Shown: positions 1 through 64,000, counted from the stretch's first letter. The stretch is 64,000 nt of DNA from an uncultured Eubacteriales bacterium (GCA_900542935.1 UQPN01000001.1:108149-172148); one strand, 5' to 3'. Made by a program: numbers and translations. Notes: a model not told the origin generated them from the sequence alone.

Positions 1-403
1 CGTGCAGACGGACGTGCCGTTGAAAATCGAGTGCGAGTTCGTCGGCGAGGAAGAAATCCGCCGCCTCAACGCAAAGATGCGCGGCGTGGATAAAATCACC
101 GACGTGCTTTCTTTTCCGGAACTGGAATCCGTCAAAGGAAAGCCGATTAAAAAAGCGGAACACCCGTTCGAGACGGACGAGGACGGCGCCCTCGTCGTCG
201 GCTCGCTGGCGGTGTGCGTGAAACGCGCGAAAGAGCAGGCGGAAGAATACGGGCATTCGTACTACCGCGAGCTGAATTATCTTATCGTGCACGGCATATT
301 GCACTGCCTCGGCTACGATCATATCGAAGAGGCCGACAAGGCGGAAATGCGCGGCAAGGAAGAAGAAATTTTAGGCGGCATGGGCATTACGCGCGAAGCG
401 TAA
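1..403 (+). CDS. ybeY: Endoribonuclease YbeY (rRNA maturation factor), C-terminal part; gene starts upstream of the window
   Basis: Zinc-binding motif HGILHCLGYDH (H-x3-H-x5-H); lies immediately upstream of era as in Firmicutes. Confidence 0.85.
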   Translation, partial: VQTDVPLKIECEFVGEEEIRRLNAKMRGVDKITDVLSFPELESVKGKPIKKAEHPFETDEDGALVVGSLAVCVKRAKEQAEEYGHSYYRELNYLIVHGILHCLGYDHIEEADKAEMRGKEEEILGGMGITREA

Positions 404-435
404 GCGGAACACACAAGGAGAGAAATACAGCGGCT

Positions 436-1341
436 ATGAGAAGCGGTTACGTAGCGGTGATAGGCAAAGCCAACGCAGGGAAAAGCACGCTCATCAACGT
501 GATGGTGGGGGAGAAAGTATCAATCGTATCCCCGCGCCCGCAAACCACGCGGGACAGAATACTGGGGGTGCTGACGGAAAAGGACAGCCAGATCGTGTTT
601 GTGGATACCCCCGGCATCTATAAGGCGCGCAACGCGCTCACCGACGTCATGATGCGCACCACGGAAGAAAGTTCGAAGGACGTAGACGCGATTTTATTCG
701 TCGTTGACGGGCACGAAAAATTAAGCGAGGAAGATTTTTCGCTGATGCGGAAGTATCGCGCGCAGGCGGAAAAAACCGATACTCCGTTCGTTGTGGCGTA
801 TACGAAAACGGACATCATGCCCAAGGAAAAAATTCCCGGCGATCTCGCGCTGTTCGCGGAAAAGCTGGAGGGAACGGACGTATTCCCCGTCTCGGCGCGA
901 AAAGGCAGAAACGTGCGCGCGCTGAAAGAATTTCTCGTCAATCTTCTGCCGGAGGGCGGCAAGGTATTCGAAGAGGAAATCGTATCCGACCGCAGCGAAA
1001 AATTCATGATAGCGGAAATCATGCGCGAAAAAATTCTGCTGAAATTCGATCAGGAAATTCCGCACGGCGTCGCTGTCGTTATCAACACGTTTACGCGCAA
1101 CGAAAACGGCGTATACGATATCAACCTCGATATCGTGTGCGAAAAGCAGGCGCACAAAGCGATTTTAATCGGCAAGCAGGGCAGGGCCATCAAAGAAGTT
1201 TCCTCGTTCGCGCGGCAGGATATGGAAAAGTTTCTGCAAAGCAAAGTGTTCCTCACCACGTACGTAAAAGTAAAAGAGGACTGGCGCGACCGTCCGAATT
1301 TGATGAAAGAATTCGGCTACGAAAAGCCGCAGACGCCGTAA
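436..1341 (+). CDS. era: GTPase Era
   Basis: Translation MRSGYVAVIGKANAGKSTLIN with G1 motif, DTPG G3 motif and C-terminal KH domain; 301 aa; RBS aaggagag upstream; the 214-start ORF in the track is an upstream over-extension. Confidence 0.95.
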   Translation: MRSGYVAVIGKANAGKSTLINVMVGEKVSIVSPRPQTTRDRILGVLTEKDSQIVFVDTPGIYKARNALTDVMMRTTEESSKDVDAILFVVDGHEKLSEEDFSLMRKYRAQAEKTDTPFVVAYTKTDIMPKEKIPGDLALFAEKLEGTDVFPVSARKGRNVRALKEFLVNLLPEGGKVFEEEIVSDRSEKFMIAEIMREKILLKFDQEIPHGVAVVINTFTRNENGVYDINLDIVCEKQAHKAILIGKQGRAIKEVSSFARQDMEKFLQSKVFLTTYVKVKEDWRDRPNLMKEFGYEKPQTP

Positions 1342-1396
1342 GCGAATAAAATCGCGGCAAACCGCTCATTCTGTGGATAAACGGGAGGGCGGAACA

Positions 1397-1519
1397 ATGA
1401 GAAAGGAAAACGGAGAAACAAAGGCGGCGAAGCTCGCGTGGGAGCTGTTCGAAAAAACGGGCGGCGTAAGCTATTACATGCTTTATCGCGAACTGACGGA
1501 TAAAAATATAAAGCCGTAA
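1397..1519 (+). CDS. yqzL: YqzL-family small protein (40 aa)
   Basis: Small ORF MRKENGETKAAKLAWELFEKTGGVSYYMLYRELTDKNIKP between era and recO with a GGAGGG RBS; position and motif match the Firmicutes yqzL family. Confidence 0.55.
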   Translation: MRKENGETKAAKLAWELFEKTGGVSYYMLYRELTDKNIKP

Positions 1520-1543
1520 GCGCCGTAAAAACGCAGGAAAAAA

Positions 1544-2425
1544 ATGGAAATCAAAACGGACGCGATCGTGCTCCGCGCCGCCGATTATAAGGACGCGGAT
1601 AAAATTTTAACGCTGTTAACGCCTTCGGCGGGCAAACTCACCGCGGGCATCAAAGGCGTAAAAAAATCGGGCGCGCGCCTCGCGTTCGCCGCGCAGCCGT
1701 TCTCTTTCTGCGAATACGTTCTGGCGGAAAAAAACGGCAGAAACACGGTTACGTCCGCTTATCAGCACGACGGGTTTTTTCCGCTTCGCACGGATATCAC
1801 GCGTTATTATGCCGCGTGCGCGGTGGCGGAAATCGCGGACGAGCTTTCGGCGGAGGGCTCGGAAAACGAAGCGCTTTTCATTGCCGCGGCGCAGGCGCTC
1901 CGTTCGCTTGCCTACGGCGAAGAAAACGAAACGCCCGCCGAGGCGCTCTGTTCGTTTCTGCTCACCGCCCTTTTCGAAGCGGGGTATATGATAGACCTTG
2001 ACGGCTGCGGCGCCTGCGGCAACGAAATCGAAAAACGCGCGGGCGCGGAAAAATCGGCTTGCTATTTCGATTTTTCGGGCGGCAGATTTCTGTGCGGAAA
2101 CTGTGGCGCGGCGGCGGGCGGCGCAGGCGGAAATTTGGTGCGCGCAAGCATAAAAACATACGATTTTTTGCGTAAAATCAGCGGAATTTCGTGCGAAAAT
2201 ACGCAAAAAAACGTTGATTCCGGGGCAAAAAATGCAGAAAATACGCTTAAAAACGGCGATTTTTTTGATAAAAACGGGGCAAAAACAAGCAAAAACGACG
2301 CGGAATTACGCGCTTTACGCCTGTTAAAAGCCTATTTATCGGGCAAAACGGAGCGGGATTATCCGTGCTTTACGGAATTTTACCGCTTGTATCGCGACGA
2401 TTTCAAAGGGGATTTTCGCGAATAA
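1544..2425 (+). CDS. recO: DNA repair protein RecO
   Basis: N-terminal OB-fold region MEIKTDAIVLRAADYKDADKILTLLT; C-terminal Cys4 zinc motif CGACG...CGNCG; conserved era-recO synteny. Confidence 0.9.
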   Translation: MEIKTDAIVLRAADYKDADKILTLLTPSAGKLTAGIKGVKKSGARLAFAAQPFSFCEYVLAEKNGRNTVTSAYQHDGFFPLRTDITRYYAACAVAEIADELSAEGSENEALFIAAAQALRSLAYGEENETPAEALCSFLLTALFEAGYMIDLDGCGACGNEIEKRAGAEKSACYFDFSGGRFLCGNCGAAAGGAGGNLVRASIKTYDFLRKISGISCENTQKNVDSGAKNAENTLKNGDFFDKNGAKTSKNDAELRALRLLKAYLSGKTERDYPCFTEFYRLYRDDFKGDFRE

Positions 2426-2455
2426 AAATACATATTTCAAAGGACATATTTTTCA

Positions 2456-4285
2456 ATGGAGCAACAATTAACGATGAACGAAACGGAACCCGCCGCGGAA
2501 AAAAGCGGCAAAGGCGCAGATACGGCTAAGCCTGTTACGCGGGCGACGAAAGCAAAACGGCAGAAAGAAATTCTGCGCGCATTGCTGGAAAAAAAGCCGT
2601 ATAAGTGGAACGAACTTTTAGAGGAAGCCGTGAAAGAATACACGGCGAAATACCCCGAAGAAAACGCGGATATTCCCGATATCAAAGGCAAATTCGGCTC
2701 GAATTTCTCGCTGATGGAAGACGCCGGCGAAGTGCTTTTCGATAAAGCCACAAATATGTGTTCGCTGAAAATCGAAGAGCCGAAAAAGCGCGGCAGAAAA
2801 CCCGCTGCCGGCAAAGCCGAAAAAACGTCGGAAGCGGTGCAGGAAAAGGAAGAGGAAAAACGTACGGCGATAGAAGAATCGTTGAAAAAAGCAGTGGAAA
2901 AAGCCGTGGCGAAAGCGGAAGCGTTGGGCAGAAAACGCACGAAAAAGTCCGCCGCCGAAACGGCTGAAATGCAGGCGGCGGAACCGACTTCGGGGGCAAA
3001 GCCCGAAGCAAAATCCGAAACAAAATCCGAAGCAAAAGCGGAGGAAAAACCGCAGCCGAAAAAAAGGGGAAGAAAACCCGCGGCAAAAGCCGCCGAACCC
3101 GTGCCCGCCCCTGCGGATTCGCTTGCGCCCGCGCCCGTAACGGAAGAAAAGCCGGCAGAAAAACCCGCGGCAAAAGAGATGGAAAAAGCGGCGGAAAAAC
3201 CCGTTGCAGCCGCCTCTGCCCCCGTGAAAGCGGCGGAAAAGAAAGAGGAAAAATCCCCCGCAAAAGCGGAAAAAACGCCTGCGAAAAAGGACGCGTTTAA
3301 AGATTTGTGGCTGACTGATTTCGTATTCCTCGGCAACGCCGCCAACGCAAAAAAAGAAGAAAAAGCCGCGTCGAAAGCGGAAGCCGCCCCGGCAGCGAAA
3401 GCGGAAGAAAAATCGGAACAGAAAGAAGAGTCGGCAGCCGAAACGAAGCTTACGGAAGAAAAATCTGCGGAAAAGCCCGCCGAAGCAAAAGAGGATGCAA
3501 AGCCGTTGCAAGCCGCGCAGACTTCGCCGAAAAGCGCGGCGCAGAATACGCAGAATACGCAAAACGCGCAGAATACGCAGAGCACGCAGAAAGCGCAGAC
3601 TTCTGCGGGGACGCGCACGGCGCAGCCGCGCGAAACATCTTCCCGTACGGCGCAGCCGCAAACGCGCGCCGCGGCTCGTACGGCACCGTCCCGCGAAACT
3701 TCTTCCCGCATAGCGCAAAGCGCCGTTTCTCCCCGCACGGCGGACGAGAAACTGAAAGAGGAATTTCTGAAGAGATTGCGCGCGCTTTCGGGCGAATATT
3801 TCGAGTATTATTCGGTGTATCTGCTGGAGCGGTATTCGCTGAAAAGCGGCAGACGGCTGGAAGGACTTCGCATTTCGGGCGGCAAAAACGACGGCGGAAT
3901 AGACGGCGAAATAGAGCTGACGGACAGATTCGGCTTCCGCGAAACCATCTACATACAGGCGAAGAACTGGGATCCGACGAAGGGACTTGCCGAAAAGTGG
4001 ATGATAGGGGAAACGCTGGTGCAGCAGTTTGTGGGCGCGGCGACGTGCCGACAGATGCGGGACGGCAAGCGGAATTGCCGCGGTATTTTCGTAACGACTT
4101 CCACGTTTACGAAGGACGCGAAAGACGCCCTGGAAGTGCTGGGCGAAAAGTTTATCGGCTACGACGCCAACGACGTTTTCGAAACGGCGAAAGAGTGCGG
4201 ATTCGGGCTGATTAAGGTAAACGGCGTGTGGCAGCTTGACGAGAAGCTGCTTGCCGGCGACAAAGCGTTTTTTAATTTGATATAA
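2456..4285 (+). CDS. Protein with histone-H1-like lysine/alanine/glutamate-rich low-complexity region and C-terminal Mrr-type restriction endonuclease domain
   Basis: C-terminus GGKNDGGIDGEIEL...IYIQAKNW...GIFVTTSTFTKDA matches the Mrr_cat PD-(D/E)xK-like fold; the long K/A/E/P-rich middle explains the spurious antisense ORFs at 2437-3738 and 2618-3718. Confidence 0.75.
   Translation: MEQQLTMNETEPAAEKSGKGADTAKPVTRATKAKRQKEILRALLEKKPYKWNELLEEAVKEYTAKYPEENADIPDIKGKFGSNFSLMEDAGEVLFDKATNMCSLKIEEPKKRGRKPAAGKAEKTSEAVQEKEEEKRTAIEESLKKAVEKAVAKAEALGRKRTKKSAAETAEMQAAEPTSGAKPEAKSETKSEAKAEEKPQPKKRGRKPAAKAAEPVPAPADSLAPAPVTEEKPAEKPAAKEMEKAAEKPVAAASAPVKAAEKKEEKSPAKAEKTPAKKDAFKDLWLTDFVFLGNAANAKKEEKAASKAEAAPAAKAEEKSEQKEESAAETKLTEEKSAEKPAEAKEDAKPLQAAQTSPKSAAQNTQNTQNAQNTQSTQKAQTSAGTRTAQPRETSSRTAQPQTRAAARTAPSRETSSRIAQSAVSPRTADEKLKEEFLKRLRALSGEYFEYYSVYLLERYSLKSGRRLEGLRISGGKNDGGIDGEIELTDRFGFRETIYIQAKNWDPTKGLAEKWMIGETLVQQFVGAATCRQMRDGKRNCRGIFVTTSTFTKDAKDALEVLGEKFIGYDANDVFETAKECGFGLIKVNGVWQLDEKLLAGDKAFFNLI
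3538..3599 (+). repeat. In-frame 9-bp tandem repeat (cagaatacg-like, about 5 units, encoding QNTQNTQNAQNTQSTQ) inside the Mrr-domain gene
   Basis: Direct reading of the sequence. Confidence 0.7.
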
Positions 4286-4305
4286 AAGAGTTAGAGAAAA
4301 TTAAA

Positions 4306-4345
4306 AAGCCCGCGGGGACGAAAAGTTCGTCCCCGCGGGCGATTG
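4306..4345. terminator. Bidirectional rho-independent terminator between convergent genes
   Basis: Stem cccgcggggacgaa / ttcgtccccgcggg (14 bp) with loop aagt and flanking A/T runs on both sides. Confidence 0.7.
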
Positions 4346-4392
4346 TTTGCTTTTAATAAATTTGTTTTCGGTATGGCTCTTCTGTTAATGTT

Positions 4393-5565
4393 TTACCACG
4401 TTTCGATTTCGCCGTCTGAATTGTAGTGCCAGAAGTTTCCGCTTGCGGCGGGCTTCGTTGCGCTATAATAATAACGGGTTGCGTCTGTTAAGGGTATGTT
4501 ATTATCATCTATACTCATTTGATTCCATTCGTTTTCGCTTCCTTTATAATAGACGCTTGTAAGATTGTCGCAATAAGAAAAGGCAGAATTTTTGATAGAA
4601 GTAACGCTGTTCGGGATTGTTATGGTCGTAAGCATGCGGCAAGAGAAGAACGCATCACTGCCGATAGAAGTAACGCTATTCGGTATCGTTACGCTTTTAA
4701 GACTGCTGCAAACAAAGAACGCCTGCTCGCCGATAGAGGTTACGCTATTTGGTATTGTTATGCTTGTAAGACTGCTGCAATTGCTGAATGCACCGATGCC
4801 GATAGAAGTAACGGAATTCGGTATCGTAATGCTTGTAAGACCGCTGCAACAGTGGAACGCGGAACTGCCGATAGAAGTAACGGAATTCGGTATCGTAATG
4901 CTTGTAAGGCCGCGGCAACTTTCGAACGCGTAACTGCCGATAGAAGTAACGCTATCCGGCATCGTAATGCTTGTAAGTTTATAGCAACTTCTGAACGCAT
5001 AATTGCCGATGAAAGTAATGGTGTCGGGGAGAGTTATGCTTATAAGATTTTCGCACTTATCAAACCCTTTTTCGCTGATGGCGGTTACGGGTTTACCTTT
5101 ATACGCGGCGGGAAGGCTGACGTTGTTCATTTGTGTTGCTTTGCCGACGGATACGCTGTAAGTGCCGTCGTCAAGCGGGTAAAACTCAAAAATCTGAGTT
5201 TTATCGTCTGTGTCGGCGCGGCCATCGGCTTTCAGCCAGTTAAGAAAATCCTGTTCGGTGCCGGTATGTCCGTTATCCAGCCAGATTTCGTAGGCGGATT
5301 TTCCGGTTGCGCCTGTATTGTCGCCGTCCGTTTTATCGCTTATGCCGCCCTTTTCGCCTTTGATGATAGCCAGCCATTCTTCGTACGAGAGGGGCGTTTC
5401 TCCGTTTCCTTCCGCGTTGGTTACATAAGAAGTGTAAATTTCGTGGATTTCCGCGTTTTGTTGCGGGGCGTTTCCTCCGCCCGTTTTTTCGCAAGCGGAA
5501 AAGACGGAAGTGGCGCAGGACAATGCCAGTGTGGCGATTACGGGAGTTAAAAATTTTTTCTTCAT
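4393..5565 (-). CDS. Leucine-rich-repeat (BspA/TpLRR-type) putative surface lipoprotein
   Basis: N-terminal signal MKKKFLTPVIATLALSCATSVFSAC, then about 10 tandem repeats of a 23-aa unit (SITIPNSVTSIGxxAFxxCxxLT). Confidence 0.8.
   Translation of the reverse strand: MKKKFLTPVIATLALSCATSVFSACEKTGGGNAPQQNAEIHEIYTSYVTNAEGNGETPLSYEEWLAIIKGEKGGISDKTDGDNTGATGKSAYEIWLDNGHTGTEQDFLNWLKADGRADTDDKTQIFEFYPLDDGTYSVSVGKATQMNNVSLPAAYKGKPVTAISEKGFDKCENLISITLPDTITFIGNYAFRSCYKLTSITMPDSVTSIGSYAFESCRGLTSITIPNSVTSIGSSAFHCCSGLTSITIPNSVTSIGIGAFSNCSSLTSITIPNSVTSIGEQAFFVCSSLKSVTIPNSVTSIGSDAFFSCRMLTTITIPNSVTSIKNSAFSYCDNLTSVYYKGSENEWNQMSIDDNNIPLTDATRYYYSATKPAASGNFWHYNSDGEIETW
4590..5010. repeat. 69-bp tandem repeats encoding the LRR units
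   Basis: Repeated gatagaagtaacg...ttcgg..tcgt.atgcttgtaag units visible in the sequence; both strands give long ORFs here. Confidence 0.7.
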
Positions 5566-5769
5566 AAATTATACCTTTACGGAACAATGTTTTTTCGGCT
5601 TTGCAGGGCGGAGATTGCATCTGCTGTGCCGGGGTGTTCCGCCGAAAATATTATAACACAAAGAAAATTTTTGCGCAAGTTTCTACGGGCAGACGTATGC
5701 CGAGGAAACGGAATTTTCTTAAAATTTTTATTTCTTTCTTGAAAAATCGGAGAAAATGGGGGGTGTCCT

Positions 5770-6245
5770 CTTCAGTCCGCTTTGCGGACAGCTTCCCCGA
5801 AGGGGAAGCCGAGGAAATAAGGGTGCACGTTTGATTGAAAGCTATTTATCGTAAAGGTAACCGCCCCTTTGTTTGAAAATTTTTTGTAAGGTAAATTTTC
5901 AAACAAAAAAGAAAAGCGAGCTTTTCTTCATTTGTCCAAAGCTTTGCTTTGTCCACCTTCCCCCCAAGGGGAAGGTTTGAAATAAGGCTTCAATTTTTAC
6001 AGATAGGGAAGTTACAAACAACAGTTCGAAGTTGAAGCGCCCCTTGATTTTTCAGAAATTCCTTCCGGAATATTCAGAAAATCAAAAATGTGCTGCGCAT
6101 AATATGCTGCGCCCCTCATTCGTCGCCGTTCGGCGACACTTTCCCCCCAAGGGGAAAGCTATAAAAAGGCGATTTTCTAAATTTCATACGAATTGCAACA
6201 ATCCGTTACAAAACGGGCGATGCCCGCCCCGAAGGGGAAGCCTTA
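5770..6245. repeat. Degenerate roughly 180-bp intergenic repeat family with four copies of a GC-rich hairpin (cttcccc-N2-3-ggggaag) each followed by aaataagg or aaagaagg
   Basis: Hairpins at about 5791-5809, 5957-5976, 6139-6158 and 6224-6240; two of the copies are directly preceded by their own upstream hairpins (gtccgc..gcggac at 5775-5789, and gtcgccgttcggcgac); a separate 12-bp inverted repeat gtttgaaaattt/aaattttcaaac lies at about 5870-5905; repeated cgcccctt-g-tttt-gaaaatt motif. Confidence 0.5.
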
Positions 6246-6538
6246 AAGAAGGCGGAGATTGACTTGTTGCATCGCCTTGCGGCAGGCGCGAAAGATTAAG
6301 ATAATTTTACGAAAAAAAATAAAAATAGCCCTTATAAAGACTTGATATTTTTTGCGTTTTATAGTAAAATAAGAATCGGTCGGATTTCCTGCCGCTTCTT
6401 TTTGCGTGGCGTTTATACCGCTTTCCGGGCGCTTTTTCGGCGCTGTACGGAGCTTTTTGCGGTGCGGGCGGGATTTTCCGTTTTAAATTCATCAAAGTAC
6501 CAAAAATCAAGAATTTTCATTTGGAGGAAGTATCACTT

Positions 6539-9184
6539 ATGGCTAAAAAGTATTGCTATCTGTTTACCGAAGGCAACGCGAAGATGCGCGAGCTGCTCGG
6601 CGGCAAGGGCGCGAACCTTGCGGAAATGACCAACATCGGTCTGCCTGTTCCCCAAGGCTTCACCATTTCTACGGAAGCCTGCACTCAGTATTACGAGGAC
6701 GGCAAACAGATCAATCCCGACATTCAGGCGGAGATTATGGAATACATCGACAAGATGGAAAAAATCTGCGGAAAGAAATTCGGCGACAAGGAAAATCCTT
6801 TGCTCGTTTCCGTGCGTTCCGGCGCGCGCGCTTCCATGCCCGGCATGATGGACACCATCTTAAACCTCGGCTTGAACGAAGAAGTGGTAAACGTTATCGC
6901 TACGAAATCGAATAACCCCCGTTGGGCGTGGGACTGCTACAGAAGATTTATTCAGATGTTCTCCGACGTGGTTATGGAAGTAGGCAAGAAGTACTTCGAA
7001 AAACTTATCGACGAGATGAAAGAGAAGAAAGGCGTTACGCAGGACGTAGAGCTGGACGCGGAAGATCTGAAAACGCTTGCCAACCAGTTCAAAGCCGAAT
7101 ATAAGAAGCAGCTGGGCAAAGAATTCCCCAACGACCCGAAAGAACAGCTGTTCGAAGCTATCAAAGCCGTGTTCCGTTCGTGGGACAACCCCCGTGCGAA
7201 CATCTATCGTATGGACCACGACATCCCTTACAGCTGGGGCACTGCCGTAAACGTACAGATGATGGCGTTCGGCAACATGGGCGACAACTGCGGCACCGGC
7301 GTTGCGTTTACGCGTAACCCCGCTACCGGCGAAAAAGGCTTGATGGGCGAATTCTTAACGAACGCTCAGGGCGAGGACGTTGTTGCCGGCGTGCGTACCC
7401 CGATGCCCATCGCGAAGATGGCGGAAGTATTCCCCGAAGTGTACAAGCAGTTCCAGGAAGTTTGCAAGATTCTCGAAAACCATTACCGCGATATGCAGGA
7501 TATGGAATTCACCGTGGAGAACGAGAAACTGTACATGCTTCAGACGCGTAACGGCAAGCGTACGGCGGCTGCCGCTATCAAGATTGCGTGCGACCTCATC
7601 GACGAGGGCATGATTACCGAGCAGGAAGCGCTGATGCAGATCGACGCGAAGTCGCTCGACATGCTGCTGCACCCCACGTTCGACGCGAAAGATTTGAAAG
7701 CGGCGGACAAGACCGACGTGATCGGCAAGGGTATCGCGGCTTCTCCCGGCGCGGCGGCGGGCTCCATCGTATTTACGGCGGAGGACGCGGTGAAAGAAGG
7801 AAAGAACAAGAAGAAGGTGATTCTTGTCCGCCTTGAAACTTCGCCCGAAGATATCGAAGGCATGAAGTATTCGCAGGGTATTTTGACGGTGCGCGGCGGT
7901 CAGACGTCGCACGCTGCCGTGGTTGCCCGCGGTATGGGTACGTGCTGCGTTTCCGGTTGCGGCGACATCAAGATGCACGAGGACGAGAAGTACTTCGAAC
8001 TTGCCGGCAAGATTTATCGCGAAGGCGACGAGATTTCGCTGGACGGCTCTACCGGTAACATTTACGGCAGACTGATCAAGACGGTTCCCGCAGATCCCAA
8101 CAGCGGCTATTTCGGACGCATTATGGAACTTGCGGATAAGTACAAGGCGCTCGGCGTTCGTACGAACGCGGATACCCCCAAGGACGCGAAGCAGGCGGCG
8201 GCGTTCGGCGCGCAGGGCATCGGTCTTTGCCGCACGGAGCATATGTTCTTCGATCCCGCTCGTATCGGCGCGTTCCGCGAAATGATCTGCTCCGACACGG
8301 TGGAAGAAAGAGTAGAAGCGCTTGCGAAAATCGAACCGATGCAGCAGGCGGACTTCGAAGGGTTGTTCGAAGCGCTGGGCGGTTATCCCGTAACCATCCG
8401 TTTCCTCGATCCCCCGCTTCACGAGTTCGTGCCTACGGAAAAAGCCGATATCGAAGCACTGGCGAAGGCGAAGAACAAGAGCGTGAAGCAGATTAAAGAA
8501 ATCATCGATTCGCTGCACGAATTCAACCCGATGATGGGACACCGCGGTTGCCGTCTGACGGTAACGTATCCCGAAATCGCCGTGATGCAGACGAAAGCCG
8601 TGATTAAGGCGGCGATGGCCGTGAAGGCAAGACATGCGGACTGGAACATCGTTCCCGAAATCATGATTCCGCTTACCGGCGAAGTAAAAGAACTGAAGTT
8701 CGTGAAAGACATCGTTGTTAAGACGGCGGACGAGCTGATTGCGGCTGCGAAATCCGATCTGAAGTACGAAGTAGGCACGATGATTGAAATTCCCCGCGCG
8801 GCGCTGACGGCGGACGAGATTGCGAAAGAGGCGGAATTCTTCTGCTTCGGTACGAACGATCTGACGCAGATGACGTTCGGCTTCTCGCGCGACGACGCAG
8901 GCAAGTTCCTGCCCGCGTACTATGCGAACAAGATTTACGAATCCGATCCGTTTGCGCGCCTTGATACCGTGGGCGTCGGCAAGCTGATGAAGATGGCGGT
9001 GGAACTGGGCAGAAAGACGCGTCCCGGTATGTCCTGCGGCATTTGCGGCGAACATGGCGGCGATCCTTCTTCCGTAGAATTCTGCCACGAAATCGGTTTG
9101 ACGTATGTTTCCTGCTCGCCGTTCCGCGTACCCATCGCGAGATTGGCCGCTGCGCAGGCGAACATCCGTAATCCGAGGGCGTAA
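6539..9184 (+). CDS. ppdK: Pyruvate, phosphate dikinase
   Basis: MAKKYCYLFTEGNAKMRELLGGKGANLAEMT N-terminus, phospho-His motif GGQTSHAAVVARGMG, PEP-utilising motifs CRTEHMF and GICGEHGGDP; RBS ggaggaag; the track ORF start at 6521 is probably an over-extension. Confidence 0.97.
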   Translation: MAKKYCYLFTEGNAKMRELLGGKGANLAEMTNIGLPVPQGFTISTEACTQYYEDGKQINPDIQAEIMEYIDKMEKICGKKFGDKENPLLVSVRSGARASMPGMMDTILNLGLNEEVVNVIATKSNNPRWAWDCYRRFIQMFSDVVMEVGKKYFEKLIDEMKEKKGVTQDVELDAEDLKTLANQFKAEYKKQLGKEFPNDPKEQLFEAIKAVFRSWDNPRANIYRMDHDIPYSWGTAVNVQMMAFGNMGDNCGTGVAFTRNPATGEKGLMGEFLTNAQGEDVVAGVRTPMPIAKMAEVFPEVYKQFQEVCKILENHYRDMQDMEFTVENEKLYMLQTRNGKRTAAAAIKIACDLIDEGMITEQEALMQIDAKSLDMLLHPTFDAKDLKAADKTDVIGKGIAASPGAAAGSIVFTAEDAVKEGKNKKKVILVRLETSPEDIEGMKYSQGILTVRGGQTSHAAVVARGMGTCCVSGCGDIKMHEDEKYFELAGKIYREGDEISLDGSTGNIYGRLIKTVPADPNSGYFGRIMELADKYKALGVRTNADTPKDAKQAAAFGAQGIGLCRTEHMFFDPARIGAFREMICSDTVEERVEALAKIEPMQQADFEGLFEALGGYPVTIRFLDPPLHEFVPTEKADIEALAKAKNKSVKQIKEIIDSLHEFNPMMGHRGCRLTVTYPEIAVMQTKAVIKAAMAVKARHADWNIVPEIMIPLTGEVKELKFVKDIVVKTADELIAAAKSDLKYEVGTMIEIPRAALTADEIAKEAEFFCFGTNDLTQMTFGFSRDDAGKFLPAYYANKIYESDPFARLDTVGVGKLMKMAVELGRKTRPGMSCGICGEHGGDPSSVEFCHEIGLTYVSCSPFRVPIARLAAAQANIRNPRA

Positions 9185-9237
9185 GCTTTTGGCGGAAAAC
9201 GGTTAAATTCCGGCATTTTAATACTGAATTTTAAGAA

Positions 9238-9273
9238 AAACAGCCATTCTCGCTTGAGTCTGGCTGTTTTTTT
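9238..9273 (+). terminator. Rho-independent terminator of ppdK
   Basis: acagcca-N14-tggctgt stem followed by a T7 run. Confidence 0.7.
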
Positions 9274-9395
9274 ACTCTTTTGAAGACAGCCAAAAATCGG
9301 AAAATGTGCTAAAATTATGGGGTGGTTCCTCAAATGTTACATTTTTCCATATATACTGTTGTATGTAAAAGAGGGCGACACAAGAGAGGTATTTT

Positions 9396-9947
9396 ATGTC
9401 GAAATATAAATTGATTATAGAGTATTACTTAAAAGGAAACAATCGCACGCAGATCGCTACGCTTTGCGATTGTTCCCGTATGACGGTCTGGCGCGTTTTG
9501 CAACGAGTAAACGCTATCGGTATCGGGCTTGACGAACTGAACGGAATGAGCGAAAAAGAACTTGCTTATTTGCTTTTCCCGGAAAGGACGAAACCGGGAG
9601 ACGGGTATCTGATTCCGGATTTTAAGTGGGAAGAGTTTCAGATGGTTAAGCATCGTTCGTCAATCAGGCTTTGCTGGCGGAGGTATTGCAAACGCGCTTT
9701 GAAACAAAACCTTGCGGCGTATAGTTGGAAAGTGTTTCTGACTTCGTATAACGATTACCGCCGACCGAAAATACAGGTTGATGATCCGGACGATAAAATC
9801 AGGACAAAATTGAAAAATTACAATTTTTTGTTGGCTTATTGCGAGAGCGATAAGGTTATGTATTCCGTGATTCAGACGGAAAAGGAAATGTGGCTGAAAT
9901 CGCTTGGACTGGACGAAAGCAAAATTATAAGCGATAGAAAAAAGTGA
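9396..9947 (+). pseudogene. IS21-family IstA transposase N-terminal fragment (HTH plus conserved W..Y region; lacks the DDE catalytic domain)
   Basis: IPDFKWEEFQMVKHRSSIRLCWRRY resembles the IstA motif PDWEE...GVTLxLLWEEY; 183 aa only; paralogue at 31053. Confidence 0.55.
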
Positions 9948-9986
9948 AAGAAATTAAAACTTCTTTGAATTTATTTCAAATACCTA

Positions 9987-10015
9987 TTGCAAAACATACC
10001 GGAATATGGTATAAT
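9987..10015 (+). promoter_or_regulatory. Sigma70-type promoter (TTGCAA, 17 nt spacer, TGgTATAAT extended -10)
   Basis: Direct reading of the sequence. Confidence 0.55.
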
Positions 10016-10019
10016 GAAC

Positions 10020-10130
10020 GCAGAGTTTTGCATTCTGCAAAACGAAAGCTTTCGCTTTCCCCCGCGCCTTCGGCGCGGCTGCGAGATTGAAAGCAATCAT
10101 AAAAATGCCCTTGCCGGCAAGCATTTTTAT
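10020..10130 (+). ncRNA. Candidate small structured RNA (about 110 nt) between a strong promoter and an intrinsic terminator
   Basis: Hairpins cgaaagctttcg and cccgcgcc-UUCG-gcgcgg (UUCG tetraloop), then terminator aaaaatgcccttgccggcaagcattttt plus T-rich tail (10101-10130); no ORF with an RBS. Confidence 0.35.
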
Positions 10131-10169
10131 TTATGTTATAATCGAATAAAGTAGTCAATGAGGTGTATT

Positions 10170-10382
10170 ATGGCAGCAAGTTATAAAAAATTATTCAAAT
10201 TACTGATAGACAGGGAGATGAAGAGCAAGGAACTCGCCGCGCTCGCAAAGGTAAGCCCCGCAACGCTTGCAAAAATGAAAAAAGACGGCGTTTCGGTAAA
10301 TTCCGACGTGCTTATAAAAATCTGCAAGGCACTTGGCTGTACGCTTGACGATATCGTCGAAATCGTGGACGATGAAAAATAA
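10170..10382 (+). CDS. XRE-family helix-turn-helix transcriptional regulator
   Basis: MAASYKKLFKLLIDREMKSKELAALAKVSPATLAKMKKDGVSV, typical Cro/C1 HTH; extended -10 tgttataat upstream. Confidence 0.8.
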   Translation: MAASYKKLFKLLIDREMKSKELAALAKVSPATLAKMKKDGVSVNSDVLIKICKALGCTLDDIVEIVDDEK

Positions 10383-10482
10383 TTGCAAAACTCAAGAAAA
10401 ATATTTTAATTATGACCGTAGTTGTCATGTTTTGTATGATAAAATAGAAGTATTTAATAACTGGATTAGAAAGAGGGATAAA

Positions 10483-12612
10483 ATGAACCGCTGTTTATAT
10501 AATAACAAATTTGAAAAATTTTTGAATACGGAAGATAATTTTGTGTTCGGACAATTATGTGATAATTATCATGGTGAAGCGCTTACAACAACAAGAGAAG
10601 CGTGGAAAGCTGAAATTACCATCATGAAGGAAGTTTTATCTGGATTATCTGATAAAAATGGCGATATTATATTTGAATATGATATTCCGCGCTTGGGTAA
10701 GAGAATAGATGTGGTTTTATTGTATAGAGGTATTGTATTTTGCCTTGAATTTAAGGTAAATCAATCAAATATTTTAGAGGCTGACATCGATCAGGTTCTG
10801 GATTACGCGCTTGATTTGAAAAACTTTCATTTTTATAGCCAAGATAGAGTTATTGTTCCGATTTTAATTGCAACTAACTATAAAAATTGTTCTACAAACA
10901 TTCAAATGTCGGTTTATGATGACAGGGTTGTAAATCCGCTTGTATCTGGTTCTTTTGGCGTAGGAGCTTTGATACAAAAAGTATTAAATAAGTTTCCGAG
11001 TGAGACTCCTGTGAATCCAAACTGGATAATTAGTCCGTATGCGCCTACACCAACGATTATCGAAGCGGCTAAATCTTTATATGAAAATCATTCGGTTGAA
11101 AGTATCACTCGCCATGAAGCGGACAAGGTTTCTACAGATAAAACAATTTCTTACATATTACAGGTAATAAAAAATAGTAAGTTAAATGGAAGAAAAAGTA
11201 TATGTTTTGTAACCGGTGTTCCCGGCGCGGGCAAAACCTTGGTGGGTTTGGATGTTGCAATAAAGCAAACCTATCAAGGGAGTGATACACCTGTAGAAAA
11301 TGAAGGAGCCGTATATTTATCGGGGAATGGGCCTTTAGTTGCGGTATTAAATGAAGCTCTTGCACAGGACAATTATAAAAAATGTAACATTAGGGGAGAA
11401 AAAAAGAAATTAACGGATTCACGTCGTGAGGTTAGCAAATCCATACAAATGATTCACCGATACCGTGATAATATGCTGGCAAAAATCAAGAATCCTGTTG
11501 AAAATGGAATTCTTGAAATTGATCCGGATAAAGCTGTTAAATTGAAAGAATCTGGGTTTGGCGAAGTTGAACATGTTGCTATATTTGACGAGGCGCAACG
11601 TGCCTGGACGCATAAGAGACTTGCTGAATATTTGAAACGAGGAGGGACTTATGGCAATAAACTGAAAGTTCCTAACTTTCCTATGTCTGAAGCCGCCTTT
11701 TTAATCTGGTCATTAGATCAAAGAGAAGATTGGGCCACGATTGTTTGTCTTGTTGGCGGTGGGCAGGAAATCAATACGGGAGAAGCTGGCATTACCGAAT
11801 GGATAAAGGCACTTAATGAGAAATTTACAAATTGGGATGTATATATTTCGCCAAAATTGACGGAAGCAGAATATGCTGAGGGTAGAGTTAACGAATTATT
11901 AAAAGATAATAAAAGAGTTGTTTATTCTGATGATTTACATTTAAGTGTTTCACTTAGGTCGTTTAGAGCGGAAAAATTATCTGCATTTGTGCATGCACTT
12001 TTGTCATTTGACGAGAACGCTTCTGAAATTTATGCAGAAATTAAAAATAAATACCCGATTGTGCTTACACGTGATATGGAAAAAGCAAAAAGGTGGCTTC
12101 ATGAGAAAGTTCGAGGTACGGAAAGGACAGGTGTTTTAATAACAAAAGAGTCTGCAAGATATAAGCCTTTGGGAATACATGTGTTACCTTCCGGAGATGA
12201 AAATGCGGTGCATTGGTTTTTGGAAGATAAGGTGGATACAAGATCATCAAATTATCTTGAAGACGCTGCTACAGAAATACAGGTGCAGGGTTTGGAGCTT
12301 GATTATACATGTATACTTTGGGATGCAGATATGCGATATGATAAAGGCCAGTGGCGTTTTTACAGATTTAACGGACAAACGAAATGGGTTGAGCAAACTG
12401 CAAATACCGAAAGTAAACAAGATTTGATAAAATATATGTTAAATGCATATCGTGTGCTTCTTACAAGAGCGAGAGTGGGAATGATAATATGTGTTCCAGA
12501 GGGGAACGCTCATAAAAATCCGAATGGCTTTTGGGAAGATAGTACCCGCTTGCCGGAATATTATGACGGCACATATCGGTATTTGAAAAACTTAGGGATA
12601 GAAGAGATTTAA
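10483..12612 (+). CDS. DUF2075-type protein: N-terminal PD-(D/E)xK nuclease-like domain plus P-loop NTPase (helicase/Schlafen-like)
   Basis: RIDVVLL...CLEFK (D...ExK) then Walker A GVPGAGKT, DEAQ Walker B-like, C-terminal VLLTRAR; start set at MNRCLYNN by comparison with the paralogue at 33823. Confidence 0.75.
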   Translation: MNRCLYNNKFEKFLNTEDNFVFGQLCDNYHGEALTTTREAWKAEITIMKEVLSGLSDKNGDIIFEYDIPRLGKRIDVVLLYRGIVFCLEFKVNQSNILEADIDQVLDYALDLKNFHFYSQDRVIVPILIATNYKNCSTNIQMSVYDDRVVNPLVSGSFGVGALIQKVLNKFPSETPVNPNWIISPYAPTPTIIEAAKSLYENHSVESITRHEADKVSTDKTISYILQVIKNSKLNGRKSICFVTGVPGAGKTLVGLDVAIKQTYQGSDTPVENEGAVYLSGNGPLVAVLNEALAQDNYKKCNIRGEKKKLTDSRREVSKSIQMIHRYRDNMLAKIKNPVENGILEIDPDKAVKLKESGFGEVEHVAIFDEAQRAWTHKRLAEYLKRGGTYGNKLKVPNFPMSEAAFLIWSLDQREDWATIVCLVGGGQEINTGEAGITEWIKALNEKFTNWDVYISPKLTEAEYAEGRVNELLKDNKRVVYSDDLHLSVSLRSFRAEKLSAFVHALLSFDENASEIYAEIKNKYPIVLTRDMEKAKRWLHEKVRGTERTGVLITKESARYKPLGIHVLPSGDENAVHWFLEDKVDTRSSNYLEDAATEIQVQGLELDYTCILWDADMRYDKGQWRFYRFNGQTKWVEQTANTESKQDLIKYMLNAYRVLLTRARVGMIICVPEGNAHKNPNGFWEDSTRLPEYYDGTYRYLKNLGIEEI

Positions 12613-12785
12613 AATAACGATTGTTGCCTAAAAAAATACTACAATAAATGCGGACTAAAAAGCATTTGTAAACTGATTATCTAAGCATGGATGTTGTGTT
12701 CTGAACCTATTAAAAAAAGAAAGGGAGTAAGGTTGAAAGCGATTAGTAATTAAGGGTAATTGTTACAACAAAAAGGAGGAAAATA

Positions 12786-15700
12786 ATGAATCATAAAATG
12801 GATGAAAAACAATTTATAAGAAATTTTAAGTTTTTTACTAATGGGGCAATTGATGTATTTCTTGGAGCTGGAGCGTCATTTAGTTCAGGGATAGCTACGG
12901 GTGCAGTTTTAGTATGGTATTTCAAAAGAGAAATATATTGTATTGAAAATGGAATTCGCCAAGATAAATTTAAAGATCTGAATTCCGAAACAAATAAAAA
13001 GATATTGCAAGATTATTTTGATTCTCATGAAGGGTATCCCAAACAGGGTAGTCCTGAAGAGTATTCTTTCTATTTCGAAAAGTGTTTTAGTTCAAGAGAA
13101 GCTCGTAAGAATTTTATTGATTCACAGGTTGTAAGAAAAACACCGTCAATAGGATATCTTAGCCTTGCTAATCTTGTAATTTGTTCCAAAGTTAATAATA
13201 TATGGACAACAAATTTTGATGAACTATTAGAAGTTGCTATTCGTCAAATAGATGGGACATATCCATTTAATGTATGCAGTTCTGCAAATCAAAATTCGTT
13301 TGCCGATTTGAATCCTAAATACAGTTGTATATTTAAATTACATGGTGATTATAGATACGATAAATTGCAAAACACAACAGAAGAGCTAAAAGAGCTGGAA
13401 GATAAAATAGGACATCAATTTGTATCAAAATTACTTGGCAAAGGCTTGTTGGTAATTGGATATTCAGGATCGGACGAGTCTGTTATGAGTACAATAGAAC
13501 AGCATTTGAGCGAACCACGATTTTTGTCAAAAGGGTTGTTTTGGACAACAATGAAAGGAAAATCGGTCTCGAGTAGAGTGTTGAATATTATTGATAAATT
13601 AAATTCCCAAGGCAAAACTTCTTCAATTATAGAAATAGAAAACTTTGATTTATTTATGCTTGATGTGTATTATGCCTTGGAAAATAAAATTGATTTAATT
13701 GATAAACAAGTTTTGGTAAGAGAACAAAGTAGAAAATTATTATTTAATCTCAATAAAAATAAAAAATTTATAAAATTAAATACATTTAAAGCTGATGAGT
13801 ATCCATTATGTAATGTTTTTGAAACAGATATAAAAGATTGGGCAACATTAAAACAAAATAGAGGAGATCTTATCGCGTCGCTGTTCAATGGATGCGTATA
13901 TAGCTTTGCTACGACGGAACAACTTAAAGAACAGTTTAAAGGTCACATAAATTCCGAAATAATATTGCAAGAAGTGGGGTCTAAAGTTTTATATAGGAAT
14001 GATTCTGTATATACTGGGATGCTTTATGATTTAATTGGTAAAGCTTTAGAACAGCGTGGATTAACAAGGTATAAAAAGTCAAAGTTTTATGATTTTTCTT
14101 CTTGTATTGTGGAGCGCGGATTTATCTATTATGATGCAATAGATATTTGCTTGGAGTTTATTGAGGATAAATATTACTTAAATGTATGTCCCACAACGCA
14201 TATAACGAACCTAAATGGCGTTGTACCAGATAAATTCACATATCAAAAACAACTCAATTATAAATCTAATGTATATAATAAACAGTACGATGAAAAACTG
14301 AGGAGATGGCAAGCATGGTTAATAACAAATAAGGAGTTATCTTTTAATTATAATGGTTTTACTATTAGATTTAACGTGCCGGCCGTAAGTTGCGGTGGGG
14401 TAAAACGAGCGCCGCAATGGGATAAATTTGATGCTTTTAGTATAGATGAACCATTTATGCTTTTTTCAAACGATGATAAAAAGATGCGGGCTATTAATCA
14501 ATTAAGGGGACTAATAAAATACGGCCCTATAGATCAATCTTTCTCTCGCAATATACCTAATAGACCGCCTATTAGGTTAGGTGTTATAGTGCCAGATAAA
14601 GCGGTAGATGATTTATTACTTCATTTAAACTTGCTGAGCTCTAAAGTGCAGAATAATAGTAAAGATAAATTTTTACCTAATTATGAGGGGTTTCTGGAAA
14701 TTTATAAAAGAGCATTAACTGTGCCAATAAAAAGTGATACAAATGCTTGCGTGCAATATAATCAAGATGATGTATATAAACTTACAGCAAAAGATTTTGT
14801 AAATTTTCTTAAACGAGAAATTGATAAATTTGCTTTAAATCGCGGGGAATTTGATATTTTAATAATCTATATTCCTAATGCATTTAAAAAATTCAGGACG
14901 GCAGAATCTATTTCTTTAGATTTTGATTTGCATGATGCGTTGAAATTATATGCGACCGATAAAAAGGTGACTTTACAGTTCATTGAAGAAAAATCTGTAA
15001 GAGCTACTGATAAATGTAAGGTTTTATGGGGACTGTCGACCGCTTTGTATGCGAAGGCGTCAATGGGTGTTTTGTGGCATCCACAGGCAATAAACGATAG
15101 TACGGCTTATATTGGAATTAGTTATGCGGTTTCAAAAGAAAAAAAGATCTGCATAGGTTGCAGTCAATTATTTGATTCAACTGGAACAGGAATGAGAATG
15201 CTATTAAGAAAGCTTGAAGCTCCTATTTTCGCTGGTAAAAATAATCCTTATATGGGGCAAGAAGAAGCAAGATGTATGATGAGTGCTTTACGGGAAGAGT
15301 ATTATCGTTGCAATCCGACAGCACAATTGGATAGAATAGTTATTCATAAAACAACCCCGTTTATGCGAGAGGAAATATTGGGCTTTGCACAAGCTTTTGA
15401 GGGAATAGCAAACATAGAATTAATTCAAATTCAAGAATTTAATCATTGGAAAGGAATAAAGTATGGTCTGGATTATGATTCGGGGGCAGAGAGCTATCCA
15501 TTAGATAGAGGGACTGTTATACATATAAGTGAGGATTCTTTTTTACTGTGGACACATGGATGTTTAAGCAACTCAGAATTAGGCTCTGGGCATTATTATA
15601 AGAATGGGAGAGGAATTCCAACTCCGCTTGTAGTAAAACGATATTATGGCAATTCATCTGGAGATATTCTAGCTAAAGAAATATTAATGTTAACAAAAAT

Positions 15701-15833
15701 GAATTGGAATAGTGGAGATAGCTTATACAAGGTATTACCTGTTACCTTAGATTTTGCAAAAGTTTTATCAAGGATGTCTAAACAAAATGAAGCGATTTAC
15801 AATAAGGCTTATGATTTTAGATATTTTATGTGA
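12786..15833 (+). CDS. SIR2-APAZ-pAgo fusion protein (short prokaryotic Argonaute with N-terminal SIR2 NADase domain; SPARSA-like)
   Basis: SIR2 motifs VFLGAGASFSSGI, TTNFDELLE, KLHGDY; C-terminal MID/PIWI-like stretch KVLWGLSTALYAKASMGVLWHP...AYIGISYAVSKE...CSQLFDSTGTG; 1015 aa; roughly 30% GC; good RBS aaaggagga. Confidence 0.7.
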   Translation: MNHKMDEKQFIRNFKFFTNGAIDVFLGAGASFSSGIATGAVLVWYFKREIYCIENGIRQDKFKDLNSETNKKILQDYFDSHEGYPKQGSPEEYSFYFEKCFSSREARKNFIDSQVVRKTPSIGYLSLANLVICSKVNNIWTTNFDELLEVAIRQIDGTYPFNVCSSANQNSFADLNPKYSCIFKLHGDYRYDKLQNTTEELKELEDKIGHQFVSKLLGKGLLVIGYSGSDESVMSTIEQHLSEPRFLSKGLFWTTMKGKSVSSRVLNIIDKLNSQGKTSSIIEIENFDLFMLDVYYALENKIDLIDKQVLVREQSRKLLFNLNKNKKFIKLNTFKADEYPLCNVFETDIKDWATLKQNRGDLIASLFNGCVYSFATTEQLKEQFKGHINSEIILQEVGSKVLYRNDSVYTGMLYDLIGKALEQRGLTRYKKSKFYDFSSCIVERGFIYYDAIDICLEFIEDKYYLNVCPTTHITNLNGVVPDKFTYQKQLNYKSNVYNKQYDEKLRRWQAWLITNKELSFNYNGFTIRFNVPAVSCGGVKRAPQWDKFDAFSIDEPFMLFSNDDKKMRAINQLRGLIKYGPIDQSFSRNIPNRPPIRLGVIVPDKAVDDLLLHLNLLSSKVQNNSKDKFLPNYEGFLEIYKRALTVPIKSDTNACVQYNQDDVYKLTAKDFVNFLKREIDKFALNRGEFDILIIYIPNAFKKFRTAESISLDFDLHDALKLYATDKKVTLQFIEEKSVRATDKCKVLWGLSTALYAKASMGVLWHPQAINDSTAYIGISYAVSKEKKICIGCSQLFDSTGTGMRMLLRKLEAPIFAGKNNPYMGQEEARCMMSALREEYYRCNPTAQLDRIVIHKTTPFMREEILGFAQAFEGIANIELIQIQEFNHWKGIKYGLDYDSGAESYPLDRGTVIHISEDSFLLWTHGCLSNSELGSGHYYKNGRGIPTPLVVKRYYGNSSGDILAKEILMLTKMNWNSGDSLYKVLPVTLDFAKVLSRMSKQNEAIYNKAYDFRYFM

Positions 15834-16978
15834 GGCTTAATATGTATGAAGTACATGCATATAAACTGAATAAAGAGAAGCGCGCGGCGGAGGAAAACGG
15901 GAAGTTTCTGTATTATTTTTACGACCGCAAAAAACTGACGTCGGTTGCGCTTTCCGAAGAGCAGTTCGATAAACTTGTGGAGATGGACAGGGAGTATTAT
16001 AATCTCGAACGCCGTGAACATGACCATAAAACGACGTTCAAAAAGTCCGCAAATACCAACGGTTATAAAAAAATCGATATAGAAAAGGACGATTTCGGAC
16101 AAGCCTCGGATGAAGATCCGGATGACGACGATGTTTCCGGCGCGGACTTTACCTATAAAATTCACAAGCAGTGCGATATTGATAAAAAAGTAGCCGCGTT
16201 TTCGACTGACGACCGGACGATTTACCAAATGTATTATGAGGGCGGGTTCAGACAGGCGGAAATTGCGGAAGAACTCGGAAAAACGCAAGGTTACGTCGCA
16301 AAACGGTTGATGAAAATCGGCGACGCATTGCAGGAAAACAAAACCGACGAGGAACGCGCGAACGCCCAGTGGGAGAAATTTTTGCATAAATTCCGTACGG
16401 ATGACGACGAAGATATTTTGTGGGATATGTTTTTGTATCTGCTGCCCGTTGAGGAGCAGACGGATATTGCCAGTTGGTTTTACAGTTATCGCGAATTTTA
16501 TAAATTCGGTCTGTCGTATCTCATAATTCGTCCATTCGATAAAGTAACCGACCAAACCGAATTCGGGAACAGAATGAACGAGTTGCCGTATCACAGCCGT
16601 TATATGTATTACGAAATTTTCGACGGGCAAATCGAAGAACTGCAATGGCTGTATCTTGCGCTTTGCGAAGAGGTGGAAAACCGTAAGAAAACTTTTCCGC
16701 AGAAGCCCGCGGGAACGAATTTCGAGAAGATTTTTCAGAAAGCGGAAGAAATCTGCAAGCGGCTCGATATGACGACGGAAGAGTTTGTTAGCGAGCGATT
16801 TATACCGAAAGAAGCGGAAAAGCGCGGGAAACGTTACAAAGATTACAGACGGAAATATCAGAATATAGTTGTGGCGGACGAAAATGACGCGCGCCCGATA
16901 GAAGAACAACTTAGAGATATATTCGGAGACGGTCCGACACCTGAATTTTCCAACCCGGAATTCCGCAAGAAAAAATAA
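15830..16978 (+). CDS. Acidic protein with sigma-70 region-4-like HTH (putative transcriptional regulator); start overlaps the pAgo stop (ATGA)
   Basis: FSTDDRTIYQMYYEGGFRQAEIAEELGKTQGYVAKRLMKIGDAL; higher GC and host-like codon usage; antisense ORF 15809-16984 is F-rich junk. Confidence 0.6.
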   Translation: MRLNMYEVHAYKLNKEKRAAEENGKFLYYFYDRKKLTSVALSEEQFDKLVEMDREYYNLERREHDHKTTFKKSANTNGYKKIDIEKDDFGQASDEDPDDDDVSGADFTYKIHKQCDIDKKVAAFSTDDRTIYQMYYEGGFRQAEIAEELGKTQGYVAKRLMKIGDALQENKTDEERANAQWEKFLHKFRTDDDEDILWDMFLYLLPVEEQTDIASWFYSYREFYKFGLSYLIIRPFDKVTDQTEFGNRMNELPYHSRYMYYEIFDGQIEELQWLYLALCEEVENRKKTFPQKPAGTNFEKIFQKAEEICKRLDMTTEEFVSERFIPKEAEKRGKRYKDYRRKYQNIVVADENDARPIEEQLRDIFGDGPTPEFSNPEFRKKK

Positions 16979-16995
16979 AAACACAAGGGAAAACT

Positions 16996-17499
16996 ATGGA
17001 TAACGAAAAAATACGTTTAAAAATGACGGAACTGCAAGAAAAGATAGGATATCAATTTAGTGATATCAATTGGCTTTCAGCGGCAATGAAATCAGAAAAA
17101 ATCGAAGTTCGTAATGTTGGCAAAAATCATAAAGAATATACGAATGAAGGATTGGCGATAGTTGGCGACGCCGTTCTAAAAGCCGTTATTTCTGATTTTC
17201 TTTATAAAGGCGGGGTAACAAGAAAAGGTGAAATCACTACAAGAAAGAGTGAACTTGAAAATAATAAAAGTTTTCGTAAAATAATGACAGACAAAAAATT
17301 AATAGAATATGCCTATAATAATGAATATTTTCAGTCTGATAATCCGCCGAAACATAAACAGGTTGTAAATAAAAAACACGACCCGTATATTGAAGCGATT
17401 GTAGGTGCCGTTTATTATGATGCCGGCTTCGATAAAACGAAGAAATGGATAATAGAATGGCTATTACCGTTATTGGAAAAATATCGTTTAAATAATTAA
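16996..17499 (+). CDS. RNase III-domain protein (mini-III-like, no dsRBD), catalytic motifs partly divergent
   Basis: GYQFSDINWLSAAMKS...NEGLAIVGDAVL against the RNase III signature ERLEFLGDA; DPYIEAIVGAVYYDAG against DxxEALIGAIYLDxG; 167 aa. Confidence 0.65.
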   Translation: MDNEKIRLKMTELQEKIGYQFSDINWLSAAMKSEKIEVRNVGKNHKEYTNEGLAIVGDAVLKAVISDFLYKGGVTRKGEITTRKSELENNKSFRKIMTDKKLIEYAYNNEYFQSDNPPKHKQVVNKKHDPYIEAIVGAVYYDAGFDKTKKWIIEWLLPLLEKYRLNN

Positions 17500-17525
17500 G
17501 TAATTTTACACATCAGGGGATAACG

Positions 17526-20276
17526 ATGAATATTGACGAAAGGCAAATACTGATTATTCAATTTAATCCGAAAACGGAAGAATGGGAAGATATTACGAAA
17601 CGCGTTCAATGGTTTGACGGTAGCGGAAATGCTTGCAGAATTAAATATTCGGGCAATGATATTTTCTATTGGAAAAGTTGGGATGACCTCAGGATTATAA
17701 ATAAACCGCTGACTGTGAATATAGTCGGGAAAATAATTTTTTGCGATAAAGTACCGGTATACGGTTTGCGCGAAGTAATACAGTTTAATTCTTACTTTAA
17801 ATTATATTACAGTTCGGGGTATACAAAGTTAGTCGAGAAAAATCGCATAAAAATCGTCAGCGATATTACCGAAACGAGAGAAATAAAAAATTTTATAGAG
17901 TATTTGAAGGCAGTTGCGGTATTAACGCCGACGGAAGACGGACAAAATTTTTTACTGAAGCAGTTAGAAAAATTAACTGTCTTAGATGATTCCGTTCTTG
18001 GAAAATTTTTGCAAGGAAAACTTGGCAGGCGAGATAATAAGAAGATAATAATTTTTCCGTTCGATACGAATTCATCTCAGCGGGTTGCGGTGAAAAGGGC
18101 TTTGGAAGAGGATTTGTCCGTAATACAAGGTCCTCCCGGGACGGGAAAAACAGAAACGATTCGCAACATCGTGGCGAATTACGTTGCGAGGGGCGGCAGT
18201 GTTGCCGTTGTTTCGGGGAATAACGAAGCTACGAGAAACGTTAAAGATAAATTTGAATCGACCGGCTTTGGTTATTTAAACGCTTTTTTAGGGAATTCGG
18301 AAAACGTAAAAAAGTTTTTCGAATCGCCACATGAGAATGTCAGACAGATTGAGAAAATCGATAAAACGAATAGCGAACGTTTATTAAAAGAAGCAAGCGA
18401 GGGTGCGGAAACTTATCTGAAATATAGTTTGGATATTGCAAGAATCGTTCAATCTGTCTCCGAGTATGAAGTGGAAAAAGAAATAAACGATGCCGAATAT
18501 CGTATAAAAAATAGAATCGTTCCGCAAGAGTTGACAAAGAAAAAATATACCGGCGCAAAACTTTTGGAACTGGCGTCTGTTCTTGAAACATTGCCCGAAA
18601 ACAAGATAACGAGCTTTTTTAACAGAGTGCGATTTTTATTCAGATTCGGTATAATAAAAGTAAAGGAAATTGCAAAAAACAGAGAAGATTCCACAGAGTA
18701 TCTGAAAAATAAATACTATGACGTCAAGATTTCGGAACTTAACGACGAAAAGGAGAAAAAACAAGAATTTGTCGATACAAACAATTTAAGCGAACTGCTT
18801 AAAGCACAAAAAGATTTATCCATGAAGATCTTTTTGTCCTGTTTACGGGAAAGATACGAAAGCTTTTGTGAACAGACATTTTCGATAAAAGATTATAAAT
18901 TTCATTTTAACGATTTTATAAAAAGGTATCCCATCGTGTATAGCACAACTCACGCATTAAGGAGTTGCACCGGTGATAATTTTCTGTATGACTGCGTGAT
19001 TATAGACGAATCGAGCCAGGTAGATCTGATCAGTGCAGTAATAGCCTTTTCTGTGGCGAAAAGGGTTGTCCTCGTAGGCGACGAAAAACAGTTGCCGCAT
19101 GTTGTAAAATCTCAATTACTTACTACGTTAAACAACATTTTTGCTGAATACAAGTTACCTGAATACTTTGATTACGCTAAAAACAGTGTATTACATTGTG
19201 TGTTGAAGAAAGAGAAAAAGATCATTTCGACGTTGTTGAACGAACATTATAGGTGCGATCCTCAGATTATAGGTTTTTGCAATAAAAGATTCTACAACGG
19301 CGAGCTGGTAATTCGCACACCTCATATCGAAAGGAACGGCGTAACGATTATTACTCACGGCTCTCACTTTGAGCGGAACAGGTCCAACGAGAGGGAAGTC
19401 GATATTATCGAAAAAGAGATTATAAAAGAGTTACCCGCGGATAAAACCGGAATTATTGCGCCGTATAATAACCAGATTGCTTTATTAAACGAACGATTCG
19501 GCGATAGCGGCTATGTAATCGATACAATACATAAATTTCAAGGAAAAGAGAAGGATTATATTATATTGTCTACGGTCGCTAATAAAATTAAATTTTATGA
19601 GGACGAAGAACAGGTTGACTTTTTGAACAATCCTAATCTTATAAACGTCGCAATATCGCGGGCGAAAAAAAGACTGTATATTCTTGCGAGCGAAGAAGTT
19701 CTCGGGCAGGAAGGTTCTATACTGAGAGATTTATCCAAATATTACGAATATTATTGTAGTGAAACGAAAAAATTGAAGACCAATGTATTTTCCGTGTTTG
19801 ACCTGATGTATGACGATTACGCGCCTATACTTGAAAAAACGAAGAAAGAACTTTTGAATATATCTTCTTTTGCAAGCGAAAATATAATTGCGACGGTGAT
19901 AGATGAGATTTGCCGAAGCGGGGAATACGGAACGCTCGGGTACAAATTCAATTATCCTTTGAAATACGTTATAAAAACCGCTTCGCTCAGCGATGCGGAA
20001 GATATAAAATTTGTTTCCAATATAAATACTCATTGCGATTTTCTTATATACAATAAATTGAACAAGGAAATCGAAATGGTGGTAGAGGTTGATGGAAGCC
20101 AACATAAGGAAGATGTGCAGGCCGCGCGCGACAAGAGAAAAGACCGTCTGCTGACGGCGGCGGGAATTAAAATTTTACGCCTTCCGACGACCACGATTGA
20201 GTGTAAAGAAAAAATAATTGCCGTATTGACGGGAGCGGATATCGAAGTGAAAATTCCGCAAGAAAAAATAATTTAA
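17526..20276 (+). CDS. Upf1-like SF1 helicase (AAA_11/AAA_12) fused to C-terminal DUF559/Vsr-like endonuclease domain
   Basis: GPPGTGKT, VIIDESSQ, HYRCDPQIIGFCNKRFYNGEL, KFQGKEKDYIILSTV, NVAISRAKKRLYIL; C-terminus EMVVEVDGSQHKE...DKRKDRLLTAAGIKILRL. Confidence 0.85.
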   Translation: MNIDERQILIIQFNPKTEEWEDITKRVQWFDGSGNACRIKYSGNDIFYWKSWDDLRIINKPLTVNIVGKIIFCDKVPVYGLREVIQFNSYFKLYYSSGYTKLVEKNRIKIVSDITETREIKNFIEYLKAVAVLTPTEDGQNFLLKQLEKLTVLDDSVLGKFLQGKLGRRDNKKIIIFPFDTNSSQRVAVKRALEEDLSVIQGPPGTGKTETIRNIVANYVARGGSVAVVSGNNEATRNVKDKFESTGFGYLNAFLGNSENVKKFFESPHENVRQIEKIDKTNSERLLKEASEGAETYLKYSLDIARIVQSVSEYEVEKEINDAEYRIKNRIVPQELTKKKYTGAKLLELASVLETLPENKITSFFNRVRFLFRFGIIKVKEIAKNREDSTEYLKNKYYDVKISELNDEKEKKQEFVDTNNLSELLKAQKDLSMKIFLSCLRERYESFCEQTFSIKDYKFHFNDFIKRYPIVYSTTHALRSCTGDNFLYDCVIIDESSQVDLISAVIAFSVAKRVVLVGDEKQLPHVVKSQLLTTLNNIFAEYKLPEYFDYAKNSVLHCVLKKEKKIISTLLNEHYRCDPQIIGFCNKRFYNGELVIRTPHIERNGVTIITHGSHFERNRSNEREVDIIEKEIIKELPADKTGIIAPYNNQIALLNERFGDSGYVIDTIHKFQGKEKDYIILSTVANKIKFYEDEEQVDFLNNPNLINVAISRAKKRLYILASEEVLGQEGSILRDLSKYYEYYCSETKKLKTNVFSVFDLMYDDYAPILEKTKKELLNISSFASENIIATVIDEICRSGEYGTLGYKFNYPLKYVIKTASLSDAEDIKFVSNINTHCDFLIYNKLNKEIEMVVEVDGSQHKEDVQAARDKRKDRLLTAAGIKILRLPTTTIECKEKIIAVLTGADIEVKIPQEKII

Positions 20277-20361
20277 AAAATTTTTTGTGTTTTGGAATAT
20301 TTTCGGCGTTTTATTCGCTTGATAGGTGTAAAATTTTTTTGCAGTCAGGAGGAACATTAAC

Positions 20362-21213
20362 ATGCAAAACAAAATTAAAGTGTTTGAAAATAAGCAGGTG
20401 CGGACTTTATGGAACGCCGACGAAGAAGAATGGTATTTTTCCGTCGTAGACGTATGCAACGTTCTGGCGGATTCGGCAAGTAAAGATCCGGGCGCATACT
20501 GGCGTAAACTGAAACAGCGCTTAAAAAATGAAGGAAGCGAGGTCGTGACAAATTGTCACGGACTGAAAATGCAGGCATCCGATGGAAAATACTACAAGAC
20601 CGATTGCCTTGATACGAAAGGCGTTTTGCGGCTTGTGCAGTCGATTCCGTCGCCGAAAGCAGAGCCGTTCAAAATGTGGCTGGCGCAGGTTGGAAGCGAG
20701 CGGCTTGACGAAATAGCCGATCCCGAAAAGGCGATACTTCGCGGCGCGGATTTTTACCGTGCCAAAGGCTATACGGAAGGTTGGATCAATCAGCGGCTTC
20801 AAACGATAGAAATGCGTAAAGAACTGACCGACGAGTGGAAAGCACGCGGAATAGAGCAGGAAAAAGATTACGCGATTTTAACGAACGAAATGACGAAAGC
20901 GTGGAGCGGCTTATCCGTTAAAGAATATAAAGAACTCAAAGGGCTGAAAAAAGAAAATCTGCGCGATAATATGACGAATATCGAACTCGTTCTGAATATG
21001 CTTGCGGAGGTTACGACGACGGCGATATCGAAACGGGAACAGCCCAATACGTTTGAAGAAAGCAAGACAATTGCAAAACGTGGCGGAAAAGTAGCAAAAA
21101 ATACAAGAACGGATATTGAAAGTCAGTTGGGACAATCGATAATTTCTCCGCTCAATGCAAGCGACAAGCCTGCGCTTGAAGTGAAAACGGACAACGACGA
21201 GGAAAAAGATTAA
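20362..21213 (+). CDS. Bro-N domain protein (DinD/antirepressor-like)
   Basis: FENKQVRTLWNADEEEWYFSVVDVCNVL is a typical Bro-N N-terminus. Confidence 0.65.
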   Translation: MQNKIKVFENKQVRTLWNADEEEWYFSVVDVCNVLADSASKDPGAYWRKLKQRLKNEGSEVVTNCHGLKMQASDGKYYKTDCLDTKGVLRLVQSIPSPKAEPFKMWLAQVGSERLDEIADPEKAILRGADFYRAKGYTEGWINQRLQTIEMRKELTDEWKARGIEQEKDYAILTNEMTKAWSGLSVKEYKELKGLKKENLRDNMTNIELVLNMLAEVTTTAISKREQPNTFEESKTIAKRGGKVAKNTRTDIESQLGQSIISPLNASDKPALEVKTDNDEEKD

Positions 21214-21415
21214 AAACGTAAAAATACACAATTACATAAAAACGAACAGGAAGCCGGATAAAAGTCTGACTTCCTTTTTGTATGCGATTGTCGGGAGAAG
21301 TTCCGACAATTTTTTACTCTTAAGAAAGGAGCGATAAATGAAAAATTACAATCGGTATCGTCCGCCGTGAACGGGCGAAAAAACAACACAGAAAATGAAA
21401 AAACGAGGAGGGCAA

Positions 21416-22129
21416 ATGGAAGAAAAAAGATTAAAACAATTTACGTTTTACGATTTGTATTACGAGGCATTGAAAGGACTTCCCGACGAGGCGGCGGGAA
21501 GAATGGCGAAAAACATCTGCAGGTTTATGTTGACAAACGAAGAGGTCTCGGAGCCGCAGGACGACAGGGAAAACTTTTTCTGGAGCAATATCAAGGACGT
21601 TCTCGAAGAGGTTAAACGAATAGAAGAAAGCGGACGAAAACCTAAAAATCTCAATGAAAAGATGCCGCATTTTATGTTTATGGAGACATACTACAAGGCA
21701 ATCAAACTGATGACCGAAGCGGAGAGCGGACAATATATAAAGGCAATCTGCGAGTATATGTTTTACGGGACGGAACGGAAATTGAAACCGCCTGTCGATA
21801 TGTATTTTTCGTTCGCGAAAAAGAAACTGGAATTATCCCGGAAAAGAAAATCGTCGGGCAGTAAAGGCGGCGCGACAACGCGCGTAAAGGTATCGGATAA
21901 AGAGATTTCAAAGGCAACCGAAAAGAAAAATCAATATGTTTCGTTCGATGATTTCATGGCGGAAAATCCGAAGATAAAAAACGATTTATATGCTTCGGGA
22001 ATGCATTTGCTGGACGGAGTAAACTGGATGAAACTGGATTGTGGGCTGGAGAAAAGCGACTATAAAGATTGCGACAGCCTGTATCGGATTCTGATGCATA
22101 AAGAGGAGATAATGAACAATGCATGGTGA
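21416..22129 (+). CDS. Hypothetical protein with internally duplicated roughly 60-aa domain
   Basis: FTFYDLYYEALKGLPDEAAGRMAKNICRFM and FMFMETYYKAIKLMTEAESGQYIKAICEYMF repeats; good coding potential; function unknown. Confidence 0.5.
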   Translation: MEEKRLKQFTFYDLYYEALKGLPDEAAGRMAKNICRFMLTNEEVSEPQDDRENFFWSNIKDVLEEVKRIEESGRKPKNLNEKMPHFMFMETYYKAIKLMTEAESGQYIKAICEYMFYGTERKLKPPVDMYFSFAKKKLELSRKRKSSGSKGGATTRVKVSDKEISKATEKKNQYVSFDDFMAENPKIKNDLYASGMHLLDGVNWMKLDCGLEKSDYKDCDSLYRILMHKEEIMNNAW

Positions 22130-22249
22130 TAAAAAGAACGGAGCAAACCGTGAAGCAAAAACGGAGCAAAACACGGTAAAACCGAAGACCAGCTATTAAA
22201 AGTCAAGCGAAAACACGCAGAAAAGATAAAAATTTTTTAGAGTAAAAAA

Positions 22250-23720
22250 CTCTACGACAAAGAGCCGTTTTGTAAGAAACGGCTGAAAGATTAACGAATA
22301 AAAACGGGATTAGTTTTTTAAGACCGGTGAATAAGGTTTTTTAGATTTCATGATTGCCCAGACGATAATGCAGAGTTTTCTTGCGACGGCGGTCGTAGCG
22401 CAGCGATGGGTTTTCCCCCTTGCCCGTAATCTGGAATAGTAATCATAAAGAGCCGGATCGCACTGTAAAGACATAAAAGCTGCCATCCATAAAGCTCTGC
22501 GCAAATACGGAGATCCGCGCTTAGATATTTTGTTTTTCGAGGAATTGAACTCGCCCGATTGTTTTACCGAAGCGTCTAATCCGGCATAGGCTACGAGTTT
22601 AGAGGAGTTTTCAAAACGATTAATGTCTCCGATTTCGCTGACAATAACACTTCCGAGCATCGGACCGATTCCGCTTATAGTGGTAATAATTCCGTATTCG
22701 GACTGAGAAAGAAGTTTTTCCATTTCCGCGTCAACATCCGAAAGTTGGTTTTCCATGAACTCTATCTGAGCAAGCAATTGTTTAAGTTCGAAGGAGAACG
22801 CGTCGAGGGCATAAGAAATACCGATGGAAGATTGTGCGGCGGTTTTAATCAATTCGGCTTTTTCTCTTCCATTACGACCACGACTGACTTTGAGCAATAG
22901 ATTAGTCAATTTAGTGGTGGAAATATCCATAAATTCGTCGGGTGTAGAAAATTGTTCGAGCAGTTGCTTGCTGGTTTTACCGAAAACGTCCGAAAAAACG
23001 CCGGTATATTCGGGAAAAACCTGATCGAGTATCGCAATGACCTTCTTCTTAAGGCTACCGCAAATATCGCTGATAGACAAACGGAAACGCGTCAGATTTT
23101 TGAGAGCAAGCATATTTTCATCGGGGATATAAGTTTCGGAATACCTGCCGAACCTTGTAAAATCCGCAATGAGAAGGCTGTCGAGATTGTCGTTTTTAAC
23201 CTTACGAATGGTAATTTCCCGGAAAGCGGCAGTCTGGATTGGATTGAACACCTTAACGTCAAAACCGTTTTCGATAAGGAAGAAATACAATGGATACCAG
23301 TAGTGCCCTGTGGATTCCAGACCGATGATGCAATCGTTTTTTTCGATAGCGTTAGATTCGACAGCGGATAGAAATTTCGTAAAACCGTCCGAAGAGTTTT
23401 TGAAGTTGAACGGCTTTACGATGACGTTACCGGAAATATCCGTAACGGCAGCTTGGTGGGAACGTTTCGCAACGTCGATACCGATAAAGAACATAAAATA
23501 CCTCCGAGGTAAAGAATAGGTGAACAGAGAATCCTCTAAGACTACGCCGGTACAGACTGGTTAGGAAAAGGGACAAAAACTGTCATCCAGCTTATTCGCA
23601 CAATCACGTAGAGAAAGAGTCGTAACTCTTCGCTGGAAGATCTAAAGTCTTAAGCAGGATAGCTACGACCTCTATTCACATGAAAATTATAACACAAACA
23701 TTTAATCAGGAAAATCAATA
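22250..23720 (-). mobile_element. IS110-family insertion sequence (boundaries approximate)
   Basis: Contains the IS110 DEDD transposase; strong hairpin agccgttttgtaagaaacggct at 22262-22287 beyond the 3' end; about 200 bp non-coding 5' flank at 23495-23720. Confidence 0.6.
22310..23494 (-). CDS. IS110-family transposase/recombinase (DEDD RuvC-like plus Transposase_20 C-terminal domain)
   Basis: MFFIGIDVAKRSHQAAV...IIGLESTGHYWYPLYFFL...KNDNLDSLLIADF is the canonical IS110 N-terminus; C-terminal helix-hairpin-helix region with the serine-containing SKRGSPYLR motif. Confidence 0.9.
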   Translation of the reverse strand: MFFIGIDVAKRSHQAAVTDISGNVIVKPFNFKNSSDGFTKFLSAVESNAIEKNDCIIGLESTGHYWYPLYFFLIENGFDVKVFNPIQTAAFREITIRKVKNDNLDSLLIADFTRFGRYSETYIPDENMLALKNLTRFRLSISDICGSLKKKVIAILDQVFPEYTGVFSDVFGKTSKQLLEQFSTPDEFMDISTTKLTNLLLKVSRGRNGREKAELIKTAAQSSIGISYALDAFSFELKQLLAQIEFMENQLSDVDAEMEKLLSQSEYGIITTISGIGPMLGSVIVSEIGDINRFENSSKLVAYAGLDASVKQSGEFNSSKNKISKRGSPYLRRALWMAAFMSLQCDPALYDYYSRLRARGKTHRCATTAVARKLCIIVWAIMKSKKPYSPVLKN

Positions 23721-23861
23721 TGAAATATTTATGTTGCAATTCAACTATATTTTACCAGCAGGTTAAGAAAATGCAGTCTTCGCCGCATTTTGTGTTACGG
23801 AAAGCGGCACAGCCGCCTTTCGTTTTCGAGAGCAAGAATACAAGTGAAAAGGAGGAAAATT

Positions 23862-25160
23862 TTGTCCGGAACGCCGGTAATATTCAACGTGGCATATACG
23901 CCGTATAAACTGAAAAAGGGTTCGACCGAAGAAGAGATAAAAGCCCACGCGGGAAAACGCGCGTATTACGATTTTACGGGCGATACGAATTATCTCAGGT
24001 ATATGACCACCGAAGGGAAACTGATGGGAAACGAATCCAAAAAATTCACGATGCTCGATTATCTGCAAAAATCCACGGGCGTGTTCAACGGCGACGGAAT
24101 GATAAGCAAGGACGAATTAAAAGAAATGAAACGACGGCTGAAAGAAAACAAAGGCAACATCTGGAGCGGGTTCGTATCGTTCGACGAAGAAAATTCCGGA
24201 AAGATCGATACGCCAGAAAAGTGTATCGCGCTGATACGGAAAACGTTCAACGAGTTCTTTCGCAATATGGGGCTGGATCCGCGAGAAGTCGATCTGATAT
24301 GCGCTTTACATCTGGACAGACCGTCGCATCTGCACTTTCATTTCGAGTTTTACGAAAAGCGTCCGTGGCTGAAAAACAAGCGCGCCGCCGGATATAAATA
24401 CCGAAGCAAGGGCAAAGTTCCGATAAAAGCCATAGACAATATGGTGGAGCGGCTGACTTCTTACACGATAGACGACGATTTGAAAAAACGTTCGGACGAA
24501 GCGCGGAGCGCGTTATATAAACGGAAAGATTTTTCGGAAGCGCTGTGCCGCGACGTGGCGACAAAGAAAATGAAAGAACTTGCGGAAAAAATTCCGCCGA
24601 CGGCTTCGTTTCAATACGGCAAAAAAGATATGGCTATGTATCGCCGTGAGATTGACGAAATTGTGGAAGCGGTTGCTATGGTGGACGAGGACGTGTGCGC
24701 CGCCGACAGTGCGTTCAGGGCGGAACTTATGCGAAAAGAAACCGCGCTGAAAAGCATTATGGGGAAGTATTACGCCAAAAGAATAAAAGACGACGGCGTT
24801 TTCAAAGAGGAAATGACGAACGCTTCAGAAATTTTCGGGCTGAAACATATCCGGACGATAGACAGGCTGGAATGGGATTATCGCAGGCGGCTCGGGAATA
24901 TCGTTCTTAAAAAGGTGAAGTACATACAAGAAAACACTTATAAGTGCAACCGGACGAAAAAGAGAAAAGCCAACGATAAGTCGATTAAACGCCATATCGC
25001 CGTGTCAGATAATAAAATCGGCAGGGAACTTTCTAACTTTTTCGGTTCGGTTTTCGATTTGTTTATACCCGAAACGCAAGCCTATTCAAACCGTTTGCGG
25101 GAGATAGAACGCGAAATGAAGGAAGAAAAAGAAAAGGAAGAGCGCGAAGCCGCGGCGTAG
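23862..25160 (+). CDS. HUH-family mobilisation relaxase (Mob_Pre-like)
   Basis: Histidine triad ALHLDRPSHLHFHFEF (HxD...HxH); N-terminal Tyr-rich region; TTG start with aaggagg RBS preferred over the ATG at 23790. Confidence 0.6.
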   Translation: MSGTPVIFNVAYTPYKLKKGSTEEEIKAHAGKRAYYDFTGDTNYLRYMTTEGKLMGNESKKFTMLDYLQKSTGVFNGDGMISKDELKEMKRRLKENKGNIWSGFVSFDEENSGKIDTPEKCIALIRKTFNEFFRNMGLDPREVDLICALHLDRPSHLHFHFEFYEKRPWLKNKRAAGYKYRSKGKVPIKAIDNMVERLTSYTIDDDLKKRSDEARSALYKRKDFSEALCRDVATKKMKELAEKIPPTASFQYGKKDMAMYRREIDEIVEAVAMVDEDVCAADSAFRAELMRKETALKSIMGKYYAKRIKDDGVFKEEMTNASEIFGLKHIRTIDRLEWDYRRRLGNIVLKKVKYIQENTYKCNRTKKRKANDKSIKRHIAVSDNKIGRELSNFFGSVFDLFIPETQAYSNRLREIEREMKEEKEKEEREAAA

Positions 25161-25381
25161 AACAATTATTATAACAGCAGATGAGGATTGCCCTACATTT
25201 TAGGGCAAATCTCGGAAAGGAGGGTAAAACGACATTTAATTAAAACCGAAAAAATAACGAAAACAAACTTTTACATTCGAGCCATAAAAAATTTTCTGTT
25301 TTTTCTTGCGAAAACAGCTTGACAAATACAGATTCGGATGCTATCGTATTGATACGACGAAAGAAAATCGGAGGTGGAACT

Positions 25382-25738
25382 ATGAACAAAGCAAAAGTAA
25401 TGCGAAAAGCGGAAGCGGGCGAGGGATTGACCGTAGCGGAAATCAAGGTTTATCAGACAACCGTTAAACCTGAAAAGCAAGTTTACGGTAAGTACGGAAC
25501 GCTTGCTAAACAGTATTTGGAGGATAAGGGAATCGATTGGACGATTGCGAATCTTCCCGAATACCTGTACGGCGTAGATAAAGCCGCCGACGAACTGTAC
25601 GAAACGATGTATGAAAAGTTCTCGAAAGAAGAGCGTTTCAAAAAGTCGGAGGATTTTATGGAAAACCTGAAAAGGGAAACCGAAATGCAAAGGCTTATCG
25701 AAGAAGAAATCTTAAACGAAATTGTTTATGTAAAATAA
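25382..25738 (+). CDS. TnpV-like conserved hypothetical protein of mobilisable transposons (paralogue of 52181-52534)
   Basis: MNKAKVMRKAEAGEGLTVAEIKVYQTTVKPEKQVYGKYGTLAKQYLEDKGIDWTIANLPEYLYGVD is about 70% identical to the second copy; RBS ggaggtgg. Confidence 0.55.
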   Translation: MNKAKVMRKAEAGEGLTVAEIKVYQTTVKPEKQVYGKYGTLAKQYLEDKGIDWTIANLPEYLYGVDKAADELYETMYEKFSKEERFKKSEDFMENLKRETEMQRLIEEEILNEIVYVK

Positions 25739-25751
25739 CGGAGGTATCAAA

Positions 25752-25874
25752 ATGAAAGTGCTAAAAGTAGTCGGAACTATCGGCGGATTTGCGTTGGCAG
25801 GCGTGCTTATTGCAGGGCATTTCGTAATGAACGTCATAGGTGCGTTGATTTGCGCCATCACTTCACAAGGCTAA
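25752..25874 (+). CDS. Small hydrophobic peptide (40 aa, single transmembrane helix)
   Basis: MKVLKVVGTIGGFALAGVLIAGHFVMNVIGALICAITSQG; RBS ggaggtatc; frameshifted paralogue at 52547. Confidence 0.45.
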   Translation: MKVLKVVGTIGGFALAGVLIAGHFVMNVIGALICAITSQG

Positions 25875-25885
25875 TGGAGGTTTTT

Positions 25886-26110
25886 ATGGAAAAGAAAGAA
25901 ACAACGCCGCGCAGAGCGGCAAGAAGAAGTTACGAGGAACGCAACAAAGATAAGCGCAAGCAGACAAGCGGAAATTTCGGAACGATGATTCCGCGCGATT
26001 TGTTCGACGAAATCAATGCGTTTCTGAAAGAACGTAATATGACAAAAGTGGACTTTATCCGAACGGCATACGAAATAATGAAGTCCGAAAACAACGGAAC
26101 ACATAATTGA
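25886..26110 (+). CDS. Ribbon-helix-helix (CopG-like) DNA-binding protein
   Basis: TMIPRDLFDEINAFLKERNMTKVDFIRTAYE; ggagg RBS. Confidence 0.5.
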   Translation: MEKKETTPRRAARRSYEERNKDKRKQTSGNFGTMIPRDLFDEINAFLKERNMTKVDFIRTAYEIMKSENNGTHN

Positions 26111-26323
26111 TTGTGGCTTATCCAACCCGTGATATCGGGAATCAATAAGGAGATATTGTGTGATAGGAGAACTGTACTTTTCTTTCCGTTAAAAGTACGG
26201 CAGGGAAAATAATTACGGCGCCGCTACGGAGAGTAGTCGAAAAAAATAATAAATAAAAGTGTAAATGCAGACAGAAATCCCGGGCGGCGCAACCTATATA
26301 AAACACAAAAATTTTAAGGAGAC

Positions 26324-26590
26324 TTGAACGAGCAGAAATTAAAACAATTAGAGAGAGAAGAAAAAGGCAAACAACAAAAATTCCCCGAAGCGGGAGCGGA
26401 ATTCGATTCTTCGCAGTTGAATACCGACGTATTCAATACCGTTATCGCTTTCAGAATGCTTGAAATTATGCGGAATAACGGATTGATTGACGAAAGCGAA
26501 TATGCAAAGGTCGAGAAAGAGCGCGCCCGTTACAAGGGGAACGTGATAGACAAAAGAAAGACGAAAAAGGCGGTGATTCAATATGATTGA
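26324..26590 (+). CDS. Small protein with SHOCT-like C-terminus (start uncertain)
   Basis: NGLIDESEYAKVEKERA resembles the SHOCT motif. Confidence 0.35.
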   Translation: MNEQKLKQLEREEKGKQQKFPEAGAEFDSSQLNTDVFNTVIAFRMLEIMRNNGLIDESEYAKVEKERARYKGNVIDKRKTKKAVIQYD

Positions 26591-28355
26591 AAACGGTATG
26601 GTAATGCCGACAGACGTAAACTTCGACCGTAAAAGACAGCGGAAAGTTGTATTTTACGGAAGGGTAAGTACGGAACATGAAGCACAATTGGCTGCATTAG
26701 AGAATCAAATACAGTGGTATGATGATATAGCGGCGAAAAATCCGAATTGGTACATTTTAAAAAAGTATATCGACGAAGGCATCACGGGCACGCAGGCGAA
26801 GAAAAGACCTGCGTTTCTGCAAATGGTGCAGGATGCGAAACAAAAGAAATTCGACCTGATCGTAACGCGTGAAGTATGCCGTTTTGCAAGAAATACGGTG
26901 GATACGCTCGTCGTTACGCGTGAGTTGAAAAACTACGGCGTGGAAGTGTATTTTGTGGAAGACAATATCCGGACGATGGACGGAGACGGTGAACTACGGC
27001 TTACGATTATGGCGACTTTGGCGCAGGAAGAGAGCCGTAAAATTTCCGAACGCGTCCGCGCGGGACAGAAAATAAGCCGAGACAAGGGCGTATTGTTCGG
27101 AAACGGAAATATTCTCGGATATGACCGCGATAAAGCGAAAGGAACTTATGTCATCAATCCCGAACAGGCGGAAACGGTGCGTATGATTTACGATATGTAT
27201 TCTGCGGGCAAGGGGATGTCGCAGATACGCAACGAACTGATACGCCTGAAACGCAAGGACAGTTCCGGGTTGGTGCGCTGGGAAAACTGCAAGATAGCGC
27301 GGATATTGCATAATTCGACCTATAAGGGGTATCCCGCATATCTGAAATCGCGCAGAAACAATTTCCTCGACCAGAAAATCATAAGAAACCGCGACGAAGA
27401 TACCTATCTGTATGTGAAAGGCGATTTCGAGCCGATTATAAGCGAGGAACAGTGGGACAGATGCCGTCAGATACGGGAACAGCGCGTCCGTCGCAATAAA
27501 ATTCTTACGGAAAACGGGGAAAAGAGCCATCTGACAGGCGTTCATACAAGCGACGACGTCTGGACGAAAAAACTCCGCTGCCGTTGCGGTTATCGTATGC
27601 GCAGGAATAAGTGGCGGAAGAACAGAAACGGCGAGTTGATTTACGGATATAAGTGCTATAATCAGTTGAATAACGGCACAAAAACCACAAGGCAACAGGC
27701 GGGTGTGGACGATGCCGGGTTCTGCGACCTGAAAGAAATCTGCGACTGGAAACTTGAAATGATGGCAAGGCGCATTTTCTCGGGTTTATGGGGGAACAAG
27801 AAAGATATTCTGAACAAAGTGTCGTCGTTATATCAGGTAGGCGTGTTTATGGAATATCGCGAAGCCGAAACGGTGAAAGACCGGGTAACGGAACAGCTTG
27901 CCAAACTGGACGAAAAACTGAAAAAACTTACCCGTATGCGGCTGGAGGACGAAATAACGCGGGAATCGTATTTCGAGTTCAAAAGCGAGATAGAGAAAGA
28001 AAAACTCGATTTACTGAGCAAACGGCGGGTGCTGGATGCGGGAATGGTTCCGAACGGAAATCCGGAAGATCCGGCGAAAAAGGTGGAAGACTTTCTGCTG
28101 GCGAAAATGGATTTTACCGACCATCGTATCGACAGAGACGTAATCGGTCAGTTCGTCGGCACGATTGTTCCCGTTACGGAAACGTGTTTCAACTGGTATA
28201 TGAATTTCGACCTTGCAGACAAATCCGACGATATGAAAAAGCTCGTGTGGGAGTTTACGATAGATTATAAAGAAGCGAAATCTTACCGGAAAGAACGGGA
28301 CGGAATGCTCAGGCAAAATCAATGGCACGACCTGACGGTAAGAGTGTTTATGTAA
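26583..28355 (+). CDS. Large serine recombinase (TnpX-like)
   Basis: VVFYGRVSTEHEAQ catalytic-serine region, resolvase fold, recombinase domain, Cys-rich zinc ribbon (CRCGYRMRR...CYNQ) and coiled-coil. Confidence 0.9.
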   Translation: MIENGMVMPTDVNFDRKRQRKVVFYGRVSTEHEAQLAALENQIQWYDDIAAKNPNWYILKKYIDEGITGTQAKKRPAFLQMVQDAKQKKFDLIVTREVCRFARNTVDTLVVTRELKNYGVEVYFVEDNIRTMDGDGELRLTIMATLAQEESRKISERVRAGQKISRDKGVLFGNGNILGYDRDKAKGTYVINPEQAETVRMIYDMYSAGKGMSQIRNELIRLKRKDSSGLVRWENCKIARILHNSTYKGYPAYLKSRRNNFLDQKIIRNRDEDTYLYVKGDFEPIISEEQWDRCRQIREQRVRRNKILTENGEKSHLTGVHTSDDVWTKKLRCRCGYRMRRNKWRKNRNGELIYGYKCYNQLNNGTKTTRQQAGVDDAGFCDLKEICDWKLEMMARRIFSGLWGNKKDILNKVSSLYQVGVFMEYREAETVKDRVTEQLAKLDEKLKKLTRMRLEDEITRESYFEFKSEIEKEKLDLLSKRRVLDAGMVPNGNPEDPAKKVEDFLLAKMDFTDHRIDRDVIGQFVGTIVPVTETCFNWYMNFDLADKSDDMKKLVWEFTIDYKEAKSYRKERDGMLRQNQWHDLTVRVFM

Positions 28356-28369
28356 CTTTACCGACAGAC

Positions 28370-28415
28370 AGAAAAACGCCGTCCTTTGCTTTTGCGGAGG
28401 ACGGCGTTTTTTAAT
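28370..28415 (+). terminator. Rho-independent terminator after the recombinase
   Basis: aacgccgtcc-N14-ggacggcgtt stem plus T6. Confidence 0.7.
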
Positions 28416-28454
28416 GCTTTCAGACTAATAAAAAGATTTCGGGTTTACGATATT

Positions 28455-28506
28455 CCGATTTTATTCCTTTTTAGAAGAAACGAATATCGGATTTTATTCC
28501 TTTTTA
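28455..28506. repeat. Two 19-bp direct repeats (c[cg]gattttattccttttta) 33 bp apart upstream of the AbiL-like pair
   Basis: Direct reading of the sequence. Confidence 0.6.
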
Positions 28507-28719
28507 CAATAAAACAATATCCGAAAGACAATAAGAGATTGACAATAGATCTGAAGAACCAAAACGAAGGGGATTATCAGAAAATAATCCGTCATCTGTC
28601 AATTATTTTTATTAGATTTGCATAAAAAATGCAGAAACGGCAAAAATATTTGCGTAATGAGGCGGTTTTGGTTGACTTTTTGGAGTTTAAAAAATATAAT
28701 ATAATCAAGAGGTATCGTT

Positions 28720-29991
28720 ATGATCATTGATTTTAAATTTAAGAACTATATGTCGTTTGCCGACGAATGTGATTTTACAATGCTTGCAAACAAAGATAAA
28801 TCGCATGAGGAAAATCTGATCGTTGAGAAAAAAGACAGGATTTCGAAAACAAGAATGATTTACGGGGCAAATGCTTCGGGTAAATCGTCCTTTATCAATG
28901 CGATGCTTTTTGTCGTTTCGTTTATTGCCAACTCAAACGCTTTACTCGAAAAAAGACCTATACCTGTAAGTCCGTTTAAGTTTTGCGACGACTGTTTTAA
29001 TAAGCCGTCGGAATTTTCCGTTACATTTATTAAGGATGGATTAAAGTACGCTTATCGTTTTAGTTGTACGAGAGAAAAGGTAATCGATGAACGCTTGGAT
29101 ATTTATTATTCGGCGAAGCCTACAATGATTTTCAACAGAACGAATACAAATAATTACGACTTTAATAAAGATGGAAAGCTTTTGAATGTATTGAAAGACA
29201 GAAATCTGGAAAATAAGTTGTTTTTGGTTACCTCGGCATCGTGGAATTATGAAAAAACCAAACCGGTGGTGGATTATTTTCTGAATACCATAATGGTCGC
29301 ATTGGATATAGAGCCGCTTTGGAAAGCAAATCTGGATAGGATTTATGCCAATAATGAAGTCAATGAATATAAAGCATTTTGTTTGAAAATGTTGAATAGT
29401 GCGGATATAAGTATCAGCGATTTCAGCGTGGATTCGAAAAAGATTAAAGATGTCGGTAAAAACATAAACACTATCAAGGAATTTCTTCGTATAGCAACCA
29501 AAGGGAATGAAGAAGCGATAGCGCATCTTGAAAATTCAAACGTATACGATTTTATGACGTATCATGACGTTATGAGTGATAAGGGGACCAGAAGATATGC
29601 TTTGAATATAAACGAAGAATCTGTCGGTACCACCAAGATGTTTATGTATTCTCCGTTACTGTACTATGTGTTTAAAGAAGGTAAAGTTTTATTCGTGGAT
29701 GAGCTTGATAAAAGTTTTCATCCGTTGATGGTAGAATATCTTGTAAAGATGTTTCTGGACAAAAACATCAATACGAATAATGCTCAGCTTATTGCAAATA
29801 CGCATGACACGAATCTGCTTGACTTAAATATTTTCAGGAGAGACGATATCTGGTTTACGGAAAGGGATTATGAAAGCGGTAAAACGGAAATGTATCCGTT
29901 ATCCGATTTTTCGCCGAGAACATCCGAAAACATTGAAAAGGCGTATCTTCTGGGAAGATTCGGTGCTATTCCTTTCATTAAGGGGGTATAG
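28720..29991 (+). CDS. AbiLi/RloA-like AAA ATPase (OLD/ABC-type ATP-binding protein)
   Basis: Walker A GANASGKSSF, Walker B LFVDELDKSFHP, H-loop NTHD. Confidence 0.75.
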   Translation: MIIDFKFKNYMSFADECDFTMLANKDKSHEENLIVEKKDRISKTRMIYGANASGKSSFINAMLFVVSFIANSNALLEKRPIPVSPFKFCDDCFNKPSEFSVTFIKDGLKYAYRFSCTREKVIDERLDIYYSAKPTMIFNRTNTNNYDFNKDGKLLNVLKDRNLENKLFLVTSASWNYEKTKPVVDYFLNTIMVALDIEPLWKANLDRIYANNEVNEYKAFCLKMLNSADISISDFSVDSKKIKDVGKNINTIKEFLRIATKGNEEAIAHLENSNVYDFMTYHDVMSDKGTRRYALNINEESVGTTKMFMYSPLLYYVFKEGKVLFVDELDKSFHPLMVEYLVKMFLDKNINTNNAQLIANTHDTNLLDLNIFRRDDIWFTERDYESGKTEMYPLSDFSPRTSENIEKAYLLGRFGAIPFIKGV

Positions 29992-29992
29992 T

Positions 29993-30601
29993 ATGGCTCA
30001 GCGCGCGAAATATAAGAGAGACCGAAAACCTCTTATTTTTATTGTTTGTGAAGGGCGTAATAAGACTGAAAGGACGTATTTCGGACATTTCAATACCAGA
30101 AAAGCACCTTTCAATTTACATATAGTGAACAGTGAGGCTACAGATATCGCCAGCATGGCGAAAAAAGCCGCAGATATATTTATCGAAAACCAACTGGATT
30201 CCGAATTGGGCGATAAGGTATATTGCCTGGTGGATTTAGATTTGGAACAATGTAAATATGAGAAATACGCCAAAGCCAAAAAGAAATATAAAAACATAGA
30301 AATTATTCCGTCTAATCCATGCTTTGAAATCTGGCTTTTATATTATTTTACAGAAGCGCCCAAAGTAGTTCATTCGTCTCAACGCGTTAAAGAAGAAATG
30401 GTAAAGAAATTACCGGGGTATACGGAAAGTATGGATGTTGTGGGTGTTGCAAATCTGTATGACAAACATTGGATTGCAATCAAGAATTCGGAAACAAAAA
30501 ATAGCAGGTATACCGAGGAACTTAATATACTTTCAAAAAATCCGTATACAGAGGTGGCGACCGTTGTCAAGGAATTGTTAAAGCGGCTGAAGGAATCGTA
30601 A
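29993..30601 (+). CDS. AbiLii/RloB-like protein (DUF4276, Toprim-like)
   Basis: LIFIVCEGRNKTERTYF matches the RloB signature; IPSNPCFEIWLLYYF; starts 1 nt after the ATPase stop. Confidence 0.75.
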   Translation: MAQRAKYKRDRKPLIFIVCEGRNKTERTYFGHFNTRKAPFNLHIVNSEATDIASMAKKAADIFIENQLDSELGDKVYCLVDLDLEQCKYEKYAKAKKKYKNIEIIPSNPCFEIWLLYYFTEAPKVVHSSQRVKEEMVKKLPGYTESMDVVGVANLYDKHWIAIKNSETKNSRYTEELNILSKNPYTEVATVVKELLKRLKES

Positions 30602-31052
30602 AAAGCCGCATTTAATTGTTCTTTATTTTAGTTTTATTATTAGCGGTTATTGGCTAAAAATTCAAAAAAATACGGAAAAACGGCGCAAGAAAACGCAAAA
30701 AAAATATTGCGTACAGTCGGGCGATAATATATATCCCGAAGACGGGCGATTTTCGATTGCAGACAGTAATGTTACCTATCGGTCGCTTTTGAAAGCTTTT
30801 GCGCAGGCGAACATTCGCAATCCCAGGTCCTAAATCTTGGGCTAAAACTTAATTAAAACACTATATATTGTGTTTGTGAGCCTGTATCTTTTAGGTACAG
30901 GCTCTGTTTTTATCTTTTTACGGCAAAAAATAAGCCAAAAAATCGCTGAAAAAAGTTTTATTCCACCGAAGTTGAACACTTTACAAGGGTAAAAAATTTT
31001 GGTATAATGAATAATAAAGAAAGTCATAGTAAAAAGGGTAAAAACGGGTAAA

Positions 31053-31589
31053 ATGACCAATTACAGAGCTATTTTAGAGTATCATTATAAAGGAAACACC
31101 ACAACGCAAGTCGCAAGGATTTGTGAATGTTCTCGTACAACGGTGTTGAAAACGATAAAAAGAGCGAAAGAATGCGGTCTTACTCAATCTTCTGTTGCCG
31201 GAATGAACGATTTTAAGCTTCTTTGTAAACTTTATCCTAATAGAGTTCAAAGAGCAGAATATACTTACCCTGATTTTGAGGCTATTATCAAAGATAAGAA
31301 GAAGAGAAAATTAACGAAATACGTTGCTTGGCGCAGATATTATAAAAGAACGATTGCGGCAGGCGGTAGACCATATAAAAAATCCCAATTTTTTAAGTTG
31401 TATAAAACGTTTTATAGTAGAAGTAGTCTTAGATTTAAGAATACGAAAACAATAGACCAAATAAAGGCATATAGGCTTGTTGGTCGTTATTTTGAATCTT
31501 CAAGAATGACAAATTCTCTTGAAAATTTGAAAAGCGAAATTTTGGAGTTTTGTAAAAAACTGCGATTGTGTCCACAACGGATATTTTAG
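31053..31589 (+). pseudogene. IS21-family IstA N-terminal fragment, second copy
   Basis: MTNYRAILEYHYKGNTTTQVARICECSRTTV...YVAWRRYYKR; about 40% identical to 9396-9947; own -35/-10 promoter (ttgaac...tataat) at 30972-31008. Confidence 0.55.
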
Positions 31590-32063
31590 CTTTTCAAGTG
31601 TGCCAAATATGGCTTTTCTTAGGCGCTCGAAAAACTTGGCATTCTTGGCACTCTTGAACAAATTTATATCAAATAGCGTCTTTTTGCCTAAAAAAGCGTA
31701 AAAATACGCCGTTTTTGCTACACTAAGGATGCCAATGGGTTTTGCGCACTTGAATTTCTTGCGTTAAAATATACCCGTTTGGGTATAATACGCTAAAAAA
31801 ACTTAAGAATAGTCCCGAAATGGTATAAAAACGATTACATATTTGCTCCGCAAAATTGTATTTAATGCAATTATCTGGAGCAAATATTTTTTGTATAAAA
31901 ATTAACTAAATTTACGCAAAACCCCCAAGAAATGCAGTGTTTTACGTTAAAATGGTTAAAAATTAAAGATTTAAAATAAAATTACCTAAATTGCATAAAA
32001 AGCGTTGACATTTATTCGTAAATTATGTAAAATAGGTATAACAATATAAGGAAAAATGTAGAA

Positions 32064-32801
32064 ATGGAAGATTTTTATCAAACTCACGCATTGTTTCGTA
32101 CACAAGATATTTTAGAAAATTTTACAAGTGTTCGTAGCATGCAAGCGAAATTAAAATCATTAATTGACGTCGGTCGTATAGCCAAAATAAAAAACGGGTT
32201 ATATGCGACGGTCAATCCTTTAACAGGAGATATATTTGCGAGTCGTTTTGAAATAGCGTCAGCGCTCTTTGAAAATGCCTGCGTTGCATATCATTCGGCG
32301 TTAGAATTTCACGGGTTTGGCAATCAAATGTTTTCGGAAGTGCAAGTTTTTACCGAGAAAAGAAATATTCCCTTTGAATATAACGGGCTTGAATATAAAT
32401 TTTTCTCTTATACCGCAAAGGGTGGAATAATGCGCTTAGAACAAAATGCGGAAATCGTCGTTACGGATTTAGAAAAAACGGTTGTTGACTGTATTGACCG
32501 CATTGACCTTGCAGGTGGACTTGAAGAACTTGTTACGGCGTTAAACGGGATAACACATCTTGACGAGCAAGCGTTATTGACCTATTTAAAAGAATATGAT
32601 AAGAAATTCGTTTATAAAAAAGCGGGATTTTTACTTTCATTACTCAAGAAAGACATTTTTTCACAAAACTTCTTTGATATATGCAAGCAAAATTGCTCTA
32701 TAAAATTAGAAGATATAAGCGAAAACAAAAAGATGCCGAGAAAAACGGATAAGTATTGGGGGCTTATGTATCCTGAAAAACTTATAAACACGGAGAACTG
32801 A
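32064..32801 (+). CDS. AbiEi-family antitoxin/transcriptional regulator (type IV TA)
   Basis: N-terminal wHTH with KNGLYATV motif; immediately precedes the AbiEii gene (2-nt gap). Confidence 0.7.
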   Translation: MEDFYQTHALFRTQDILENFTSVRSMQAKLKSLIDVGRIAKIKNGLYATVNPLTGDIFASRFEIASALFENACVAYHSALEFHGFGNQMFSEVQVFTEKRNIPFEYNGLEYKFFSYTAKGGIMRLEQNAEIVVTDLEKTVVDCIDRIDLAGGLEELVTALNGITHLDEQALLTYLKEYDKKFVYKKAGFLLSLLKKDIFSQNFFDICKQNCSIKLEDISENKKMPRKTDKYWGLMYPEKLINTEN

Positions 32802-32802
32802 T

Positions 32803-33738
32803 ATGATAAACCTAGCTCAAAAGAACGTAGTTAAAATAGCAAAAGAAACCAACTTTATAAAAGATAACGTTGAAAAGGTTATGCGCCTTGCGGATATTTT
32901 AGAGTTTGTGTTTACGTCTAAGTGGAAAGATAAACTCGCTCTTAAAGGTGGAACGGCTATCAATTTGTTTTATCGTGAACTTCCAAGACTTTCGGTTGAT
33001 ATTGATTTAGACTATATCGGCGACACGAAAGAAGAAATGGAAAAAGATAAGGAAGAACTTTGGAACTTCTTGCAAATGGCATTATTTCAAAAGAATTATT
33101 CTCTTTCGCCGCAAAGCAAAAGATATTTTGCTTTAGATTCCGCCGTTTTTCAATATATCAATAACGCAGGCAACCGAGACAATATCAAAATAGAAATAAA
33201 TTATCTTGACAGAAAGCATGTTCTTCCGTTAAATGATAAACATATTAAAACACCTGTTGCCGAAAGCGATACGTGCGTAAAAGTTTTAAGTGCTTGTGAA
33301 TTATACGGAAGTAAACTTGCGGCATTGATTGGTCGTTGTAAGCCAAGAGATATTTACGACGTTTACGGGCTTATTGAAAGTGGGGATGTGGAAGATAAAG
33401 AAATGCTTAAAAAGTGCACAATCTTCTATAACTGTATCGGTGGCGATGCTAGCATTTGCGACGTTTCGCTTGATATTTTAGATGGAGTTACGGACAGAGA
33501 TATTAACAGGCAATTAAAACCTATGCTTAACAAAAACGACCGTTTCAAAAAAGACGCGGTAATCGCATCGATAAAAGAATATTTGCAAGAATTGCTTGTG
33601 TTTAGCGATAACGAAAAGGAATTTGTAAAAGAGTTTGCTTCTAAAAACTATCGCCCTGAACTTTTATTTGAAGATAAAGATATTGTAGAACGCATCTATA
33701 CGCACCCGATGGCATTGTGGAGAGTTAGAGAAAATTAA
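32803..33738 (+). CDS. AbiEii/AbiGii nucleotidyltransferase toxin (DUF1814)
   Basis: LALKGGTAINLFYRELPRLSVDIDLDY is the NTase motif. Confidence 0.85.
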   Translation: MINLAQKNVVKIAKETNFIKDNVEKVMRLADILEFVFTSKWKDKLALKGGTAINLFYRELPRLSVDIDLDYIGDTKEEMEKDKEELWNFLQMALFQKNYSLSPQSKRYFALDSAVFQYINNAGNRDNIKIEINYLDRKHVLPLNDKHIKTPVAESDTCVKVLSACELYGSKLAALIGRCKPRDIYDVYGLIESGDVEDKEMLKKCTIFYNCIGGDASICDVSLDILDGVTDRDINRQLKPMLNKNDRFKKDAVIASIKEYLQELLVFSDNEKEFVKEFASKNYRPELLFEDKDIVERIYTHPMALWRVREN

Positions 33739-33822
33739 AAACTTTTATAAATATGACTGAAGTTGTCATATATACTGTGCTAAAATCAAGTTGATTTTAG
33801 CAAACAAGGAGAAAGGCTTATT

Positions 33823-35500
33823 ATGAGTCGTTGTTTATATAACAGCAGTTTTGAGAAATTCATAAACGCTGATGATAATTCAATATTTTGTGCGTTATGT
33901 GATAATTATCACGGTGACGCACTTACAACCACAAGAGAAGCTTGGAGGTCTGAAATATCCATCATAAAGGGAGTTTTATTAAATTATGCGGATAAAAATG
34001 GTCAAGTTATATTTGAATATGATATTCCGCGTCTTGGAAAGCGTATTGACGTCGTTTTGCTTTTCAAAGGCATAGTTTTTTGCGTTGAATTTAAGGTTGG
34101 CGAATCAAAGATATTAGAGGCAGATATTGACAAAGTTCTTGACTATGCATTAGACCTTAAAAACTTCCATAAATTTAGTCAGGACAATCTTATTGTTCCT
34201 ATTTTAGTTGCAACAAATTATAGCAATTCGTCTACCGATATTAGAATGTCCGTTTATGATGACAGGTTTTTAATCCGCTCGTAACAGGCAAAGCAGGCGA
34301 TATCATAGAAGCGAAAGCAAAAAACTCTCCGATTCACGTAGAGAGGTAGGCAAGTTTATTCAAATTATCCACCGTTATCGTGATAATATGCTTGCAAAAA
34401 TCAAGAATCCGGTTGAAAACGGAGTTTTAGAGATTGACACTGAAAAGGCGGTAAAACTTGCAGAATCTGGCTACGGCGAAGTGGAACACGTTGCAATTTT
34501 TGACGAGGCGCAACGTTCTTGGACGCATAAAAGACTTGCGGATTATCTTAAAAGAGGCGGAACGTACGGTAATATATTAAAAGTTCCTAATTTTCCTATG
34601 TCTGAGGCGGCGTTTTTGATTTGGTCACTTGACCAACGTGAGGGATGGGCAACGATTATTTGTCTTGTTGGTGGCGGTCAAGAAATTAACACGGGTGAAG
34701 CTGGTATTTCCGAGTGGATTAACGCGCTTAATGAAAAATTCCCGCATTGGAATGTTTATATTTCGTCGAAATTAACGGAGGCAGAATACGCCGAAGGTAA
34801 AGTGAACGTATTGCTTGAAAAGAACGATAAAGTTACATATTCTGACAATTTACACCTTGCGGTTTCCTTGCGTTCTTATAGAGCGGAAAAACTCTCTGCG
34901 TTTGTTCATGTATTGCTGGCTATTGAGCCGACTGCGGCGGAATTATATAAAGAAATTAAGGGCAAGTATTCTATCGTACTTACAAGGGGGATATGGAAAA
35001 GGCAAAAAGGTGGTTACACGATAAAGTTAGGGGAACGAAGCGCACAGGTGTTCTTATAACAAAGGAGTCGGCAAGATTTAAGCCTTCGGGGATCCACGTA
35101 TTACTTTCAGGTGATGAAAATGCTGTTCATTGGTTCTTAGGAGATAAAATTGACACAAGAGCATCAAATTATCTTGAAGATGCGGCAACAGAAATCCAAG
35201 TACAAGGATTAGAGCTTGATTATACGTGTTTACTTTGGGATGCCGATATGCGATATGAAAACGGCTAGTGTCGTTTTTATAGATTTAACGGGCAAATAAT
35301 CCCGTGAAATAGCGCGCGAAAACAAGCAAGATTTAATGAAGTATATGCTTAATGCTTACCGTGTTTTATTGACACGTGCGAGAGCTGGTATGGTTATATG
35401 TGTTCCTGAAGGCAATGGAAACAAAAAACCCTAGTGGATTTTGGGAAGATTGTACACGTTTGCCTGAATATTACAACGGTACATATCAATACTTAAAAAG
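33823..35500 (+). pseudogene. Frameshifted/truncated paralogue of the DUF2075 gene at 10483-12612
   Basis: Three consecutive ORFs (33823-34284, 34388-35059, 34993-35268) are 75-85% identical to successive parts of the intact copy; the Walker A region is missing; stops and frame changes. Confidence 0.8.
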
Positions 35501-35521
35501 TTTAGGAATGAAGAAATATAA

Positions 35522-35842
35522 ATGAAAGAAATTATTTACGACAAACTTGTACGAGACAAAATCCCCAAAATCATTGAAAAGTCGGGTAAACAGTGTGAAA
35601 TAGAAATTCTGTCCGACGAAAAACATCTTGAAATGATAGATAAAAAGCTTGATGAGGAACTTGCGGAATATCACAAGGACCAAAACATTGAAGAACTTGC
35701 GGACCTTTTAGAAGTTATTTATGCGGCAACAAAGGCGCGCGGGTATTCTATTGAAGAATTAGAAAAGGTTAGGACTGAAAAGGCAGAAAGACATGGTGGA
35801 TTTGATAAGAAAATATTACTTAAAAAAGTAATAGAGGAGTAA
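35522..35842 (+). CDS. MazG-like all-alpha nucleoside triphosphate pyrophosphohydrolase (small)
   Basis: KLVRDKIPKIIE...EELADLLEVIYA...ERHGGF pattern; 106 aa; stop 2 nt before the next start. Confidence 0.6.
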   Translation: MKEIIYDKLVRDKIPKIIEKSGKQCEIEILSDEKHLEMIDKKLDEELAEYHKDQNIEELADLLEVIYAATKARGYSIEELEKVRTEKAERHGGFDKKILLKKVIEE

Positions 35843-35844
35843 AG

Positions 35845-38109
35845 ATGACGGAATTGAAGTCTATTTCCGGTAGCGGAGCAGAAGATTTATTCATAGATTT
35901 ATTTGCCGACACTTTTGGTGCGGAAAAGGCGGGGTATTTATATTCTCAATACCCTTTCTTTGACATATATCAAAATGCAAGATTTGCTGATTTTGTCTGC
36001 GAAAGTGGAGCAAAAAGAATTGCTATTGAAATAGACGATGAAGCATCGCACAATCCAAGACTTGTTTCAAAAGATAAATTCACAGACGATTTGCTCAAAC
36101 AGAACAGTATGATTCATCTCGGTTGGGACGTTTATCGTTGGACGGTTAGACAAATGCAAAAACAGCCCGACACGGTTAAAGATGAATTGCGTCTGTTTTT
36201 AGGCTCGGAAAGTAGATTTAAGGAAATAGACGATTATCTTCCTACCCAACGTGGACAAGCGCTTGACGGTGAAAAACTTGAACTTCGTGAATACCAGCAA
36301 GAAGCGCTTAAAAACTTGCAAGTTATGAGAGAAAATAAGGAAACGATTGCGCTCTTATATCAAGCAACGGGTACGGGTAAAACCGTAACGGCAGTTATGG
36401 ACGCTAAAAAAGTTGGCGGGCGTACGTTATTTGTTGCGCATACCATGGAACTTGTCAATCAAGCATATAAAACGTTTAAGTCAATATGGAATAGCGTTTC
36501 AGTGGGTAAATTTGCCGATAACGTAAAGGACTATGATTCGCACGTGATTTGTGGTAGTATTCAAAGTGTTGCGCTTAATTTGGACTCTTTTAAGTACGAC
36601 GATTTCGATTACATAATCATTGACGAAGCGCACCACGCCACGGCAGACACCTATCAAAAGGTTTTGGCGTATTTTAAGCCGAAATTTATATTAGGTTTAA
36701 CGGCTACGCCCGAACGCGCAGACGACACGAATATTCTTGAAATTTTCAAAAACACGGCACATAAATTAGATATTCAAACGGCAGTTGAAATGGGCGCGCT
36801 TACCAACGTTCGTTGTATCAGAATCCATACGAATATTGATATGACGAAAGTTCGTTTTAATAGCGTGCAGTATAATATTCGAGATTTAGACGTTAAAATT
36901 TGCATAACGGAAAGGAATAAACTCATTGTTGATACTTGGCTTAATTACGTTAAAGACAAGCGCACGGTAGTGTTCTGCGCTTCGGTAAAACACGCGGATC
37001 AGATAGCAGAACTTTTCAAGGAACAAGGCGTTTCGGCTATGGCGGTTTCAGGTAGTATGAAAACGTCCGAAAGAAACGAGCAAATTGCAAAGTTTGCCAG
37101 TGGCGAGTTGAAAGTTTTGTGTGCGTGTGATTTGTTAAACGAAGGCTGGGATTGTCCGCAAACGGAAGTGCTGTTTATGGCTCGTCTCACCATGTCAAAA
37201 GTTTTATATACGCAACAATTAGGTCGTGGTATGCGACTTAGCGAAGGGAAAGAGTTTTTAATGGTGTTTGACTTTGTGGACAACGCAAGTCAATATAACG
37301 CGCCGTATTCTATGCACCGTTTGTTTAAGATTAAGGATTATCACGCAGGTGGAACGGTTTTAGGAAAGAAAGGGCAACGGGAAGCGGAAATAGAGATTTA
37401 TGCGAAAGGAGAACGTCCCAATGCGGTTATAGATTATCCAGTTGATGCTACCGATTACGAAGCTGTTGATATCTTTAATTGGCAAGAAGAGGCGGTGGGT
37501 ATGATAAGTCAGATGGAATTTATTCGCCGTGTGGACGTTCAGTCTGAAACGATAGAGAGATATGTTCGTGAAGGAAAATTGATTCCAGACTTGGTAATAC
37601 CTATGAGCGAACACAGGGTGTTTAAGTATTTCAAAGAAGAAACTTTGGAACGTTATGCGCAAGAGTTTGGCTGGAAACTTATAGACGATAATAACCGCAA
37701 GACGTTGTTTTTGGAAATGGTTGAGCAAATGGATATGAGTTATTCTTATAAGCCTGTTTTGCTTAAAGCGGTACTGCAATATGCGGACAAGCAAGGTAGA
37801 GTGAAGATAGAAGATATCGTTTCGTATTTTAAGGCGTATTACGAAAATAGGCGAGCAAAAGGATTGAAAGTAGAGAAACAAAATAGCATTTTCGCAAAAG
37901 GCGGATATACCGATAAAGAAGCGGAACGAAATATTCTTTCTAATCCATTTAAGCGTTTTGAAGATATGAATATGATGCGTCATACAAAAACGCTTGGAAT
38001 CGTGGAAGTAGATTCAATCGTTTGGAAGAAACTTTCAGAGGACGAGAAAGAATATATACTTTCTGTTTGCGATAAAAAGTTGGACGAATATTACGCAAGA
38101 ATAAAGTAA
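35845..38109 (+). CDS. N-terminal DUF559/Vsr-like endonuclease fused to SF2 (DEAH, ResIII-type) helicase, with uncharacterised C-terminal domain
   Basis: ADFVCESGAKRIAIEIDDEASHN...IHLGWDVYRW (DUF559); helicase motifs QATGTGKT, IIIDEAHHA, LGLTATPER, QQLGRGMR. Confidence 0.8.
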   Translation: MTELKSISGSGAEDLFIDLFADTFGAEKAGYLYSQYPFFDIYQNARFADFVCESGAKRIAIEIDDEASHNPRLVSKDKFTDDLLKQNSMIHLGWDVYRWTVRQMQKQPDTVKDELRLFLGSESRFKEIDDYLPTQRGQALDGEKLELREYQQEALKNLQVMRENKETIALLYQATGTGKTVTAVMDAKKVGGRTLFVAHTMELVNQAYKTFKSIWNSVSVGKFADNVKDYDSHVICGSIQSVALNLDSFKYDDFDYIIIDEAHHATADTYQKVLAYFKPKFILGLTATPERADDTNILEIFKNTAHKLDIQTAVEMGALTNVRCIRIHTNIDMTKVRFNSVQYNIRDLDVKICITERNKLIVDTWLNYVKDKRTVVFCASVKHADQIAELFKEQGVSAMAVSGSMKTSERNEQIAKFASGELKVLCACDLLNEGWDCPQTEVLFMARLTMSKVLYTQQLGRGMRLSEGKEFLMVFDFVDNASQYNAPYSMHRLFKIKDYHAGGTVLGKKGQREAEIEIYAKGERPNAVIDYPVDATDYEAVDIFNWQEEAVGMISQMEFIRRVDVQSETIERYVREGKLIPDLVIPMSEHRVFKYFKEETLERYAQEFGWKLIDDNNRKTLFLEMVEQMDMSYSYKPVLLKAVLQYADKQGRVKIEDIVSYFKAYYENRRAKGLKVEKQNSIFAKGGYTDKEAERNILSNPFKRFEDMNMMRHTKTLGIVEVDSIVWKKLSEDEKEYILSVCDKKLDEYYARIK

Positions 38110-38217
38110 AATTATATACTTTTTAGTGGGGAAATTCGACAACTGCGGAAAAATATTATGATTACTGCGGAATAGATTTTAAATCTGGTTATGTTATAAT
38201 AGAAGTGGGGGAGTGTT

Positions 38218-41200
38218 ATGGTAGAAGTTGTTGCGGCGCTTATATGGGATAAGGATAAGTTTTTGATTTGTCAAAGACCTGCTAATAAAGCACGAGCTCT
38301 CCTTTGGGAGTTTGTTGGCGGCAAGGTTGAGAAAGGCGAAACAAAAGAGCAAGCCTTAATCCGTGAGTGCAAAGAAGAACTAAATATTACGCTAAACGTC
38401 GGTGACGTTTTTATGGAAGTTGTCCACGAATACCCCGATATTACCGTGCATTTGACTTTGTTTAATGCAACAATAGCCGAAGGCGTTCCACAAAAAATAG
38501 AGCATAACGATATAAAATGGATAACGTCGGCAGAAATTCCTAACTACAATTTCTGCCCAGCAGATGAAGAAATTTTAGAAAAAATTAAAAATATGAATAA
38601 AAAACAAACTAACAAAGAAAAACGAAAAAGAGATGATTTTACCGAATCGGTTAAAAGAAAAGCAGCCCAAAGAGTTGCGTATAGATGTTCTTTCCCCGGA
38701 TGTGGTGTTTCAACTATAGGACCAAAACATGGCGATGCATTGGGTGTAGCTTCAGTTGGACAAGCATGTCATATATGTGCGGCTGCGACAAATGGACCTA
38801 GATATGATGAAACGATGACAGAAAAAGAAAGGAAAGCCATAGAAAATTGTATTTGGATGTGTGATACGCACGCAAAATTAATTGATTCTGACGAATTTAA
38901 ATATCCTGTTTCATTATTACGAGAATGGAAGAATAGTGCAGAGAAAATAGCGGCTGAGAATTTAGCAAATTATAAGTTTTCTAAAGAACAGTTAAAAGAC
39001 ACAAATTCTTTAGCATTAATCTTTGACGAGTTAATTAAAGAGGGTAACTTTGATGCGTTAAGGATGATTATAGATAAAACAAACAAAGGTAGTAACGATG
39101 AAATATTATTGAGATATCAAGTCATCTATAATGTTTATTGTAATAGAGACGCATTACTCCTAAGCATAAATTATTATTTGCAGAATGCGAATCCGAAAAA
39201 ATGCGATGACATTTTAAGATGTTTAGTGGCAAATAATATTTCTAATGGAATAGATGAATTGCTTCCTTGTTGTGATAATGAGGAAATAAAGAAACTGGCA
39301 ATTGAGATTAAAAAGGAAAATATAAATAATTACATATTTAGAGATAAAAAAGAAATAGAGGAAGGACCATTACCTGCGTTTAAAGATAATGAAACGATTT
39401 CTAAGCTTTTATCTAATATTGTAATTATAAGCAAGTTTCCTGCGCTTCCAACTATGGCTAACGGAGAAAAGTTTGCTCTTTATGAAAAGGAATTTGTATG
39501 TGAGATGTTAGCGCATGCATGGAAACTGTTTAGTGGCATGTTGAAGCAGAAAAGTAAAAAAAATGACGAGGTACTGAAGGAACATTATCTTTTTATAAAG
39601 AAAGCAATTCCAAAAATTATTAAACTAGACAAAGCAATTCAAGAAAATATATGGTGCTATACTTTGAATTATGTATTAGCAGACGAGGGCGAATTTAACT
39701 ATATTTACTCAATGTGTCCGATATCTATAAGAGAAACAGGGCAGTGCAAACAAATTGAAACGCTTTTTGAATTAATGCATAATAAAATAGATGCGGACAA
39801 AGCCTTAGAGGACGAAGAATTGAAAAGAGACGAGGGGAAACTTGTACAGATTCTTTTATCTGCTTCTAAAGAAAAGAAATTTAGCTATCTTGAAGATAAT
39901 AAATTTTTATTAAAAAAGAATGTTTATTTTTTGTACGTTTGGACGACGTCATGTGATTTGGGTGAAGAAGATATAAGCAAAAACATTTTGTCATACAAGG
40001 CATATTTCGAGAATGATTTTTTATGGAACTGTTTAGCCGCTTATTATAATTGTATGGGGAATCCCTCTACAAATCTATCATGGATAATAGAACACAAACA
40101 GAATTTAGGATATCCTGAAATTGAATTGTTTATAAAAGTTTTAAGGAAATATAAACAATGGGATGAGTTAAATAAATTGGTAGAAGTGGTTATTCCTTTA
40201 GATATAAAATATCAAATAATATTAGCCTTAACTGAAAATACAAGTATTGAAAATATTCAAAATTGTATAAAGCTATTTGATAAATTAGAGCAATCTGAGT
40301 TTTGTAGAGAGGGCTTTTATTATAATTTTTCTTCTCTTTATTATCAAGTGAATGATGTTGTTAGGTCAAAAGCTTATCTTGAAAAAGAATTCGATGCGTA
40401 TCAAAAAGAAGAAAGTTTATTGGAATTACTAAAACTTCGATATAAAACGTTAGATTTTAAGCTGGATAGATACGTGGACGCAGCAAAAAACACGGCTAAT
40501 GCAGAAATTTTATTTCTTGTAGCAATTTTTTACGAAAAGAAACAAGATTTAAATCAACAAAGAGTATATTTGTTAAAAGCGCTATTTATAGACCCTCAAA
40601 ATGAAAACACATTAAGAGGTTTGGCTTCATGGTTCTTACAAAATGAAAAAAGTAGTTCTATAGAAATTGGTAAAATATACAAATTAAAAAATGACTCAAG
40701 GGAACTTAATGTAGCGTTGATAGATAGCAATTTAATTGAAGGAATTGCAACTAAAGAAGTAATAGGTTGTACGATTGTTAACTGTAAAGCAAATGGCGTC
40801 ATTGGTTGGAACTTTTACGATAAAAATGATGTTGTTGAATTTAATGGAGAAAAATTTAAGATAATTGATATAACTTCCTTCATACAGGAATTGTCTCAAT
40901 TTGTGATTGGGAAATTAATGACAGCTAAAGACGTTACAACTATAAAGGGTAGCACGACGGAAGAAGCAATAGAACAAATTAAACAATTGATGAATAAACA
41001 AGAGACTGAACAAAAAAGAGTTTTATCAATTTTTAATGAGTCAAGAGGTGTTTTGCCTATAACTATGCTTGCGCGAAAATTAGGTTGCGGCTATGAAGAA
41101 ACTTGGAACACAATAATTTCAATAAATGAGTTGAAAATTGACAATAGTAGCACGAGTGGACTAAACCAATGTAATTATATTATGGCGCATGATGCTATAG

Positions 41201-42081
41201 GAACACTTATGTCGCTAAACGCCATGGAAGATTTAAGCAATATTGACTTTATTCTACCGGAACAAGCAAAGATAGCTTTTCTGTCAAAGATAACAGAGAA
41301 GATTAATGATGTTCAATCTAAAAACTCTGTTGGAAAACTTTATACTCGAGATGATCAGCTGTACAGATTCGAGCATGATAAAGAATATAAAAAGGGCGCT
41401 GCTGTTTTTTTGTCAAAAGTAAAGGAATTTCTTGAAAAAATAGAGGGTGTTAATTGTAGTATTTATCAAACCACAAATTCAGATTTTAAAGCTTTTTTTA
41501 TAGATAATAATTTAGTTAACGAGAGTTACATGTTGGGATTAGCTCAATCAAACAATAACTATGTATTAGTAACAGATGAGCCGTTTATGTGCATTATTTG
41601 TGACATGGAAAAAATCCCACGTGTAAGCTTTATTGATTTATTATTGAATCAAAATTTGCCTTGCGACAAACTGCTGGATTATATGGAAAAATTATCTAAT
41701 TATAACTTCATAAATTTCTTTAACGCTGAACGATATAAAAGAATTATTGATTTTGCCTTAAAAGAAGATGAATTGAAAGCGAAAGAATTATTATTAAGAT
41801 TTGAGAAATGGCTAATGCCAGAGAATAGCTCTAAAGAACATCAGCAAAGAGTTTTTAATGTATATCGTGAACTTGGTATTGAGGATAGAGATTCAAGTTA
41901 TTTTAATTCTTTGAGTGAAATCGGAAGATTTTATTTTGCTAAACTTTTTCCAGAAAAGCATCAAGAAATCATAGAAAGAATTAAAAACATGAAATTCAAG
42001 GTAGAAGTTAAGCCTTCTGATGGGGAGGATTTTACAGTTCAAGTAGGCGTTTTTGAAAACGAAAATAATGAAGAAGGATAA
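38218..42081 (+). CDS. Giant protein (1287 aa): N-terminal Nudix hydrolase, then Cys/His-rich HNH-like module, then about 1000 aa alpha-helical region
   Basis: Nudix box GKVEKGETKEQALIRECKEELNI (GX5EX7REUXEE); CSFPGCG...QACHICAA...NCIWMCDTH resembles a zinc-binding HNH motif; roughly 30% GC. Confidence 0.65.
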   Translation: MVEVVAALIWDKDKFLICQRPANKARALLWEFVGGKVEKGETKEQALIRECKEELNITLNVGDVFMEVVHEYPDITVHLTLFNATIAEGVPQKIEHNDIKWITSAEIPNYNFCPADEEILEKIKNMNKKQTNKEKRKRDDFTESVKRKAAQRVAYRCSFPGCGVSTIGPKHGDALGVASVGQACHICAAATNGPRYDETMTEKERKAIENCIWMCDTHAKLIDSDEFKYPVSLLREWKNSAEKIAAENLANYKFSKEQLKDTNSLALIFDELIKEGNFDALRMIIDKTNKGSNDEILLRYQVIYNVYCNRDALLLSINYYLQNANPKKCDDILRCLVANNISNGIDELLPCCDNEEIKKLAIEIKKENINNYIFRDKKEIEEGPLPAFKDNETISKLLSNIVIISKFPALPTMANGEKFALYEKEFVCEMLAHAWKLFSGMLKQKSKKNDEVLKEHYLFIKKAIPKIIKLDKAIQENIWCYTLNYVLADEGEFNYIYSMCPISIRETGQCKQIETLFELMHNKIDADKALEDEELKRDEGKLVQILLSASKEKKFSYLEDNKFLLKKNVYFLYVWTTSCDLGEEDISKNILSYKAYFENDFLWNCLAAYYNCMGNPSTNLSWIIEHKQNLGYPEIELFIKVLRKYKQWDELNKLVEVVIPLDIKYQIILALTENTSIENIQNCIKLFDKLEQSEFCREGFYYNFSSLYYQVNDVVRSKAYLEKEFDAYQKEESLLELLKLRYKTLDFKLDRYVDAAKNTANAEILFLVAIFYEKKQDLNQQRVYLLKALFIDPQNENTLRGLASWFLQNEKSSSIEIGKIYKLKNDSRELNVALIDSNLIEGIATKEVIGCTIVNCKANGVIGWNFYDKNDVVEFNGEKFKIIDITSFIQELSQFVIGKLMTAKDVTTIKGSTTEEAIEQIKQLMNKQETEQKRVLSIFNESRGVLPITMLARKLGCGYEETWNTIISINELKIDNSSTSGLNQCNYIMAHDAIGTLMSLNAMEDLSNIDFILPEQAKIAFLSKITEKINDVQSKNSVGKLYTRDDQLYRFEHDKEYKKGAAVFLSKVKEFLEKIEGVNCSIYQTTNSDFKAFFIDNNLVNESYMLGLAQSNNNYVLVTDEPFMCIICDMEKIPRVSFIDLLLNQNLPCDKLLDYMEKLSNYNFINFFNAERYKRIIDFALKEDELKAKELLLRFEKWLMPENSSKEHQQRVFNVYRELGIEDRDSSYFNSLSEIGRFYFAKLFPEKHQEIIERIKNMKFKVEVKPSDGEDFTVQVGVFENENNEEG

Positions 42082-42102
42082 AATATAAAGGAGAATTTAC
42101 AA

Positions 42103-45100
42103 ATGGTAAAAAGTATGCAATGCGCAGTAGAAAAATTTGTAAAAGCAAAAGAAAACGGGCTTTGTTTAATAGATATGCCCACGGGTTCTGGTAAGACATA
42201 CCTTACTGGTAAAATTATAGGCGGATTTATTCGTGAAGAAATTCTACAAGACGTTAAAACTATCATTTATTTAACTCCGCAAAAGAAGAATATAGATGAT
42301 ATTTTTAATGACGTAAAGCGCGATTTTTCAGATAATCCGTCTCTTTTTGATGCAAATGTTTTGAGAATCTATGCGAATTATGAAAGTGTCTTAGATAAGT
42401 TTTTGGAGGTTTACGATAAAATCCCTTATGCGATTCAAAATAGACAGTCTTGTAAAGATTTGAAAAAGCAGATAGAACTTTATAACGATTTGCTAAATAG
42501 AAATATTCCAAAGGATATTTTAGATAGCACGCTTGCAGAAATAAGGAAACACTATGAGGTTGCGTTTAGAAAAGATTTAGCTGAAGAATTATCAAAGATT
42601 GCGAAAAATAAACGTGAAAAAAAGATAAAGCTTAATAGTAAAGAATATTCGTGGATAAAAGTGTTATATCCTGCTTGTTTAACAGAAGATAGAAAAGTTT
42701 TATTTATGACGGTTGATAAGTTTGTTTCAGGAAATGATCCGATTATTTCTAAATCATATCGTTTTATTTCGCACTCTAAGACAAAAAATGCATTAATTTT
42801 TATTGACGAATTTGATGCTACTAAAGACGTTTTACTTAATCAGGAAATACAGAATTGTACTGATTACAAAATGGATTTAATAAAGCTATTTTCTAGCATA
42901 TCAAACACATTAAAAGGCAGAGAATTTCCTTTATCGATATTTGCGAATTCTTTGGATGAGGACGATAAAACAAGTTCTATTTATCAGTTCAACAAAATGA
43001 AAAAATACTTTGAAGAGGTTGAGGAGAAGTATAATTTAAATTATTTATTCAAATTAGATCCTCAAGAAGAAAGTGATAGATATTTCTTGTTTGATGATTA
43101 CCAATTACATACGATAACAAATTCCAAAACTGATAAAAATATAATTTTAGAAGTAAATAAAAAGAAAAAGCAAAATACAATTTCCATCTCTAAAGATAGT
43201 GATGATGGAAAGTTTTATCGTACAATTTATTCAATTAAAAATACAATAAATGTCTTTATAGGTTGCTGCGCAAATATGGCAAAAGTTTATATGAATCATT
43301 ATAATAATGATGCTCGAAAAACCCATAGGGATATGATGGAAATTGACCAAGCGGTTAGTACTATAATTGATTTGTATAATTTAGACTATGTTATGGCTAA
43401 AAATATTACTGCCATGATAGTTGATAACATTTCTATTCCTGTTATAGATAGAGGTAGAGACGTATTTGATACTGATTTCTATATGAATGGGTTTAGATAT
43501 TATGATTTTAAGGATGATATATCCCACAATGAGTCTACAACAATGGCAATGTGCTATTTGGATAATACACCCGAAAAATTTATGCTTTCTCTAGCAAGCA
43601 AGGCAAGAGTGGTTGGATTGTCGGCTACTGCTAGTATTGAAACTGTTACGGGAAATTACAACATAGAATATTTAAGTGATAGGTTGAATGATGATTATTA
43701 TGAGATGCCCACTTATGATAAAGAAAATATTCAAAACTATATTAAATCGCGTCTAAATAATAGTGATAACATTAACGTAACGACAGAAAGTTTAGATGAA
43801 GTAAAGTCAGACAATCTAGAGGATATTCTTGCTCAATTATTTAATACGGACGAAAATATAGAGTTGTTCACAGGGAAACTTGCTAGATATCAACAAACAG
43901 ATAAAAGAGATCCGTTTTATAATGTGAAAAGAATCGTTAAGGCAATGAAAGCTGTAAGGGCTTTTATTGAAAATAAGGCTTCTAAAGTTTTATTAGTAAT
44001 GACGAATAGGAACGTTGTAGAATATAGCGAATATAATATATTTTCTGAAGAAATAATTGAAGCGTTGATTGATTCCTTGTGCAATGAAATGGAGGTAAGC
44101 AAACCGAAGGCACACTACTTAAACAGTTCAGAATTTCTAGCTCAAAAAGAAGATTATAAAAAAGATATTCAGCTGGGCGAAAAGGTTATATTGTTTTCCA
44201 GCTACAATACGGCAGGAACCGGACAAAACCTTCAATATGAAATAGATAACAAAGAAATGGATATTGACTCGCTCTATTTGGAACTTCCAACAAATATTTT
44301 AGTCAATGTTTCAGAACTTAGGGAAGAGGCTAGTTTGATAAAACTAATTTATCAATATGAAACATTGAAAACAAGTGGGGAAATAACAAAAAATACAGCA
44401 TTTGGTAATATCAAATCTGCGTTTAGACGATTAATGACGGCAAATAAGACCGACCATTTTGATTATTATGCTTATAAAGCAGAATCTATAAATAATCACA
44501 TAGTAAAAATAGTTATTCAAGCGGTGGGTAGAATTTGTCGTACAAAAAACAAAAATACAAATATAAACATTTATGTTGACGAAGAGATTTTTAAAAACGT
44601 TGACTTTTCTGTGGCTTTTAAAAATGATAGAATATTAAATCCAGAATTTAGAAAAATTGCGGAATTGAATGCAAAAACGAGTCCTAGTGATATACATATT
44701 AATTTAAATAAGGCTTGTGATAGAAATGCTCGTGTAAAAACGCGCATAGAAAATATTCTTAATGTAAATAGAACATCTTGGAGTGATAAGGATGTAGAAC
44801 AGTGGAATGATATGCGAGAATTCGTATTGAAGCATCCCACAATTCCAAAATCAGAATTAACTTTAGAAGTAAAAAAACATTATTCTGTTAGAGATTTTTA
44901 CCTTGAAGCGAGGGATGGAGAAACAATAAATCATTATTTATATATTAATGATGAAACCGAAGCAAAACAAATACTTTATGATTATAGTTTAGAGAAAAGA
45001 AAAAATACAATCAGGATAGATGAATATGGTACTAGATTAACTAATTTAATACGTATTCCTGCGGTTAAAAAGGTTTTTGAAGAAAACGGTTATGCTATAT

Positions 45101-45564
45101 CTTTCAAAAGTAATGATTGCATGATATTGCCGGTAGTTTATCAAAATATTTATAAAGGAGCGCTTGGAGAAGTAGCTGGTAAGGCTATTTTAGAGGCTAA
45201 TGGCATCAAATTATCCGAAATTACAGATGTTACTAAGTTTGAAAAATTCGATTTTTGTTTAATGGCAGATAAAGATGTTTATATCGATTTTAAAAACTGG
45301 TCAGAGCAAGATAAAGTAGATAGAGATGAGTATAGAAAAAAGTGTTTGGCTAAATTAGACAAAATTGGAGGCAAAAAAGTATTTATCATAAATGTGGCGG
45401 CTAACAACTTTCAAATTCATAGTAGTTATAACAATAAAATTATTGAGATTTCAAGTTTGTGTAAAATAATGCCTAAATCAGAATTGTTGTATCAATTGGA
45501 TGAAAGAGATATGAGCAGGGTTATTAGATTGTTATTGGAGGCTTGTAACAATGGCAATATGTAA
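42103..45564 (+). CDS. SF2 helicase-like protein (1153 aa) with C-terminal PD-(D/E)xK nuclease-like motif
   Basis: Motif I DMPTGSGKT, II FIDEFD, III LSATAS, VI QAVGRICR; C-terminus FEKFDFCLMADKDVYIDFK (D...D-x-K). Confidence 0.65.
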   Translation: MVKSMQCAVEKFVKAKENGLCLIDMPTGSGKTYLTGKIIGGFIREEILQDVKTIIYLTPQKKNIDDIFNDVKRDFSDNPSLFDANVLRIYANYESVLDKFLEVYDKIPYAIQNRQSCKDLKKQIELYNDLLNRNIPKDILDSTLAEIRKHYEVAFRKDLAEELSKIAKNKREKKIKLNSKEYSWIKVLYPACLTEDRKVLFMTVDKFVSGNDPIISKSYRFISHSKTKNALIFIDEFDATKDVLLNQEIQNCTDYKMDLIKLFSSISNTLKGREFPLSIFANSLDEDDKTSSIYQFNKMKKYFEEVEEKYNLNYLFKLDPQEESDRYFLFDDYQLHTITNSKTDKNIILEVNKKKKQNTISISKDSDDGKFYRTIYSIKNTINVFIGCCANMAKVYMNHYNNDARKTHRDMMEIDQAVSTIIDLYNLDYVMAKNITAMIVDNISIPVIDRGRDVFDTDFYMNGFRYYDFKDDISHNESTTMAMCYLDNTPEKFMLSLASKARVVGLSATASIETVTGNYNIEYLSDRLNDDYYEMPTYDKENIQNYIKSRLNNSDNINVTTESLDEVKSDNLEDILAQLFNTDENIELFTGKLARYQQTDKRDPFYNVKRIVKAMKAVRAFIENKASKVLLVMTNRNVVEYSEYNIFSEEIIEALIDSLCNEMEVSKPKAHYLNSSEFLAQKEDYKKDIQLGEKVILFSSYNTAGTGQNLQYEIDNKEMDIDSLYLELPTNILVNVSELREEASLIKLIYQYETLKTSGEITKNTAFGNIKSAFRRLMTANKTDHFDYYAYKAESINNHIVKIVIQAVGRICRTKNKNTNINIYVDEEIFKNVDFSVAFKNDRILNPEFRKIAELNAKTSPSDIHINLNKACDRNARVKTRIENILNVNRTSWSDKDVEQWNDMREFVLKHPTIPKSELTLEVKKHYSVRDFYLEARDGETINHYLYINDETEAKQILYDYSLEKRKNTIRIDEYGTRLTNLIRIPAVKKVFEENGYAISFKSNDCMILPVVYQNIYKGALGEVAGKAILEANGIKLSEITDVTKFEKFDFCLMADKDVYIDFKNWSEQDKVDRDEYRKKCLAKLDKIGGKKVFIINVAANNFQIHSSYNNKIIEISSLCKIMPKSELLYQLDERDMSRVIRLLLEACNNGNM

Positions 45565-47284
45565 TCAACTTAACGTAAGGTTTAATCTCCAAGAAATAGA
45601 TAATACATTTGATTTTTATTTAATTAATACCACGGAAAAATATATCCCGTTTGGTGCTAAATGTTTAGATTTTGAAACCGGCAAAATAGAAAGCTTAGCT
45701 TTTGAAAATGGAAAATCATTGTATCTAATGTTAAAAAAAGAAATCTTTTCAAAAATGGATTTAGTTAAACAACTAGACAATGCAAAACTTTATATAAAAA
45801 GAATTAATTCATCGGAAATTCCTAATTATATTTTATTTAGGTTGTTTTTGTATTCGTTGAACAATTTTAATTCGGAGAATTTAAGCTTTAATAATTTAAC
45901 TGGAAAGTTTTATATTCTTAAACCAGAGTGGATGAAAAAAAATAGAAGTTCTTTTACCGCTTTAGGAATAAATGTGGATGTTGACATGAACATACTTGTC
46001 GAGGCTGCTACTTTTGCCAAATATTCATTGTTTAAGAAAAATAAGAAAATAAATGAGTATCCAAAATATATTTTTAGCAATAAGAATTGTTCATTAAAAC
46101 GCGTTTTTGATATTACGTCAGATGATATTTATATAAAGAAGGGCATCTATAATAAAAAAGCAGAAGTTCCCTTTTTTACTATGAGTAGGGAAGACTTGAA
46201 AAACAATAAGGTTTATTATTTATATTACGTTTTAAGATTATTAAAAAGTAAATATAGTAAACTAATTGAATTTTCATTTGATATGATTGAGGTTGTTAAG
46301 ACTATAGGTGTTGAAAGAGATAAATTATTTATGAATTACGCCTTGGATGAGATTAAAAGAATGGAAATTAATCTTGTTAACGTTGTTGATAGGGCAGAGT
46401 ATGAAGAAGAATTTGATACTCTAACAGATAAAATACAAGAAAGTATTGGCGTTTGTGATATAAATACAAGTAAGAAAATTGAAAAAGATAAAGCAAATAT
46501 TGTACTTATTCACAATAAGGAATATTATGAGCAATTAGAGTATCCAGACCCTCATAAAAACTTTGAACGTTCAACGTTAGTTCAATGTGTTACAGTTGAA
46601 GATAGCGCGGAAAAAATTATAAATGACAACGAAGCAATTATAAATACAATAATTAAGGAAGTCGTTATTAAAAATGACATTTTAAATAAAAAAGATATTT
46701 CGTTAGATAACTGGGCATCATACGGCTTTACGTGCGACTGGATATTTGGAAAAGAAAAAGATGGGAAGCATTATTTTATAGTAATTCACCCTAACGGAAG
46801 TTTTGAATTATATAATAAATTAGATGACTTTTCTTCATTTGATATTGATATATTAAATGAATGCTCGGACTATTTAACCGATAATAAGGGGAAAGAAAAA
46901 ACCATTATTGCTTCTACTGATGGGAATATTAATGTCATAACGAGAACAAATAGATATCCATTACCAGAGGAGGAAATTTTTGAACAAGAAATAATAAGCC
47001 GTAGTAAAGAAGCCAGGGATAGATTTTTATCTGGTGTTGTAGATATAAATCTTTATGAAGATGGTTTGTATTACAGCGTGGGCATAAAAGGTAGTGGCAT
47101 GAATACAAAAGTTATACGTGCGCCACATTTATACAAGGTAGAGGTTGTTTCCGGCAAAAATATTACGGAGGATATTCTATCAACTTTAAGTGCAACCTTT
47201 GTTAAATATAAATCTTTTACGGTTTTACCATATCCAGTGAAATATTTAAACGAATATATTTTAATGATTGAAAGGTTGCTGTGA
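45551..47284 (+). CDS. Hypothetical protein (577 aa); start overlaps the upstream helicase gene
   Basis: Long ORF, roughly 28% GC, 14-nt overlap with 42103-45564; no recognisable motifs. Confidence 0.5.
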   Translation: MAICNQLNVRFNLQEIDNTFDFYLINTTEKYIPFGAKCLDFETGKIESLAFENGKSLYLMLKKEIFSKMDLVKQLDNAKLYIKRINSSEIPNYILFRLFLYSLNNFNSENLSFNNLTGKFYILKPEWMKKNRSSFTALGINVDVDMNILVEAATFAKYSLFKKNKKINEYPKYIFSNKNCSLKRVFDITSDDIYIKKGIYNKKAEVPFFTMSREDLKNNKVYYLYYVLRLLKSKYSKLIEFSFDMIEVVKTIGVERDKLFMNYALDEIKRMEINLVNVVDRAEYEEEFDTLTDKIQESIGVCDINTSKKIEKDKANIVLIHNKEYYEQLEYPDPHKNFERSTLVQCVTVEDSAEKIINDNEAIINTIIKEVVIKNDILNKKDISLDNWASYGFTCDWIFGKEKDGKHYFIVIHPNGSFELYNKLDDFSSFDIDILNECSDYLTDNKGKEKTIIASTDGNINVITRTNRYPLPEEEIFEQEIISRSKEARDRFLSGVVDINLYEDGLYYSVGIKGSGMNTKVIRAPHLYKVEVVSGKNITEDILSTLSATFVKYKSFTVLPYPVKYLNEYILMIERLL

Positions 47285-47403
47285 TATTGGCAGATAAAAT
47301 GTTTTTAGATTTTTGCAATAGGATAACCCATGATACGATTCCAAACGGGAGTAGAAATTAAGAAATTTTAGCTCAAAAAAGACAATAGAAGGACTAGGTA
47401 AAA

Positions 47404-49953
47404 ATGAAACAAGGGTATAGAATTATTTCAATTGAAGCGGCGGATATTTATCGGCAAGAGCAAGAAAACGGCGTTAGCGTTGGGTATGTAATGCCTGAAA
47501 AGAAAAGCGACGCCTATTTCCGTTTGTTCAAAATCTATTTAGATAATTCGCTAGACCTTATAGAGCTTGAAAAGGCGTACGCGCGTATTTGCCGTAAAAA
47601 GTTCTCTTTTCAAGACAAGCACGAGCACGATTATACCCTTGCCGTAATTAACTTAAAGTTTAACTATACGTACAAGCCCGAAAACGACAAACCTGTAAAA
47701 ATCAAAGACTTGCGCTCACATTTCTGCGAAAACGGTTTTTATTTAGACGGCGTTCATTACGTAAGATACAAGCGTAGCGCGGGTAGTTCACGAGAAGGCA
47801 AGTGCCTTTTTATTGACGAGCGATTGTATAAAGCAATGGATAAGTGGAGCGGTTGCGGATTAAAAGCTCAAACTGACCTTGCTTCGTGGGAATCATATAA
47901 AGCGTTATCATTAAGTAGCATCAAGGGGACAGTGAATATTCCATTTCATGGAATACTTTTCGTTCCCGATTATAAAAGCGTATTTACGGAAGAAGTAATA
48001 TCCGTAGAACTTAAGGATAGCAAACTTGTAGCCGAGCAAAAGCAAACGGAAATAACTAACGACATTTGGGATGGCGAGAGCCTTTTAGACGAGAGCGTGT
48101 TTGAAAGCGGCTATGCGGACAAGCATATGTTACTTCTTCGTAATAAGTTTTTTAAGTCTTGCGCTTTTAGAACAAAACTTCAAAAATGGATAAAAGATAA
48201 AAACATTACGCTTGCCGATTTGAAAACAAGGGGATTTACTCTTGCAACCGACATAAGTCAAATTGTTATGGTAACGACGCCAAATAGTTTGAAATATCTT
48301 AAATTTGTTGGAGGTCTTTCCGAAAAGAATATTTGCAAGTGGGTGGAAAACGTAACCGATACGTTCGGTGTAGTTAAATGGGATAAAAGCACGAGATTTT
48401 TTCAGGGCGATATGGTGCAGGGCAGTTATCAACTACTGAACACGTTAGGTCTTGATAAGGCGCAAGCGGAAGAGCTATTAAAGCCGAGTTTTGACTATAT
48501 CTCGCTTGTTCGTAACGACGTGGAATTTATGCGCTATCATTTTACTGATGCTTACGCAAGAGAAAAGGATGGGGAAGAAAAGAAAGCTCCCGACGGACTT
48601 GCCGATCGTGCCGACGTTATTTTTAGATTGCTTTTCAGTTGTACGCATTTTAATACAACGGCATTATATGCTAATTTTAGAGATGACGTAGTAAGCGGAC
48701 TAAAAAGCAGTTTGCGCCGTGGACATATTTTATTAAACGGCACGAACGCAACGTTGTTCGGCAACGGACCTGAACTGTTAAAGTACATAGCCGGCGAAAA
48801 GATAACAAGCGAGTTAAAGAAGGGACAAATTTACTGCAAGAGATTCGAAAGCGGCGCGAAACTTCTTTGCGCGCGCTCACCGCATATAACGATGGGCAAC
48901 CTTTACTGTGTGGAAAACAACCTTAGCGGAGAGATTTGGAATTACTTCAATTTAGGTAAAAATATCGTTTGTGTAAATGCTATTGGCGAGAATATTCAAC
49001 AGCGCTTAAATGGTTGCGATTACGATTCGGATTCTATGCTCATCACCGACGATAAGTTGATGGTGGAGAGCGCCGAGAAATATAAAGAGCAGTTCAAAGT
49101 GCCCGTTTGCGGTATTTCCTCAATGAGTAAAAATGGTCAAACGCTTGCAGAGCTCGACCACGACACAAGCGAAAACAAAATAGGCGAAATCGTAAATCTA
49201 TCGCAAAAATTAAATAGTATTATATGGAACGAAATGAAAGGCGGTGCACCTACGGAGAAAATCTTAGAGATTTATAACGACGTTTGTAAGCTTGCCGTTT
49301 TGTCAGGCTTAGAGATAGACAAAGCAAAGCGCGCTTACGATAACGTAAACGTTGGGAAAGAACTTTTCGCATTGCGCAAGAAGTATAATAGTCCTGCGCC
49401 GATTTTCTTTAAGGAAATCGACGATAAGGGAAAAGAAAACGAGTATACTTTTTATGATACGGCGATGGATTATATCTACCAAGCCGTTAAAAAGTTTAAC
49501 TTTGTAAAGGGCAAAAGGAAAAGAGTTAATTATATGCCCATTTCTTGGGTCGTGGGAGAAATTACGACTTCGGATAACGCTACCGATTATAGGCATAGAG
49601 ATAAAATCATTGAGATTTGCGAAGAGTATAGAAAGAGAATTGACCGTTTGTATATGGAACTACGAGTTTCGGATGACCAAGAAAAAGAGGTTGTTTACGA
49701 AAAAATAGAAGAAGAGAAAGCCGATAGAGATAAGCAAGTTTCCAAATGGCTAACGAGTAGAAACGTTCTTATATTCGTGGCTCGCCACTATGAAAAGAAT
49801 CGTCCGTCCGATTGGCGAATTTATGCCCCGATAGTAAATGCTCGTCACTTTAAGGATTTTATGCTTAAAGGCGGTTCTCCTATAGGGTTCGTTGAGGAAA
49901 GTAGAGACGGGAATATTATTGTTTATGGTAAGAAATTCGCAATAAAATGGTAA
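47404..49953 (+). CDS. Putative single-subunit double-psi beta-barrel RNA polymerase homologue (YonO/RdRP-like)
   Basis: ARSPHITMGNLYCV followed 34 aa later by NGCDYDSDSMLITDD, parallel to RNAP beta-prime RAPTLHRLGIQAF...NADFDGDQMAVH; 849 aa (SPbeta YonO is of similar size). Confidence 0.45.
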   Translation: MKQGYRIISIEAADIYRQEQENGVSVGYVMPEKKSDAYFRLFKIYLDNSLDLIELEKAYARICRKKFSFQDKHEHDYTLAVINLKFNYTYKPENDKPVKIKDLRSHFCENGFYLDGVHYVRYKRSAGSSREGKCLFIDERLYKAMDKWSGCGLKAQTDLASWESYKALSLSSIKGTVNIPFHGILFVPDYKSVFTEEVISVELKDSKLVAEQKQTEITNDIWDGESLLDESVFESGYADKHMLLLRNKFFKSCAFRTKLQKWIKDKNITLADLKTRGFTLATDISQIVMVTTPNSLKYLKFVGGLSEKNICKWVENVTDTFGVVKWDKSTRFFQGDMVQGSYQLLNTLGLDKAQAEELLKPSFDYISLVRNDVEFMRYHFTDAYAREKDGEEKKAPDGLADRADVIFRLLFSCTHFNTTALYANFRDDVVSGLKSSLRRGHILLNGTNATLFGNGPELLKYIAGEKITSELKKGQIYCKRFESGAKLLCARSPHITMGNLYCVENNLSGEIWNYFNLGKNIVCVNAIGENIQQRLNGCDYDSDSMLITDDKLMVESAEKYKEQFKVPVCGISSMSKNGQTLAELDHDTSENKIGEIVNLSQKLNSIIWNEMKGGAPTEKILEIYNDVCKLAVLSGLEIDKAKRAYDNVNVGKELFALRKKYNSPAPIFFKEIDDKGKENEYTFYDTAMDYIYQAVKKFNFVKGKRKRVNYMPISWVVGEITTSDNATDYRHRDKIIEICEEYRKRIDRLYMELRVSDDQEKEVVYEKIEEEKADRDKQVSKWLTSRNVLIFVARHYEKNRPSDWRIYAPIVNARHFKDFMLKGGSPIGFVEESRDGNIIVYGKKFAIKW

Positions 49954-50087
49954 AAAGTGAAAGAGCACGTCTTTGGGATACAAATTAAAAATTAGAGTTT
50001 TCCCTTTCATAGAAAGGGAAAGGCTTGCCCAAATTTTAAAATGAGTAATCGGTGTAATAGAACCCGTTTTTCAAAAGCGTGGAAATG

Positions 50088-50122
50088 AAAGCTCGACAGT
50101 GATAAACTGTCGGGCTTTTTCT
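50088..50122 (+). terminator. Terminator after the RNAP-like gene
   Basis: gctcgacag-N7-ctgtcgggc stem plus T5. Confidence 0.55.
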
Positions 50123-50215
50123 ACGCCCAAAAGACAACTAAATACAATAAGGTAAAAGGGTTGCTTCAACATTATAGCGAGGAACGTATTTGGATTGCCA
50201 AATACCGACTTTACA

Positions 50216-50300
50216 AAGTCGCCTCGTTAGGGGCCCACCCCTAATACCCCGAGTAGTTCACGAAAATTTACTGCGTAAATTTTCCGTGAGGGTACTGTGG
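50216..50300 (+). promoter_or_regulatory. Candidate oriT: palindrome taggggcccaccccta and 12-bp imperfect inverted repeat cacgaaaattta-N5-taaattttccgtg upstream of mobC
   Basis: Direct reading of the sequence; position relative to mobC and relaxase is typical for oriT. Confidence 0.4.
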
Positions 50301-50416
50301 TCGTAATTTTCTTAACGGGCGATATGAATCCGCCCTTGAAAATTTCGGCGTAATAAATAAAAAAAGGAGGAAGAGTTATAGTAAAAAGGACAAGACCGTT
50401 CGCGTATACCTTTCGG

Positions 50417-50689
50417 GTGAGCGAACAAGAGAAAAATTTAATCGACGAAAAAATAGCAAAGAGCGGGCTTACGATGCGGGAATTTATTCTACGCTCTATC
50501 ACGGATAAGCCTATAATCGTAATCGAGTGCGGCGGCGAAATACTTGCGGAATTAAAGAGACAAGGGAATAATTTAAACCAAGCGGTGAGGAGCAGTTATT
50601 ATGGCGCGAATACGGAACGTGAAATAAAATACTGTATCGCGTACTTAAAAGAAGTGTATCGGAAATTGTCTTTCGCTGCGGGAGGGTAA
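50417..50689 (+). CDS. mobC: MobC-family mobilisation accessory protein
   Basis: LKRQGNNLNQAVR is the MobC signature; GTG start, true start may lie a few codons upstream. Confidence 0.7.
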   Translation: MSEQEKNLIDEKIAKSGLTMREFILRSITDKPIIVIECGGEILAELKRQGNNLNQAVRSSYYGANTEREIKYCIAYLKEVYRKLSFAAGG

Positions 50690-50692
50690 ACG

Positions 50693-51835
50693 ATGCCGCT
50701 TTTAAAATGCAGTGCAAGTAAGGCAAGATCGAAAAACGGAATAGGGTACATAACCGATCCGAAGAAAGCGGCGATCGTGTCGGTGAAAAATTTATTCGAC
50801 GACGAAGATTATGCAAAGCAATTCGAAGAAACGGCGGCGAGGTTCGGTAAAGGCGAAAAATACGACGAGCGGAAGTATTATCATTTTAAACTTTCCTGCG
50901 CGAGAAAAGATAACGTAACGCCCGAAAAAGCCCACGCGTATGCGGAAGAGATAGCGGAAGCGTTTTTCAAAAATTACGAATGCGTAATCGCCACGCATAC
51001 GGATACGCAGACTGTTCACAGCCACATTATCGTAAACGCCGTCGATCCGCTTACAGGTAAAAAATTGCAATTTTCAAAGCAGGATTACGCAAAAATGAAA
51101 GACGAAGTAAACGCAATCGGCAGAAAATACGGCTTTACGGAAACGGAATTTCGGAAGCGCGGCAAAAACAGCAGAACGGCGGCAGAAAAGAAAATCATAT
51201 TAAAAGGCGGAACGAGCTGGAAAGAAGAACTGCGCGAAGTCATAGCTGAAGCGGTAAAGAAAACGAAATCGCCCGAAGCGTTCAAAAAATATCTTGACGA
51301 ATGTTACGGCGTAAAAATCACGCGGGACGGAAAGGATTATTCCTATCTGCATCCGAACAAACAAAAACCGATCCGAGGGGAGCGGCTCGAAACAAATTAT
51401 ACGAAAAGCGAGGTAATAAAACGAATTGGAGAACAGAATAACGGGGTTAAGTCCTCAGCCTATAACGGAGGAAGAAGTGGATTTAACGGAAAACGTACCG
51501 GCAGCGGAACTGTGCGAGGAAGTAAAACGACTTACGGCAGAAACGCGGGAAGCGTTATTAGAGCAAGACTTGGCGGTATCGAACGAGAAATGCAACGGCT
51601 TAATTTTGCAGCTGAATGCGCGGGTAACGGACTTGACGCGGCAAGTGAGGAGCGTAAAATGGATGAACGAAGAACTCGCCTCGAGTTTGAAAGACGACGC
51701 AGAGAAGCTGACGAAAGAGATGAAAGAAGAAAATCGGAATATGCTTGCGAGCATGCGGATAACACTTCAGAGAATAACGGAAACGGTAACGAAGATACAG
51801 GAAATAGTAAATACAACTATGGCAAAGGCGACTGA
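50693..51835 (+). CDS. mobA: MobA/MobL-type relaxase (Relaxase domain); C-terminal third is low-complexity, possible frameshift
   Basis: ATHTDTQTVHSHIIVNAVDPLTGKK histidine motif; translation after about residue 245 looks non-protein-like while frame 0 (51426-52070) encodes a coiled-coil/TM protein. Confidence 0.75.
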   Translation: MPLLKCSASKARSKNGIGYITDPKKAAIVSVKNLFDDEDYAKQFEETAARFGKGEKYDERKYYHFKLSCARKDNVTPEKAHAYAEEIAEAFFKNYECVIATHTDTQTVHSHIIVNAVDPLTGKKLQFSKQDYAKMKDEVNAIGRKYGFTETEFRKRGKNSRTAAEKKIILKGGTSWKEELREVIAEAVKKTKSPEAFKKYLDECYGVKITRDGKDYSYLHPNKQKPIRGERLETNYTKSEVIKRIGEQNNGVKSSAYNGGRSGFNGKRTGSGTVRGSKTTYGRNAGSVIRARLGGIEREMQRLNFAAECAGNGLDAASEERKMDERRTRLEFERRRREADERDERRKSEYACEHADNTSENNGNGNEDTGNSKYNYGKGD

Positions 51836-52070
51836 CGAAGCGGGAGAGCTGTTAAAGGAAAGAGTTACCGAAGCGGCAGACGACGCGGCGTTTACAATCG
51901 ACGAGCATGCAAAATCGATGAAAAAGAAAGTGGAAGCCCTCGAAAAAGAAGTGTATAAAGCCAAGGAAGATATACGCTTGGAGCGCGGTTTTCGCAAATT
52001 CTTCTTTTGGGTTACGCCCGCATTGTTGCTTTTGCGAAGCGTTATGACGGTAATGTTGCTTTTGAGATAA
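51426..52070 (+). CDS. Coiled-coil protein with C-terminal TM helix; overlaps the relaxase 3' region in another frame (possibly the authentic relaxase C-terminus after a frameshift)
   Basis: Protein-like composition, heptad-rich, hydrophobic C-terminus WVTPALLLLRSVMTVMLLL. Confidence 0.4.
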   Translation: MENRITGLSPQPITEEEVDLTENVPAAELCEEVKRLTAETREALLEQDLAVSNEKCNGLILQLNARVTDLTRQVRSVKWMNEELASSLKDDAEKLTKEMKEENRNMLASMRITLQRITETVTKIQEIVNTTMAKATDEAGELLKERVTEAADDAAFTIDEHAKSMKKKVEALEKEVYKAKEDIRLERGFRKFFFWVTPALLLLRSVMTVMLLLR

Positions 52071-52180
52071 AAAATTTTTTCAAAAAGTAATAATTTTAGC
52101 TTGACTATAAAATGGCAAGCAAGTATAATGTAATTACAATATCGTATATATACGAGAATATAAAAACAGGAGATGAAGAT

Positions 52181-52534
52181 ATGAAAGCCACGGAAGTGAT
52201 ACGAAAAGCAAATTCGGGCGAGGGGTTAACGGTGGAAGAAATTAAAATTTACAACGCTAACGTAAAACCGCAGAAACACGTTTACGGCAAGTACGGAACG
52301 CTTGCAAAAAAGTATCTCGAAGATAAAGGGATCGACTGGACGATTGCAGATCTCCCCGAATATTTACACGGCGTAGACAAAATGGCGGAAGCGCTTTACG
52401 ATGATATGTGGAATAAACTTTCCGGATGCGAGCAGTATCGCCGAACGGGAGATTATTTGGTCGATGTTAAGAGAATTAACGCTATTGAGAAAATCATCGA
52501 AGAAGAAATATTGAATGAAATTGTCTATGTATAG
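52181..52534 (+). CDS. TnpV-like conserved hypothetical protein, copy 2
   Basis: MKATEVIRKANSGEGLTVEEIKIYNANVKPQKHVYGKYGTLAKKYLEDKGIDWTIADLPEYLHGVD; aggaga RBS. Confidence 0.55.
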   Translation: MKATEVIRKANSGEGLTVEEIKIYNANVKPQKHVYGKYGTLAKKYLEDKGIDWTIADLPEYLHGVDKMAEALYDDMWNKLSGCEQYRRTGDYLVDVKRINAIEKIIEEEILNEIVYV

Positions 52535-53040
52535 AGGCTGAAATTATGAAATTATTAAAAGTGTTGAACGTAACGGGAAGAATTTTGTTTGCGGGTTTAT
52601 TGATAATAAGTCATATTATAATGGGTATTATAGGGATTATTATTTGCGCTGTTACGTCACAAAAATAAATTCGCAGGCGATATAAAAATTAATCTGAAAA
52701 AGCGAACGAGGCGGACAGCGGTAGTTTGTTTATTTCGGAAATATTAAAAATGGAGGATAATACGCTATAAATGGAGAGAGAACATTGTATCTATATGGTG
52801 AGAGAACATAGTAACCGTTCGGGGAAGAGAACATTGTACCCTGTAGCAAAAATTAAAAATTACAGGAGTGACAAAGGAACAAAAGAAATTAAAAGAGGTA
52901 ATGGACGAAAAGTATGTGGCTTTCTTATTGCTTGAAAGCATGTACGAATCTGGGAAAATTAACAAGGCAACGTATGAAAACGTGCTTAAAGAAAAAAGGA
53001 ATTATATCGAAGAAAAGTATAATTTAAAGGATGTGACGGT

Positions 53041-53169
53041 ATGAGCAGGGTGATTTTATCTGATTTATCGGAAAATAAAGTGGTTTTGCCGACGAATGTA
53101 TCGACGTTTGACAGGGACAGGCAGCGCAGCGTTGTATTTTACGGACGGGTAAGTACCGAAGACGAGTAA
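53041..53169 (+). pseudogene. Truncated large serine recombinase (first 42 codons only)
   Basis: MSRVILSDLSENKVVLPTNVSTFDRDRQRSVVFYGRVSTEDE followed by a stop; parallels the N-terminus of 26583. Confidence 0.7.
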
Positions 53170-53338
53170 ACATAGGGGAAACAATCAAACAGCAAGTTCG
53201 TAAATATTTAAAAATACTGAAGAAAGTGGTCAAACGACGCTATTTTTCATGCGAGGATGCGTGTTTCGGCTTGAAATAATCTTGAAAATATAGTATAATA
53301 AAAATGGAAAAGTGTAAGATCGGAGGGATTGACAGGCT

Positions 53339-54751
53339 ATGCCGAAAAGATTTGAAGAATTGATCGCTCAAGGCGAAGGAATATCGATTGAATTCAAAGA
53401 GTGTAAAGACGCTTTGCCGAAAAACGTGTTTGAAACGTTATGCGCATTTCTGAATCGTTTCGGCGGAGATATTTTTCTCGGTTTGAAAGATGACGGCACC
53501 ATTATCGGCGTCGATAAAGACAAATCGAAAAAGATAAGAGCAGATTTTGTATCCGCGATGAACAATCCGCAGAAAATATTTCCGACGGTGTATTTGCCAG
53601 TCGATGAGTTTGAATTAGACGGCAAAACGATTTTACACGTTTACGTTCCGGAAAGTTCGCAGGTGCATAACACCAACAGGCGGATTTTTGACAGAAACGA
53701 GGACGGCGATTTTGATATTACGGATAATACCGATCTCGTTGCGGCAATGTATATCAGAAAACAACGCGAATATACGGAAAATACCGTTTTCCCGTATGCG
53801 ACGGAAAATGACCTGAAACAAGACCTTATCGACCGCGCGCGGATTATGGCGACAAACAGAAATCCGCATCACCCGTGGGAGCGGATGACGAACGAAGAAA
53901 TTTTGCGTAACGCGGGGCTGTATAAGAAAAATCTTCAGACGGGCGAAAGCGGATATACGCTTGCGTGTATTCTGCTTTTCGGAACGGACGAAGCGATTTT
54001 ATCGGCGTTGCCGCACCATAAAACGGACGCGATTTATCGGGTGAACGAAACGGACAGGTATGACGACAGGGACGATATTCGTTGTAACCTGATCGAAAGT
54101 TACGATCGGCTTATGGCTTTTATCGAAAAGCACGTGGACGATAAGTTTTATATGGAAAACGAAATTCGCGTAAGCGCGAGAAATAAATTGTTTCGCGAAG
54201 TCATTGCAAACATGCTTATTCACCGCGAATATTCCAACGCATATCCCGCAAAACTTATCATCGAAAAAGATTGCGTAAGAACGGAAAACGGCAATAAAGC
54301 GCGCGGTCTCGGAACGATAAGTTTAACGGATTTCGTGCCGTATCCGAAAAATCCCGTAATCGCGTCTGTTTTTAAAGAAATCGGCTGGGCGGAGGAACTC
54401 GGCTCGGGCGTGAGAAATATCGTAAAATACAGCAAAGTGTATTCGGGAACGATTCCCGAATTTATCGACGGCGACGTTTTCAAAACGAAAATATCTTTGA
54501 ATGGGACTGTAAACGGGACTGTAAGTGGCACTGTAAATGACACTGTAAACGTCGATGTAAATTTATCGGAAACCGAGAAAGCGGTGCTGGATTGTATAAG
54601 AGATAACAATTCCATCGGCGTTGCGGAAATTGTTAGTCGGACAGAAAAAGGAAGAAGCACTATCATGCGCTCTATCAAATCTTTAAAAGAAAAAGGATTT
54701 ATTCGGCGCGTCGGTTCGGATAAAACGGGCAGTTGGGAAATTCTCCGATAA
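53339..54751 (+). CDS. AlbA_2 (Schlafen-like putative DNA-binding) domain protein with C-terminal winged HTH
   Basis: SIEFKECKDALPKNVFETLCAFLNRFGGDIFLGLKDDGTIIGV (PF04326-like); C-terminus SIGVAEIVSRTEKGRSTIMRSIKSLKEKGFIRR. Confidence 0.7.
   Translation: MPKRFEELIAQGEGISIEFKECKDALPKNVFETLCAFLNRFGGDIFLGLKDDGTIIGVDKDKSKKIRADFVSAMNNPQKIFPTVYLPVDEFELDGKTILHVYVPESSQVHNTNRRIFDRNEDGDFDITDNTDLVAAMYIRKQREYTENTVFPYATENDLKQDLIDRARIMATNRNPHHPWERMTNEEILRNAGLYKKNLQTGESGYTLACILLFGTDEAILSALPHHKTDAIYRVNETDRYDDRDDIRCNLIESYDRLMAFIEKHVDDKFYMENEIRVSARNKLFREVIANMLIHREYSNAYPAKLIIEKDCVRTENGNKARGLGTISLTDFVPYPKNPVIASVFKEIGWAEELGSGVRNIVKYSKVYSGTIPEFIDGDVFKTKISLNGTVNGTVSGTVNDTVNVDVNLSETEKAVLDCIRDNNSIGVAEIVSRTEKGRSTIMRSIKSLKEKGFIRRVGSDKTGSWEILR
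54503..54562 (+). repeat. Short in-frame tandem repeat (ctgtaaa[cy]gg[gc]a, encoding NGTVNGTVSGTVNDTVNVDVN)
   Basis: Direct reading of the sequence. Confidence 0.6.
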
Positions 54752-55087
54752 CGGCGAAAAAAATAAAAAATTTTATTAACTATGACAACCGCTGACATAT
54801 TTAATGTGCTAAAATAGAACGAACGAAGAGATTTACAGGAGAAAACTTAAATGAAAAACATTACAAAAGTGCAATCAATAGAGCCTAACATCGCCGATTT
54901 GGCTAACGGCTGGTTGAAATCATATAGATTGAATTATAAACTCGAACAGGAGTCGCTTAATTCAGAAATAGATCAGGCTCTTAACGAATACGTTTCAAAA
55001 AGCGGTGGCGTCGGAGGAAACAGACCCGATGTTAAATTGTTGTTGCAAGATAATAATCTTGTAAGTTACCCTAAAATTTTGTGAAGG

Positions 55088-55161
55088 GTTCAAATGCTGA
55101 ACTCTTATTGTTGGTAAAAGTTTTATATAAAAAATTGCCGAGTGTTCAAATGGTGAACACT
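55088..55161. promoter_or_regulatory. Pair of related palindromes GTTCA-N5-TGAAC (55088-55102) and aGTGTTCA-N5-TGAACACt (55141-55161); candidate operator sites
   Basis: Direct reading of the sequence. Confidence 0.4.
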
Positions 55162-55634
55162 CGGGAGTGATATATTCGAAATATAAGCAAGAAAATTAAA
55201 AAAGTTTTCTCGTGTCACACAATGGGGGTGTTGCGGGAATTATATAATTTTCTTGTAAAAATCTTTTTCGTTTGACAAAATGGTGGTAAAGCAAGATTGA
55301 TAAAATAAAACTAAAAAATAATTTTCCGATATATCACCCATGCTGGGATTTATCCGTGATTCCGAGTAATATTATGGGTATGCTCGTGGCGGCTTTGGAG
55401 AAGGAAATAACGAGAATTATGGAAGAAGGTAAAGCGGGATAGATAAACAATCTATATTAAAGAGCCGAAACTTAAAAACAATCAAAAACGCATATAAAAT
55501 CATTAAAAACAAAAACGTATGGCGATTGACGGTTTGCGATGAACGGTGATACAATATAAATAAAAGGAAATTCGATAAAGCAGACCGGAGTTCGGACGAA
55601 GAACATATCGGAATTAAACAAACAGGAGAAAAAG

Positions 55635-56270
55635 ATGAAAGATATAAAACTTGTAAACAAACGTATTCTGATAGACAAGTCGAAAATAATCTACGACAAA
55701 AACCTCGACGAAACGTGGCGGGACGATTGGCTCGTTATGGCGGGGGAGTGGACGTGCGAGGACGGATGCCTTATCGGCGTGGAGCGCGGAAACAAAGGCG
55801 GAGTTTTGTTCTATAAGGAAGAATTCGACGGCAAAAACGTTATGCTTACGTGCAGAATAAGTTCCGTTCTGCCCGCGACGCGCGACGTAAACGGTATTTT
55901 TTGCGCCGGATGGGACGAAAAAACCGATTATCTTTCGGACTATTATGTTTGCGGTCTGAACGGTTGGTACGACAATAAAGCGGGAATCGAGGGATGCAAA
56001 GCCGGCGTGGGCGATTTTTGCGGAATGTCCGCGACGTCTTATCGTTACGAGCCCGGAAAGGAAATAGAATTCACTTTCGGAGCGGTCGATGGGCATTGTT
56101 TTATGGTGGTGGACGACATGCTTGTCGCCGAGCATCTCGACGGGATTCTGAAACTCAGAAAAGGTCACATAGGCTTTTCGCCGTATTGCACGATACTTAA
56201 AATCCGCGATATCGTAATCCGCGAAATCGCGTACGAGAAATTCCAGCAGTCATACGACCCGGAGTTCTGA
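55635..56270 (+). CDS. Hypothetical protein (possible lectin/hydrolase-like beta-sandwich)
   Basis: Good coding potential, host-like GC; no firm motif. Confidence 0.5.
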   Translation: MKDIKLVNKRILIDKSKIIYDKNLDETWRDDWLVMAGEWTCEDGCLIGVERGNKGGVLFYKEEFDGKNVMLTCRISSVLPATRDVNGIFCAGWDEKTDYLSDYYVCGLNGWYDNKAGIEGCKAGVGDFCGMSATSYRYEPGKEIEFTFGAVDGHCFMVVDDMLVAEHLDGILKLRKGHIGFSPYCTILKIRDIVIREIAYEKFQQSYDPEF

Positions 56271-56275
56271 GACAG

Positions 56276-56827
56276 ATGAAAAAATATTTGATGAAAGACA
56301 ATCGCGACGGATCGGAAGCGGTCTACGAAACTTCGGTCGGGATATCCGAAACGGATACGGAGATAACGTTCGCGTTCGACGCGAAACATTCCGGATTTTA
56401 TTGTCCGTATCACGAATATAACGAAATTCATTCGTGCGGAGACGCGGTAGAGGTGCTTATAGGGACGGATCCCGGGCGCGGTAAATATTACGAGATCGAG
56501 GTAAGCCCGGAAAACGGGAAAATGCTCGCTCTTATGCGGTATCTCGGCACGGACGGCGAGGGCAAAGTGAAACTCGACATCGGTTTTATCGACGAAAGTA
56601 AATGTTTTTTTCGTTCGTCGGTAACAAGAACGTCGGACGGTTACGTCGCCGTTATAACGATAAACAAAGACGAGGCGGGATTAAACGGGGACGGAGTTTA
56701 CTTTAATGCGTATCGTCTCGAAACGGACGGAGGCGAGCAGGAAAAACACCTGTTCGCGCTCAATCCGACGATGTGCGGAAAGTTCCATGTTCCGTCGAAG
56801 TACGTGTATCTTAAAGATTTCGTGTAG
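56276..56827 (+). CDS. Hypothetical protein, possible carbohydrate-binding (CBM9-like) domain
   Basis: Coding potential; weak resemblance only. Confidence 0.4.
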   Translation: MKKYLMKDNRDGSEAVYETSVGISETDTEITFAFDAKHSGFYCPYHEYNEIHSCGDAVEVLIGTDPGRGKYYEIEVSPENGKMLALMRYLGTDGEGKVKLDIGFIDESKCFFRSSVTRTSDGYVAVITINKDEAGLNGDGVYFNAYRLETDGGEQEKHLFALNPTMCGKFHVPSKYVYLKDFV

Positions 56828-56867
56828 TATAAAAAGAAGGCTTCTGTCGTAAGAGCCTTCTTTTCGG

Positions 56868-57689
56868 TTAAAACACGGATACGCGGTATCTGGCTGCGTA
56901 TTGCGACGGGGTAAGCCCCGTTTTTTCTTTAAAAAACACGCAAAATCTCGAATGAGTCGCATAACCTATGCTCGTGGCGATCGATTCGTGGGAGTAAGTC
57001 GTTCCGACAAGCAGTCTTTTGGCGTAGGCAAGTCGTTTTTCCTTGAGGTAATTCGACGGCGTTACGCCGGTTTCTTTTTTGAAAACGGCGTTGAGATGAG
57101 AATACGAATAGTTGGTTTTTGCTATCAGGTCGTCGAGGTGCAGCGCAAGATTTTCGGGCTTTTCGAGCAGAGCGATAAAACTGCTTACGCCGGCAGAGTA
57201 CGTCGTTTTTCTTTGTTTGTTGTCAAGAGATAATATTATTTCGTTGACAAAAGCAAGCAAAAACATATCGCAAGTTGTGGTGTATGTTCCGTCGGCGGCG
57301 GATACGAGGTAGTGATCCGAAATTGATTTAATGTACTTTTCGTCCGTCTTGGATAAGCAAATTTCGATATAGTCGAGCGAGAGCAAATCGGATAGCGAGC
57401 CTGCGGCGAGAAGGTTAAAAAGCATTAAAAAATATTCTTCTTTCACACAGAAAGTTATATAGGTGGAGCGTTTCGTGTTTTCGCGCGTGCAGTGCGTGTC
57501 GTCCGGTCGGAGAACGCAAAGAGTCCCGGCTTTTATAACGCGTAACTCTCCGTTGATTTCATGCGTGTATTCGCCCGAAGTGACGTATATAAACTCCCAG
57601 TATCCGTCGTGACTGTGCAAAATCGGATAATCGCCCGTTCTGAAATAGAAATACGCCTCGCTGTCGGACGGCATTTGCAGTTTTGTCAT
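56868..57689 (-). CDS. AraC-family transcriptional regulator (cupin sensor plus HTH_18)
   Basis: C-terminal HTH SIATSIGYATHSRFCVFFKEKTGLTPSQY; N-terminal cupin. Confidence 0.9.
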   Translation of the reverse strand: MTKLQMPSDSEAYFYFRTGDYPILHSHDGYWEFIYVTSGEYTHEINGELRVIKAGTLCVLRPDDTHCTRENTKRSTYITFCVKEEYFLMLFNLLAAGSLSDLLSLDYIEICLSKTDEKYIKSISDHYLVSAADGTYTTTCDMFLLAFVNEIILSLDNKQRKTTYSAGVSSFIALLEKPENLALHLDDLIAKTNYSYSHLNAVFKKETGVTPSNYLKEKRLAYAKRLLVGTTYSHESIATSIGYATHSRFCVFFKEKTGLTPSQYAARYRVSVF

Positions 57690-57915
57690 GGTACACCCCC
57701 GTACACCGATATTTTATCACTTTCTTCGGGGTTTGTCAATTGCGATTGACGAACGAAGAAAATATTTTCGCACGGAACGTCGAAATAAGCAAAAAAAGAA
57801 ATAAAGCAAGTAAAAAAAGTATTGAAACGAAACAGTCAAAAGGTTATAATAAAGAAGGTAACAGTCGGAAAGTTTGCTTTTCGCAATTTAAAATTTTACT
57901 TACGGAGCGAAAATT

Positions 57916-59607
57916 ATGAGAAAATCGTTTTTTAAAAAACTTGTAAGCGCGATACTTGCTTTTTCCGTTATCGTGTCGGTTTGCGCGTGCGGGAAAGACT
58001 CCGGCGGCGGCAACAACAAGAAAAAGTACGACCCGAACAAAACGCAGATTCAGGTATTTGTATATCTTGCCGGATACGGCGACGACTGGCTTTACAGTCT
58101 CGAAAACGCGTTTGAGAAAAAATACGCGGATCGCAGTTTCGAGGACGGTAAAACGGGCGTTCAGGTATGGCATACCGGCGACATGAAAGATTTCAACGCT
58201 ACGGAAATACAGCAGAGCAAATACGATATCTTCTTCCTCGAAAACGGACAGTACTATTCGCTTCTCGGCGATACGCTCGAGGATCTTACGTCCATAGTTA
58301 CCGGCACGAACACCGACGGCAAGACGATTCTTTCCAAACTCGACGATCAGCAGGTCGATTATTTCGGCGTAATGCAGGACGGCGAACGCCACTTTTACGC
58401 GTTACCGTCCGACGTGGGCGATTACGGACTTATCTATAACGTAGATCTGTTCGAAAGCAAGGGATACTACATAGCCGACGATAAGTCCGGCGGTTTTGTT
58501 ATCGGCGACGATAAATCCGCTCGCAAAAGCGCGGGACCAGACGGCGAATACGACACCGACGACGACGGGTTGCCCGCAACGTACGACGAGTTTTACGAAC
58601 TTTGCGACGAAATCAAAAACGGAAACGATATTCCGCTTTGCTGGCCCGGAAAATATAAGGAGCAACATCTCGGCGGATTGATGAATAACCTTATCTCAAA
58701 TTACGAGGGCGTCGAGCAGATGCGTATCAACTACGATTTTGCCGGAACGGCAAACGACCTCGTCGTGCTGGACGGCGAAGGGAAGATTATGTATAACGCA
58801 GACGGGTCTGTGAAAACCGAGTCTAAAAAAATTACTACGACTAACGGATACGACGTTGCGCGTCAGGTCGGCAAACTTTACGGAATGGAGTTTATAGACG
58901 AAATAATGAAAGCCGACAACGGATACTACTATAAGGATTCGTTTACCGATTCGTACTCGCATACCGACAATCAGGAAATGTTCCTTATGAACGGTACGGA
59001 ATTCAGCAACGAGAGCAAAACCATAGCAATGCTTGTGGACGGCGTGTGGTGGCAGGAAGAGTCGAAAGACGTGTTCGAATCGATGGCGTCCAACGACGAA
59101 AAATACTCGGCGAAGAACCGTAAATTCGGCTGGATGCCGCTTCCCAAGGCAAACGAAGAAAAGATCGGGAGCGAAAACGTTTATACCGATTTCGTCGACG
59201 CGCTGATGTGTCTTAAAAAGGGAGCGGGGACGAGAAAAGAAGCCGCGCTCGAGTTTATAAAATTTGCGAGCACGGACGAAATGCTCGTCGATTACACCAA
59301 AATTACCGGAGCGGTAAGAGCATACAAATACGATATTCCCGATTCGGCGTTGAGCGATCTTACGCCCTTTGCGAAAAGCATGGTGAATTACGCGAAAAAA
59401 GCGAAGAAGGTATACAAATTCTCGTCGAGTCAGTTCTACAACGACAACATAGGCGCGTTTGACGACGACGCTCTGTACTCGGTATACGACGATAACGGAA
59501 ATATCCGCAAAAACGTCGTGTCCGGAATAAGAGAGGGCAAACTTACGGGCGAACGCTTCTTCGAGAAAAATTTCGCGTACTTCAAAAACCACAGTTTCTG
59601 GAGATAA
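57916..59607 (+). CDS. ABC transporter extracellular solute-binding lipoprotein (carbohydrate)
   Basis: Lipoprotein signal MRKSFFKKLVSAILAFSVIVSVCACGKDSGG; family-1 SBP size and composition; precedes two permease genes. Confidence 0.8.
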   Translation: MRKSFFKKLVSAILAFSVIVSVCACGKDSGGGNNKKKYDPNKTQIQVFVYLAGYGDDWLYSLENAFEKKYADRSFEDGKTGVQVWHTGDMKDFNATEIQQSKYDIFFLENGQYYSLLGDTLEDLTSIVTGTNTDGKTILSKLDDQQVDYFGVMQDGERHFYALPSDVGDYGLIYNVDLFESKGYYIADDKSGGFVIGDDKSARKSAGPDGEYDTDDDGLPATYDEFYELCDEIKNGNDIPLCWPGKYKEQHLGGLMNNLISNYEGVEQMRINYDFAGTANDLVVLDGEGKIMYNADGSVKTESKKITTTNGYDVARQVGKLYGMEFIDEIMKADNGYYYKDSFTDSYSHTDNQEMFLMNGTEFSNESKTIAMLVDGVWWQEESKDVFESMASNDEKYSAKNRKFGWMPLPKANEEKIGSENVYTDFVDALMCLKKGAGTRKEAALEFIKFASTDEMLVDYTKITGAVRAYKYDIPDSALSDLTPFAKSMVNYAKKAKKVYKFSSSQFYNDNIGAFDDDALYSVYDDNGNIRKNVVSGIREGKLTGERFFEKNFAYFKNHSFWR

Positions 59608-59669
59608 TCGGTTTACTCCGATGTCGTTCCGGACACAACGGGGTTTTCCGACGATCTGACGAAAGGAAA

Positions 59670-60599
59670 ATGGAAATGCATAAATTTAAACTAAAATCGT
59701 TCAGAAGCGCGCGGAGCATGTGGTTTTACATAGGCTTTATGGCGTTGCCGATGTTACAGTTCGTTATATTTTACATAGGCGTAAACGTAAATTCGGTTCT
59801 TCTCGCATTCAAAGACATTACGTTTACCAACGGCGCGTATTCGTTCGGCTGGACGTTTTCTAACTTTACGAAATGGTTTACGGACGTAAACGAGTTTGCG
59901 TTGATGAAGCAAACGTTACTCGTCTCGGTCAAATCGTATTTTATAAACCTGTGTTTCGGCGTGCCGCTCGGATTGTTTTTCGCGTATTACATATTCAAAA
60001 AATTACCCGGCGCGATGTTTTTCAGATTTATGCTGTTTTTGCCTTCGATAATATCCAGCATAGTCCTCGTAACCGTGTATATGTGTTTTACCGATTACGT
60101 AGTTCCTGAACTTCTCGATAAGATCTTCAGAGTAACGATGGAGACGTCGCTTCTTTCCGGAAAAACGCGGTACGCAACCGTTATGTTCTACAATCTGTTC
60201 GTAAGTTTCGGGACTACCGTCCTTCTGTATTCAAACAAGATGTCGAGCATATCTCCCGAAGTCATCGAAGCCGCTCAACTCGACGGAGCGAATTCGGTTC
60301 AGGAATTTTTCCGTATCGTTTTGCCGCAAACGTATCCCACGCTGTCGGTGTTTCTCATCTCGGGAGTAGCGGGGATATTCATCAACGAAATAAATAACTT
60401 CGCTTTTTTCAAGTATAGTTGGAAATCGGATACGGCGACGCTCGGGTTTTTGATGTATTTCAGAACGCAGAAAGCGAAAGCGGATATAGTTCAGTATCCT
60501 CCGCTTGCCGCGCTCGGAATTATAATGTCGGCGATTGCCATTCCGCTTACGTTCGCGGTAAAGAAACTTCTGGCTAAAGTCGGACCGAGCGAAGATTGA
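59670..60599 (+). CDS. Sugar ABC transporter permease (MalF-like)
   Basis: Six predicted TM segments; EAA-like loop AAQLDGANSVQEFFRIVLPQT. Confidence 0.85.
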   Translation: MEMHKFKLKSFRSARSMWFYIGFMALPMLQFVIFYIGVNVNSVLLAFKDITFTNGAYSFGWTFSNFTKWFTDVNEFALMKQTLLVSVKSYFINLCFGVPLGLFFAYYIFKKLPGAMFFRFMLFLPSIISSIVLVTVYMCFTDYVVPELLDKIFRVTMETSLLSGKTRYATVMFYNLFVSFGTTVLLYSNKMSSISPEVIEAAQLDGANSVQEFFRIVLPQTYPTLSVFLISGVAGIFINEINNFAFFKYSWKSDTATLGFLMYFRTQKAKADIVQYPPLAALGIIMSAIAIPLTFAVKKLLAKVGPSED

Positions 60600-60615
60600 C
60601 GGAGGGCAGCGAATT

Positions 60616-61503
60616 ATGTTAAGCAAAAAGATAAAAGGCGAAGATCGCAAAAGCAGGTTGTCGCCACTTACCGTCGTTATGCTCGTGCTACTCGTCGCTT
60701 ATTGCGTGATGCTTCTCGGACTGATTTTCTGGATGACTATAACCGCGCTTAAAAAGCCGCTCGGTTTCAATACGAACAGAGTAGGATTGCCCGATCCGTG
60801 GTATTTCAAAAACTTCGGATACGTTCTCAAAAACGCGCAGATCGAAAAAGAGCAGGGAGTGGTGCCGTTTGCCGAAATAATCCTTAATTCGGTTGTATAC
60901 GCCGTAGGTTGCGCGGTAGTCAATACTTTTGTTACGATGCTTGTCGCGTATCTTTGCGCGCATTACAAAAATAAATTTTCGTCGTTTGTGTATTCGCTCG
61001 TTCTTGTGGTTATGGTGATTCCGGTCGTAGGCAACCAGACATCCGAACTTCAGACGGCGATCAACCTCGGCATTTACGATTCGATGCTCGGAATGCTGAT
61101 CATGAGGGCTACGTTTCTGGGTCTTTATTTTCTCGTGTTTCACGAAATGTTCAGATCCGTTCCGTCTACGCTCAGCGAAGCCGCAGAGATAGACGGCGCG
61201 GGAGATTTCCTGATAATGGTCCGGATTTATTTCCCGTTGGCGCGCAATACCGCGCTTACCGTATTGCTTATTTACTTTATACAGTATTGGAACAATTTTC
61301 AGACGCCGATGCTGTTCGTGCCCAATCATCCGACGCTTGCCGAGTACCTTTTCCGCATAGTTCAGTTGTCGAAAGGAGAGTTCAGCCGCGTTCCGGTTCA
61401 GATGTCGGCTGCGCTTATGCTGCTTGCTCCGGTAGCGGTGATATTCCTTTGTTCGCATAAATGGTTGCTCGGCAACCTGTCGATAGGCGGCGTAAAAGGA
61501 TAA
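60616..61503 (+). CDS. Sugar ABC transporter permease (MalG-like)
   Basis: EAA motif EAAEIDGAGDFLIMVRIYFPLARN; TM helices. Confidence 0.85.
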   Translation: MLSKKIKGEDRKSRLSPLTVVMLVLLVAYCVMLLGLIFWMTITALKKPLGFNTNRVGLPDPWYFKNFGYVLKNAQIEKEQGVVPFAEIILNSVVYAVGCAVVNTFVTMLVAYLCAHYKNKFSSFVYSLVLVVMVIPVVGNQTSELQTAINLGIYDSMLGMLIMRATFLGLYFLVFHEMFRSVPSTLSEAAEIDGAGDFLIMVRIYFPLARNTALTVLLIYFIQYWNNFQTPMLFVPNHPTLAEYLFRIVQLSKGEFSRVPVQMSAALMLLAPVAVIFLCSHKWLLGNLSIGGVKG

Positions 61504-61563
61504 AGACTAATATCGGCGTAATAGCCGTCGGACAAACGATTTCTTCGCGAATAAGGAGAGAAA

Positions 61564-64000
61564 ATGAGAAGAAAAAACAAAATAGTTGTGATTTTATCCT
61601 CAATAGCGGTTGCGATCGGCATTGTTGCCGGCGCAGGTGCTTTGTCCGCCCGCGCAAATGCCGAAACGTGGAGCGTCGCGGATTTTGCCGCCGGATATGT
61701 TTACGGCGAAACCGTCGATATTCCGGACAGAACGGTTTCGATCGGAGAAAACTCGACGATCGCGCTATCTACGATAACTTATCCGAGCGGAAAGGTTACG
61801 CGCGAAAAACGCGTGCGGCTCGGCGAAGCGGGCAACTGGACGGTAAGATATTACGCCGAACTTGACGGTAAACATTACGCGAAAAACGAAACGTTTCTCG
61901 TCGAAGGGCGCGGTTATAACGTAAAGAGTAAAAACAGTTCCGTCGAATGGTCGGATTATACCGATCTCGGAATCACCTCGACGGGCCTTCTGGTAAGACT
62001 TGCCAATAAAGACTCGCTTACCTTTACGGGACTTATCGACGTCGGCGACCTTTCGGCTTCGGCTCCGTTCGTCAGCGGGTTCATTACTCCCGATCAACGC
62101 GGCGTCCACGATTTCAACAAACTTACTTTTACGCTCACCGACGCGACAGACGATTCCGTTTACGTAAAGTTCGACATAAACCGCAGTCAATTCGGCACGT
62201 CGGGATATAACTACGGCTGGGTGTCCGCGGGCGGTAACGGTCAGGATATGGTCGGAATCGAGGGCAGCAAACTGCACGTAAACGATAACGTAGGTACGGA
62301 TATATCGCTTACTTTCAACGGTCTCAGAAATATCAGCGGTTGGGGAGGAGCGACGGAGCCGGTGGCGGTAAACGCTACGCCGTTTACGCTTGCCTTCGAC
62401 TCTTCCGCGAAACAAGTATACGCACAGCAAAAACTCGTATCCGATCTCGATTCGTCCAAATTCTATTCGGACTTGTGGAGCGGATTCAGAAGCGGTAAAG
62501 TCCGGCTGTCGGTAAGCGCGAGCGGGTATTCGAGCGCAACCGCAAACTTTTGTATTTTGTCGGTTGCCGGCACGAGCGCGGCGGATCTTAAAAACAATTA
62601 TTTTGCCGACTCCGAAAAGCCGGAAATAACGATCGAAACCGATTACGAAACCATGCCCGACGCCGAAGCGGGAACTCCGTATCCGATTCCGGAAGCCTCC
62701 GCTTACGATTATTATTCGGGAGCGACGGAAGTCGTGACGAATGTATTTTACGATTATTATTCCGAAAATCCGGCATCGATCGGCGTGCGCGACGGGAAAT
62801 TTATCCCTGAAAAACCGGGAGTTTACGCAATAGAGTACGCCGCGATCGACGGATACAAAAACCGGGCAAATAAGGTTTTGTTTGTTCGGGCGAGAGCCGG
62901 GATAGCCGATCTTACCATAAATCTGCCCGACGAAATAACTTCGGCGCAACTCGGTAAATTCGTTCCCGCCCACCTTCCCGAAGTAAGCGGCGGCAGCGGC
63001 AGGATCGACATCGAGACCGCGGTGATTTTCGGCAACAAACGCACGGTCGTAAACGGCGGTTTTACGCCCGAGAACAGCGGCGAATATACCGTCGAGTTCG
63101 TCGCTACCGACTATATCGGAAAAAGAGCGACCGCTTCGTATAAGGTTATCGCAACGCCGGGCGATAAACCGCTGCTCGATACCGACCCCGTACTTATGCG
63201 CGTGTATCTGTCCGGCAGCGAGTACGTTCTTCCGGTCGCGTACGCTTCGGATTACTCTGGCGGAAGCAAAGTCGGAGTTCTTTGCGACGTTAAGGTTAAA
63301 GATTCGGCAGGCGAAAAAACTTATAAGGCGGGCGACAGATTCACTCCTTCGGTTGCCGCAAACGGCGACGAAATCGAAATTTCGTACGTTGCGAAGGGCG
63401 TTGAACTTTATAGGGTTGCCGTTCCGACCATAATCGCGCGAGACGGCAAAAAAGTGTTTATGTCGAATTATCTTTACGGCAAAACCGTAAACGTCGACGT
63501 CAGAGACGCGGAGGGCGAGGCTCCGTATAAAAACGGGTTGTCAGTTGCTCCCTGCGCCGGCACGGACGTAGCCGGCTGGACGTTTGCAAATCCCGTTCTC
63601 GCCGAAGGCGCGGCGGTAGACGTAAGGACGATTTCCGGAAAGACGAATTTCGACGGCTTCGTATTTTCGCTCGTTGATCCCGAAAATCCGACCGTTGCCG
63701 TGTCGCTGAAAGTCGCGATAAACAGTCGCAGACTCGGAATCGAACACGCCGGCAACGAATACGAACTCGACGTTTCGATCAAGTCGGATTCCAACGTTCG
63801 CTTTGCGTACGCCGGCGGAAAATTTTCCGTTACGGCAAACGAAAAAACGCTTTCCGTTCCAGTTGTATATACGGATGACGGCGAGCAATTCGACGGGTTC
63901 CCGACGCATAAAGCGTTTATGGGACTTTCGACGACCGGGAACGCGGACGGCGCGAAGTATATGGTTATGAACGTTTGCGACAACGCGCTTTCGTTTCGCA
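61564..64000 (+). CDS. Large secreted protein (signal peptide; probable glycoside hydrolase or surface protein), 5' part; continues beyond the window
   Basis: ATG at 61564 with RBS aaggagag; signal MRRKNKIVVILSSIAVAIGIVAGAGALSARA; open frame to the end of the window; long antisense ORFs (61765-62973, 63474-63983) are typical shadows. Confidence 0.55.
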   Translation, partial: MRRKNKIVVILSSIAVAIGIVAGAGALSARANAETWSVADFAAGYVYGETVDIPDRTVSIGENSTIALSTITYPSGKVTREKRVRLGEAGNWTVRYYAELDGKHYAKNETFLVEGRGYNVKSKNSSVEWSDYTDLGITSTGLLVRLANKDSLTFTGLIDVGDLSASAPFVSGFITPDQRGVHDFNKLTFTLTDATDDSVYVKFDINRSQFGTSGYNYGWVSAGGNGQDMVGIEGSKLHVNDNVGTDISLTFNGLRNISGWGGATEPVAVNATPFTLAFDSSAKQVYAQQKLVSDLDSSKFYSDLWSGFRSGKVRLSVSASGYSSATANFCILSVAGTSAADLKNNYFADSEKPEITIETDYETMPDAEAGTPYPIPEASAYDYYSGATEVVTNVFYDYYSENPASIGVRDGKFIPEKPGVYAIEYAAIDGYKNRANKVLFVRARAGIADLTINLPDEITSAQLGKFVPAHLPEVSGGSGRIDIETAVIFGNKRTVVNGGFTPENSGEYTVEFVATDYIGKRATASYKVIATPGDKPLLDTDPVLMRVYLSGSEYVLPVAYASDYSGGSKVGVLCDVKVKDSAGEKTYKAGDRFTPSVAANGDEIEISYVAKGVELYRVAVPTIIARDGKKVFMSNYLYGKTVNVDVRDAEGEAPYKNGLSVAPCAGTDVAGWTFANPVLAEGAAVDVRTISGKTNFDGFVFSLVDPENPTVAVSLKVAINSRRLGIEHAGNEYELDVSIKSDSNVRFAYAGGKFSVTANEKTLSVPVVYTDDGEQFDGFPTHKAFMGLSTTGNADGAKYMVMNVCDNALSFR

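Follow-up and report, generated by a model that had tools for sequence, protein, structure and literature searches.

The question raised by this locus is why a small MutT-like Nudix domain heads a large putative nuclease. The window analyzed here, i.e., the whole stretch of 64,000 nucleotides from an uncultured Eubacteriales bacterium, carries at 38218..42081 on the + strand an ORF of 1287 aa, which the first-pass annotation had described as a Nudix box fused to a Cys/His-rich HNH-like module and a long helical scaffold. Reading of the sequence confirmed this ORF from ATG to stop, with all of the motifs named in that annotation; the opposite strand across the interval was stop-rich. The overall domain order of the 149-kDa protein was Nudix, 15-aa linker, HNH, TPR solenoid of ~550 aa, β domain, probable PIN-like domain, and helical tail. 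The gene and its surroundings comprise the following features.

35522-35842, + strand: ORF of 106 aa in the conserved left flank
35845-38109, + strand: SF2 helicase of 754 aa resembling type IV restriction enzymes (Pfam ResIII/Helicase_C; PADLOC mREase_IV, 1e-54)
38207..38213, + strand: Shine-Dalgarno sequence GGGGGAG, 4 nt 5' of the start codon at 38218, seen in the sequence itself
38218..38589, + strand: MutT/NudG-type Nudix domain, aa 1-124 (Pfam, PADLOC, PDB, box regular expression, ω, DNA identity to the sister locus L089, and GC3)
38590..38634, + strand: left junction and linker, aa 125-139, NMNKKQTNKEKRKRD (end of L089 homology, homologue starts, and pLDDT)
38635..38967, + strand: HNH (His-Me finger) nuclease domain of the Cap5/SPARHA clade, aa ~140-250 (PADLOC, PDB, invariant residues, and model)
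38980..40647, + strand: TPR-like α-solenoid, aa ~255-810 (AlphaFold2, Foldseek, and family profile)
40669..40920, + strand: small β-rich domain, aa ~818-901 (β-strands in both structure models)
41170..41697, + strand: probable PIN-like α/β domain, aa ~985-1160 (conserved acidic residues)
41725..42081, + strand: C-terminal helical bundle, β-hairpin, and stop codon (structure models)
42103..45564, + strand: DdmD-like helicase-nuclease of 1153 aa, starting 21 nt past the stop codon of the fused gene
45551..47284, + strand: DdmE-like short Argonaute-like protein of 577 aa, overlapping the DdmD gene by 14 nt

An identical fused architecture was found on three independent public contigs (L001, L002, and L003); therefore, the fusion is not an assembly artefact. 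The ORFs of the window, L002, and L003 were unbroken through 1286-1287 codons. Inspection of the sequence ahead of the internal Met126 revealed no Shine-Dalgarno sequence comparable to that of the first ATG, and hence the HNH-TPR body is translated as part of the fusion.

The Nudix box occupies aa 35-57 (38320-38388; GKVEKGETKEQALIRECKEELNI) and, on a regular-expression match, fits GX5EX7REUXEEXGU except for Cys51 at a U position and Asn56 at the last G; the catalytic residues R49, E50, E53, and E54 are all present. The domain matched Pfam NUDIX_4 with 79.2 bits (cut-off 35; E 2.7e-22) and NUDIX with 56.4 bits (cut-off 21.1), and PADLOC PDC-S07 at 1.3e-44, covering 125 of 135 positions. In the PDB profile search, it matched solved MutT (5x1x) at 2.5e-24 over 122 of 130 residues, NudG (2rrk) at 5e-21, and a Bdellovibrio RppH-like protein (3ees) at 8e-21; the best matches were MutT, the pyrimidine (d)NTP diphosphatase NudG, and an NTP/RNA pyrophosphohydrolase. 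The NCBIfam equivalog cut-offs were missed for both MutT, an 8-oxo-dGTP diphosphatase (TIGR00586, 84.1 vs 97.9 bits; PRK10776, 77.4 vs 148), and NudG (PRK10546, 97.5 vs 156 bits; E 5e-28). By these profile scores, the domain is MutT-like, yet not assignable as MutT. It consists of the minimal MutT core of 125 aa, free of added insertions that would specify a substrate. The first-pass view of a nearly canonical box and a likely active enzyme was thus borne out: the intact box, the MutT match, and ω values of 0.04-0.16 suggest that the Nudix domain is very likely catalytically competent.

The same annotation had pointed to a zinc-finger/HNH-like arrangement, which might have modelled as a non-catalytic zinc ribbon only. 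The Cys/His block (CSFPGCG...ACHICAA...NCIWMCDTH, aa 157-218) contains H185, N210, and H218, the catalytic triad, which was invariant across homologues. Among the Cys ligands, C211 and C215 were also invariant, and C157, C162, and C187 were conserved in at least 90% of homologues. PADLOC matches were obtained to the CBASS 'Effector Endonuclease' (6.5e-18) and SAVED_HNH (1.4e-15); the closest solved HNH was that of the SPARHA HNH-APAZ protein (9om4; family-profile E 1.2e-16), and the region also aligned to solved Cap5 (8ysq, 7rwm, and 7rwk). The AlphaFold2 model showed ββα secondary structure here. Judged from conserved sequence and predicted structure, the module is a true catalytic-type HNH rather than merely a zinc ribbon.

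The long helical scaffold of the first-pass description was recovered, in the AlphaFold2 model, as an all-helical TPR-like solenoid (mean pLDDT 86, mostly above 85). Its top Foldseek matches were all TPR superhelices (IFT-A, Ctr9, Ski3, and APC/C), family profile positions 555-685 matched consensus TPR (CTPR) designs at 3e-8 to 1e-5, and homologues gave faint Pfam TPR_1/TPR_2 matches. The solenoid is presumed to be a sensor or an oligomerisation scaffold. The β-rich domain gave no specific fold match in structure and profile comparisons. The α/β domain that follows is probably PIN-like, with conserved acidic residues D992, E1102, D1120 (within an invariant T-D-x-x-F), and E1131. Neither of these two domains had appeared in the first-pass description.

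The distribution of homologues separated the two parts of the protein. The wider HNH-TPR family consists of proteins of ~1150 aa that start at the equivalent of Met126 and have no Nudix; in 107 representative clusters (50% identity), the scaffold begins at aa ~135. The Nudix was common only to two sequences (P0001 and P0002, 88% identical), the other relatives being ~1150 aa and aligning from query aa ~133. The Nudix-HNH-TPR fusion was restricted to the window and the three contigs, which form one clade. The Nudix, for its part, is usually a stand-alone gene of ~130 aa (PDC-S07) that follows varied defence genes: of its 80 closest relatives (77-94% identity), 76 were ordinary stand-alone genes of about 125-157 aa, in which the conserved sequence stops at aa ~122-124 and the tails are all different. 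Read-through extensions were present in L160 (669 aa, onto a BnzB-like protein), L111, and L115; a Nudix call of 232 codons in L140 was an upstream-start artefact. PDC-S07 has been proposed as a 'guilt-by-embedding' candidate single-gene defence system (10.1101/2024.01.29.577857); sister alleles of the window copy have this stand-alone form, whereas the window copy is fused.

The junctions were located by alignment to the sister locus L089. Window positions 36849-38589 correspond to L089 1-1741 (93.7% DNA identity) and 42062-47448 to L089 6513-11897 (97.7%). Between these shared flanks, L089 holds a type II CBASS operon (SAVED effector, CD-NTase, Cap2, and Cap3) and the window the HNH-TPR body. 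On the left, homology stops at 38589, 3 nt before the ATG of codon 126, and the Nudix stop codon is therefore gone; in L089, the Nudix ORF runs 7 codons past the end of homology to a TAA overlapping the ATG of the next gene. On the right, homology resumes at ~42062, at the Shine-Dalgarno site of the DdmD gene. Comparison with homologues identifies Met126 (38593) as the codon at which the HNH-TPR gene ancestrally started. GC3 drops at the left junction from 0.35 in the Nudix to 0.21, with values of 0.21-0.25 downstream, and the linker is disordered, with a pLDDT of 34 in the AlphaFold2 model. The junction coincides exactly with a gene boundary, the body has kept its own ATG, and the chance of an in-frame match was about 1 in 3. 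The first-pass picture of a giant effector with the Nudix as a built-in, designed component was not supported, given a family that is Nudix-less from Met126, largely stand-alone Nudix relatives, and a junction that a cassette swap explains.

From these patterns, we consider that the 1287-aa gene is probably a young chimera produced by cassette exchange at a defence-island hotspot, rather than an established 'Nudix effector'. The resident stand-alone Nudix (~130 aa, PDC-S07) would normally stop a few codons into the downstream DNA. A complete defence gene (HNH, TPR, β, and PIN-like, with its own start at Met126) would have been placed 3 nt after Nudix codon 124, filling the slot held by the type II CBASS operon in the sister locus; the Nudix stop would have been lost, the frames matched by chance, and the body would now rely on the Nudix ribosome-binding site. 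We infer that the body (~1150 aa) combines sensor and effector in one protein, in which the TPR and C-terminal domains would keep the HNH inactive until a trigger causes oligomerisation into HNH dimers or tetramers and DNA cleavage, the PIN-like domain being a possible second nuclease or regulatory module. The Nudix head would continue its stand-alone job on a flexible 15-aa tether, most likely (d)NTP hydrolysis of the MutT/NudG class, and the downstream DdmD and DdmE may form an independent, co-transcribed module for plasmid and DNA defence.

The selection pattern agrees with this chimera and also bears on its best-surviving alternative. The Nudix ω was 0.04-0.16 between fused alleles vs 0.05-0.14 between stand-alone alleles, indicating that the domain is still under the same purifying selection as stand-alone copies; since the values are equal, its constraint requires no new role. 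All segments of the fused gene had ω of 0.04-0.22, and the fused alleles have diverged to dS 0.3-0.8 with the fusion still intact. Given that the fusion has been kept over this divergence and that the body lacks its own ribosome-binding site, the fused protein as a whole may now be what selection acts on. It is possible, although unlikely, that the protein is an integrated multi-enzyme effector whose Nudix cooperates with the HNH and PIN nucleases and whose fusion was favoured by selection, the Nudix either removing (d)NTPs that are phage-specific or modified and so exposing invader DNA to cleavage, or serving as a nucleotide-sensing or regulatory head. Consistent with this are the intact box under constraint, the retention of the fusion in three diverged alleles besides the window, and the NudG match, as the substrates of NudG-type enzymes include modified pyrimidine dNTPs. 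Stand-alone copies are also habitually translationally coupled to nuclease-helicase defence genes, e.g., type IV mREase and PDC-S41, and the independent fusion to a BnzB-like defence protein in L160 could mean that fusion is favoured rather than accidental. However, about 100 clusters of the family work without a Nudix, fused and stand-alone ω are equal, the boundary is exact with a disordered linker, and L001 carries a nonsense change at Nudix codon 10 (TGG to TGA) with the rest of the operon intact.

In a broader form of this idea, which we regard as quite improbable, the PDC-S07 Nudix would be a general 'nucleotide-pool arm' of nuclease/helicase defences, hydrolysing modified or non-canonical phage dNTPs and so leaving invader DNA unprotected, and the fusion here would couple pool editing with DNA/RNA cleavage. 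If true, this would represent a new tri-catalytic type of immune effector that arose through read-through at a hotspot of cassette swapping.

The neighbouring genes were also investigated. By its gene content, the setting is a defence island. The gene pair of the left flank (35522..38109) lies 5' of the Nudix in both L001 and L089 and adjoins stand-alone Nudix genes in six metagenome loci. Downstream, the DdmD-like protein matched PADLOC DdmD (1.6e-36 over aa 155-1122), PDB 9ix4 (3.1e-49), and V. cholerae DdmD (1e-37), and the DdmE-like protein matched DdmE structures 8u0j/8u3k/9ezy (7e-9) and 9iw3 (7e-4). These partners had not been mentioned in the first-pass annotation. DdmE homologues (>130 clusters) always followed a DdmD-sized gene in the loci read. 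The two neighbours make up a DdmD and DdmE pair in one operon, and the fused protein matches neither.

We next consider whether the fused protein is a third subunit of this DdmDE-type system, with DdmE or DdmD recruiting or activating its HNH, PIN, and TPR domains in analogy to SPARHA. The 21-nt spacing, the lack of any +-strand terminator-like site found inside the three-gene operon, and the pAgo-associated nature of the nearest solved HNH all point in this direction, as does the occurrence of the trio at all four fusion loci despite differing outer flanks; spacing and co-occurrence may leave room for functional coupling. Against these, the nearly identical DdmDE pair of L089 follows a CBASS cassette, and upstream of DdmDE relatives at 78% and 64% identity the genes are unrelated. 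Neither DdmD nor DdmE was near Nudix-less HNH-TPR members in any of 19 loci; the neighbours of such members were heterogeneous (type III and Eco57I-like R-M, AbiEii, Fic, DUF6076, and GMP synthase), which fits a self-contained body. Characterized DdmDE consists of two proteins (PMC13618286). Hence, such a subunit role seems doubtful.

We judge it very unlikely that the fusion is an accidental product, neutral or slightly harmful, that is now decaying, with the Nudix as dead weight or the whole protein inactive. Signs of decay were the codon-10 change in L001, owing to which the gene of that contig was called from an internal start, about twice as many non-synonymous Nudix differences in comparisons with L001, the very small size of the fusion clade, and the already broken PDC-S41 gene next to the fused gene in the window. 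In contrast, the other three ORFs are intact, every segment is constrained, the catalytic residues of the Nudix, HNH, and PIN-like sites are all kept, and the L001 stop, seen in one contig, may stem from a sequencing error. Finally, the first-pass proposal of a Nudix that acts on NAD, ADP-ribose, or nucleotide caps, either to deplete NAD as an effector or to degrade a signal as a sensor, is highly improbable: the Nudix superfamily includes such activities, and sub-threshold matches to RppH-type and NAD diphosphatase models (E 8e-5 to 3e-4) exist besides 3ees, but the top matches are MutT/NudG-type NTP pyrophosphohydrolases with the minimal core, the NAD diphosphatase model NF001299 scored 20.2 bits vs a cut-off of 158 and RppH models about 16-23 vs 118-139, and no ADPR-type family was among the NCBIfam matches listed.

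With the young chimera as the preferred reading, moderate interest attaches to the uncharacterized HNH-TPR-PIN family and to the hotspot of cassette swapping. The Nudix is closest to MutT/NudG (NudG being the E. coli CTP and 5-methyl-dCTP pyrophosphohydrolase) and PDC-S07, sharing their minimal ~125-aa core; unlike them, it falls below the MutT and NudG equivalog cut-offs and is fused rather than stand-alone. Cap16 and other 2TM-Nudix CBASS effectors likewise have a Nudix within a defence protein, but they are membrane proteins with a C-terminal Nudix and cyclic-nucleotide signalling, whereas the present Nudix is N-terminal, soluble, and MutT-type.

Avs/STAND-type and other nuclease-TPR sensor-effectors are a class of defence proteins that the body resembles in having an N-terminal nuclease followed by a long TPR-like sensor in one polypeptide of ~1150 aa, and in residing in defence islands. 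Unlike them, its C-terminus has β and PIN-like domains, and it has no P-loop or STAND NTPase: no [AG]x4GK[ST] or GxGK motif and no AAA/NACHT/STAND Pfam match was found in the protein, and the modelled solenoid is all-helical. Assignment as an Avs/STAND NTPase was thus rejected. HNH-NACHT-TPR fusions have been mentioned in PMC12738770.

The resemblance to the DdmDE plasmid defence system of Vibrio cholerae (Jaskolska 2022, Loeff 2024, and Bravo 2024, cited by PMC13618286) lies in the two genes that follow, which overlap in the manner of an operon and whose products match solved DdmD and DdmE. Characterized DdmE proteins, in contrast, are about 100 aa longer than the present one; the fused protein is not a known DdmDE component, and its association is limited to one clade. 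SPARHA HNH-APAZ (9OM4; Kanevskaya et al. 2025, PMC12738770) gave the best solved match to the HNH and is similarly encoded beside a short Argonaute-like protein, here DdmE. In contrast, no APAZ-like domain was detected in the fused protein by Pfam and profile/structure searches, its family is otherwise not linked to Argonautes, and the known partner of DdmE is DdmD; it was therefore not classified as a SPARHA HNH-APAZ effector.

CBASS Cap5 (7RWK/7RWM/8YSQ/8FMF) differs in its sensor, which is replaced here by a TPR, β, and PIN-like module of ~1000 aa, and lacks the extra N-terminal Nudix. No SAVED or SMODS match was found by Pfam and PADLOC in the fused protein or its operon, which also has no CD-NTase; these occur only in L089, and assignment as Cap5 was rejected. 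Nevertheless, Cap5 carries an N-terminal HNH of the same clade, with which the N-terminal helix, Cys ligands, and H-N-H triad align. For HNH nucleases of the Cap5/SPARHA clade, activation is reported to proceed through tetramerisation, which various sensor platforms drive (PMC12738770), and by this likeness, we infer that the HNH-TPR body is likely activated by sensor-driven oligomerisation.

The target and its ribosome-binding site lie on the plus strand of the window as follows.
38207–38213, plus strand: strong Shine-Dalgarno sequence GGGGGAG, preceding the target ATG
38218..42081, plus strand: target ORF with an ATG start, 1287 aa
The coordinates and length proposed in the first-pass annotation were reproduced exactly, and the antisense frame was closed by stops. 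Promoter and terminator scans performed no better than shuffles. The same fused ORF was present on three independent public contigs (L001, L002 and L003), which ruled out an assembly chimera as its source. Twenty-one nucleotides after the target, a 1153-aa protein matched the solved DdmD structure (9ix4, 3e-49); its gene overlaps by 14 nt the next one, encoding a 577-aa protein that matched solved DdmE (7e-9). The target-DdmD-DdmE trio was kept in all three contigs, and the outer flanks differed.

The near-canonical Nudix box was located at aa 35–57, with Cys51 (aliphatic residue) and Asn56 (last Gly) as its only deviations, and both Pfam NUDIX_4 and NUDIX scored above their gathering thresholds. 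Among solved structures, the Nudix domain (aa 1–124) matched MutT (5x1x, E = 2.5e-24), Escherichia coli NudG (2rrk, 5e-21), and the Bdellovibrio NTP/RNA pyrophosphohydrolase (3ees, 8e-21). It also matched the PADLOC candidate PDC-S07, a stand-alone Nudix (1.3e-44, with 125 of the 135 model positions covered). Its scores fell under the curated equivalog cut-offs of both MutT and NudG; with the model of NAD diphosphatase it reached 20 bits, the cut-off being 158. By these matches and scores the domain is MutT/NudG-like, and the NAD/ADP-ribose hydrolysis considered for it initially is unlikely.

The remainder of the target from Met126, termed the body, was modelled with AlphaFold2 (aa 126–1287, 39 homologues), and the model was confident (pLDDT 86, pTM 0.71). 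The features of the body are as follows.
aa ~140–250: HNH domain, matching PADLOC CBASS 'Effector Endonuclease' and SAVED_HNH at 1e-15 to 1e-18
about 550 aa after the HNH domain: helical solenoid in the AlphaFold2 model
aa ~818–901: β-rich domain in the AlphaFold2 model
aa ~985–1160: α/β domain (putatively PIN-like) in the AlphaFold2 model
C-terminus: helical bundle with a β-hairpin at its end in the AlphaFold2 model
The Cys/His block reported earlier was found at aa 157–218. A search with the family profile retrieved PDB 9om4 (1.2e-16) and structures of Cap5 (1e-9 to 1e-7). The former, 9OM4, is the HNH-APAZ effector found in short-Argonaute systems of the SPARHA type (PMC12738770). H185, N210, H218, C211, and C215 were invariant in the homologues, and C157, C162, and C187 nearly so. 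The HNH-like arrangement was thus upheld, as the invariant H185/N210/H218 and the Cap5/SPARHA matches argue against a solely non-catalytic zinc ribbon. The solenoid is TPR-like: its Foldseek matches were IFT-A, Ctr9, Ski3, and APC/C, and the family profile also matched consensus TPR designs. The whole model gave generic TPR matches only. An Avs/STAND identity was ruled out by the lack of a P-loop in the target.

Among the homologous proteins, only P0001 and P0002, which are 88% identical to each other, carry the Nudix. P0003–P0037 are ~1120–1170 aa long and cover the query from aa ~133; their initial Met lies immediately ahead of the conserved 'RDDF'. P0038 (1275 aa) is extended at its N-terminus by unrelated sequence. 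With the scaffold alone as query, an exhaustive HMMER search yielded 107 representative clusters out of 1.84 billion; almost all are ~1130–1200 aa long, and their scaffold begins at aa ~135. From these lengths and starts, a fixed HNH + scaffold architecture is ancestral. Neither DdmD nor DdmE was found near Nudix-less members in 19 loci (about 14 distinct). Their upstream genes encoded type III R-M, Eco57I-like R-M, AbiEii, Fic, DUF6076, methyltransferase, metallophosphatase, or GMP synthase; these are mutually unrelated, which excluded a conserved small partner gene for the family. Given both observations, the body behaves as a self-contained single-gene module beside other defence systems. 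In an uncultured Christensenella MAG, one HNH-TPR homologue (L009:7613–11030) was split into three ORFs of 414, 213, and 494 aa, probably a pseudogene or the result of assembly frameshifts.

The Nudix is usually a gene of its own. Of its 80 closest relatives in metagenomes (77–94% identical), 76 were ordinary stand-alone ORFs of about 125–157 aa, and a 232-codon call in locus L140 was an upstream-start artefact. Conservation in the stand-alone relatives stops at aa ~122–124, and the short tails beyond, encoded by downstream DNA, are all different. Three of the 80 were read-through extensions: L111 (197 aa), L115 (216 aa), and L160, in which a 669–672-aa ORF (L160:6992–9010) runs from a Nudix head (PDC-S07, 1.8e-43) into a BnzB-like region (PADLOC, 5e-31) and is a second, independent Nudix fusion. 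The Nudix usually lies behind one of several genes, and its start often overlaps their stop codon. The preceding gene encoded a type IV mREase-like PLD-helicase-DUF3427 protein in 15 loci, a PDC-S41 Schlafen-type helicase in 8, the orf106/Hel754 pair (a 106-aa ORF and a 754-aa SF2 helicase, also left of the target) in 6, and type III Res, DndA/SspA or others elsewhere. The Nudix 3′ end is thus a recurring edge of a slot for variable defence cassettes, where in-frame read-through is to be expected at a chance of roughly one in three per event. A role as a CBASS-specific accessory was ruled out by the diverse neighbours and by the lack of detectable CBASS genes in the 80 closest Nudix loci.

A related Nudix (65–72% identical) forms the C-terminus of Oscillospiraceae pullulanases (P0039–P0120, 'type I pullulanase', about 770 aa; e.g. 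P0042, aa ~645–771), so this small Nudix has also been taken up as a fusion partner in an unrelated, metabolic setting. In L098:2312–7399, a stand-alone Nudix lies directly behind a type III R-M pair (573-aa protein and 870-aa Res), and in L004–L006 HNH-TPR genes without a Nudix are found at this position, again behind type III R-M. The two genes seem to use the same slot type at the 3′ end of restriction operons. A peptide deformylase gene (~141–149 aa) recurred in 11 loci (e.g. L114:10075–10524), no more than a few kb downstream of the stand-alone Nudix, and may belong to a mobile-element backbone rather than to defence.

P0223, the closest relative of DdmE (95% identical, with 304 member sequences), is located in the sister locus L089. 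Here the same 754-aa helicase as in the window and a stand-alone 130-aa Nudix are followed by a SAVED effector (486 aa), SMODS CD-NTase, Cap2 (E1/E2-like), Cap3 (JAB), DdmD, and DdmE; a complete type II CBASS (L089:1370–6483; Logan ERR11473643 contig 4645) thus stands between the Nudix and a DdmDE pair that shares 97.7% identity with that of the window. The left flank (window 36849–38589, L089 1–1741) showed 93.7% DNA identity and the right flank (window 42062–47448, L089 6513–11897) 97.7%. The DNA between the flanks is unrelated: 3.5 kb in the window, holding the HNH-TPR body, and 4.8 kb in L089, holding the CBASS cassette. Homology stops after Nudix codon 124 (...ATT AAA). The L089 Nudix ORF continues for seven codons to a TAA that overlaps the SAVED start codon (ATG); the window has 'AAT' and then, immediately and in frame, ATG-126 of the HNH-TPR gene, and the Nudix stop codon was thereby lost. 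Homology resumes just past the target stop codon, at the DdmD Shine-Dalgarno site. GC3 drops from 0.35 in the Nudix to 0.21–0.25 in the remainder of the operon. Recombination between a Cap5 HNH and the family HNH was ruled out as the source of the fusion, because the L089 SAVED effector is dissimilar to the window HNH and both breakpoints are gene boundaries. Both window junctions (38586–38596 and 42076–42086) contain a short AT-rich string, AAAATAT, and both L089 junctions contain TTAAA. In DNA of 30% GC these repeats are probably due to chance, but could represent microhomology or a recombination site.

The window includes a mobile island (~45 kb, low GC, in a host of ~50% GC), in which numerous defence genes are accompanied by two relaxases, a serine recombinase, and an IS110 element. 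At 33823–35059 a PDC-S41/Schlafen-group-3 helicase gene is broken into two fragments (153 and 223 aa) and a gap; its orthologue in L001 (5220–7358) is intact (712 aa). Right behind DdmE, an 849-aa ORF (47404–49953) of higher GC (0.40) had no match in Pfam, NCBIfam or PADLOC; it is partly kept behind DdmE in L002 and L003, with the gene calls there split, and is missing from L001. The region 12786–20276 may be a multi-gene defence cluster: it encodes a SIR2_2 protein (1015 aa), a protein containing sigma-70 region 4 (382 aa), and an RNase III-like protein (167 aa), together with an SF1 helicase (916 aa, AAA_11/AAA_12) whose C-terminus carries a nuclease-like DUF2726/DUF559 domain. Overlapping ORFs at 28720–30601 (29870–29991 shared) encode an AAA_21 ATPase (423 aa) and an RloB-like protein (243 aa), and a similar pair lies downstream of DdmDE in locus L093.

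The explanation that we consider probable overall is a cassette-swap chimera with an autonomous body, a Nudix of separate role, and an adjacent DdmDE. The chimera originated in a cassette exchange. Its body belongs to an HNH-TPR-(PIN-like) family as an autonomous member, its Nudix is an enzyme of the MutT/NudG type normally encoded apart, and DdmDE is an adjacent module also paired with other cassettes. The body may act as a single-protein sensor-effector, in which a trigger would make the TPR and C-terminal platform oligomerise and so unleash the HNH of the Cap5/SPARHA clade. This clade is reported to need tetramerisation via N-terminal-helix dimers (PMC12738770). The PIN-like domain could be a second nuclease or a regulator. 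The Nudix, tethered by a flexible linker, would go on acting as a (d)NTP pyrophosphohydrolase in its own right; the linker to the body had a pLDDT of 34. As no Shine-Dalgarno sequence lies upstream of Met126, a separate body from this internal start is unlikely, and the body would now be produced solely as a 149-kDa fusion.

A functionally integrated Nudix-HNH-PIN effector is doubtful: the original reading of a giant Nudix effector was largely deflated by the Nudix-less family, the normally stand-alone Nudix, and the origin of the fusion by cassette swap. On present evidence, an established new class of 'Nudix effector' is not revealed. The tight operon and the SPARHA-like HNH would fit a three-component DdmDE variant; however, a nearly identical DdmDE pair sits behind CBASS and no target-DdmDE linkage was found elsewhere, making this reading improbable.

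Nei-Gojobori estimates of ω for the Nudix were 0.04–0.16 in fused alleles and 0.05–0.14 in stand-alone alleles; those of other segments were 0.10 (HNH), 0.13–0.14 (TPR), and 0.16–0.22 (C-terminal part). The Nudix is still constrained in the fusion, no more than when it stands alone. That the fusion is a decaying accident is very improbable, and hydrolysis of NAD/ADPR or caps by the Nudix is the least credible proposal. In L001 (9983–9985), Nudix codon 10 is TGA, where the window and L002 have TGG (Trp10). The Nudix is thereby truncated at its N-terminus; the remainder of the operon is intact and the gene is called from an internal start (P0002, 1272 aa). The TGA rests on a single Logan contig and reflects either a genuine nonsense mutation or an error; recoding was ruled out, as roughly 3000 other operon codons were called normally with the standard code. 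The window Nudix was equally close to stand-alone alleles (dN 0.024–0.036) and to fused L002 (0.029), and its dS to L002 (0.73) exceeded that of the body (0.34–0.43). These values suggested that recombination in the flanks is continuing.

What remains of interest is the uncharacterised HNH-TPR-PIN family, the fusion-making cassette swap, and the role of the island-resident MutT-like Nudix. If confirmed, the ~1150-aa HNH-TPR-β-PIN-like protein would be an apparently undescribed single-gene candidate defence family of gut Clostridia, and the theme of oligomerisation-activated HNH would reach an ATPase-free TPR sensor. The locus would also provide a base-pair-resolved case of the birth of a multidomain immune protein: whole cassettes (CBASS or HNH-TPR) are exchanged between conserved flanks, and, because the left junction falls inside the last codons of the resident gene, read-through fusions arise repeatedly (four lineages observed). 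It would further offer a lead on PDC-S07, a MutT-like Nudix habitually behind type IV restriction-like and Schlafen-helicase defence genes; PDC-S07, PDC-S41, and PDC-M68 are putative, embedding-based candidates.

Literature searches turned up no account of an HNH-TPR-PIN protein family, of a fusion between Nudix and HNH, or of a third gene in DdmDE systems. The HNH of the target belongs with those of Cap5 and SPARHA, but the target lacks the domains that define them, SAVED and APAZ, respectively. Its architecture is like that of Avs-type nuclease-TPR proteins, without their NTPase. Cap16 and 2TM-Nudix are known defence Nudix proteins, and the target Nudix is of a different type from both.
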